Source: Mustelus asterias
Taxonomy: Eukaryota
Assembly (NCBI RefSeq): GCF_964213995.1
Contig: NW_027591003.1
Location: forward strand, 62,001-126,000
DNA: 64,000 nt
Direction: 5' to 3'
The translations under genes and the position numbers were made by a program. How positions within the stretch are numbered: the stretch's first letter is position 1; every line of letters starts with the position of its first letter. Shown here piece by piece: positions 1 through 64,000 of the stretch. Under the pieces are notes generated by a model, which was not told the DNA's origin, did not search any database, and worked only from the letters and a program-made list of their open reading frames with translations.

Positions 1-979
1 ATGCGATGTGGCTGTCATTGGAATTTGGCATTTGACCATCCCCACATGGCACTCGGCACTAACTCATTTCTATTTTGTTGGATCTGGCCCCTGTTTATAT
101 TAAAACACAGTCTGGTTCTGTTAATACTCTGCTAGATCGAAATTCAGTTTATATTGCACGAGACATTCTCTCTGGATACGTAATATTTGATACCGACCCT
201 GTATACATTTCACTCGACTGTGTCAGTGTTATTCCTGCACTTAACTATAGCTGTTTGAATTATGTCTGTATTACTACATGGTTCTGCGAGAAGAAGAGAT
301 AATATGTTGGGATAAAAACATTGTTATCAGGCAGGATCCAGAAACGGGCAGTATTGGATCGACAGCATTTGGTTGGTGCAGTCTTGGAGGGCCGATAGGC
401 CTTTCCCTGTGCGGTGATTTTCTTTGTTTTTTTGTTCTTTATTGACAACGCATGCTACACCGGGCTTGGTATCCATTTTCAATGCAGTCAGCAGAAGTAC
501 ATTTCAGATATCGCTTCTTCTTTTCCCGTGCCCAAAAACTCATAAAGTTTGCAGAGAATTGTATTCCCCCAACCACTTCCCTCATTACTGGCATTGCCCA
601 GTGCAGTTAAAAACTGAGACCATGTCCAATACAATATAAACGTGGACAGGGTCAATTGCAGAAATAAGACTGCATCTAGTTTAATGCAAATAGAGATAGG
701 TCTATATTAATATAAACAGAGACAACGTCTCGCTTAATATGAACAGAAACATGGTAACGTATAATATAACGTATAACAGCGTCTAATTTAGTATAAACAG
801 ATACAACATCCAGTTTCATATGAGTAGAGACAGGCAATATAATATTGTACGTGCAATATAAAAATAGTTAGGGTCCAGTGAAAAATCAACAAAGGCATGG
901 CTTCATAATATAAGCTGACAGAGGGTAAATTTACTGTAATATAAAGAGACTGGTTCAACCCCATGAAATTTGTAGAGAC

Positions 980-1620
980 GGCCGACTATCCCATCAAAAG
1001 CTTACAGGACAGGAGTAACGTGGTTTTAGCTGAAGAATGCAAAGTTCCCTCTGCATTGCCATATTAAACCCTCCCAAGGCAGGAATAGCATGAGTTACAT
1101 ACAAAGTGAATCTCGCTCTATACTATCCAAATCAAACATTCCCAGAACAGTATACTGTCTAGAAAGAGAGTGAAACTCCCTCTACAAAGTCTGCTCAAAC
1201 AAAATGAAGGCAGAAAGAGCAGTAACTCTCTTCTACGTAAAACCTCTTCTGCACTCTTCCTTCAGAGATTCGGGAGGCAGATTTAAATTAGTGTTAGGTA
1301 CAGGAAAAGAGCTGTCTACACAGTGCCATAAAACACACCCAGGTCAGGTACAGCAGAGATGAGATACGGATTAAATCTTCCTTGACAAAGTCATATCAAA
1401 CATTCAAAAGGAAGGTACAGTGAGTTTAGATGCAGAGTAAATATTCCAAAGACAGGGACAGCAGCGGTTAAATATGGGGACAGATCCTTTGGTACTGCCA
1501 CATTGAATCCTTATCACCAGGTACAGCCGAGGTTAGATACAGAGGAAAATGTATCAAATATACCAAGATCAAAGAATGCTCAAGAGATCTTTTAGAGTCA
1601 AGCTCTTTCACAGATTCCAA
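980..1620. repeat. Degenerate ~60-66-bp minisatellite (paralog at ~16575-17580)
   Basis: Recurrent ggttagatacagagtaaa.ctccctctaca....catcaaacactccca.g.caggtacagca units. Confidence 0.75.
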
Positions 1621-1936
1621 TTCATTGAATTAAATTCTTTTAGAAGTCTATAACTTTGGCTGAGAGAACACATTGGGTAGACATTGACTTCATGTTGTGG
1701 AGTGAAGGTGACGAACCATTGTGGGGAGATCAGACACTGAAACAGACAGGAGAAAGACAGAGAGATGAAACAGGAAATTTCAATGAATACATTTGCCGTG
1801 TCATTATATTTCGGGATCAGAGGGATGTTTTCCTAATTCTGGACATAGATATCATCATGACGTTTTTCCTCATGTAATTTAAAATCATAGCTTTCAATAA
1901 TATTGAAAAACAATCGTTACTGGAATCCGTTGATTG

Positions 1937-2087
1937 ATTTGCATGTTTGTCTCTATTTCTGTGCTGTGTTGGTGGGGAAATATTTGTTGTGTTTTTGTCA
2001 GTCAACAATCTAATCTGGGATTTCTATTTCTGTATTTATTTACATAAACACCTCACTGTTTACAATGAAATGTTCATGGCAGCAAAA
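1937..2087. promoter_or_regulatory. Candidate enhancer module 1 (octamer, kB-like and FOX sites); paralog at 17891-18041
   Basis: ATTTGCAT at 1937-1944, GGGATTTCT at 2017-2025, ATAAACA at 2044-2050 and TGTTTAC at 2057-2063. I count only 2 mismatches in 151 bp between the duplicates. Confidence 0.45.
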
Positions 2088-2203
2088 CCATAAACCGTCA
2101 CTTATTGATCTGTTTCAAATCAAAATAGCGTTTATTTTAAGAATATTAACAGTTGATTCAAAATTAATAGAAACTTTTTGAACATTCATTACACAAGATA
2201 CAA

Positions 2204-2880
2204 AGTGGCAAAGATTAGTGGGAAAATAGAGCATTTGGAAATCTTTAAAGGTCAACAGAAAGCCACGAAGAAAGCTATAAGGAAAAGTAAGATGGATGAT
2301 GAAAGTAAACTAGCTTAGAATATAAAAACAGATATCAAATGTTTCTACAAATATATAAAGCAAAAAGAAAGAGTGGCTAAAGTAAACATTGGTCCTTTAG
2401 AGGATAACAAGGGGGATGTAATAACTGGAAATGAAGAAATTCAGAGATTTTGAACATATAGTCATTGGAATTCAGAAGAGTGTCGGGAGAATCTTATAGA
2501 AGCATATAAGATTAGGAAGGGAATTAATAAGATAGAAGTGGGGAAGTTGTTTCCACTGGCAGGTGAAACCAGAACTAGGGGGCATAGCCTCAAAATAAGG
2601 AGGAGAAGATTTAGCACTCAGTTGAGGAGGAAATTATTCACACAAAGGATTGTGAATCTGTGGAATTCCCTGCCCAGTGAAGCAGTGGAGGCTACCTCAT
2701 TGAATGTTTTTAAGGCAAGGAAAAATACATTTCTGAACAGTAAAGTAATTAAGGGTTATGGTGTGCAGGCTGATAAGTGGAGCCGAGTCCACAAAAAGGT
2801 AGGCCATGATCTTATTCAATGGTGGAACAGGATCGAGGTGCCAGTTGGCCTACTTCAGCTCCTAGTTCTTACATTCCTAA
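2204..2880 (+). mobile_element. Internally deleted CR1 fragment
   Basis: A mid-ORF2 piece is joined to the C-terminus (GKLFPLAGETRTRGHSLKI...WNSLP) and 3' UTR. AAGATACAA flanks both sides as a likely TSD. Confidence 0.85.
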
Positions 2881-3069
2881 GATACAACAAACACTGTCCA
2901 GGGACCTGTCTGACCCAGACACCCAGTTGCTGCCATGGGTAAAGCCACGCAATGGCTTTCCAGGTCAGTCTCAGGGAGCCTCAGGGACGCCCGGTTTCTG
3001 CCTCTGGCTGAGCCAACACAATGTCTGATTAGACACTTTTACAAATATGAAAGAAAAACATGTAAAAAC

Positions 3070-3372
3070 AATGCCACGCACCCCGGACATACTCTCTCGC
3101 CTTTTTCCATCGCGATGATGCAAAAGCTTGAGGACATTTATAAACCGAGTCAAAAACAGTTTCTTTCCTGCTGCATTCAGACTTTTGAATGGACCAACCT
3201 CGCATTAAGTTGATCTTTTTCTACACCCTAGCTATGACTGTAACATTACATTCTATACTCTCTCCCTTTCTTCCCTATGTACAGTATGCTCTGTCTATAT
3301 AGTGAACACGAAACAATAACTTTCACTGTGTAGTAATATGTGTGATAATAATAAATCAAATGAAATCAAATA
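3070..3372 (+). mobile_element. Rex1/Babar 3' end remnant (paralog at ~20100-20405)
   Basis: ccacgcaccccggacatactctc...cctgctgc...gacttttgaatggacc...aataaatcaaat matches the 3' end of the Rex1 copies at 49-52 kb. Confidence 0.8.
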
Positions 3373-5270
3373 AAATTTATCAAAAATACCGAGGATTACT
3401 CCCGGTGAATTGATTGCTGACACTGGAACATTCCAGAAACAGATTAATACTGAGGCAGTAAGATTGAGATCCATTGTAATGTCTCTGCAAGTCCAAGGGG
3501 TGAAATTGCATTTGATTATCTGTTATATAAAAGAAACAATTTCATTGTAAATTAAATACCTTCATTTCTGCACCTCTTCACAAGGGAATAGACATAAACA
3601 AGGTGACATTATCTTATCAGGGTAAAGACGTCAGTCAGATTTGCAATAATTCTGTGTCTCTAACACATTGCAGCAAAATAATAATTCATTAAAGGAATTA
3701 TTAACGATTTATGGAACTACATGCTGGGATGATTGTATTTCAGGTGTGGATAGCTATCCGTGTAATTTGGGACTGGATATAAGCAAAAAGGGAAGCAATG
3801 GCTTCGTGTTATTATCGCTATACAATTAATCCACAAACTCAACTAATGTTCTCAGGATCTGGCTTCGAATCCCGCCACGGCAGATGGTGGAATTTAAATT
3901 CAAGGAAAACGTCTGGACTTAGGAATCTACTTATGACCATGATATCGTTGCCGATTGTCTTCAGTAATGTCCTTTCGAGAAGGAAATCTGCAGTCCTTGC
4001 CTGGCTGGCCTACATGTCATTCCAGAGCCACAGCAATGTGGTTGGCTCTCAACTGCCCTCGGACAAGGAGTGGGCAATAAATGCTGACCATCCAGCGGCA
4101 TCCATGTCCATAGAATCCCTACAGAGCAGAAGGAGGCCATTTGGCCCATTAGGCCTGCACCGACAACATTCCCACTCAGGCCCTATCCCCATCACCCCAC
4201 GTATATTCGCTGCTAATTCCCTTGGCATCATGGAAGAATTTATCATCGCCAATCAACCTAAGCGTCACATCTTCGGACCATGTGAGTAAATAGGCTGACA
4301 ATTGGAGGACGTGCAGACTCCACACAGACAGAGACTCCACGCAGATCCAAACCGGGAATTGAATCCGGGTCCCTTGCGTTGTGCGGCAGCAGTGCTAACA
4401 ACTATGCCACCGTGCCGTCCATGAATGAATTGAAAAAAGAAACTCCTCATATGATACAATGTTACACCTCATATTTCCCCAACAGCTCCTTAACCCTGTG
4501 AAAATTAACAGTGAAAGAAACATGGTTGACTTATAATTAATTGAGTTGACAGAGATACATAAAATTGAAATCGATTTTGACAGAGAAATTAATGAATCAG
4601 AACCAACACGGCGATCAGGAAAGTTCTCCTTCAGCATCCCAATCATTACAGCTCATTTTATTGGCCACCGCTGTCTAACATTCATTCGTCGTGGGAACAC
4701 AGGATATCAGGACTTTGCGGCATTTTGCACAATATCACAAGAGTAAATGTTTTATCTTCCACTGAACCAGGTTATGAACTGGTCATTTCTTCACTCATTG
4801 GCAGCTATGAGAGGGACTGTTAAATAATCGAAATCAGGTTATGCTGCACAACAGAACATGGTGCCAATCACGTATAATTGACGTTGTCTTTTTAAAGAGG
4901 TGTAGAACACTGAGAATATTCCAGGAATCCGCGCTGTTCAAGGCAGTTATATGACTTTCTTTTACTTTTAATTATTTTAATTTTGGGCCATTACACAGAT
5001 CTCGTTGGACTGAGGGATTGGGGACATCAAAATCTCTTTCGTGCACTTCATGAAGTTGCTCACAACGTGGATTTAATTGTTGGAACGACATTTATTTGGA
5101 AGTTATACAAATGAAATAGCACCTAGCCAATTTGCTAGTTTCCGATACTGTTTAATCACATAATGAACAGTGCATTCATTTAAAATATTTGCTGAGAATA
5201 CCACTTAAAACGTGTCTTTCTTGTGGGAATCAAACATTTATTATATAACTGGCTAAATCCCATTTTATTC

Positions 5271-5500
5271 TTACAGATTCACGTTAATCTGTCCCACGCA
5301 GTATTTGGCAGCAGTCCAACCTGCTGCCAAATACCCGAAGATACTTACAGGAAGCATCTGAGGGTGTTTGTTCAGAAACTCAAAGATCTGTTTCCTCAGC
5401 ACTGAGCGCTTGGCTGCAAGCCAACTTCAAACTCTTAGCATTGTCAATGGGGCCTATTTATAAACAAATCTGCCCAGCAACAGTACTGGAGGCAAGTTAA
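5271..5500. promoter_or_regulatory. Candidate enhancer module 2 (ETS plus E-box, PU.1, NFI, MEF2, FOX); paralog at ~22219-22448
   Basis: CAGGAAG-CATCTG at 5348-5360, TTCCTC at 5392-5397, TTGGC-N5-GCCAA at 5410-5424 and CTATTTATAA at 5454-5463 overlapping TAAACA. All are retained in copy B (22296, 22358, 22402). Confidence 0.5.
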
Positions 5501-7090
5501 TTATTGTTTAAGTTGTAAACCTATATGAATGCTTCCCATTTCTTTGGAAAAGAAAGTTTCCAGCTTCTCTGGCGCCTTGTTAGCAACAATGATGATCTCT
5601 CCAACACAACAAAATACCGTGAACGATGGATAAAAATAAACACAGGCAGATTGTGAGAGTTGATTCAGAGAGGTGATACATTTTATAATACATAAACATG
5701 TATGCTTGTGTTTTATTTCACTTTTTTCTTCCATGGGACGTGGGAGTCTCTGGAAAGACCAACATTTGTTTCCTGTGCTTAATTTATTTTGAACTGAGTG
5801 GTGTGTTAGGACATTTCAGAAGGCATTGCCCAGTTACGCATACTGCTGTCCGTCTGGAGTCACACCCTGGTGAGACTAAGTATGGATGGCAGATTTCCTT
5901 GACTGGGGAATCAGAGTGGTTAATCTGGTCGCTGCAAATATGAATCCAGATTTATTGATTGAATTCAAATTCCACCAGCTGCCATGGTCGGATTTAATCT
6001 CGTGTTCACACATCACTGGCCTGGGCCTCTGGATTACTGCTCCACTGGCATTAATATTACGCCACCATCGACACAAGAAATAAATAAATGCTTGTGTTGA
6101 TGCAGGGGTGAACGATAGTTGGATGCCTGAATGTTTTCATCGAGAAATCAGTGAATGGACTGATGGATGTGATGATAGCTGGTCCTGACATTTGTTGTTC
6201 CACATACGCACACTTGTGTTTTACTACTTCAAAAATCGAGGCTGGTCCTTTATTACAATTGTGTCAGTCCACAACCTTTAATCCTTCCAGATTTTCTGGG
6301 TGAATTCCATCCCAGGGATATGCGGAACAAATGAATTGAACGTCACTAAGAGTAGTCTGATTTCCCCCCCTGCTGATGGTGAATCTCCAAATGCAAGATG
6401 GAAAGAGGGAACATGATTAGGTTGATTAGGGAAGATTGTAATATTTGGAACATGTGGCCTTCCTAGTGCAACAAAATCACTCAACAGATCATCACCCAAT
6501 TTAGTGAAGATAATACGCTAAAAAATAAACGATGTGGCAACTACAATATTGTGAAACTCACTGGACAGCTTGAAGTTTTAAATTACTTGCCAGAACTTTT
6601 AAAAATGAATCGGGATTTTAAGCGTCTATAAATTCACATTACATACAGATACTTTCAGTTCTACAGTCATTTTTAAAATGGTCACACACTCCAGTTATAT
6701 ATCAGGAGTTTCTGTGTGATGATGAGGTCATTACTTGTTAATAAAGCGCAGAGGCTGCTGGGTAGCTGCTACTATTTGGCTGATTTAATTCAATTTCCCG
6801 CTGAATTCTGGGGCAGATTTGTTTCTTTCGTGACAGAAAGGCCAATGTTATCTCAATACATTTGAATCTGCAGTTTCATAAACTGCAATTATATTTGCAT
6901 CAAATAAAATACTGACAATAATTGGTGAAATATTAATTTATTTTTGTGAATTGAAGGTTATTGGTAATATTGACGCCAGGCAATGATCATCTCCAAAAAG
7001 GGAGAACCTACCCATTGCCCCTTGTCACTCAATGATATTATGATACTGAATCACCCACTATAAACATCGGCGGGGTTACCATTGGCTAAT

Positions 7091-7939
7091 AAGAACATAA
7101 GAACATAAGAAATAGGAGCAGGAGTAGGCCATCTAGCCCCTCGAGCCTGCCCCGCCATTCAATAAGACCATGGCTGATCTGATAGTGGTTTAGTTCCACT
7201 TACCCGCCCGCTCCCCATAACCCTTAATTCCCTTATTGATCAGAGATCTATCTACCTGTGACTTCAACATATTTAACGAGGTAGCCTCCACTGCTTCAAT
7301 GGGCAGAGAATTCCAGAGATTCACTACCCTCTGAGAAAAGAAGTTCCCCCTCAACTCTGTTCTAAACTGACTCCCCCTTATTTTGAGGCTGTGTCCTCTC
7401 GTTCTTGTTTCCTTTCTAAGTGGAAAGAATCTCTCTGCCTCTACCCTGTCTAGCCACTTCATTATCTTATATGTCTCTATAAGATCTCCCCTCAGCCTTC
7501 TAAACTCCAACGAGTACAGGCCCGATCTACACAATCTCTCCTCATAAGCTAACCCCCTCATCTCTGGTATCAACCTGGTCAACCTTCTCTGTACTCCCTC
7601 CAAAGCCAATATATCCTTCCGCAAATAAAGGGACCAAAATTGCACACAGTACTCTAGTTGCAGCCTCACCAGTACCTTGTACAATTTCAGCAAGACCTCC
7701 CTGCTTTTATACTCCATCCCCTTCGCGATAAAGGCCAACATTCCATTTGCCTTCTTGATCACCTGCTGCACCTGCAAATTGAGTTTTTGCGATTCATGCA
7801 CAAGGACCGACCCCCAGGTCCCTCTGCACAGTAGCATGTTGTAATTTTTCACCATATAAATAATAGTCCATTTTACTATTATTCCTTCCAAAGCGGATAA
7901 CCTCACACTTGTCAACGTTATACTCCATCTGCTGCATTA
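7091..7939 (-). mobile_element. CR1 3' fragment with TAAT target-site duplication
   Basis: ORF 7190-7915 encodes the CR1 C-terminus, followed by a (TTCTTATG)n tail. TAAT lies at 7087-7090 and 7940-7943, and the empty site attggctaatcgctg is present in the paralogous segment at ~26981. Confidence 0.92.
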
Positions 7940-9059
7940 TAATCGCTGCATTAACTAGGTATATAAATGCTCCGGCTAGAATATCAGGTCAGCCTGCTGT
8001 GAGTAACCCACCTCCTGACTCCCCAAACCTGTGCACCACCTACACGACACAAGTTAGGAGAGTAAAAGGGTTCTCTCCACTTGCTTGAGTAAGTGCAGCT
8101 CAAACAGTATTCAAGAATCTTCATACCATTCAGGACAAAGCAGCCGGCTGGACTGGCACAGCATTTGCAAATGCTCAGTCCCTCCACCACAGAGAGCAGC
8201 ATTATGTACCATCTACAAGTTTCACTTCCGAAACTCACCGAAACTCCTTACGCAACACCTTCCAACCACACGACACCTACCATCTGGAAGGACAGGGGTA
8301 ACAATTACCAGGGAATATCACCTATAAATTCCCCTCCAAGTCAGTCATATACCTGACTTGGAAATATATCGTCCTTCCTTCACTATCGCTGGATCGAAAT
8401 CCTAGAAGTCCCTCTGCAACAGCACAGTGTGGATGGCAATTGGTGAAAATAAATACCAACTTTCTGAACATTTATTACCTTCTCTTTCTCTGCCAGAAGA
8501 TAGGTTCCGTTCCACAGGAGACTCATCATTCAAAAGCATCACACTATCCGAAGACAAGGTCGACAGAAGAGGCGGCAACATCTGCAGCTGTATCTCAATC
8601 ATAGCATCATGGGAAAGGCCTTTGATAGGATGACAATTTTGTTACTCATCTGCTTGAAGACCGGGATTAACCTGAAGCACAGTGTTGTGTTTGTGTTGGA
8701 AGATATACGTATCATAACCATACCTTCCTGAATCTAAATAAGACATTCGACACTAGCATCAGAGCAGAGACTACAAGATTTGGGGGAACTAGGCTCTCCA
8801 ACAAAAATTCCTCGGTCTCATTCATGACACAGAAAACGACAATATACAACCACAACTAATAGCTTCATGGGCAACACTTGCCGTTGAATCAACCTCTCAG
8901 AAATTGCCCATCGAGTCTGCACCGAATCTCTGACAGAGTATCTGAGCCAAACCCTTTCCCCTACCCATGTCCCATAGCCCCACACATTTACCATGACCAA
9001 TCCACCTAATCTGAACACCTTTGGATACTAAGGGGCAATTTAGCATGGCCATTAGAATG

Positions 9060-11370
9060 TATTCCATATTTATTAATTGAATTCAAATTCCACCAGCTGC
9101 AATGCTCCGATTTAAATCCCTGTCCCCACATCATTGTCCTGGGTCTCCGGATCACTGGGCCAATTAAATTGATATTACGTCACCATCTGCGCAAACAATA
9201 AATGAATGACTGTCTTGATGCAGGAATGAATGACAGTTGAATGAATGATAGTTGGACGAATGACAGTTGGATGCCTGAATATTTTGATTGAGGAATCAGT
9301 GAATGGATTGATGGATGCATTGTTAAATGGTACTGAAAGATGTTGTTCTACATTCCCATATTTGTACTTGACTGGTCCATAAATTGAAACAGCTCCTTTA
9401 TCCCATTTCTGTCAGTCTAATAACGTCAATACTTCCAGAGGTTCTGGGAGAAATCCAACCCTAGTTTCTAGGGAGCTAGCAAGCTGATCCTCACGAAAAG
9501 AAGAGGGGATTTTCCTGCAGCACGGATGGTTCATTTCTCTGCTGATGCTGAATATTCATATCCAAGATCGAAAGAGGGAACATGATTTGGCTGAGGAGGG
9601 AGGATTGTAATATTTGAAACATGTGCAGCGAATCACTCACCATGCCCTCACCCAAATTAGTGAAGGTAACAAGCTGTAAAATAAATAATGTGGCAACAGA
9701 TATATTGTGAAACTCACTGGATAACTACAAGTGTTACATTATTTCCCAAAACTGTGTAATAATGAATCGGGATTTAAAGATTCAGTAAAATCATATTTGG
9801 TGCAGGTGGCTTAATTTGTATGATTACTTTGGAAATCATCACACCAGTTATGATTCAGGAGTTTAAAGCGCAGAGTCTGCTGGGTAGCTACTCATGATCC
9901 TCGGTCTGTATTCATTCAATTTCCAACTGAATTCTGGGACAGATTTTATTCTTGGTGACCAAAAGGTGTCAATAAATGTTAATATCAATAAATTATTCAA
10001 AGCAAAGTTGTATAGAAGGAAATACTGGAAACAAACAGAAAATGCTGGAAAATCTCAGCAGGTCTGACAGCATCTGTGGAGACAGAATAGAGCCAACGTT
10101 TCGAGTCTGGATGACGCTTCGGCAGAGTATTCCTGATGCGTTGGAGAGATCATCATTGTTTCTAACAAGGTGTCAGACAAGCTGCATAACTTTCCTGTGA
10201 AATGGGAATAGTTCAAATAGATACTGTTTAATTATATGCACTATTTCGAGCCACACACAAGTTTCATCAATTTACATACCGATCCCAAAAATCATCAACT
10301 TCTCCATGCTAACTAACCTAATCAACATCTCAATCGCTAACTATATCCTAATCCCTTTCCACCTCATCATTTCCCAATGTCATCACCCTCTTCAATTTCC
10401 CCCAAATAAAAAAAAGGGTCATCCCGACTCGAAACTTTGACTCTATTAAATTATAGCTTAGACAGTCGCCCACCTTCCATCAAGTAATTTTAAATAGACT
10501 AACCTTTGTGAATGAATGAGAATTGGTGAATGCATTTATTAAATTGCGAATGGATGGTCATTGGTGAAAATAATTACTATCTTTCTGAACATTTATGACA
10601 TTCTCCTTATTTGCTGGAAGATTTAAGGTTTGTAGTTCATTTATTAATGTCGCAAGTAGGCTTACATTAACACTGCAATGAAGTCACTGTAAAATCCCTG
10701 AGTCGCCACACTGTAGCTTCTGTTCGGGTACACTGAGGGAGAATTTATCCTGGCCAGTACACATTACCAGCATGCCTTTTCGGACTGTGCAGGAAACTGG
10801 ACCACCCAGAAGAAATCCACGCATAAACGGGGAGAAAGTACAGACTCCGCACAGACACTGACCCAAGCCGGAACCAAACCAGTGGCCCTGGCACTGTGAG
10901 GCAACAGAGCTAACCACTGTGCCACCATGGCACCCATCATTCCATAAGACAGGCATGATTCAAATTCATCACACTTTTTGCAAAGTAAACCGATGGAAGA
11001 GACTATTACAACTACCAACATATCTCAGTCATAACATCACGGGTAAGATCTTTGCTGGGGTCACACTTGAAATACATCATCTGCTTGCAGACCGGGTGTT
11101 CCTGATGTGCAGTGTAGTGACTGTGTTGGAACATTTACTCCAGCCAACAACTTCTCCATGTTCCATATGTGTCCATATCTTTAACGTACTTCGGCCAATC
11201 TCGCGAAGTCATTCAACACCGTCAGCAGGGCAAGGAATACAGGATTTTGGTGATAACTGGCTCTACACCAAAGCTCCTAATATCCATTCATGATACAAAA
11301 ACGATAACACACAATGACGAATGGTAGCTTCATGGGCAGCACTTGTGGCAGAACTAACTTTTCAAAAATT
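9060..11370 (+). repeat. Older, more diverged partial duplicate of ~5940-8880
   Basis: 9061~5945 (tttatt.attgaattcaaattccaccagctgc), 9570~6400 (gaaagagggaacatgatt), 9866~6743 (aaagcgcagag.ctgctgggtagct), 10550~8430 and 11240~8775. Confidence 0.8.
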
Positions 11371-12529
11371 GGCCTCCTCAATCATTAGAAAAGGTGACAT
11401 ATGTAAAGGAAGCCAATCTGAATTGGATGTGTTTATTGTGTGTCCATCATGTAGTGTAAATGGAAGGATGCAAGTGATCATTGTGGAATTAATTTGTATA
11501 AAACACGATGTATTTCACATAACACACACACACACACCAAGATGCTCAATTTGGGTCCCGCACGGAGCACTCGATTCCAGAAATGATTTGGAAATAGTCC
11601 AAATATAGATTTAAAAACATAAATTAAAAAGGTGAATAGAGAGTGCCTGCCCTTGACATGGACACAGCGTCTGACCGTTTGTGGCATCAAGGAGCCCGAG
11701 CGAAACTGCAGTCAATGGGAATCAGGGGGAACAGAGTCCACTGCCTGAGTCATGCTGAGCACAAAGGAAGATGGTTGTTGATGGTCAATCATGCCAGTCA
11801 CACGCATTGCTGCAGGAATTCTTCAGGTTAGTGACCTAGCCCCAAGCTTCAGCCTTCATCAAAGTTCAGAAGTGGGATTTTCACTGATGATTGCACAAAG
11901 TTCCGCACCAGTTGCGACTCCTCAGTTACTGACACAGTCTGTGTCCATATGCAGTAAGACTTAGAAAACATTCCGTCTTTGGATAATGAATGACAAGGAA
12001 CATTAATGGACCACAAGTGGCAGGCAATGACAGTCTCCAATGAGGGAGATTCCAAACCACTCCCCATGACATTAAATGGCATTACCCATCGCTGAATTCG
12101 CCCATTATCAACATCCTGGGAATTATAATTCGTGAAAATCTGAACGAAGACAGACGTTTAAATCATGTGGCCACAGGAGCAGGTCAGACGCTCGGAGTTC
12201 TGCTGTGAACAACGCACCTCCTGAATTCCAAACTCCTATCCATCATCTACAAGGCAAAAGGCAGGAGTATGAACAAATATCACAGAACAGTAAAGCACAG
12301 GAACAGGCTCTTCGGCCCACCAAATATGTGCCGACACAAATGATTGAATATTCTCTACTTGCCTGACTTGTGCCACTCAAAAGCTCAATGTCATTCTGGA
12401 GAAAGTAGCTGGCTCGAAAAACACCCCACCCACCAGCTTCCCAAAGCCTGCCACCATATTCTCAAAGGAAATCATGGTTTGACAACAAAAGCTGACTTTC
12501 CCAGTGACATCAAAATCACATGAAACAAT

Positions 12530-15500
12530 TTTAAACATACCATATCTCTGCCTATATTCAGCTAGCTTCTGCGTCTGTCTATATTACAGTAGGCTGCGCC
12601 TGGATCATATTCCAGGAGGTCATGTCTAAGCTTTGTCCTGCACTTGGCTCAATATCAGGTGTTCGTATATGAGACACAGGCCCTGTTTATATTATAATTT
12701 CTAAGTTATGGCTGTACTGAGCCATGCTTCTGCTGATCCGACAAGAGGCCGTGTCTCAATTCTTACTGCCTCAGAACATTTGCCACTGCATACTAAACTG
12801 GAGCAACTGCTTCATGCATGACACATGGTTCTGTCACAGTTATTTTGCTAATAGTTCATTAGATTTTGATAAACTAGATCCTGTTTGCGTTAATGCTGCA
12901 CCAGTCCATGTATTTATTTATTTCAGACTATATCACGTCTGAGCTATAATTGCATTTTGCAATACCTCCTAATTGCTGCATTGTCCGTATCTCTGTGTGT
13001 ATCAGTCTAGGCCCTGTACCAGTAATTATTACAAATAAACTGGGCTCTGTCTCAGTTTACATCAGTCTAGGTGCTGTATCAGTAATCATTACTAATACAC
13101 TGGACTCTGTCTCAGTTTACATCTGTCACTGTCCTGTATCTATTAGTAATTATTACTAATGCACTTGACTCTGTCTCACTCTAAAGACATTTAGGTCCTG
13201 TAAGATCTTAAAGTAAGGGAACACTTAGGAAGCAGTGATCATAATATGGTAGAATTCAGTCTGCAATTTGAAAGAAGGAAGGCAGAATCAGATGTGAAGG
13301 TTCTACAGTTAAATAAAGGTAATTACAGGCGCATGAGGGAGGAACTGACAAAAATCGACTGGAAGCAGAGCCTAATGGGAAAGACAGTAGAACAGCAATG
13401 GCAGGAGTTTCTGGGAGTAATTGAGGACACAGTGCAGAGGTTCATCCCAAACAAAAGAAAGGTTATCAGAGGGGGGATTAGGCAGCCATGGCTGACAAAG
13501 GAAGTCAGGGAATGCATCAAGGCAAAAGTGAGAGCCTATAATGTGGCAAAGAGTAGTGGGAAGTCAGAAGATTGGGAAGGCTATAAAAACAAACAGAGGA
13601 TAACAAAGAGAGAAATAAGGAAGGAGAGGATCAAATATGAAGGTAGGCTAGCCAGTAACATTAGGAATGATAGTAAAAGTTTCTTTAAATACATTAAAAA
13701 CAAACGGGAGGCAAAAGTAGACATTGGGCCGCTCCAAAATGACGCTGGTAATCTAGTGATGGGAGACAAGGAAATAGCTGAGGAACTTAATACGTACTTT
13801 GCGTCAGTCTTCACAGTAGAAGACATGAGTAATATCCCAACAATTCAGGAAAGTCAGGGGGCAGAGTTGAATATGGTTGCCATCACAAAGGAGAAAGTGC
13901 TAGAGAAACTAAAAGGTCTGAAAATTGATAAATCTCCGGGCCCAGATGGGCTACATCCTAGAGTTCTAAAGGAGATAGCTGAAGAAATAGTGGAGGCGTT
14001 AGTTATGATCTTTCAAAAGTCACTGGAGTCAGGGAAAGTCCCAGAGGATTGGAAAATCGCTGTTGTAACCCCACTGTTCAAGAAGGGAACAAGAAAAAAG
14101 ATGGAAAATTATAGGCCAATTAGCCTAACCTCAGTTGTTGGCAAAATTCTAGAATCCATCGTTAAGGATGAGATTTCTAAATTCTTGGAAGTGCAGGGTC
14201 GGATTAAGACAAGTCAGCATGGATTTAGTAAGGGGAGGTCGTGCCTGACAAACCTGTTAGAGTTCTTTGAAGAGATAACAAATAGGTTAGACCAAGGAGA
14301 GCCAATGGATGTTATCTATCTTGACTTCCAAAAGGCCTTTGACAAGGTGCCTCACGGGAGACTGCTGAGTAAAATAAGGGCCCATGGTATTCGAGGCAAG
14401 GTACTAACATGGATTGACGATTGGCTGTCAGACAGAAGGCAGAGAGTTGGGATAAAAGGTTCTTTCTCAGAATGGCAACCGGTGACAAGTGGTGTCCCGC
14501 AGGGTTCAGTGTTGGGGCCACAGCTGTTCTCTTTATATATTAACGATCTAGATGACGGGACTGGGAGCATTCTGGCCAGGTTTGCCGATGATACAAAGAT
14601 AGGTGGAGGGGCAGGTAGTATTGAGGAGGTGGGGAGGCTGCAGAAAGATTTAGACAGTTTAGGAGAGTGGTCCAAGAAGTGGCTGATGAAATTCAACGTG
14701 GGTAAGTGCGAGGTCGTACACTTTGGAAAAAAGAATAGAGGCATGGACTATTTTCTAAACGGTGACAAAATTCATAATGCTAAAGTGCAAAGGGACTTGG
14801 GAGTCCTAGTCCAGGATTCTCTAAAGGTAAACTTGCAGGTTGAGTCCGTAATTAAGAAAGCAAATGTAATGTTGTCATTTATCTCAAGAGGCTTGGAATA
14901 CAAAAGCAGGGATGTACTTCTGAGGCTTTATAAAGCACTGGTTAGGCCCCATTTGGAGTACTGTGAGCAATTTTGGGCCCCACACCTCAGGAAGGACATA
15001 CTGGCACTGGAGCGGGTCCAGCGGAGATTCACACGGATGATCCCAGGAATGGTAGGCCTGACATACGATGAACGTCTGAGGATCGTGGGATTATATTCAT
15101 TGGAGTTTAGGAGGTTGAGGGGAGATCTGATAGAAACTTACAAGATAATGAACGGCTTAGATAGGATGGACGTAGGGAAGTTGTTTCCATTAACAGGGGA
15201 GACTAGGACGCGGGGGCACAGCCTTAGAATAAAAGGGAGTCACTTTAGAACAGAGATGAGGAGAAATTTCTTCAGCCAGAGAGTGGTGGGTCTGTGGAAT
15301 TCATTGCCACAGAGGGCTGTGGAGGCCGAGACGTTGAGCGTCTTCAAGACAGAAATTGATAAATTCTTGATTTCTCGAGGAATTAAGGGCTATGGGGAGA
15401 GAGCGGGTAAATGGAGTTGAAATCAACCATGATTGAATGGTGGAGTGGACTCGATGGGCCGAATGGCCTTACTTCCGCTCCTATGTCTTATGGTCTTATG

Positions 15501-16500
15501 GTCTTATGGTATCATTAATTACCGGGCTCTGTCTCAGTTTATATGCATAAGCTCCTATGTCCAGTAAAACTGCACTAGACACTGTCTCAGTTTTATTTTC
15601 CTCGACATTGTCATATATATTTGTAATGTTTGTTTCATGGGATGTGGGTGTCACTGAAAAGATCAGCATTTGGCCTTTGACCATCCCCACATGGCACTCG
15701 GAAAGAAACCCATTTCTATTTTGCTGGATCAGGGTTTATGTTAAATTAGAGTCTGTCTCTGTTAATACACTGCTAGACTAGAAATCAGTTTATATTGCAC
15801 TAGCCATACTCTCTGGTTCAGTAATATTTGATCCTGACCCTGTACATATTTCACTAGACTGTATTAGTGTTATGCCTGTGCTTAACTTTGCCTCTATTTG
15901 AATGATGTCTGCATTTCTCCGCGGTTCTACGAGAAGAAGAGATATTATGTTGGATGAAAAACAGTGGTCTCTGGCAGGATTCTGAAACAGGCAGTATTGG
16001 ATCGACAGTATTTGGTCGGTGCGGGGTTCCAGTGCCGAAGGGCCTGTTCCTCTGCAGTAACTTTTCTTGTTCTTTGATCTGTGTTGACAGTGCATGCTAT
16101 ACAGGTCTTAGTAACCATTCTCAATGCAGTCAGCAGAAGTAGATTTCAGATAACACTGCTTCTTTTCCTTGTTTAAGAGGATGCAGAGAATTGTGTCCCC
16201 CTAAAACTTTCCTCATTACTGGCATTGTCCAGTGCAGTAAAAACTGAGACCATGTCCAATGCAATATAAACGTGGATAGGGTCAAGTGCAGAAATAAGAC
16301 TCCATCTAGTTTAATACAAACAGACAGGTCTAAATTAATACAAACCGATACAGCGTCTAGTTTGATATAAACTGAAACATGTTGATGCATGATATAAACA
16401 AGGACAAGGTCTAATTTAGTATAGTCAGAGAAAGCATCTCGTTTAATATGTGTAGAGATAGGGTCTCGTGCAACATAAACCGAGGCATGACCTTATATAA
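12530..16500. repeat. Degenerate ~29-30-bp minisatellite arrays in inverted orientation (12530-13200 plus 15510-15920 forward; 16240-16500 reverse; paralogs at 80-290 and 610-900)
   Basis: Units like ctgtctcagtttatattgcactagac versus gtctagtttaatataaacagagacag. Confidence 0.65.
13203..15510 (+). mobile_element. Young 5'-truncated CR1 LINE (open ORF2 remainder 13246-15420)
   Basis: Begins at the end of the APE domain (GSSDHN) and keeps a 724-aa open frame with all RT motifs. It has a (CTTATGGT)n tail and is inserted in a degenerate minisatellite. Confidence 0.95.
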
Positions 16501-16806
16501 TAGAAGCTGACACAGGGTAAATTTACTGTCTAATAAAGAAGCTGGTTCAATCTCCATGAAATTTGGAGAGACGGCCTACTGCCCCATCAAAAATTCACAG
16601 GACAAGAGTAACATGGGGTTAGCTGTAAAGTTCCCCCATGCATTGCCAAATTTAACACTCCCAACTCAGGAATAGCATGATTTTGATACAAAGTGAACCT
16701 CCCTCTCACTATCAAAATCAAACATTCCTGGAAAAGGGAGACTGTCCAGAAAAAGAGTGGAACTCCCTCTACAAAGTCTGCTCAAACACAATGAAGGCAT
16801 ACAGAC

Positions 16807-17170
16807 CATAGAATCATAGAAACCCTACAGTGCCGAAGGAGGCCATTCGGCCCATCGAGTCTGCACCGACCACAATCCCACCCAGGCCCTACCCGCTAAT
16901 CCCTTTTTTTTAACCTGCTAATTTACCCGCTAATCCCTCGAACCGACGCATCCCAGGACTCGAAGGGGCAATTTTTTTTTTAACCTGGCCAATCAACCTA
17001 ACCCGCACATCTTTGGACTGTGGGAGGAAACCAGAGCACCTGGAGGAAACCCACGCAGACACGAGGAGAATGTGCAAACTCCACACAGACAGTGACCCGG
17101 GCCGGGAATCGAACCCAGGACCCTGGAGCTGTGAAGCAGCAGTGTTAACCACTGTGCTACCGTGCCGCCC
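16807..17170 (-). mobile_element. HE1-type tRNA-derived V-SINE (young)
   Basis: tRNA-like head GGGCGGCACGGTAGCACAGTGGTTAACACTGCTGC...GGTTCGATTCCC, V-domain TGTGTGGAGTTTGCACATTCTCC, and a CR1-like 3' tail gactcgatgggccgaatggcct...(TTCTATGA)n. It is absent from the paralogous site near 1220. Confidence 0.9.
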
Positions 17171-19649
17171 AGGGACTCTCTTCTAGGTAAAACCACTTCT
17201 GCATTTTTCCTTCAGAGAATCGGGAGGCAAGTTTGAATTGGTGTTCGGTAGAGGGGGAAGATCCCTCGACACAGTCCATAAAATACACCCAGGTCAGGTA
17301 CAGCAAAGATTAGATACGGATTAAATCTCCCTTTACAAGTAATATCAAACATTCAAAGGGCAGTTACGTGAGTTTAGATGCAGACTAAATATTCCTCTAC
17401 AATGTCCAGTCAAACAGTCCAAGGGCAGGGATAAATACAGGGAAAATTTATTTGGTACTGCCACATCGAATCCTTGTTACGAGGTACAACACAGGTTAGA
17501 TACAGAGGAAAATGTATAAAATATCCCAAGATCATAGAATGCTCAAGAGATCTTTTAGATTAAATCTCCCTCATGGATTCCAATTCATTGCGCTGCATTC
17601 CTTACAACTCTGGCTGAGAGAATACATTGGGCAACATTGAATTCAGGTTGTGGAGGGAAGACGATGAACTATCGTGAAGAGACAAGACACAGAACCAGAA
17701 GGAGAAAGACAGAGAGAGAGAGAGATGAAACACAGGGAATTTCCACGAACACATTTGCCGTGTTATCACATTTCGGGTTCAGATGGATTATTTCCTAATT
17801 CTGAACATAGATATTGTCATGATTTTTTTCCTCATATAATCGATGAATAACTAAAGTATAAAAACAATCATTTCTGGAATCCGTTGATCGATTTGCATGT
17901 TTGTCTCTATTTCTGTGCTGTGTTGGTGGGGAAATATTTGTTGTGTTTTCGTCAGTCAACAATCTAATCTGGGATTTCTATTTCTGTGTTTATTTACATA
18001 AACACCTCACTGTTTACAATGAAATGTTCATGGCAGCAAAAACAGATAAACCGTCACTTATTCATTCGTTTCAACTCAAAATAGCGGTTATTTTAAGAAT
18101 ATTAACAGTTGGTTCAAAATGAATAGAAATCTTTTTTAACATACATTACACCAGATGCTATTTAATTAAATGAATGAATACATTCTATTTAAGAATTTGT
18201 TCTGAAAGTTCTGATGTCACAATAAATAAAGTATCTGTGAGCAGGCTGGTATTCCACTGAATGTTAATTTGATTGATGATCTAAATTGCTTCAACTAGAC
18301 AAGTTAAAACAAAGAGAACTGGTGTGTGAAATATTCCTGTCATAATTAGTGATCAGACTCGCACGAGGGGAGAATAAAAAATCCAGTGTGGTTATCACTA
18401 AGTGATACAAGTAGCATTGCTGCCTCACAGTGACAGGGAAGCGGGTTCGATTCCAACCTTGGGTGACTGTGTGGTTTTTCACATTCGACCATGTCCATGT
18501 GAGTTTCCTCCGATGCTCCGGTTTCCTTCCACAGTCCAAGGATGTACGGCTAGGTGGATTGGTATGATAAATTGCTCCTTTGAGTCCAAGGATGAGCAAC
18601 GTAGAATCACAGAGTCCCTACAGTGCAGAAGGAGACCATTCGGTCCATCAAGTCTGCACTAGCTGTCCAGCAGGGCATCATTCCCAGGCCCAAGGTGGAT
18701 TGGCGATTCTAAATTGCCCCTTAGTGTCCAACGATGTGTAGGTTAGAGACATTAGCCGCTGAATATGTCTGGTTGTCGGGGTAGGGTGAAGATAGGATGC
18801 TCTGCTGGAGAGCAGCTGCAGACTTGAGGGATCGAATGGCCTCCTACTGCACTGGATTCTATGATTTTATGCTGCTATGATCAGACAGAGGAATGAATAT
18901 ATTCGCATTAATCTCTAGCACTTCCAAAGTATTACAACTTTCATTTTGGTAGAGCTTACATTTATACAACACTTTACCCGACTTCATGTAGTCCCAAAGA
19001 TCTTAAAACTTACTGATGTACCTTTGCTGAATTTAGTCACTGCTATCATGGTGCAAATACAACAGGTAATGTACTGCAGCAAACTCCCACAAACCGAGAT
19101 GTGATAAATTGCCAGTAAATTTGTGATTTTGTTTGAAGAATCAGTATTAAGGTAGGATATTGGGGAGATCAGCCTTGCTCTTTAGAATTATATCAATGAG
19201 ATTTTGCATCCCGGCATCGATTTTAAATGTGAATCTGGTTCTCTCTCTGCTGATGCATACTGATCTGCTGAGTAGCATTTGTGTTGCTTTAGTTTTAGAT
19301 TTCCAGAATCGGCAGCACTTTACACTGTTGTTATTGATCCTCTGGATGTGAGCATCACTGACAAAGCCAACATTTAGTTGTCCCTGCTGAGAAGGCGGTT
19401 GTGAACCACCTTGTTGAAACCTGCCCTCGGGATGATTTTATTATTTGTTTTTCCCTAGCAGCTTTGATACAACTGACTGGCCTGCCCGGCAATTTCAGTC
19501 GTGGTTAGGAGTCATTTTCATCATAGGAGAATTGGAGTCTATGTAGGACAGACAGGGTAAAGATAGAAATCTTCGGTTTTCAGTTATTTCCAAAGAGAAG
19601 ATGTCGTTTGAAGTATAAAAGCAAATTACTGCGGATTCTGCAATTGAAA

Positions 19650-19825
19650 CCAAAAGAGAAAATGCTGGAAATCTCAGCAGGCCTGGCAATATCTGTGAGG
19701 AGAGAAAATAGCTGACATTTCGAATGTTTTGACAAAGGGTAATCTGGAATCGAAAAGTCAGTTCTTCCCTCTCCTTACAGGTGCTGTCAGACTTGCTGAG
19801 ATTTTCCAGCATTTTCTCTTTCCGT
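19650..19825. repeat. Imperfect ~175-bp palindromic repeat (MITE or Penelope-terminus-like); half copies at ~10035-10127, 32960-33030, 34440-34530 and 36640-36745
   Basis: aaaagagaaaatgctggaaatctcagcaggcctggca ... tgtcagacttgctgagattttccagcattttctcttt form inverted arms. Confidence 0.75.
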
Positions 19826-22800
19826 TGTTTGAAGTGCATTTGGGCGGAGTAAATTGATTCTGAATCCCTGGGGGGGAGGAATTGTAGGTTGACCCGAGAC
19901 TATCGTACTGAAGAAGACACTGTAAACACTGTTCAGGGACCTGTCGGACCCGGAACATCCAGATACTGCTAATATTGGACGCGTTGGCTTTGCAGTCAGT
20001 CTCAAAGAGTTTCAGGGACGCCCAGTTTCTGCCTCTCGCTGACTCAGCACAACCTCCGATTCCACACTTGTAAAAATATCTAAAAGCCGATGAAAATAAA
20101 ACGCCACGCACTCCAGACATACTCTGTCACCTTTTTCCATCGGGATCAAGATACAAAAGTCTGAGGGCACGTATAAACCGACTCAAAAACAATGTATTTC
20201 CTGCTGCAATAAGGCGTTTGAATGGACCTACGTCGCATTAAGTTCAGCTTTCTCTACACCCCAGCTATGAGTGCAAAATTACATTATTCACTCTCTCCCT
20301 TCCTTCCCTATATACGTTATGCTCTGACTGCATAGTGCGCAAGAAACAATAATTTGCACTGTGTAGTAATATATGCGATAATAATAAGTCAAATGAAATC
20401 AAATAAAATGTATCAAAAACACCAAGGATTATTCCTGGTGAATTGATTGCGGACAATGGAACATTCCAGAGACAGACTAACACCGAGGGATTGACAGTGA
20501 GATCCATTGTCATGTCTCTGCTAGTCCAAGAGTGAAATTGCATTTGAGCATCTGTTCCAGAAAAGAAACAATTTCAGTGTAAATTAAGTGCCTTTATTTC
20601 TGCACCTCTTCACAAGGGAATGGACATAAACAGATGACATTACATTATCAGGGTAAAGCCGTCAGTCTGATTTGTAATAATTCTGTGTCTCTGACACATT
20701 ACAGCGAAATATGATTCATTAGAAGAATTAATATCGATTTATGTAACTTAATGCTGGGATGATTGTGTTTCAGGTGTGGATAGCTATCACTGTAATTTGG
20801 GACTGGATATAAGAAGAAGGGAAGCAGTGACCCAGCGTTATTATCGCGAGACAATTAATCCACAAACTCAACTAATGTTCTCAGGACCAGGCTTCGAATC
20901 ACGCCACGGCAGATGGTGGAATTTAAGTTCAGTAAAAACGTCTGGAATTAAGAATCTACTTATGACCATGATATCATTGTCGATTGTGTAAAAACCTATC
21001 TGGTTCATTAATGTCATTTAGAGCAGGAAATATGCCGTCCTTACCTCATCTAGCCTACATGTGATTACAGAGCCACAGCAATGTGTTTAGCTCTCAACTG
21101 CCCTCGACAATGGGTGGGCAATAAATGCTGATCAGCCAGCGGCACCCATGTCCATAGAATCCCTGCAGTGCAGAAGGAGCATATCGGGCCTGCACTGACA
21201 ACGCTCTTCCCCAGGCCCTATTCCCATCCCTGCGAATTCACTTGATTCTATGGGACAATTCAGCATCGCCAAACAACCTAAATGGCATATCCTTGGAGAA
21301 TGTGCAGACTACACACAGACAGAGACCCATTCCGGGAATTGAACCATCAGTCCTTGATGCTGTAAAGTAGCAATGGTAACCACTGTGCTACCGTGCCGCC
21401 CACTAATAAATTAACAAAATAAACTCCTTATCTGAAACAATGTTACACCTTATATTTCCCCAACAGTTCCTTAACCCTGTGAAAATTAACGGTGAAAGAA
21501 AACTTCTTGACTTATAATTAAGCATTGAGTTGACAGAGAAACATAAAATTGACATTGACTTTTGACAAAGAAGCTAATGAATTAGAACGGAACACGGCAA
21601 TCAGGAAAGTTCTCCTTCAGCATCCAAATCATGACAGATCATTGTATTGGCGAGCAGCTGGTATTGGGAACACAGGATATCAGGACTTTGCGGCATAATG
21701 CACAATATCACAAGAATAAATACTTTATCTTTCACTGAACCAGGTTATGAACTGGTCATTTCTTCACTCATTGGCAGTTATGAGAGGGACTGTTAAATAA
21801 TTGAAATCAGATTATGCTGGACAACAGAACACGTTATACATCAGATATAAGTTTTTAATGAGGTGCAGAACATTGAGAATATGCCCAAGTCCCCGCTGTT
21901 CAAGGCAGATATATGATTTTCTTTTAGTTTTAATTATTTTCATTTTTGTGCCTTTACACTGATCTCATGAGACGGAGGGATTGGGGACATCAGCATACGT
22001 TGTTCATAAAGAGGCTTTAATTGTTGGAAGGACATTTCTTTGGAAGCTATACAAATGAAATAGCATCAAGTCAATTGACTAGTTTCCGATACTTTTTAAT
22101 CACATAATGGACAGTGCATTCATATAAAATATTTGCTTCGAAGAAAAAACATTTAAAATGTGCCTTCCTTTTGGGAATAAAACATTTATTGTATAACTGA
22201 CGAAGTCCCATGTTATCCTTACAGATTCACGTTAATCTGTCCGACGCAGCATTTGGCAACTGTCCAGGCTGCTGCCAAATACCCAAAAATATTTACAGGA
22301 AGCATCTGAGGGTGTTTGTTCGGTAAATCAAAAACCTGTTTCCTCAGTACTGAACACTTGGCTGCAAGCCAACTTCAAACTCTCAGCATTGTCAATGAGG
22401 CCTATTTATAAACAAATCTACCCAGCAACAGTACTGGAGGCAATTTAATTATTTTTAAGTTGCAAACATCTATGAATGTTTCCCATTTCTTCGGAAAAGA
22501 AAGTATTCAGCTTCTCTGGCACCTTGTTAGCAACAATAATGATCTCTCCAAAACAACAAAACATTGATGGATGGATATAAAAAAAATACCGGCAGATTAT
22601 GAGAGTTGATTCAGAGAGGTGATATATTTTATACTAGATAAACATGTATGCTTGTGTTTTCTTTCACTTCATTCTTCCATGGGACATGAGAATCTCTGGA
22701 AATGCCAACATTTATTCCCGTAGCCTAATTTCTTTTGAACTAAGTGGTAAGCTAGGGCATCTCAGAAGGCATTGCCCAGTTAGTTATATTGCTGTCCGTC

Positions 22801-23218
22801 TGCAGTCACATCCTGATGAGACCAGGTAGGGATGGCAGATTTCCTTCATTGGGGAATCAGAGAGGTTTATCTGGTCGCTGTCAGTATGTATTCCAGATTT
22901 ATTGATTGAATTCAAATTCCACCAGCTGCCAGGGTCGGATTTAATCTCGTGTCTCCACATCATTGGCCTGGGCTTCTGGATTACTGGTACACTGGCATTA
23001 ATGTTACGCCACCATCTACCCAACAATAAAGGAATGCTTGCGTTGATGCAGGGATGAACGATAGTTGGATGCCTGAATGTTTTGCTTGAGAAATCAGTGA
23101 GTGGACAGATGGATGCGACGATAGCTGGTCCTAAATTTTGCTGTTCTACAAACGCATATTTGTGATTTACTACTTCAAAAATCGAAGCAGGTCCTTTATT
23201 CCAAGTGTGTCAGTATAT

Positions 23219-25210
23219 AAGACCATAAGACCATAAGACATAAGAAATAGGAGCAGAATGAGGCTACTCGGTCCATCGAGTCTGCTCCCGCCATTCAATG
23301 ATGGCTGATATTTTTCTCACCCATATTCTCTTGCCTTTTCCCCATAACCACTGATCCTCTTGTTAATCACAAACCCATCTATCTCTGTCTTAAAAACACC
23401 CAATGACCTGGCCTCCAACCTCCTACGGCAAGAGATCCACAGATCCACCACACTCTGGCTGAAGAAATTCCTCCTCAGCTCTGTTTTAAACGATCGTCCC
23501 TTTAGTCTGAGGTTGTGCCCTCTGGTTCCAGTTTTTCCTACGAGTTGAAACATCCTCTCCACGCCCACTCTATCCAGGCCTCGCAGTATCCTGAAAGATT
23601 CAATAAGATCTCCCCTCATCTTTCAAAACTCCAACGAGTACAGATCCAGAGGACTCAACCGTTCCTCATACAGCAAGTCTTCATTCCAGGAATCATTCTT
23701 GTGAACAACCACTGGACCCTTTCCATGGCCAGCACATCCTTCCTTAGATATGGGGCCCAAAACTGCTCACAATACTCCAATTGGGTCTGACCAGAGCCTT
23801 GTACAGCCTCAGAAGTACATCCCTGCTCTTGCATTCTGGCCCTCTCGACATGAATGCTAACATTGCATTTGCCTTCCTGAACCTGCACTTTAACCTTATG
23901 AGAATCTTGAACAATGACTCCCAAGTCCCTTCGTATTTTTGATTTCCTCAGCATTTTCCCATTTAGAAAATAGTCTATGCCTCCATTCCTCCTTCCAAGA
24001 GCATAACCTCACACTTTTCCAAATTGTATTCCAGCTGCCACATCTTTGCCGACTCTGCTAACCTGTCCAAGCCCTTCTGCAGCCCCCCTGCTTCCTCAAT
24101 ACCACCTGTCCCTCCACATATCTTTGTATCATCTGCAACCTTAGCAACAGTGCCTTCAGTTTCTTCCTCCAAATCGTTAATGCATGCTGTGAAAAGTTGT
24201 GGCCCAGGCACTGACCCCTGAGGCACACCACTAGTCACCAGCTGCCATCCTGAGAAAGACCCCTTTATTCCCACTCTCTGCCTTCTGCTAATCAACCAAT
24301 CCTCTATCCATGACAGGATCTTACCCTTAACACCATGTGCACTTAACTTATTTAACAGTCTCTTTTTCGGCACCTTGTCAAAGGCCTTCTGGAAATCTAA
24401 ATAAATCATGTCCACTGGCTCTCATTTATCTAACTTCCTTGCTACCTCCTCAAATAACTCTAACAGATGTGTCAGATATTACCTCCCCTTCAGAAAACTG
24501 TGCTGACTCAGTCCTACTTTATCATGCACTTCCATGTACTCTGCGGTCTCATCTTTAATAATGGAATTTAAAGTCTTGCCAATGACCGAAGTCAGGCTAA
24601 CCGGCCTACAATTTCTCGTCTGCTGCCTCCCTCCCATCTTAAACAGTGGTGTTGCATTCACTACTTTCCAGTCCTCTGGTACAGTCCCTGCCTCCAGTGA
24701 TTTCTGAAAGACCACCACCAATGCTTCCACAATTTTCTCAGTTATCTCTTTTAGAACCCTGCGGTGTAGTCCTTCCGGTCCAGGTGATTTATCCACCTTC
24801 AGACCTTTCAATTTCCCCAGAACCTTCTCCTTAGTGATGGCCACTACAGTCACCTGTGCCCCTGGACTCTCCTGGAGCACTGGCATTCCACTGGTGTCTT
24901 CCACCGTGAAGACTGATATAAAGTAACTATTCAGTTCCTCTGCCATTGCTTTGTTTCCTATTATTACTTCTCCAGTCTAATTTTCCAGTGGTCCAATGTC
25001 AATTTTTGCGTCTTTCTTACCTTTTTTTATATTGAAAAGAACTCTCCATGTCTTATTTTATATTACTAGCTGGCTGACACTCATATTTCATCTTCTCCCC
25101 CCTTATTGCTTTTTTACTTGTCCTCTGCTCGCTTTTAAATGCGTCCCAATCCTCTGGCTTCCCACTAATCTTTGCCGCTTTGTATGCTTTAACTTTTGCT
25201 TTAATGCTGT
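23219..25210 (-). mobile_element. Decayed CR1 LINE (frameshifted RT)
   Basis: Successive ORF pieces 24479-24946, 23975-24415 (GVPQGS, ADD) and 23317-23619, with a (CTTATGGT)n tail. It is absent from the paralogous segment near 6270. Confidence 0.92.
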
Positions 25211-25339
25211 GCTTGACCTTTATGCTGTGCGACAACCTTTAGTCCTTCCAGATTTTCTCCGTGAATCCAATCCCCGAGATATCGGGAACAAATGAACTAA
25301 GAGCAGTCTGATTTTTTTTTCCATCTGCTGATGGTGACT

Positions 25340-25915
25340 AGAGTCATAGAGTCATAGAGGTTGAGAGCATGGACACAAGCATTTCGGCCCTACTTGTCCA
25401 TACCGCCCTTTTTATTAACCGTTAAGCTTGTCCCAATTTCCCGCATTTGGCCCATAACCCTCTGTACCCATCCTACCCATGTAACTGTCTAAACCCCTTT
25501 TAAATGACAAAATTATACCCGCCTCTACCACTACCTCTGGCAGCCTGTTCCAGACACTTGCCACACTCTGTGTGAAACAATATCCCCTCTGAACCATTTT
25601 GTATCTCTCCACTCTCATCTTAAACCTATGCCCTCTCGTTTTAGACTCCTCTACCATTGGGAAAATATATTGACTATCGAGCTGATCTATGCACCTCATT
25701 ATTTTATAGACATCTGTAAGATCCCCCCAAGCCTCCTACGCTCCGGAGAAAAAGTCCCAGTCTATCCAGTCTCTCCCTACAACTCAAACCATCAAGGCCT
25801 CGTAGCATTCTAGTAAAACTTTTCTGCATTCTTTCTAGTTTAATAATATCCGTTCTATAATAGGGTGACCAGAACTGTACACAGCATTCCAAGTGTAGTC
25901 TCACTGATGTCTTCA
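25340..25915 (-). mobile_element. CR1 3' fragment, (CTCTATGA)n tail family
   Basis: ORFs 25704-25931 and 25415-25699 encode the CR1 C-terminus, and the tail reads agagtcatagagtcataga on the plus strand. Confidence 0.88.
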
Positions 25916-28466
25916 AAATCTTCAAATCCAAGATGGAAAGAGGGATTAGGTTGAGGGGGAGGATTGTAATGTTTGTAACATATGGCCCTTTCTAGTGCAA
26001 TAAATCACTCAACATATCATCACCTAAATTAGCGAAGGTAACAGGCTAAAAAACTAATGAGGCAATTGAAATGTTGTGAAACTCACTGGACAGATCCAAG
26101 TGGTAAATGACTTTCCAGTACTGTGTAAGTGTGCAAGGGCGGCACGGTGTCATATTGGTTAGCCCTGCTGCCTCACAACGCCAGGGACCCGGGTTCAATT
26201 CCGTCCTCAGGTCACTGTCTTTGTGGACTTTGCAGTTTCTCTCCTTGTCTGTGTGGCTTTCCTCCGGGTATTCTAGTATCCTCCTGCAGTCCGAACATAT
26301 GCAGTTCAGGTTGATTGGCCATGCTGAATTAACCCTTGTGTCAGGGGCATTAGTGGGGTTAATATGAGGGGTCACGGGAATAGGGCCTGGATAGGATTGA
26401 GGTCGCTCCAGACTCGATGGGCCCAATGGTCTCATTCTGCACTGTAGATTCTTTGTTCTATGAATAATTAATCTGGATCTTAAGATTCTATAACGTCATA
26501 TTAGATATTATAAATTATATATAACATTAGATACAGGTACTTTCAGTGATACAGTCACTTTAAAAATGGTTACACACTCCAGTTATATATCAGGGGTTTA
26601 TGTGTGATGATGAGCTGATTACGTGTCAATAAAGCGCAGAGGCTGCTGGGTAGCTGCTCATTGTCCTCGGTCTGATTCAATTCAACTTCCCAGTGAATTC
26701 TGGGACAGATTTGATTCTTTGGTGACAGAAAGGCCAAAGTGACCTCAATAAATTTGAATCTCAATAAACTACAATAAATAAACTGCAACTATATTTGTAC
26801 CAAATAAAATGCTGAAAATAATTTGTGAAATATTTATTTATTTTTGTGATTTGGCGATTATTAGTAATATGAGCGCCAGGCAATGACCATCTCCAAAAAG
26901 AGAGAATCTACCCATTGCTCCTTGTCATTCAATGATGATACGATACTGAAGCACCCACTATAAACATCGTCGGGGTTACCATTGGCTAATCGCTGAATTA
27001 ACTGGATGTTTAAATGCTCCGGCTGGAATATCAGCTCAGCTTGCTGTGACTAACTAACCTCCTGACTCCCCAAACCTGTCCACCACCTACAAAACAACAA
27101 CTCAGGAGTGTAATAGAGTTCTCTCCACTTGCTTGAATGAGTGCAGCTCAAACAACATTCAAGAAGCTTTATAGCATTCAGGACAAAGCAGGCGGCTTGA
27201 CTGGCATAGCATTTGCAAATACTCACTCCCTCCACCACCGACAAAGAACAGCAGCATTGTACATCATCTCCAAGTTTCACTTCAGGAACTCACCAAGACT
27301 CATTATGCAACACCTTCCAACCACAGGACTGTTACCATTTGGAAGAACAGGGGTAGGAGTTACCTGGGAATATCACCTGTAAATTCCACTCCAAGTCAGT
27401 CATATAACTGACTTGGAAAAATATCGCCCTTCCGTCACTGTCGCTCGATTGAAATCCTGGAACACCCTCTGTAACAGCACTGTGTGAGTACATACGCCAC
27501 AGGCTTCGCAGCGATTCACGAAGGTAGCTCACCACCAGCTTACTAAGGGGAATTAGGGATAGGCAACAAATTTTGACCTGGCCAGCAACGATCACATCAC
27601 TTAAATTAAAACGTAAATATATTAATGTCTATGAATGGTTGGTAACTGGTGAACAAAATTATGCAACTTTGTGAATGGATGGCAATTGGTGAAAATAAAT
27701 ACCAATTTTGTGAACATTTATCATCTTCTCTTTCTTAATGGAAGATAGGATGCGCTCCACAGGAGTTGCATGATTCAAAAGCACAACACGACCGGGGAAA
27801 AAAGCCGCCAGAGGACACTGCAACAACTACAGATATATATACATCATTGCCAGTGACACATCTGAAAACATTCATCTGTTTGAAGATCCGGATTATCCTG
27901 AAGCACAATGTTGTGTTTTTAATGGAAGATTGACTCTGGAAAATATCTGCTTTATATGCCCTATGTACTTATCTTTACCTTCGTCAACTAGAAGTGGGCA
28001 GCAAAGGAGTCTGGGAAGGGTTTTTATTTTAACTTTAAAAGTCAGTTACCTGGGAGGTTCCCCCTCATTGATCCACTGGAGCAAGCTGAGAGGGGTGATT
28101 GAAAAGCAGCAGTGCTGGTAAGAGATTAATTGGATTAATTGAATTGTTTATTTATTTAATTAGTCAGCTAGTGTGTGTATTTTTTTGGCCTTTACTTTAA
28201 CAGCAGTTTTTCAAGTTTAAAGTGAAAACTAGAAGTGGGCAGCAAAGGAGTCTGGGAAGGGTTTTTATTTTAACTTTAAAAGTCAGTTACCTGGGAGGTT
28301 CCCCCTCAGTAGTAGTTTTTTTTTTCTCTCGGGCCCCTAGCCCTATAAATTGGTGCAGAGGAGATACCCGATCCTCTACACTGGTAGAGGATCCCACCCT
28401 TCCATCCTCCTCTAACCTAATTATAAGTGTGGGGAAGTTTTTTGTTTTCTTTTTTTCTTGCTGGTA

Positions 28467-29396
28467 ATGGCTTCAGGGATGGCAGTTCAGGCAGTATGCT
28501 GCATCTCCTGTGGGATGTATGTGGTGAGGAAATCCAGTAGTGTTTCAGGAGATTTTAGTTGTAAGAAGTGCATTAGATTGCAGCTTCTGGAGGAGCGTGT
28601 AAAGGAGCTGGAGGGGGAGGTAGAGGAACTCCGCATAATTCGGGAGGCGGAGGTGGAAGTTGATAGGAGTTATAGAGAAATAGTAACTCCTAGAAATGAG
28701 GCTTGGGTCAATGCCAGGAGGAGGGGTAAGAAGCAATCGGGAAGACAATCCCCTGGGGCGGTTCCCCTCCATAATAGGTTTTCGGTGCTGGAGGCTACAG
28801 TTGAGGAGGAATCAACTGAGCATAGAGAGCAGATCTCTGGGGGTGAGCCGAGTGAGAAAGCTCAGGTGGTTAGGGGCTGTAAAAGACTGGGCCTTGTGAT
28901 TGGGGACTCCACAATTAAGGGGACAGATAGGAGGGTCGGAACTAAAGGTAGGGACTCAGGGTTGGTCTGTTGCCTACCAGGGGCTGGGGTCCGGGATGTG
29001 TCTGACAGGGTATTCAGGACTCTTAGGGGGGAGGGAGATAAACCACAAGTTATTGTACATGTGGGGACACACGACATAGGGAGGATAGGGGAAGGGGATA
29101 TTAGGCAGGGATTTATGGAGTTGGGGTGGAAACTAAAGGCCAAGACTGACAGAGTGGTTATCTCTGGACTCTTGCCTGTTCCACGGGATAGTTTAGAGAG
29201 GAATAGGGAGAGGGAAGGTTTGAATTCATGGCTGAGGGGATGGTGCAGGAGGGAGGGGTTCAGGTACTTAAGCAATTGGGGCTCGTACTGGGGAAGGTGT
29301 GACCTCTATGAGAAGGATGGTCTACACCTTAATCAGAAGGGGACCAATATCCTGGGGGGTAAATTTGCTAAGGCCATGCAGGGAGGTTTAAACTGA
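28467..29396 (+). CDS. CR1 ORF1p: CxxC..CxxC zinc finger, coiled coil, SGNH/GDSL esterase
   Basis: First ATG at 28467. Contains CCISC...CKKC, the heptad LEERVKELEGEVEEL, and esterase blocks VIGDS, LPGA, VHVGTHD and DGLH. Confidence 0.9.
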   Translation: MASGMAVQAVCCISCGMYVVRKSSSVSGDFSCKKCIRLQLLEERVKELEGEVEELRIIREAEVEVDRSYREIVTPRNEAWVNARRRGKKQSGRQSPGAVPLHNRFSVLEATVEEESTEHREQISGGEPSEKAQVVRGCKRLGLVIGDSTIKGTDRRVGTKGRDSGLVCCLPGAGVRDVSDRVFRTLRGEGDKPQVIVHVGTHDIGRIGEGDIRQGFMELGWKLKAKTDRVVISGLLPVPRDSLERNREREGLNSWLRGWCRREGFRYLSNWGSYWGRCDLYEKDGLHLNQKGTNILGGKFAKAMQGGLN

Positions 29397-29448
29397 TTCG
29401 GGGGGGGGGGGAGGGATCCTGAGTAGTGGGGCTGAAAGTGAGGGATGC

Positions 29449-32268
29449 ATGGATGGGGACTGCAATGCACGGCATTGCAGAGGTGGGGTGGAGCAGGGTT
29501 TGAAATGTGTATACTTCAATGCCAGGAGTATTCGCAATAAAGTGGGTGAACTTGCAGCGTGGATCAGTACCTGGGACTTCGATGTTGTGGCTATTTCAGA
29601 GACATGGATAGAGCAGGGGCAGGAATGGATGCTGCAGGTCCCGGGGTTCAAATGTTTTAGTCGAAGTAGGGAAGGAGGTAGAAGAGGGGGAGGGGTAGCA
29701 TTATTGGTCAGAGATTGTATCACAGTGTCAGAGAGGAGGTTTGATGAGGACTTATCTGTTGAGGTAGTATGGGCGGAGATTAGAAATAGGAGAGGAGAGG
29801 TCACCCTGTTGGGAGTCTTTTATAGACCTCCTAAAAGTTCTAGAGAGGTTGAGGAAAGGATTGCGGAGTCAATCCTGCTTAGGAGTGAAAGTAATAGGGC
29901 AATTGTTATGGGGGATTTTAACTTGACTAATATTGACTGGAATTGTTATAGCTCTAGCTCGTTAGAGGGGTCAGTTTTTGTTCAAAGCGTGCAGGAAGGT
30001 TTTTTGACTCAGTATGTAGACAGGCCAACTAGAGGTGAGGCTATATTGGATCTGGTGCTGGGAAATGAGCCAGACCAGGTGCTAGACTTGGAAGTTGGTG
30101 TGCATTTTGGTGATAGTGACCACAATTCGGTTACGTTCACCTTAGTGATGGAAAGGGATAGGCATGAACCTCGGGCCAGTGGTTTTAGCTGGGGGAAGGG
30201 TAATTATGAGGCTATTAGGAGAGAATTAGGAAACATAGGTTGGACTAGGAGATTACAGGGACTGGGAACGTCCGACATGTGGAGTTTTTTCAAGGAGCAG
30301 CTACTGCGAGTCTGTGATAGGTATGTCCCTGTCAGGCAAGGAGGAATTGGTAGGGCTAGGGAACCGTGGTGCACCAAAAAAGTTTCTTTGTTGGTTAAAA
30401 AGAAAAAGGAGGCTTATGTTCGGATGAGACGTGAGCACTCGGGTAGTGCACTAGAAAGCTTTAGATTGGCTAAGAGGGAGTTGAAGAGCGAGCTTAGAAG
30501 GGCTAAAAGGGGACATGAGAAGACTTTGGCGGATAGGGTTAAAGAGAATCCTAAGGCGTTCTATAGGTATGTCAAGAACAGAAGGTTGGTTAGGGCAAGT
30601 TTAGGGCCAGTTATAGATGGCAGAGGGAAGTTATGTGTGGAACCGGAGGAGATTGGTGAAGCATTGAACCAATATTTCTCTTCGGTGTTCACGCAAGGGG
30701 ACATGAATATAGCTGAGGAGGACACTGGGTTGCAAGGGAGTAGAATAGACAGTATTACAGTTGATAAGGAGGATGTGCAGGATATTCTGGAGGGTCTGAA
30801 AATAGATAAATCCCCTGGTCCGGATGGGATTTATCCAAGGATTCTCTGGGAGGCAAGAGAAGTGATTGCAGAGCCTCTGGCTCTGATCTTCAGGTCGTCG
30901 TTGGCCTCTGGTATAGTACCAGAAGATTGGAGGTTAGCGAATGTTGTCCCATTGTTTAAGAAGGGGAACAGAGACTTCCCCGGGAATTATAGACCGGTGA
31001 GTCTCACTTCTGTTGTCGGCAAGATGTTGGAAAAAATTATAAGGGATAGGATTTATAGTTATTTGGAGAGTAATGAATTGATAGGTGATAGTCAGCATGG
31101 TTTTGTGGCAGGTAGGTCGTGCCTTACTAACCTTATTGAGTTTTTTGAGAAAGTGACCAAGGAGGTGGATGGGGGCAAGGCAGTGGACGTGGTATATATG
31201 GATTTTAGTAAGGCGTTTGATAAGGTTCACCATGGTAGGCTTCTGCAGAAAATGCAGATGTATGGGATTGGGGGTGATCTAGGAAATTGGATCAGGAATT
31301 GGCTAGCGGATAGGAAACAGAGGGTGGTGGTTGATAGTAAATATTCATCATGGAGTGCGGTTACAAGTGGTGTACCTCAGGGATCTGTTTTGGGGCCACT
31401 GCTGTTTGTAATATTTATTAATGATCTGGATGAGGGTATAGTTGGGTGGATTAGCAAATTTGCTGATGACACCAAAGTCGGTGGTGTGGTAGACAGTGAG
31501 GAAGGGTGTCGTAGTTTGCAGGAAGACTTAGACAGGTTGCAAAGTTGGGCCGAGAGGTGGCGGATGGAGTTTAATGCGGAGAAGTGTGAGGTAATTCACT
31601 TTGGTAGGAATAACAGATGTGTTGAGTATAGGGCTAACGGGAGGACTTTGAATAGTGTGGAGGAGCAGAGGGATCTAGGTGTATGTGTGCATAGATCCCT
31701 GAAAGTTGGGAATCAAGTAGATAAGGTTGTTAAGAAGGCATATGGTGTCTTGGCGTTTATTGGTAGGGGGATTGAATTTAGGAGTCGTAGCGTTATGTTG
31801 CAACTGTACACAACTCTGGTGCGGCCGCACTTGGAGTACTGTGTGCAGTTCTGGTCCCCACATTACAGGAAGGATGTGGAGGCTTTGGAGAGGGTGCAGA
31901 GGAGGTTTACCAGGATGTTGCCTGGTATGGAGGGGAGATCCTATGAGGAGAGGCTGAGGGATTTGGGATTGTTTTCGCTGGAAAGGCGGCGGCTAAGAGG
32001 GGATCTTATTGAAACATATAAGATGATTAGAGGTTTAGATAGGGTGGATAGTGATAGCCTTTTTCCTCTGATGGAGAAATCCAGCACGAGGGGGCATGGC
32101 TTTAAATTGAGGGGGGGTAGTTATAGAACCGATGTCAGGGGTAGGTTCTTTACCCAGAGGGTGGTGAGGGATTGGAATGCCCTGCCAGCATCAGTAGTAA
32201 ATGCGCCTAGTTTGGGGGCGTTTAAGAGATCCGTAGATAGGTTCATGGACGAAAAGAAATTGGTTTAG
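29449..32268 (+). CDS. CR1 ORF2p: apurinic endonuclease plus reverse transcriptase
   Basis: 939 aa uninterrupted. APE motifs NARS, ISETW, YRPP, GDFN, LDL and SDH; RT motifs PGPDG, NYRPVSL, QHGF, DFSKAFD, GVPQGS and FADD; CR1 C-terminal WNALP. Confidence 0.96.
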   Translation: MDGDCNARHCRGGVEQGLKCVYFNARSIRNKVGELAAWISTWDFDVVAISETWIEQGQEWMLQVPGFKCFSRSREGGRRGGGVALLVRDCITVSERRFDEDLSVEVVWAEIRNRRGEVTLLGVFYRPPKSSREVEERIAESILLRSESNRAIVMGDFNLTNIDWNCYSSSSLEGSVFVQSVQEGFLTQYVDRPTRGEAILDLVLGNEPDQVLDLEVGVHFGDSDHNSVTFTLVMERDRHEPRASGFSWGKGNYEAIRRELGNIGWTRRLQGLGTSDMWSFFKEQLLRVCDRYVPVRQGGIGRAREPWCTKKVSLLVKKKKEAYVRMRREHSGSALESFRLAKRELKSELRRAKRGHEKTLADRVKENPKAFYRYVKNRRLVRASLGPVIDGRGKLCVEPEEIGEALNQYFSSVFTQGDMNIAEEDTGLQGSRIDSITVDKEDVQDILEGLKIDKSPGPDGIYPRILWEAREVIAEPLALIFRSSLASGIVPEDWRLANVVPLFKKGNRDFPGNYRPVSLTSVVGKMLEKIIRDRIYSYLESNELIGDSQHGFVAGRSCLTNLIEFFEKVTKEVDGGKAVDVVYMDFSKAFDKVHHGRLLQKMQMYGIGGDLGNWIRNWLADRKQRVVVDSKYSSWSAVTSGVPQGSVLGPLLFVIFINDLDEGIVGWISKFADDTKVGGVVDSEEGCRSLQEDLDRLQSWAERWRMEFNAEKCEVIHFGRNNRCVEYRANGRTLNSVEEQRDLGVCVHRSLKVGNQVDKVVKKAYGVLAFIGRGIEFRSRSVMLQLYTTLVRPHLEYCVQFWSPHYRKDVEALERVQRRFTRMLPGMEGRSYEERLRDLGLFSLERRRLRGDLIETYKMIRGLDRVDSDSLFPLMEKSSTRGHGFKLRGGSYRTDVRGRFFTQRVVRDWNALPASVVNAPSLGAFKRSVDRFMDEKKLV

Positions 32269-32839
32269 GTTGGAGGGTCACAGTTTTTTTTTTAACTGGT
32301 CGGTGCAACATCGTGGGCCGAAGGGCCTGTTCTGCGCTGTAATGTTCTATGTTCTATGTTCTAATTACAGGAATAATTCCAAGACACTTATCGCGTCCGC
32401 CTCCCACGGCATGAAACTGGGCAGAATTTGTTTTCCAAATCACATTCATTGCAGACTGAGGGAAAAGTTCTATTATTCATATATTTGCAAATTTTAATTA
32501 GTCTGATGGGTTTCCCCTACATTTTCTAGTTTTAAAGTCAGGGGTCACTCCTGAAAAAGGGCAGAAGGCGAGGTTCGGCACAGAAAACTAGGGAGGGTGT
32601 ATTATTTGACACAAGGAATGATAGACAAGGCAACATTGAGCTGGTGATGGCGGAACTCGGGTGTTCCAATGGTGCAAAGTCATCGTTTTCACGACCATGG
32701 ACTCGATCGCAGGTGACAAATGTGGAAATAAGCAGAGTATTTTTAAAAAATGAGAAACCTGTCGATTGTGTGACGGAAGAGAAGGAAGAGAATGGCTAAA
32801 ATGACGATGATCCGCTGATTGGGAAAGTCACTGTCAGCT

Positions 32840-32910
32840 TCCCTGCTGGTCTAGTGGTTTGGATTCGGCACGTTCATCACTATGGACTGGATTCAATCCC
32901 CAGCCAGTTT
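32840..32910 (+). pseudogene. tRNA-Glu pseudogene
   Basis: TCCCTGCTGGTCTAGTGGTTTGGATTCGGCACGTTCATCACTATGGACTGGATTCAATCCCCAGCCAG aligns to tRNA-Glu (TCCCTGGTGGTCTAGTGGTTAGGATTCGGCGC...). Confidence 0.8.
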
Positions 32911-33182
32911 GTATTGCTGTGTGAACTGACACCATGAAAAGGAATTCCGCATTGAATGAAACCAGATCTGGCAGCGTCTGTGGAGTGAGAAACAAAGTTA
33001 ATCTTCCAGCTGGATCTTTCATCAAAGCTGGAAAAGTCGGAAATGTAACAGCTGGAAAACAACAGCTTGGCTATGATTCCAAAATATTGTGAGGGGCTTG
33101 AGGGGCGAAATGTCCCATTCAAAATCTCAATTATATTCTAACCCGTTGCCGGTATTACTCCGAGCAATAGTTACCTTCGATT

Positions 33183-33264
33183 GTTAGTGGAGCCGCATGG
33201 TCTTAATTACTAAATTTAAGCTTCAATATCTGAATTTCTGTGGGTTAAAATCCCACCACTGCCA
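33183..33264 (+). pseudogene. tRNA-Leu pseudogene (highly decayed)
   Basis: The 3' end GTGGGTTAAAATCCCACCACTGCCA matches tRNA-Leu GTGGGTTCGAATCCCACCGCTGCCA, and the overall length fits a long-variable-arm tRNA. Confidence 0.65.
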
Positions 33265-33415
33265 AAAAGTGCAGCTCGTTTGTCTTTTCAGCAAATGGCA
33301 TTTTGTAAGGAAGAAAAAGCAGGGATGAAAGGTGCAGCGTGACCTTCTGGAACAGAATGTTCACTTTTGTTGCTGTCACTATTCAATGATTCAATGGACA
33401 CATTGACACCGGTTG

Positions 33416-33486
33416 CAGCGATGGCCAAGCGGCATTTGAAATTATTGTTTTCTCACAGTGATTTGAATCTCACCCAATGCGCTGCT
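33416..33486 (+). pseudogene. tRNA-Ser remnant
   Basis: Starts GCAGCGATGGCCAAGCGG (tRNA-Ser-TGA 5' end), contains TTGAAAT and ends CGCTGC. The interior is heavily decayed. Confidence 0.45.
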
Positions 33487-34549
33487 CAGCATTCATTCCT
33501 TTCGATGACTGCAGAATTAATTATTCTTTCAATGGAATCAAAATCTTTCAAATATTCCCATCTGTTTTTCCTACTTCACTTCGCATTCCTTCATTTCTGT
33601 TCGTCAGCTAGAATTCATCAGAACCCCAGCCAGAAATGGAAGAAAACTGAACCCAGTTGGTGACATCCTTGATCTATGGATGTTTGTGTCTCGTCAGCCC
33701 TCTGTGACTCTCGGTGTCTGTATGTGTTCCTCTGTGCACCAATGTGATTCAGTTCCCAGAGGGGGTGAACACATTTTTTACCATCACAAACTGCGTTCAC
33801 TTATTCATATACCTCAAGGGCAAATGGTACAGAGAATAACAACATGTTTGAAAGTTGCGAGAAAGATTGACTGATACAGGCTTTTTTTGACTGGCTATTG
33901 CTTATTGACTCAGTGGCCGTGTGTTACACAGCAGTGGATGATTGAAATTTTCACTGATCAACATTTAAACAGACAGTGGATTCACTCGGTGTGATGGTGC
34001 GTTCCAGTTCTATATCTACAACTACAGCATCAATTTCTATCAGTTACTGTGAGTCCCAGATTTCTAATAGGTTGGAAATATACAGCAGCATGATATAATA
34101 TACCTCGTTTTAATTGAAATGATAATTCATCGATCGATTTGTATGACAACTTAGTGAATATCAGCAAGACTGGCAAAGTTTGGACAGTATTTCCCTGATG
34201 CAGAAGGACACAAAGTATATCAATATTGGGAACATAAGTTGAAACAGTAATAGAGGAGCTCGATTTGGCGCAGAATGCTCTCAAACCTCCTCCCTTTCAG
34301 TTGCAGCAACTTTCCTGAACAATTTTCCAACAGAAATCCTGCAGCAGTTTAAATTCAGGGCTTTCACTGCCTGGATCCAATTCAATTCCCATTCTCGATG
34401 TTGTGCTAATTGCTGTAACTCGCAATCAGTTACTGGTTTGCAAAGAGTCATATTGGACTCGGAAACTTAATTCTATATCTTGCTCCACATTTGTTGCAAG
34501 TCCTGTTGAGAACTTTCAGCACTTTCTGCTTTTATTATATCATGAATAA

Positions 34550-35350
34550 CAGGAGAAGAAGCAGACCACTCAGTCCATCGGGACTGTTCCACCATTCAAT
34601 ACCATCTTGATTGATCTTGGGCTACAACTCAGTTTTTCCACCATCTCCCCATATCCCTGAATTCCCCAAGAGACCAGAAACCTGTTTATCCCAACCTTAA
34701 ATGTACTCGATGATGGGGCATACATAACAGTCAGGTACAGAGAATGCCAAGGATTCTCAGCCCTTTGAGTAAAGTAATTTCTCCTTGTCTTAGCCCAAAA
34801 TGATCAGCGCGTTATCTGTGCCACAGTGGGTTAGATTCCCCGACCAGCAGAAAAAAAAACAATCTCTCAGCCTCCATCCTATCAAACCTAATCAGAGCTG
34901 CAGGGGTTCAATGAGATCGCCTCTTATTCTTCTAAACTCCAGAGAATTCCATCACAGGACAGCTCCCTCACCCCAGGGAGCAATCTGGTGAATCTTCTCT
35001 TTACCGTTTCCAAAGCAAGCACATCCCTTTTTTAATTCGACTATCACATCTGCACAGATCATTCAACATGTGGTCTCAACTAACCCTGTGCAACAGCAGA
35101 AACACGTCGTTATTCTTGGACTCCAGTCTGCCAGCAACTAAAAACCAAAAACGCAATTGCCCTTCCACTTGTCTGCTGCACCGACATACTAACGTCATGC
35201 ATTCCTTGCAGAAACGAATCTATTCTACAGATCAACATTTATATTTTTCAGCTTGTCAAATACATCCTGCTCTTTCTATTTTTTGGCGAAGAACATCTTT
35301 TCGCTTTCCAAGTTTGCACCTGATCTGCCCCTTCACTCATAGAAGCTCTC
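34550..35350 (-). mobile_element. Old CR1 3' remnant
   Basis: Degenerate match to the CR1 3' UTR and C-terminus (ccaccattcaat, agatcgcctcttattcttctaaactccagag). Confidence 0.65.
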
Positions 35351-35413
35351 TGTTGCGTCCTGCAGTCTGTTGGACTCCACCCTACAGCTTCTATCAACTA
35401 CGCTTAGTCAATA

Positions 35414-35487
35414 GGCTCCCCAGCAACAATTGAACTCACGACCCCTGATTTACAAGACCAGTGCTCTAACCACTGAGCTACGGAGCC
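35414..35487 (-). pseudogene. tRNA-Thr(TGT), probably pseudogene
   Basis: GGCTCCGTAGCTCAGTGGTTAGAGCACTGGTCTTGTAAATCAGGGGTCGTGAGTTCAATTGTTGCTGGGGAGCC. The 5' half is canonical, but the T-stem is mismatched and the 3' side has extra bases. Confidence 0.85.
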
Positions 35488-35721
35488 AAGCGCTGCACGT
35501 CGTTTACATTACGTGCAGCATTATCAGTGGATTGAGAAACAGCACAGGGTTTGAGGTCGGAGATTTTTGATCTGGTGGAGATTTTGATTTGGTGGGGAGC
35601 AGGAAATTAAAAGATGCAACTTGAAAATGACATTATTTGACATGTGCGCTGTGTGTGTATCTGACATGTATGTTGTGCTTGTTATGTGATTCTTCTTCAG
35701 AGTTTATCGTTCGTGTTACAT

Positions 35722-36195
35722 GGAGTCACAGAGTCAGAGAGTCATAGAGGTTTACAGCATGGAAACAGGCCCTTCGGCCCAACTTGTCCATGCCGCGTTT
35801 TTTTTAAACCCCCAACCTAATCCCAATTCCCCGCATTTGGCCCATATCCCTCTATACCCATTGTACCCATGTGACTATCTAAATGCCTTTTAAAAGACAA
35901 AATTGTACCCGCCGCTCCTACTCCATCTGGCAGCTTGTTCCAGACACTCACCACCCTCTGTGTGAAAATATTGCCCCGCTGGACGCTTTTGTATCTCTCC
36001 CCTTTCACCTTAAACCTAGTTTTAGACTCCCCTACCTTTTGGAACATATATTGACTATCTAGTTGATCTGTGCCCCTCATTATTTTATAGACCTCTATAA
36101 GATCACCCCTCAGCCTCCTACACTCCAGAGAAAAAAGTCGCAGTCTATCCAGCCTCTCCTTATAACTCAATCCATCAAGTCCCGGTAGCATCCTG
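35722..36195 (-). mobile_element. CR1 3' fragment, same family as 25340-25915
   Basis: MLPGLDGLSYKERLDRL...WNKLP...GYGPNAGNWD, with the same 3' UTR and tail. Confidence 0.88.
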
Positions 36196-36324
36196 GACTT
36201 GCATCTCTGACTTTTCCAACTCCGATGCAAGTTCATCCAACTGGAAGATTTAGATATTACTACCTTCACAAACGCTATGAGGCGTGTTTTCATCAAATGA
36301 AGAATTGAACAAAAAGTTATTCAC

Positions 36325-37978
36325 TCCGTGACTGGAAATTGAAACCACGTCACGGCGTCGATTCTGGTCACTAGACACTCAGAGACGCTGATGTGAGAGA
36401 TTTGCAATGAGTTGATCATCTCTGTACCCATTGCTTCATTTCCAATAACTTTCAATAAAAATAAGGAATGACGGGAAGTGTACATGACAGGATTTGAGCC
36501 TCAGTTAGAAAATCCCAATCTACCCCTGGGCCGGGACTGCAGTCTCAATGTTTGCAATCCTGTGGTTATATCGGCAGACAGCCATTCAGCCTGTGTTCCC
36601 GTTTGTATTCTCTGTCGGAGCAACTCAATTCCTTCCGGTTTTGACAAAGGGTGATCTGGACTCGAAACATCAGTTCTCTTCTCTCATAACTGATGCTGCC
36701 AGACTTGATGACATTTTCCAGCATTTTCCCTTTTTGTTTCCGATTCCAGCATCGATAATAATTTGCTCCACTCCTTCCACATGCGCTTCTTTACCTCAAC
36801 AACTGTTTACATTGGTCTGTGTCTCCGCTTTCTTCCTGCCAAAAACGACACGGCAGAAACTCCTGCATTCAATCTGAACTGCTCGATTTCAGCTGCAGAG
36901 ACCAAAACTCAAGCCCACTCGAGCAATGGCGGGATTTGAACCCACAGCTTATACAGAGGCTGGATCTAGCTACTTGCTTAAATTGCTTTGCCATGCTCCC
37001 CCGTAACCATCCTGCTGTTTGCTGAAACCGTTACTGAAATTCAGTAGCAGCAAAGGAGCTGAGAAAGGCCATCAGTCGGTTTGAGCCTGCTCCTTCAATG
37101 CATCAATTCATCCTGAACTGTGTAACAAACAGAAATCACATCCAGTCAGAAACAGAATCAGCTGCAGTGAAGGACAGGCACCAAAAAAAATGCCTTAGCC
37201 TTGTCTGGTTCCCAATATCCTGCCAGATATGACATGAAAACCTCCCGTTGTATTTGCTCAGTCTTCACCTCAGGACACGAGGAAAGATTGTGTTTTATAT
37301 GTTCCACCAGGCAATACCTGACATTTGTTTTTGTGGTTTGGATGAGAGCGACAAATCTCCATTTCCTGACCTGTAATCTAAAGAGCAGTGAAAGTGTCAA
37401 ACTCTAACCACCAGACCAGCCTGTCTTACAGATTTTTCCTTATCCACGCTGCTTTTGTTATTTTAATTTTCGCGCCAGATCACGTTCACCACAAGCAAGT
37501 CTCTACCGCAAAATGGCACCTTCTGTTTGCACCACGGTGATATATTCAGTCCACTACAACAGACAACAGACATTCCACGCACAGTTATTACTTTCGCTTC
37601 CGACGGTTCAAAACTGGACAGAAGCCTTTTCAAGTATTGTCGTTGCAGAGTGAGGGAAAGGTTTAATAATTCAGTGTGAACGCTAAAATCTGACCGATTT
37701 ACCTTACATCACCCTCTCTATCGTCAGCGCTTTGCAGCCTATCACTGTCTTTCTGCGACTATATTTGTTCTTGACCTGTTGCACATGTGACATTTCCAGC
37801 TGTGATGGAGACTTGCAAACCTCACTCGGCTGATTTTAGGAGATCTGCTTTTGATCAGATAGTAAATCAGGTTATTTTTAATAGTTTGTCGAGAGGAATA
37901 AATAATTGCTTCCTGAGCGGGAATTGAAACCAAACAACAGTGGGGTGGTACTAAACACAACCCACTGGACATCCAGGG
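36325..37978 (-). pseudogene. Three further tRNA-Glu-like remnants (about 36325-36385, 37362-37423, 37910-37978)
   Basis: Minus-strand motifs GTCTAGTG/GGTCTGGTGGTTAG/GTCCAGTGG, CTTTCACTGC, and 3' ends TTCAATT(T/C)CC.GTCA.GGA / GGTCAGGAAA. Confidence 0.55.
36922..37000 (-). pseudogene. tRNA-Leu pseudogene (highly decayed)
   Basis: Minus strand GGGAGCATGGCAAAGCAATTTAAG...TAGATCCAGCCTCTG...GTGGGTTCAAATCCCGCCATTGCT aligns to tRNA-Leu. Confidence 0.6.
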
Positions 37979-49074: not shown

Positions 49075-51290
49075 TTTAATTTGATTTAATTTATTATTGT
49101 CACATGTATACAGTGAAAAGTAATGTTTCTTGCGCGCTATACAGAGAAAAACATACCGTTTATAGAGAAGGAAACGAAAGAGTGCAGAATGTACTGTTAC
49201 AGTCATAGCTAGGTTGTAGACAACGATCAATTTAATGCAAGGTAGGTCCATTCAAAAGTCTGACAGCAGCAGGGAAGAAGGTATTCTTGCGTTGGTTGGT
49301 ACGTAACCTCAGACTTTTGTATCGTTTTCCCGAAGGAAGAAGGTGGAAGAGAGAATGTCCGGGGTGCGTGGGGTCCTTAATTACTCTGGCTGCTTTCTGA
49401 GTCAGCGGGAAGAGTAGACAGAGTGAATGGAAAGGAGGCTGGTTTTTGTGATGGATTGGGCAACATTCACGACCTTTTGTAGTTTCTTGCGGTCTTGCGC
49501 AGAGCAGGAACCATACCAAGCTGTGATACAACCAGAAAGAATGCTTTCTATGATGCATCTGTGAAAGTTGGTGAGAACCGTAGCTGACATACCAAATTTC
49601 CTTAGTCTTCTGAGACAGTAGAGGTGTTGTGGGCTTTCTTAACTATAGTGCCGGCATAGGGAGACCAGGACAGGTTGTTGGTGATCTGGATACCTTCAAA
49701 CTTGAGGCTCTTGACACTTTCTACTTCGCCCCCTTTGATGTAGACAGGGGCATAGCCTCCTTTACGCTTCCTGAAGTCGATGACAATTTCCTTCATTTTG
49801 TTGACTTTGAGGGAGAGATTATTGTTGCCGCACCAGTTCAACAGATTCTCTATCATTCCTCTATCTCATCATTGTTTGAGATCCGAGCCACTGCGATGGT
49901 GTCCTCGAAAATCGAATTGGAGGGAATTTTGGCTGCACAGTCATAGGTGTATAAGATGTATAGTCGGGGGCTGAGAACACAGCCTTGTTGGGCAACGGTG
50001 TTGACGATGATCATGGAGGAGGTGTTGTTGCCTATCCTTACTGATTGTGGTCTGTGTGTTACGAAGTTCAGGATCCAGTCGCAGAGGGAGGTGCTGAGGC
50101 CCAGGCCACTGAATTTGGAGATGTGTTTCGTGGGAATAATAGTGTTGAAGGCTCAGCTGTAGTCAATAAATAGGAGTCTGACATAGGTGTCCTTGTTATC
50201 TAGATGTTCCAGGGTTGAGTGCAGGGCCATGGAAATGGCATCTGCTGTGGACCTCTGGTGGCGGTAGGGAAACTGTAGTGGATCCAGGTAGTCCGGGAGG
50301 TTGGAATTGATTCGTGCCATGACTGACCTTTCGGACCAATTCATAATGATGGATGTCAGAGCCACCGGTGATAGTCATTAAGGCACGCTGCTTGGTTTTT
50401 CTTAGGAACTGGGATGATGGTCGTCTTCTTGAAGCAGATACGGACCTCAGATTGTTGTAAAGAGAGGTTGAAAATGTCTGTAAATACCCCCGCCAGCTGA
50501 TCTGCACATGATCTGAGTGCTCATCCGGGTACCCCATTCGGGCCAGTTGCTTTCCATGGGTTGACCTTCAAGAAACCGCCTTGACATCTGCAATTGTGAC
50601 CCCAGATATAGGTTCATCCAGGGCTTCCAGGGTGGAGGACATGCTCTCGCTGACCTCTTGCTGAAAGCGGGCGTAGAATGCATTGAGCTCATCAGGAAGA
50701 GCTGCGTTGGTGCCAGCGATTTTACATGCCTTCATCTTGTTGCCTGTTATGCCTTGCAGATCTTGCCATAGTCGGCGGGGTCGGTTTGGCTAGCCTGGGA
50801 CTCTAGCTTGATCCGGTATTGTCTTTTGGCATCTTTGATGGATCTCCTTAGATCATATCTGGCTTTTTTGTATAGGTCAGTGTCGCCTGACCTGGACGCC
50901 TCAGACCTGGACTTCAGCAAGCAGTGAATATGCCTGTTCATCCATGGTTTCCAGTTGGGGAACACACGGATTTGCTTCTTTGGCACACAGTCTTCTACAC
51001 ACTTACTAATGAAGCCAGTTACGGTCGTGGCGTACTCGTTCAGGCTGGTCGCAGAGTTTTTAAATACTGACCAGTCCACTGACTTCAAGCAGCCCCGTAG
51101 AAGATCATTCGATTCCTCAGACCAACATTGCACGACTTTCTTTGATGGATTTTCCCGCTTCAGTTTTTGCTTGTAAGTCGGGAGCAGGAGCACAGCCTTA
51201 TGGTCTGAATTGCCAAAGTGTGGGCGGGCGAAAGAGCAGTAGGTATGTTTGATATGTGTGTACCGGTGGTGCAGGATGTTTGGGCCTCTG
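49075..51290 (-). mobile_element. Rex1/Babar-clade LINE, 5'-truncated and frameshifted, in the Cmu4-TM1 intron
   Basis: Fragments [40 protein letters not shown] and LTNFHRCIIESILSGCITAWYG, with an AATAAA-(ATCAA)n tail. Confidence 0.88.
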
Positions 51291-51469
51291 GTCGAACGAA
51301 TATCCGAATGACAGACGAATAGTATATTCGTCTGTCATTATGTTTGTATGACTGCATTATTATGTGAAATCTATGCTTATAATGACAGTAGGATATGCTA
51401 TTCGTCTGTCATTATGTTTGTGTGAAGTCTATGCTTATTTATTAAAGACACTCTTATTGCGTGTGTATG

Positions 51470-52347
51470 CGTTTTCAAGTTTGCTGATGACACCACCGTA
51501 GTGGGTCGGATCTCAAACAATGACGAGATAGAGGAATGATAGAGTACAGGAATGAGATAGAGAATCTTGATAACTAGTGCGACGCCAATAACCCTCCCTC
51601 AATGTCAACAAAACGAAGGATATTGTCATCGGCTTCAGGAGGCATATTGGAGAACATGTCCTATCTACATCAAAGGGGAGGAAGTAGAAATGGTCGAGAG
51701 CTTCATATCTTTAGCTGCACAGATCACCAGCAACCTGTTCTGGTCCCCGCATGCCTACACTATAGTTAAGAAAGCCCACCAACCCCTCTACTTTCTCAGA
51801 AGACTAAGGAAATTTGGCATGCCAGCAATGACTCTCACCAAATTTTACAGATGCACCATAGGAAGCATTCCTTCTGGTTGTATCACAGCTTGGCATGGCT
51901 CCAGCTCTGCCCAAGACCGCAGTTAACTACAAAAGGCCGTAAATGTAGCCCAATCCATCATGAAAACCAGCCTCCTTTCCATTCACTATGTCTACACTTC
52001 CCGCTGTCTCGGAAAGCAGCCAGCATAATTAACGACCCTACGCACCCCGGACATTCCCTCTTCCACCTTTCTCCGTCGGAGGAAAGATAGAGAAGTCTGA
52101 GGTCGCATACCAACCGACCCAAGAACAGCTTCTTCCCTGCTGCCATCAGAGTTTTGAATGGACGTATCGCGCATTAAGTTGATCTTCAGCTACACATTGG
52201 CTATAACTGTAACACACTACATTCTGCACTCTCTCGTTTCCTTCTCCATGAAAGGTATGCTTTTTCTGTAGAGGGCGCAAGAAACAATACTTTTCACTGT
52301 ATCCCAAGCATGTGACAATAATATTAAACCAAGCAAATCAAATCAAA
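51470..52347 (+). mobile_element. Rex1/Babar-clade LINE 3' fragment, inverted relative to 49075-51290
   Basis: KFADDTTVVGRISNND, KKAHQPLYFLRRLRKFGM and FYRCTIGSIPSGCITAW, with tail aaatcaaatcaaat. Confidence 0.88.
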
Positions 52348-52399
52348 TGCCTTGATCCTTCTTTTTTGTGTTCTACCTATCCATCAGGCTATTAATATT

Positions 52400-53510
52400 C
52401 GTCTTGTTTTCTTTGTGTCTCTTTGTCTGTTTCCGTGTGACTATCTGTTAATGTGTTCGTGTATGGATTTAAATTTTGATAGTTCTTTATAACTTTGTGC
52501 TGATGGATGTTTAAGTCTCCATGCGTACTAATGTGTGTGATAGTGTTCTGTTCTGTTTGAGGATGTAAATGATTGCATCTGCATGTGTGCGTGTGTATGT
52601 TTTTCTGTCTATTCATCTGTGTGTTTCTGTGCCCGTGTGTTGTCTGATAATGTGCTATTGTATGTGTCCATGTATGTGTGTTAATGTGTATGACATTGCG
52701 TGTCTATATGTCTATGTTTCTGCCATTGTGAACGTGTGCCCTTACATATGAATTTATTTGTGCGCTTGTGTATGTGCCTGTATGTGTGTTTGTCTGTTCG
52801 TATCTATGTATATGTGTGCATGCTTTTGTGTGTGTGTGTATGTGCATGTATGTGTATGTATGCATGTACTGGTGTGTGTGTGTGTATTAATATGCGCATG
52901 TGCTTGTTTGAGTGTTTGTGTGTATGTTTTATATTTGTTTGCGCATGTATATGTCTATGTGTGCATTTCTGTATGTGTGTGTGAATGTGTGCATGAATGT
53001 GTGTGTGTGTAGTTGTGTGCATTCAGAGTGCGTGTGAATGTAGGTGTGCCTATGTATTGTGCCTGTTTTTTTTGTGCATGCGTGTTTTTGTGGGCATGTG
53101 TTTTTGTGTTTGCCTGTGTATGTGTTTGTGCATGACTATTAGTGTGAGCATGTTTGTTTCTCTGTAAGTGTGTTCATTAATGTTTGTGTTGCGTGTACGT
53201 TTGGTGTGTAAAAGTGTTTTTTATTTGTGTGTATGCACGTATGTGTTCGTGTATTTGTGTGTGCCTCTCTGAAATTGTATACATGTGCGTATATGATTGG
53301 GTGTGTGAATGCTCGTGTTTGTGTCAATGTGTGTATTTGCATGAGTATTTGTGTATTTGTGTGAATATGTGCGAGCATGTGTATTTGTGTATGTATTTGT
53401 GCCTTTGTGTTTATGTGTGTTGTGTTGTGTGTGTGTATGTGTGTCGATGTGTATATGTGTGTGGACGTGCGAGCCGATGCGCATATTTGTAATGGTGTCA
53501 GTTTTGTGTG
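52400..53510. repeat. TG-rich low-complexity tract in the Cmu4-TM1 intron
   Basis: About 1.1 kb of degenerate (TG)n/(TGTA)n. It is the source of the spurious C/V-rich and H/T-rich ORFs. Confidence 0.95.
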
Positions 53511-53871
53511 TTTTCTTATTGCTGTTCCAAGTTTCACGGGTAACCATTAATCAAGCCTGACCCGGACAATAAAAATTATGGATAATATTTCCAATGTTTG
53601 TGGCTAATGTCTTTTATGTGAGCGGCAAGGTGACATCAGATGAGTGAATGCAATAATTCATTGATGCGTCTCAGAATACTCATGGAGAAAACTGTAAAAA
53701 CCGGAGAGAATTCAATCGTTGGCTTAAATTTGGGTTGTGAGAAATCAATCCCAGCATATGACTAACAGGAGCAAGAGTGTTGAAACATTTTTAAGTTTTG
53801 GATAAATATATATTTTATGAAATGTTTCACAAAATGGAAGTTTAAACTCTGCGGCCAATAATCCAGAGGTC

Positions 53872-55247
53872 CATAAGACCATAAGACCTAGGAGCAGAAT
53901 TAGGCCACTCGGCCCATCGAGTCTGCTCAGCCATTCAATCATGGCTGATCGTTTTCTCATCCCCATTCTCTTGTCTTTTCCCCATAACCCCTGGCCCCCT
54001 TATTAATCAAGAAACTATCTATTTATGTCTTAAAGACACTCAATGACCTGGCCTCCACAGCCTTCTGCGGCAAAGAGTTCCATAGATTCACCACTCTCTG
54101 GCTGAATAAATTAGTCCTCATCTATGGTTCTATGGTTCTCTGTTTTAAAGGATCGTCCCTTTAGCCTGAGGTTTAGCCATCTGGTTCTAGTTTTTCCTAC
54201 GAGTGGAAACATCCTCACACAAACACTCTATCCAGGCCTCGCAGTATCCTGTAAGTTTCAATAAGATCCCCCCTCACTCTTCTGAGCTCCAACAAGTATT
54301 AACCTAGAGTCCTCAACCGTTCCTCATACGACACGCTCTCCATTCCAGGGATAATTTTGTGTACCTCCTCTGGACCCTTTTCAAGGTCAGCACATCCTTC
54401 CTTAGATATGAGGCCCAAAACGGCTCAAAATACTCCAAATGATGTCTGACCAGAGCATTATGCAGCCTCAGAAATACATCCCTGTTCTTGTATTCTGGCC
54501 CTCTCGACATGAATGCTAACATTGCATTTGCCTTCCTAATTGCCGACTGAAGCTGCACATCAACCTCACAAGAATGTTGAAAAATGACACCCAAGTCCCT
54601 TTGTGTTTCTGATTTCCTAAGCATTTTCCGATTTAGAAAGTAGTGTATGCCTCCATTCCTCCTTTCAAAATACATAACCTCACACTTTTCCACATTGTAT
54701 TCCATCTGCCACTTCTTTTCCCACTCTCCTAACCTGTCCGAGTCCTTCTCCAGCCCCCCTGCTTCCTCAATACTACCTGTCCCTCTATATATCTTCGTAT
54801 CATCTGCAAACTGAGCAACAGTGCCTTCAGTTCCTTCTTCCAAATCGTTAATGTATATTGTGAAATGTTGTGGTCCCAGCACCGACCCGTGAGGCACACC
54901 ACTAGTCACCGGTTGACATCCTGAAAAAGACCCCTTTACCCCCAACTCTCTGCCTTCTGCCAGTCAACCAATCCTCTATCCATGCCAGGATCTTACCCTT
55001 AACACCATGGGCAATTAACTTCTTTAACAGTCTCCTATGCAGCACCATGTCAAAGACCTTCTGGAAATCTAAACAAATCACATATACTTGTTCTCCTTTA
55101 TCTAACGTCCTTGTTACATCCTCAAAGTACTCCAGCAGATTTGACAGACATGACTTCCCCTTGACAAAGCCGTGCTGACTCAGTCCTACGTTGTCATGCA
55201 CTTCCAAATACTCTGCGATCTCATCTTTAATAATGGACTCTAAAATC
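53872..55247 (-). mobile_element. Decayed CR1 LINE in the Cmu4-TM1 intron
   Basis: ORFs 54902-55264 (QHGF, LDFQK) and 54313-54945 (GVPHGS, FADD), followed by a CR1 3' UTR and tail. Confidence 0.92.
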
Positions 55248-55424
55248 CCGGAAATAAAAGTCAATTTCTACTGATGGCAACTGAGTTCTTATCGGAAATG
55301 CCCTTCCGAATGCACTGGCTGAGGAGAGGGAAATAGTGAGCTCATAGTTTGCTCTGTTTCGCCGGTAATTACCCTTTTGGATCTATCCGCAGAGGAACTG
55401 GAGCCACAGTGGGTTACGTTTGTG

Positions 55425-55750
55425 GCTCCACGGTGGCACAGTGATTAACACTGCTGCTTCACAGCGCCAGGGACGTGGGTTCGATTACCGGTTTGGGTCA
55501 CTGTGTGTGTGGGTTCTGCAGGTTTCCCCGTGTCTGCGTGCGTTTCCTCCAGGTGCTCTGATTTCCTTCCACAGTCCAAAGATATGCAGGCTAGGTGGAT
55601 TGGCGATGCTAAATTGCCCCTTAGTGTCAGGGGGACTAGCTAGGGTAAATGCATGGGATGAAGGGGATTGGGTCTGGGTGGGATTGTGGTCTGTGCAGAC
55701 TCGATGGGCCGAACGGCCTCCTTCTGCACGACAAGATTCTATGATTCTCT
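55425..55750 (+). mobile_element. HE1-type V-SINE; further copies at ~4108-4420(-), 10625-10932(-), 18395-18870(+), 21152-21400(-), 26137-26462(+) and 60655-61033(-)
   Basis: Same head, V-domain and tail motifs as the 16807-17170 copy. Confidence 0.85.
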
Positions 55751-55981
55751 ATAATCGCATTCCTCGTCTTTTAATTGAGGCAAGTGGGGTTCGGTGCGTG
55801 AGTTAATGGACCTCCACCTCAGTTTCGATAGTGTGTATCTGAACGGGGATCGCTGGTTACCAAGAATTGGGAGCGAGACCTGTAAATATGAGACCCAAAC
55901 CAAAGATATCTAACGTAAGTAAAACAGGAAAACAATCAACTAAGCGATCGGGTATTTCATTCATCGTTGGAGAAAAAAGCT

Positions 55982-55996
55982 TTTATTACTTTTATT
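55982..55996 (-). promoter_or_regulatory. Polyadenylation signals of secreted mu mRNA (two AATAAA)
   Basis: tttatt at 55982-55987 and 55991-55996 reads AATAAA twice on the minus strand, about 30-40 nt after the secretory stop. Confidence 0.85.
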
Positions 55997-56023
55997 GAAG
56001 TTCTGAATGTAACCGAGTGATTC

Positions 56024-56418
56024 TCAATGACAGGAATTAACGGTGTCCATCAGTGCAAGAGAAATGTTCACAAAACTGGGTTTACCGCTGGATTTATCAA
56101 CCGTTCTGTTGATGATCTTCAAGGGGATGGCTTCATGTCCCACCACACAGGAGTAAGAAGCGCCGCTGGCCCACTCCAACGCTGCAATGGATAACAGACT
56201 GTACATGAAGAAGGAGCTATTGCCGTTCTCCGCCATCACCTTCGTGTTACTGTAGTTCCCGGGGTTCACCGGCTTGTCTTTGAAGGTCCACTTGACGAAG
56301 ATCTCTCGGGGGGAGAAACCTCTCACTAAGCAGGAGAGGGAGACTATTTTTTGAGCGGAGACTTCTTCTGCGGAGGGCATGAGGACAGAAACGGACGGTT
56401 CCCGCGGATTTGGATCTG
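56024..56418 (-). CDS. IGHM: IgM heavy chain exon Cmu4 plus secretory tailpiece
   Basis: Acceptor ttttCAGCAG (NAGNAG, exon start 56418 or 56415). Translates (A)[43 protein letters not shown]...[49 protein letters not shown]. The tailpiece has an N-I-S glycosylation site and a penultimate Cys. An internal donor G|GTAAAC at 56086/56085 serves the membrane form. Confidence 0.97.
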
Positions 56419-56639
56419 CTGAAAATATATAATAAATGTCAATAAAGTGGAGAGTTCCAGATACAATTAAACGGTAGACCAGAGGCGAGGGGAATGTTTT
56501 GGATGTATGGGTTTAAATGTTCATCTTTGTGATCTGCCCGGTTTCCCAGTTCGGAGCAGAGATTGATATGCTTTTCTTTGCTCCCTACTGTTCTGGATTT
56601 CAATTCTGCACCAGGCCCTTCCTATCTTACCCCCAGAGG

Positions 56640-58250
56640 TACAGGGGAAACCAATAAATGCAATGCACTTGGATTTCCAAAAAGCATTCAATAGGGAAAT
56701 GCACAAAAGGCTACTTAATAAGAAAAGAGGCCATAGTGTTGGCGGTATTATATCATCATGGACAGAGAATGGGCTAACTAAAAGAAGCCAGAAAATTTGG
56801 ATCCGGGGAGCATTTACAAGATGGCAAACTGTAACTAGTAGAGTGCCACTAGAACCGCTGCTGGGATCAGCATTATTGATGATATATGGAAATGAGGTAA
56901 ACAAGATAGTTGAATGTACAATAGTTAGGTTTGCGGATCGAACAAAATAGGTGGGAAGGCAAGTGATGAGAATTTTGCAAAAAATCTGCAGAGGAATATG
57001 AGCAGGTTAAGCAAGTGAACAAAAACTTGGCAGGTGGAATATAATGCAGGACAATGTGAATTTATGCACATTGTTGGGAAGAGTAAAGGGGTTGAATATT
57101 ATTTAAATGGACAAAAACAGCATAAAGCTGCAGCAACATGCGATTTGGGGATCATCGTGCATATATCACAAAAACTAGCGTGCAAGTTCAGCAGGTAATG
57201 AGAAATACAAATGGAATGTTGGGCATCATTTTAAAAGGAATGGAATATAACAATAGGGAAAAAAGGATAAACGATGCAACCTGGCACAATCTTCAAATGG
57301 TGAAGAGTTTTGATCCCAATAAATAAGGAAATGACAGAAATGATTGACGAGGGAAAGGCCGTGAATGTTGTCTACATGGAATTTAGTAAAGCATTTAAAA
57401 AGATCCCGCATGGCAGGCTGGTGCAAAAGGTTCAATAACATGGCATCAAGGGTGAACTCGCTGGATGAAGTCAGAACTAGCTTGGCCATAGAAGACCGTA
57501 GCGGTGGAAGGATGTTTCTTTTTTCTGAATGGCGGTCCATAACTGGTGGTGTTCCCCACGGATCAATGCTGAAACCTCTGTTGTTTGTAATATATATAAA
57601 TATATATATATCTTATATACATTACTTCAATAACATGCAGCTGGCATCATTAGAAAATGTGCGGATGATACTAAGATTGCTGGAACTGCGGATAGTGATG
57701 AGGATTGTCAAATAATACAGCAGGATATAGGTAGACTGACAATTTGGGAGGGGAAATGTCAGATGGAATTTTATCCGGACAAATGCGATTTGATGCATGT
57801 TCCTTCGAGGAATGGTTGAGGAGGTCTGCCATGTAACTCACTGGAGATTAGATGAATGTGAGGCAACCTTATTGAGCTATATATCATGCTCAGGTGTCGG
57901 GACAGGGTAGATGCTGAGAAATTTCTTTTCTCCCCTTTTGTGGAAGAGTCTCGGACTACAAGGTATAATATCTGAGTAAGGGACTGGGCCATTTAGGACA
58001 GGGATAAGGAGGAATTTCCTCTCAGAGGGTAGTGAATCTGTTAAATTATTTACTACAGTGGTCTCTAGACGCTGGGTCATTAAGTATGTTCGTAGACAAA
58101 TTTGTAATCAATAAGGGAATCAACAAATATGGAGTTGGGGCGGGAAAGTGGTGCAACGTTACCCTATCGGATGTGTCATGATCTCACTGAATGCCAGAGC
58201 ATACTCAAAGGGTCGAATGACTATAACTTACTGCCCATGCTCTTACTCAA
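56640..58250 (+). mobile_element. Two old CR1 RT fragments in the Cmu3-Cmu4 intron
   Basis: HLDFQKAF...VTSRVP...FAD (56640-57270) and a second decayed RT-to-3'UTR piece (57345-58250). Confidence 0.8.
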
Positions 58251-58459
58251 TCTAAGCCAATCTCACCACCTTCAATTCATTGTTCATTCATCAACTTATC
58301 AATTTCCCCATTTAAAAAAGTCCGCACGACCAGAGTGTTTAGTTAATGGAATTACCAATCAGGGGAGGCCAAAAGAACATGGAATAATACATATTGACTT
58401 TACACATATCATGTAAATAGACACAATGGCTCATTAATCGCTCCAATCCCTCCACTCAC

Positions 58460-58768
58460 CTTCTTCCTTGTGGACGGATTTTCTTAAAGGTGTCGGCAGA
58501 TCCTCATGGTTCGCAATGCAGTCAAACACAGTCCCACTCAGCCAGGCTTGTGTTGAGATGTTTAAGTTGCTGACGACGCTGTAAGGATCCTCTCCAGGCT
58601 TTTCAGCAATTTCTGATTTCAAAGCCTTCTTGTCTTGGCTCCAGGACACGTTGAGTCCATAAGGAGCATGAGATATGACACAGGTTAAGGTTACAGTAGC
58701 CTCCAGTAAGACCTGTTCAATTGGTGGTGGCAGTATTGTCAAGGTGGAATCAGCATTCTGGTAAGAAT
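58460..58768 (-). CDS. IGHM: IgM heavy chain constant exon Cmu3
   Basis: Acceptor tttttcctttgcAG at 58770-58769 and donor GTGAGT at 58459. Translates (D)[102 protein letters not shown]. The [13 protein letters not shown] signature is typical of shark mu CH3. Confidence 0.96.
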
Positions 58769-59446
58769 CTGCAAAGGAAAAATGAAAATCAACACAAGTT
58801 CCATCTTCAGAATCAAGACAACATTATTCAGCCCTCACACTCTAAATGGAATAAATCAACTTCGAGATATCAAACTCCAACCATCGCCCTTAATCTTCTA
58901 TAGTCAATGAAAAACCAGCTTGGTCTGGGAAAACTATTCTCATTGTTAAAATATTTCTGCTCCACTCCCATTCTAATGAATCGACATTGCAACTTTCCCA
59001 ATACAAATATATCATTCCTGATCTCAGGAATGCAGTCCTGAACGTTGGTTTATAAATAGGGTGAATGCACTTTTCAACACATTACCCTAAAGGTGTTACC
59101 AGACAACGACATCAGTCCAAATATTATCAGCTGCCTCAGGAATTTCTGTGCATATTAATGCATGTCACACTAATAAATGAAATCAAAGGATAAAGCTGGT
59201 ATCAATTCCACCTCTCTCACTATATGACATCAAAGTATCAAAGTTGGGGGAATCATTGTTTGCAATTCTGATAAAATCCTGAATAGTGAGCAATCCAAAT
59301 GGAGCTCTTACATTAGAATGAAACACAAACTACATAGAAATAACTAAGAATTTGTTGCCTGCTATGTCCTAACTTCAATCATTTTTGGTTTTGATTAAAA
59401 GCAGAGCGCAGAGTAACCAATTTCTTTATTGGTCTGTGCCTCTTAC

Positions 59447-59761
59447 CCAGAGATCCAGTGATGTTTCGACTTTGGAGGAGGCCTTGATGAGTGACCTGGC
59501 AGGTATAGACTGCTTTGCTGAACCATTCTCCAGCGGAGACTGTCAGCCCACTGCTCGCCGAGAAGTTCCCATTCGCATTCCAGGCGGGAGAGGTGACAAT
59601 TCCTGAATCCATGGGTTGTCCATTCTTCAGCCACTTCACCGTCATTGACTTTGGAAAGAAATCGATAATTGAACAGATAACGGTTGCAAATTTGCTTCTT
59701 GTGATTTCTTCACTGGAACTCACGGTGAGGATAACGGTTGGTGCGATGTCATCTCGAGGAC
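59447..59761 (-). CDS. IGHM: IgM heavy chain constant exon Cmu2
   Basis: Acceptor tttctgaAG at 59763-59762 and donor GTAAGA at 59446. Translates (C)[104 protein letters not shown], in frame with ORF 59379..59723. Confidence 0.96.
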
Positions 59762-59968
59762 CTTCAGAAACACATGTTAATCATTTTCAGCAGAAGATGT
59801 TGATCAATCAAATGCATTCTGTATTATCAATTCATTTGCAGTCAATGGACACAAACCTGGATATTCCAGGGGTCAAGAATATGCAGATCTCTATAAATTA
59901 GTTATAACAAATGTCACATACAGGTTAATCAAAGGAATTTTGTTATGTACAATTTCTACAACACTTAC

Positions 59969-60268
59969 ATTGCATTTCAATGCTCTTATCTGAACCGCTG
60001 TGTCGAACCTCACAGTTGATGTTGCTGCATGCTCCCTCTGACTCGGTGATGGTTAATTGGCTGCTTAGGGTGTAGGTTCCCTTTGTGTTTCTCATTGATG
60101 GGTAAGTCTTAACTCCAGTGGTGATCGGCTGTCCATCTTTCTTCCAGGTCAGCCTGGTGATTTCTGGGAAGTAGTCCATCGCCAAGCAGCCGTAGGTGAC
60201 GGTGCCGTCGGTGTTGTGTTGCTGACAGGAGGAGACCAGGTTGTGGAGAACGAGCGGAGACGGTGTCG
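59969..60268 (-). CDS. IGHM: IgM heavy chain constant exon Cmu1
   Basis: Minus strand: acceptor ttctttcccAG at 60270-60269 and donor GTAAGT at 59968, phase 1. Translates (A)[99 protein letters not shown]. This is a C1-set Ig domain with B/F-strand Cys, C-strand Trp and the light-chain-linking Cys, matching shark mu CH1. Confidence 0.96.
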
Positions 60269-61269
60269 CTGGGAAAGAATGGCCGATATAACAAGTTAGA
60301 CTCTGTTATTTGCGATTACTAAGCCAGCAGACATTTCAGGATTTGACCAGAACTGTGAGGTTATGCTAATATTTCCGAACAAAACCTACATCACATTTGA
60401 GATTTTATTTGTGCTATTAGTTAGAAACCATCACCTGTTCCTTCCCTCTGTAGAAACTCACATCTCTTTCTCCGTCTCTGTCACATTGGAGAAAAAAAAC
60501 ATTTTGACGTTATCTGAATGACATACATGGCATTGGATCAAAAGAGAAGAGACAGCGGATTCAGTCCATCAACTCTGCGACCATTTGTTTCTCAATCATC
60601 AACAGTTGGTGAGGAGGAAGTTGTCTCTACATTTATGTCGTTGCAGTTTTGGAAATTAGAGAATCCCTACAGTACAGAAGGAGGCCATTTGGCCCATTTA
60701 GTCTGTACCAATGACAATCCCACCCAGGCCCTATTCCCAAACCCTGCTACTGCTCTTGCGAACCCTGCCAGCTCGTGGAATATTCTCTGTAAACACATTT
60801 CATATCGAATATTACCCTGCTAATCCCCCTGACACTAGGGTCAATTTAGCCTGGCCAGTCAATGTAACCCGCACATCTTTGGAGTGTGGGAGGAAACCGG
60901 AGCACCCGAAGGAAACCCACGCAGGCACGGAGAGGATGTACAAACTCCACACAGACAGTGACTGGGGTTGAAATCGAGCCTGGGTCCCTGGCGCTGAGAG
61001 GCAGCAGTGCTAAACACTGTGCCACCATGCGGCCAAATTGCCAGTGTTCAAGCCCACTAATGCCCCTCTCCTCCTCTTTCCATCCCTCTGCCACCAAACG
61101 CCCCCTCCTACAACACCCAAAGCCCCAAAAACAATGATTCGTGACTTTGCTTTAAAAATGCCATCAGGATGAATATTTATGTAATCATCATATGCCCTAA
61201 CTGTCAATACTAATTCAAGCAATTGCAATTACTACTTGAACTACAAAGACGACTTGCATGACGAACGGC

Positions 61270-62290
61270 AAAATCAGCAAGTGATAGTCCATAGGAAGGT
61301 GGCTGTGGTTATGGAGGGTCAGTCATCTCAGCTCAAGAACATCTCTGCCTTCGGGTAGTATCCTAAGCCGAACAGTCTTCAGCTGCTTCAGCAATGACCT
61401 TCCCTCCGTCGTAAGGTCAGAAGTGGGGATATTCACCAATGATTCGCCACTCATCAGATGGTGAAGCAGTCCATGTTCAAATGCAACAAGATCTGGACAA
61501 TATCCAGGCTTGAGTCTGACAGGTGGCAAGTAACATTCGCGCCACACAAATGCCAGGCAATGACAATCACAAATAAGGGAAACTCTAAACACAGTCCCTT
61601 GACTTTTGATGGTGTTAACATCACTGAATCAATGTCGACACTTTTGGGGTTACCATTGACCAGAAACTCAACTGGGCACACCACATAAACACAGTGGCTA
61701 CGAGAACAGTTCAGAGGCTAGGAATACCGCGGCGAGTAACTCAACTCCTGACTCCCCAAAGCCTATCAATCAACTAAAAGGTACTTGTCAAAAGTGCAAT
61801 GGAATACTCCCCACTTGGCTGGATGGGTGCAGCTCCAACAACACTCAGGAAGCTTGACACCATCCCGGACAAAGCAGCCCGCTTGATTGCCACGGATCTA
61901 CAAAGATCCAATCTCTCCACCACCGACGCTCAGTAGCAGCAGTGTATGCTATCTGCAAGATGCACTGCAGCAATTGACCAAAGATTCTTAGACAGCAGCT
62001 TCCACACTCAAGAACTCTTGCATCTAAAAGGACAACGGCGGCAGATAAATGGGAACACCTCCACCTGCAAGTTCCCCTCCAAGCCGTTCACCATCCCGAC
62101 TTGGAAATATATCGCCGTTCCTTCGCAGTCGCTGGGTCAAAATCCTGGAATTCCCTCCCTAACGGCATTCCACAGAACATGAACTGCAGCGATTCAAGAA
62201 GGCAGCTCACCACCACCTTCTCGAGGGCAACCAGGGATGGGCAATAAAGGCTGGCCATCCAGCGAGCCCATATCCCAAGAATGAATAAAC
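61270..62290 (+). mobile_element. Old non-LTR retrotransposon 3' part (non-CR1 family, clade uncertain); related remnants at ~6975-8425, 11640-12520 and 26873-27600
   Basis: Decayed RT and C-terminal motifs (cttcagctgcttcagcaatgaccttccc, KCQAMTI, ctcctgactccccaaagcct), with 3' end gggcaataaa.gctggcc...catcccaagaatgaat. Confidence 0.75.
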
Positions 62291-62459
62291 AAAATAATTA
62301 AACAATTTTCTCTAATCTTAGGACCATACATTCAAAGCATGAGAAGGACATTCCGCCCCTTGAGCTTTCTCCTCCATTCAGTAACATCATGGCTGAACTG
62401 ATTGTGCTGTTAACTCCATATTCCAACCTTTCCCCTCGCCTACGGAAAGTTAGCTGTCT

Positions 62460-63115
62460 ACTCTTTCCCGGATCTTTCCCCGATCCCTCGGCTTTCCACA
62501 TTTTTCCCCGGCTCCCTGCGCTTTGACCCGTCTCACTATGCTCTCTGCACATTTGACCCCCGCCCCCCCACTTCGCTTTTCCCCGCGTCTCTGCCATGAC
62601 TCCCTCTCCCTACACTTTCCCCAGGCTCTGTGCCCTTTCTCTGCTCTTTCTGGACTTTCTGTATGCTACGTTCCTTCCTGTATCTCCACTCTCTCTCTAC
62701 CATTGTCCCCCGGCTCTCTGCCCTTTTCCCCGCCTCTTTGCCCTTTCCCCCGACTCCTTGCTTTTTTCACCGGCATCCTGCCATTCCCCCTGGCTCTCTG
62801 CTCTTTCCCGCCAGCTCTTTTCCCAATCACCCGGCTGTATGCCCTTTCCCATGGTTCTCAGCCCTTTCCCCCCGACTCCCTGCATTTTCCTCCGGTTCTG
62901 TACTCTTTTCCAAGGCATTCTGTAATTTTCTCCGACTCTCTGTACTTCCTTTCATCTTTGTGCCCGTTCCACCGGCTGTCCATCCTTTAACCTGGTCTCT
63001 GAATTTCCCTGGCTGTCGGCCATTTCCACTTGCATCCTGTGGTTTCCCCGCCTCTGTGCAGTTTCCCTGGCTCTTGAGCTTCCCTTCATCTCTCTCTTGG
63101 CATTCTCCTGCATTT
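62460..63115 (-). repeat. Degenerate ~20-bp tandem repeat in JH-Cmu intron, G/A-rich on the sense strand
   Basis: Plus-strand units such as cccttttccc cgcctctttg / ccctttcccc cgactccttg / ccattccccc tggctctctg. Sense consensus is about GGGAAAGGGCAGAGAGCCGG, with roughly 30 units. Confidence 0.85.
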
Positions 63116-63165
63116 GGACATCACTCGTCTGCAGATCTCACTTCAGTTCTCTGTTGTTGAATAGA

Positions 63166-63216
63166 CCACCCCCCCCCCCCACCACCTCCCCACCTCCCTC
63201 CCCACCCACCGCCGCC
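63166..63216 (-). other. G-quadruplex motif on the IgM sense strand
   Basis: Minus strand reads GGCGGCGGTGGGTGGGGAGGGAGGTGGGGAGGTGGT-G12-TGG, giving at least four G3+ runs with short loops. Confidence 0.75.
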
Positions 63217-63227
63217 GATTTCGCGAC

Positions 63228-64000
63228 TGTGAGTGGGAGAGTGTGAGTGAGTGATGCTGGGTGAGGGATGAGGGTGAGTGAGTGAGGCTGATTGAATGAT
63301 GGTGAGTGAGTGAGAGTGAGTGACACAAAGAAGTTTCAGTGACTGAATAAGTGCATGGGGATGATGAAGATGAGTGCACATGAGTGAGTGTGAGTGAAGG
63401 TGAGTGAATGAGGGTGAGTGACGCAACTAAGTTTCAATGAGTGAGTGAGTGCATGGGGATGGATGAAGATGAGTGCATATGAGTGAGTGTGAGTGAACGT
63501 GAGTGAGTGAGGGTGAGTGAGGGCGACTGAGTGACGCTGTGTGAGTGAGGTAGTGTGAAAGTGAGTGAGTGAGAATGAGTGAATGATGTTGGACAGTGTG
63601 TGAGTGTCACTGAGAGTAACTGAGGTTGGGTGAGTGAACCAGGGTGACTGAGTGAGGTGGTGAAAGTGAGTGAGAGTGAATTAGTGAGTCTTAGTGAATT
63701 GTAATGAGTGACTGAGTGAGGGTGAGCGATTGTGAGTGAATCAGGATGTGTGAGTGAAGGTGATTGAGTTTCAGTGACGGCGAGTGATTGAGGAAGAGTG
63801 AGCGTGGGTGACTGAGAGATGGTGAGTGAGTGAGGTTGAGTGAGGATGAATGCCGATGGGTGTGTCAGGGTGAGGGTGGGTGAAGGTGAGTGTGGGTGAA
63901 TGAGGCTGGGTGAGTGGGGATGAGTGAATGAAGGTGGATGAATGAGAGTGTGTGAGCGAAAGAGGGTGCATAAGAGCATGTGAGTGAGTCGGGGTGAGTG
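63228..64000. repeat. (TGAG)n-based degenerate microsatellite with an internal ~98-bp duplication
   Basis: Dense GTGAGTGAGT/GGGTGAGTGA motifs to the window end. The block aagtttca...gtgcatggggat...gatgaagatgagtgca occurs at ~63331 and ~63429. Confidence 0.9.

Follow-up and report, generated by a model that had tools for sequence, protein, structure and literature searches.

The switch (S) regions of mammalian immunoglobulin heavy chain (IgH) loci measure 1-12 kb according to the accessible part of one source (PMC9921937), and AGCT and GGGG are named as their two common motifs in the accessible text of another, where synthetic switch repeats carry four AGCT per 80 bp (PMC4245955). Switching experiments involving inversion and G-rich cassettes are described in the available portion of a third publication, in which a 1-kb artificial G-rich cassette partly rescued switching in the mouse (PMC5485518). 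The S regions of Xenopus are presented as AT-rich and endowed with stem-loop potential in the available passages of two reviews (PMC4279169, PMC8201067). In sharks, the usual layout of IgH clusters is V-D-J-C, as set out in the accessible parts of two papers (PMC5192425, PMC12227049). Shark Ig loci are reported, in the portions available of four publications, to possess neither S regions nor cryptic promoters and yet to exchange VDJ between clusters (PMC4279169, PMC8201067, PMC4588147, PMC6795676); the reviews among them describe nurse-shark switching as a process operating without either (PMC4279169, PMC8201067, PMC4588147). The accessible parts of four papers contain nothing on repeats of the J-C intron (PMC5192425, PMC12227049, PMC2435157, PMC9936319).

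In the present work, we discuss a tandem array found upstream of the IgM constant region gene of the shark Mustelus asterias, in a window of 64,000 nucleotides (the whole stretch of DNA analysed, to which all positions refer). A first, sequence-only reading had proposed that this array might be a proto-switch or AID-targeting element located where S-mu would be expected. No such array in a shark IgM intron was found described in the titles and abstract openings searched, a result that does not establish its absence from print. We present the gene, the array and its neighbours, their motif content and their counterparts in other sharks, and then weigh the possible origins of the array.

The IgM constant region gene

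Judged by its exon sequences, the minus-strand gene of the window is a shark IgM constant region whose exons are open and intact. Four exons encoding Ig C1-set domains, all with readable splice sites, succeed one another on the minus strand: CH1 (59969..60268; E 7.9e-16), CH2 (59447..59761), CH3 (58460..58768) and CH4 with the secretory tailpiece (56024..56418). The transmembrane exon TM1 (48208..48339, minus strand), followed by a short TM2, matches catshark membrane forms at 82-83% in tblastn. CH1 is 78-85% identical to its four best matches, which are catshark and houndshark heavy chains, one of them named IgM; identity amounts to 78% with Triakis IgM and to 66-68% with nurse-shark mu chains. 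The full-length PDB matches of CH4 and its tail, over residues 7-131, are Ig mu chains (E about 1e-48), while the single top PDB match of CH4, an IgG1/IgG4 hybrid, covers residues 4-99 only. The C1-set domains and these matches to shark heavy chains and to Ig mu uphold the name Cmu that the gene had received initially. The CH4 acceptor contains a tandem CAGCAG (56415-56420), which makes one-residue alternative splicing possible.

The array lies 2.2-2.8 kb upstream of CH1, and its measured distance from the CH1 acceptor, 2199 nt, agrees with the 2.2 kb first estimated. Its assignment to a JH-Cmu intron found no such confirmation: no J-segment motif was found in the window, whose end is situated 3732 nt upstream of CH1. 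Extrapolating from the standard V-D-J-C cluster layout, the array is probably inside the J-C intron.

Two broken VH relics occur on the minus strand downstream of Cmu (2860-3085 and 19820-20116), with stops, frameshifts and repeat interruptions. They belong to a segmental duplication (1-6268 versus 15637-23214, 77-83% identity) whose copies are about 17 kb apart, and no J motif was found beside either relic. These broken sequences supply no second J-C intron for comparison.

Structure and composition of the array

The array (62467..63110, minus strand) is a degenerate 20-bp minisatellite of about 33 units with a sense consensus of about GAAAGGGCAGAGAGCCGGGG, purine- and G-rich on the IgM sense strand. 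Aligned to the tandem consensus, its units show a mean identity of 72%. Autocorrelation peaks at 20, 40 and 60. Over 62460-63110, its value at lag 19-21 is 0.456 for a null of 0.363 +/- 0.008, and not one of 1000 block shuffles equals it. Examined by thirds, this periodicity is equalled by 18 of 1000 shuffles in 62460-62700, by none of 1000 in the core and by 248 of 1000 in 62900-63110, indicating that the ends of the array are eroded. The best-preserved core (62698..62899, minus strand) attains 80-94% to the tandem consensus in sliding windows. The degenerate repeat of about 650 bp and 20-bp period noticed at the outset is therefore real, with Tandem Repeats Finder recovering the core only (62693-62894, period 20, 9.9 copies, 66% matches). 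Elsewhere in the window the 20-mer has no copy: at three mismatches or fewer, six matches were obtained against 0.01 expected, all of them within the array.

On its sense (minus) strand, the array has a G content of 0.41, a purine content of 0.77 and a skew of +0.48, for an overall 55% GC. When 1267 intervals of 651 bp were scanned, the fraction reaching its purine content was 0.0 and that reaching its skew 0.002; the purine- and G-rich character claimed for the transcribed-sense strand is thereby verified, the array being the most purine-rich tract of the 64 kb. GGGG is enriched tenfold (32/kb versus 3.2/kb in the window). No Pfam family was recognized in three ORFs of the array or in that of the TGAG repeat described below, the longest of the array ORFs matched none of 295 candidates in a protein search, and a search of Rfam with the array gave none to E 1. 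The array contains long ORFs because its composition is stop-poor. Its RNA shows no excess of stem-loops on folding (z 0.35, with 12 of 20 shuffles as good).

As a head-to-tail repetition of a unit in the 10-60 bp range, non-coding and without known RNA family, the array has the attributes of a minisatellite. It resembles the G-rich intronic minisatellites of the VNTR class in unit size, strand asymmetry, a preserved core with eroded ends, G4 potential and a divergence at least as fast as that of its flanks, and differs from them in that, at 72%, it is too degenerate for active mutation.

Other repeats populate the window. A high-copy interspersed repeat made of LINE-like fragments (61234..62412) separates the array from CH1; it was recognized by its depth in X1, one of the sequencing runs presented below (8e4-2.6e6 over 61234-62281 and 4042 over 62282-62412), and by internal copies of about 70% at 8001-8414 and 27048-27570. 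A SINE-like repeat of very high copy (60654..61035), also detected by depth in sequencing runs and presumably HE1-like, carries a G4 motif of its own (60719-60744). On the plus strand, 28416-32265 holds an apparently intact CR1-like LINE, in which ORF1 (326 aa) is of the GDSL-esterase type and ORF2 (958 aa) of the endonuclease/RT type. A pair of oppositely oriented LINE RT fragments (14270-15506 and 38338-39574) is 99.5% identical over 1237 nt, which points to recent retrotransposition. The CH3-CH4 intron (56685-56984) and the region downstream of the TM exons (45903-46202) share a repeat that is 95% identical over at least 300 nt, and the CH4-TM intron harbours an inverted repeat of about 850 nt at 81% (49081-49906 and 51486-52332).

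G-quadruplex, predicted R-loops and the TGAG block

A canonical G-quadruplex (G4) motif with a G12 run (63169..63207, minus strand) is located about 58 nt 5' of the array, which bears out, as a prediction, the initial description of such a motif just 5' of the array on the same strand. Identified by regular expression, it is one of 12 canonical motifs (loop 1-7) in the window, has the highest G4Hunter score of the window (2.96) and forms a predicted R-loop initiation zone. With a QmRLFS-type rule, in our own implementation, four R-loop-forming sequences are predicted in the window; two of these are on the sense (minus) strand, among them 62317-63207. The array and its G4 thus have predicted R-loop and quadruplex potential.

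Upstream, the array adjoins a degenerate TGAG/GTGA simple-repeat block (63230..64000, plus strand) that the first reading had missed. This block counts 72 TGAG, includes a 99-bp unit present in 2.2 copies (63302-63520) and runs off the end of the window. It is G-rich on the antisense strand: its sense-strand skew of -0.77 is the strongest in the window, with a polarity opposite to that of the array and of S regions, and its own predicted R-loop sequence (63259-64000) is on the plus strand. The plus-strand skew consequently passes from about -0.5 to +0.75 within 200 bp, with a sharp switch at about 63220, the site of the G4. The proximity of two repeats of opposite skew shows that simple repeats of both polarities build up in this interval.

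AID hotspot content

The consensus unit contains one RGYW and one WRCY, on opposite strands and about 7 nt apart; over the 33 units, GGCA is found 7 times and AGCC 9 times. The statement that the unit carries hotspot motifs is correct for the consensus and does not extend to the density of the whole array, which equals that of the window: WRCY and RGYW together number 37 per 651 bp, against a window median of 35, and a fraction of 0.405 of the 1267 intervals are at or above this value. Hotspot density is 62/kb in the rest of the intron versus 57/kb in the array, and only the 211-bp core exceeds its own shuffles (16 versus 9.2; 1 of 500). AGCT occurs twice, as in the median of the window (3.1/kb versus 3.2/kb in the whole window), and WGCW 11 times, again the median (16.9/kb versus 17.9/kb); neither motif rises above dinucleotide shuffles of the array. 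At 3.1/kb, AGCT is indeed as scarce as had been cautioned, and WGCW at background gives no reason to expect focused double-strand breaks.

Conservation averages 0.72 in the eight hotspot columns of the unit versus 0.73 in the other twelve and reveals no sign of selective retention. One count favours the earlier proposal: of the 93 C on the sense strand of the array, 37 have a WRC context, compared with 109 of 430 for the remainder of the intron. The template strand has 267 C, of which 112 belong to SYC coldspots and 26 to WRC, a distribution that disfavours paired breaks.

The array in other sharks

The contigs of four sequencing runs, out of 20 public runs listed, were mapped at 80% likeness onto 59400-63300. 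X1 corresponds to the organism matching most of the stretch, and X6, X13 and X5 to three other organisms; X1 may be the source sample, in which case it is not independent. A single X1 contig of 1988 nt covers 62219-63300 with two differences and, as it spans the array, an assembly artefact was rejected. The X1 depth of array bins 62544-62674 and 62806-63198 is that of the cognate contigs (105-113), against up to 1e7 in SINE/LINE bins, and the array as a whole is thus not part of a recent dispersed element. Across 59400-63300, cognate X1 contigs have a depth of about 96-109, a single LINE copy 15.5 and paralogous pieces 28-44; several near-identical copies of the IgM cluster may account for these values, depth being unreliable as copy number.

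The close relative X6, at 95% in two flanking pieces, also has the array. Orthology being assumed, the X6 contig piece at 62841-63158 displays 26 differences in 318 array positions versus 43 in 883 flanking ones (Fisher p 0.035), so that at the sequence level the array is no better conserved in this relative than the flanking intron. The low X6 cover at 62544-62674 and the start of the piece at 62841 were not counted as evidence, and its end at 63158 coincides with a stretch skipped in mapping (63159-63213).

The units that most resemble the consensus are in bin 62675-62805, the sole array bin with a large contig excess, and this in all four runs: the excess above neighbouring array bins is 3410 in X1, 2596 in X6, 74 in X13 and 10 in X5. 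A microsatellite origin of this excess was rejected, since no simple repeat of 1-6 nt matches the bin at 76% over 25 nt. In the simplest reading, better-preserved copies of the 20-mer probably exist elsewhere in the genome; they could be grouped in one or a few blocks of satellite type, dispersed as minisatellites or arrayed within other IgM clusters. Relative to mean Cmu-exon depth, the core excess is 2.5 in X1 and 2.7 in X6, but 0.09 in X13 and 0.37 in X5. The X1/X6 ratio of the core excess, 1.31, is among the six exon ratios (1.08-2.36), the repeats giving 2.44-2.87 (four SINE) and 1.98-2.88 (eight LINE), with the proviso that contig depth, once summed, does not give a copy number and that two species make a weak ratio comparison. 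In X1 and X6 the core excess follows Cmu-exon depth, a hint that keeps a link with IgH alive and lends no support to a function. A metagenome scan with a two-unit pattern produced no shark IgM locus, and another with a shark CH1 alignment produced 115 pattern matches, none confirmed as a shark IgM locus.

Relation to known switch systems

With Xenopus S-mu, the array has in common that it is a repeat upstream of Cmu in an ectotherm. Xenopus S regions are rich in AGCT, whereas the array is AGCT-poor, contains 55% GC and folds no better than its shuffles. With the inter-cluster isotype switching of nurse shark it shares the type of locus, and it occupies the interval where exchanges between clusters would join; switch junctions in this species, in work attributed to Zhu et al. 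2012, reportedly map in the JH intron. Because the switching studies concern nurse shark, which belongs to another order than the closest matches obtained here, a lineage-specific element could still exist.

The likeness to mammalian S-mu and S-gamma resides in a tandem repeat 5' of Cmu, a G-rich non-template strand, GGGG clusters and predicted R-loops and G4. Unlike these regions, the array has degenerate units and AGCT at background, no identified I promoter or exon, and no paired acceptor S region at another CH gene in the window; it is also, as recognized from the beginning, much shorter, with about 0.65 kb against the 1-12 kb given in the accessible part of the source (PMC9921937). The array therefore has two properties of a switch region, tandem repetition (in degenerate form) and a G-rich non-template strand with predicted R-loop/G4 potential, and departs from it in length, in AGCT/WGCW enrichment and in the stem-loop-prone sequence of the amphibian type. 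Its membership in the S-region family was rejected on AGCT/WGCW content and length despite its skew and its predicted G4, attributes that make it S-like in part and on paper only.

Origin of the array

We consider it probable that the array is an old, decayed minisatellite with no specific role in targeting AID or in switching between clusters. A purine-rich 20-mer would have expanded locally in tandem by slippage or unequal exchange, its host probably being a J-C intron, either in a single IgM cluster or in a small subfamily of near-identical clusters. It would then have decayed in a roughly neutral fashion by point mutation, CpG decay included; in the CpG column of the unit, C>T is the commonest change (9 of 33). 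Strand asymmetry and G4/R-loop potential would follow from the purine-rich unit itself, and the array may adopt a G4 or a short R-loop during transcription of the rearranged gene. This origin agrees with the period and the 72% units, the AID motifs at background without hotspot retention, a divergence at least equal to that of the flanks, the folding z of 0.35, the TGAG repeat of opposite polarity next door and the reviews describing shark loci without S regions. Counted against it are the S-like orientation and position of the most purine-rich tract of the window, with the best G4 of the window on its 5' side and a predicted R-loop, the richness of the core in hotspots compared with shuffles, the 37 of 93 sense-strand C in WRC, and a core excess that tracks exon depth, as linkage to IgM predicts.

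We regard as unlikely the alternative that the array is an IgH-linked proto-switch or AID-exposure element, the 20-mer recurring in better-preserved form in the J-C intron of numerous IgM clusters and the present copy being a degenerate one. In this joint scenario, an R-loop would start at the G4 with its G12 run, extend through the 41%-G array and expose staggered hotspots; units shared between clusters could favour joins between them, the TGAG block would give a second R-loop under antisense transcription, leaving both strands exposed to AID, and the whole would constitute a G-skew-first, AGCT-poor precursor, or an independent analogue, of S-mu in the shark lineage. Position, orientation, G density and G4 speak for it, as does the partial rescue of mouse switching by an artificial G-rich cassette in the available text of PMC5485518. 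AGCT and WGCW are at background, though, when synthetic switch repeats contain about 16 times more AGCT (accessible part of PMC4245955), the hotspot columns are without selective retention, and S regions and cryptic promoters are reported absent from shark Ig loci in the portions available of two reviews (PMC4279169, PMC4588147). The extra contigs fall on the consensus-like core alone in four of four runs, at a bin from which simple repeats are excluded, and their excess tracks Cmu-exon depth in the two closest species; it drops to 0.09 and 0.37 of exon depth in X13 and X5, where it is confounded by divergence; moreover, contig depth does not measure copy number, and a ratio argument would need more than two species. 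The AID-targeting role advanced in the sequence-only reading is consequently not supported, given background AGCT/WGCW, hotspot columns that are not retained, no stem-loop excess, short length and conservation no better than that of the flanks.

It is equally doubtful that the array, the G tract and the TGAG block together represent the repeat-bearing remnant of an old transposon or dispersed satellite family unrelated to Ig. The intron is otherwise full of SINE and LINE fragments, which adjoin the array, and the core excess requires many matching units somewhere. A remnant of this kind is difficult to reconcile with the cognate X1 depth of 105-113 in bins 62544-62674 and 62806-63198, the 1988-nt contig with its two differences, the lack of any Pfam, protein or Rfam match and the absence of a second copy in the window, although these tests would miss a mobile element whose age puts it beyond the 80% threshold.

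Divergent skew and R-loop patterns mark bidirectional promoters and origins, and a skew switch near 63220 acting as a bidirectional intronic promoter, an enhancer or a replication origin, analogous to I-mu/E-mu, would fit the change of plus-strand skew over 200 bp, the G4 and short CpG cluster found there and the predicted R-loop sequences diverging on both strands (62317-63207 minus, 63259-64000 plus), but is very unlikely, as CpG o/e (0.48-0.63) equals or nearly equals the window's value of 0.48, a scan from CH1 to the window end recovered neither octamer nor NF-kB motifs, E-boxes of the CAGGTG and CAGCTG types are missing from 63110-63260, and two adjacent simple repeats can yield the pattern by chance.

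Implications

If the array is an ordinary repeat, as the decayed minisatellite that we favour would be, it calls for caution: the presence of G skew and of a G4 on the upstream side of Cmu does not suffice to designate a switch region. Were it a proto-switch, it would overturn the view of sharks as animals without S regions and would provide a defined sequence for studying how AID breaks were focused before tetrapod class switching; in that event, the array would focus inter-cluster switching in sharks.
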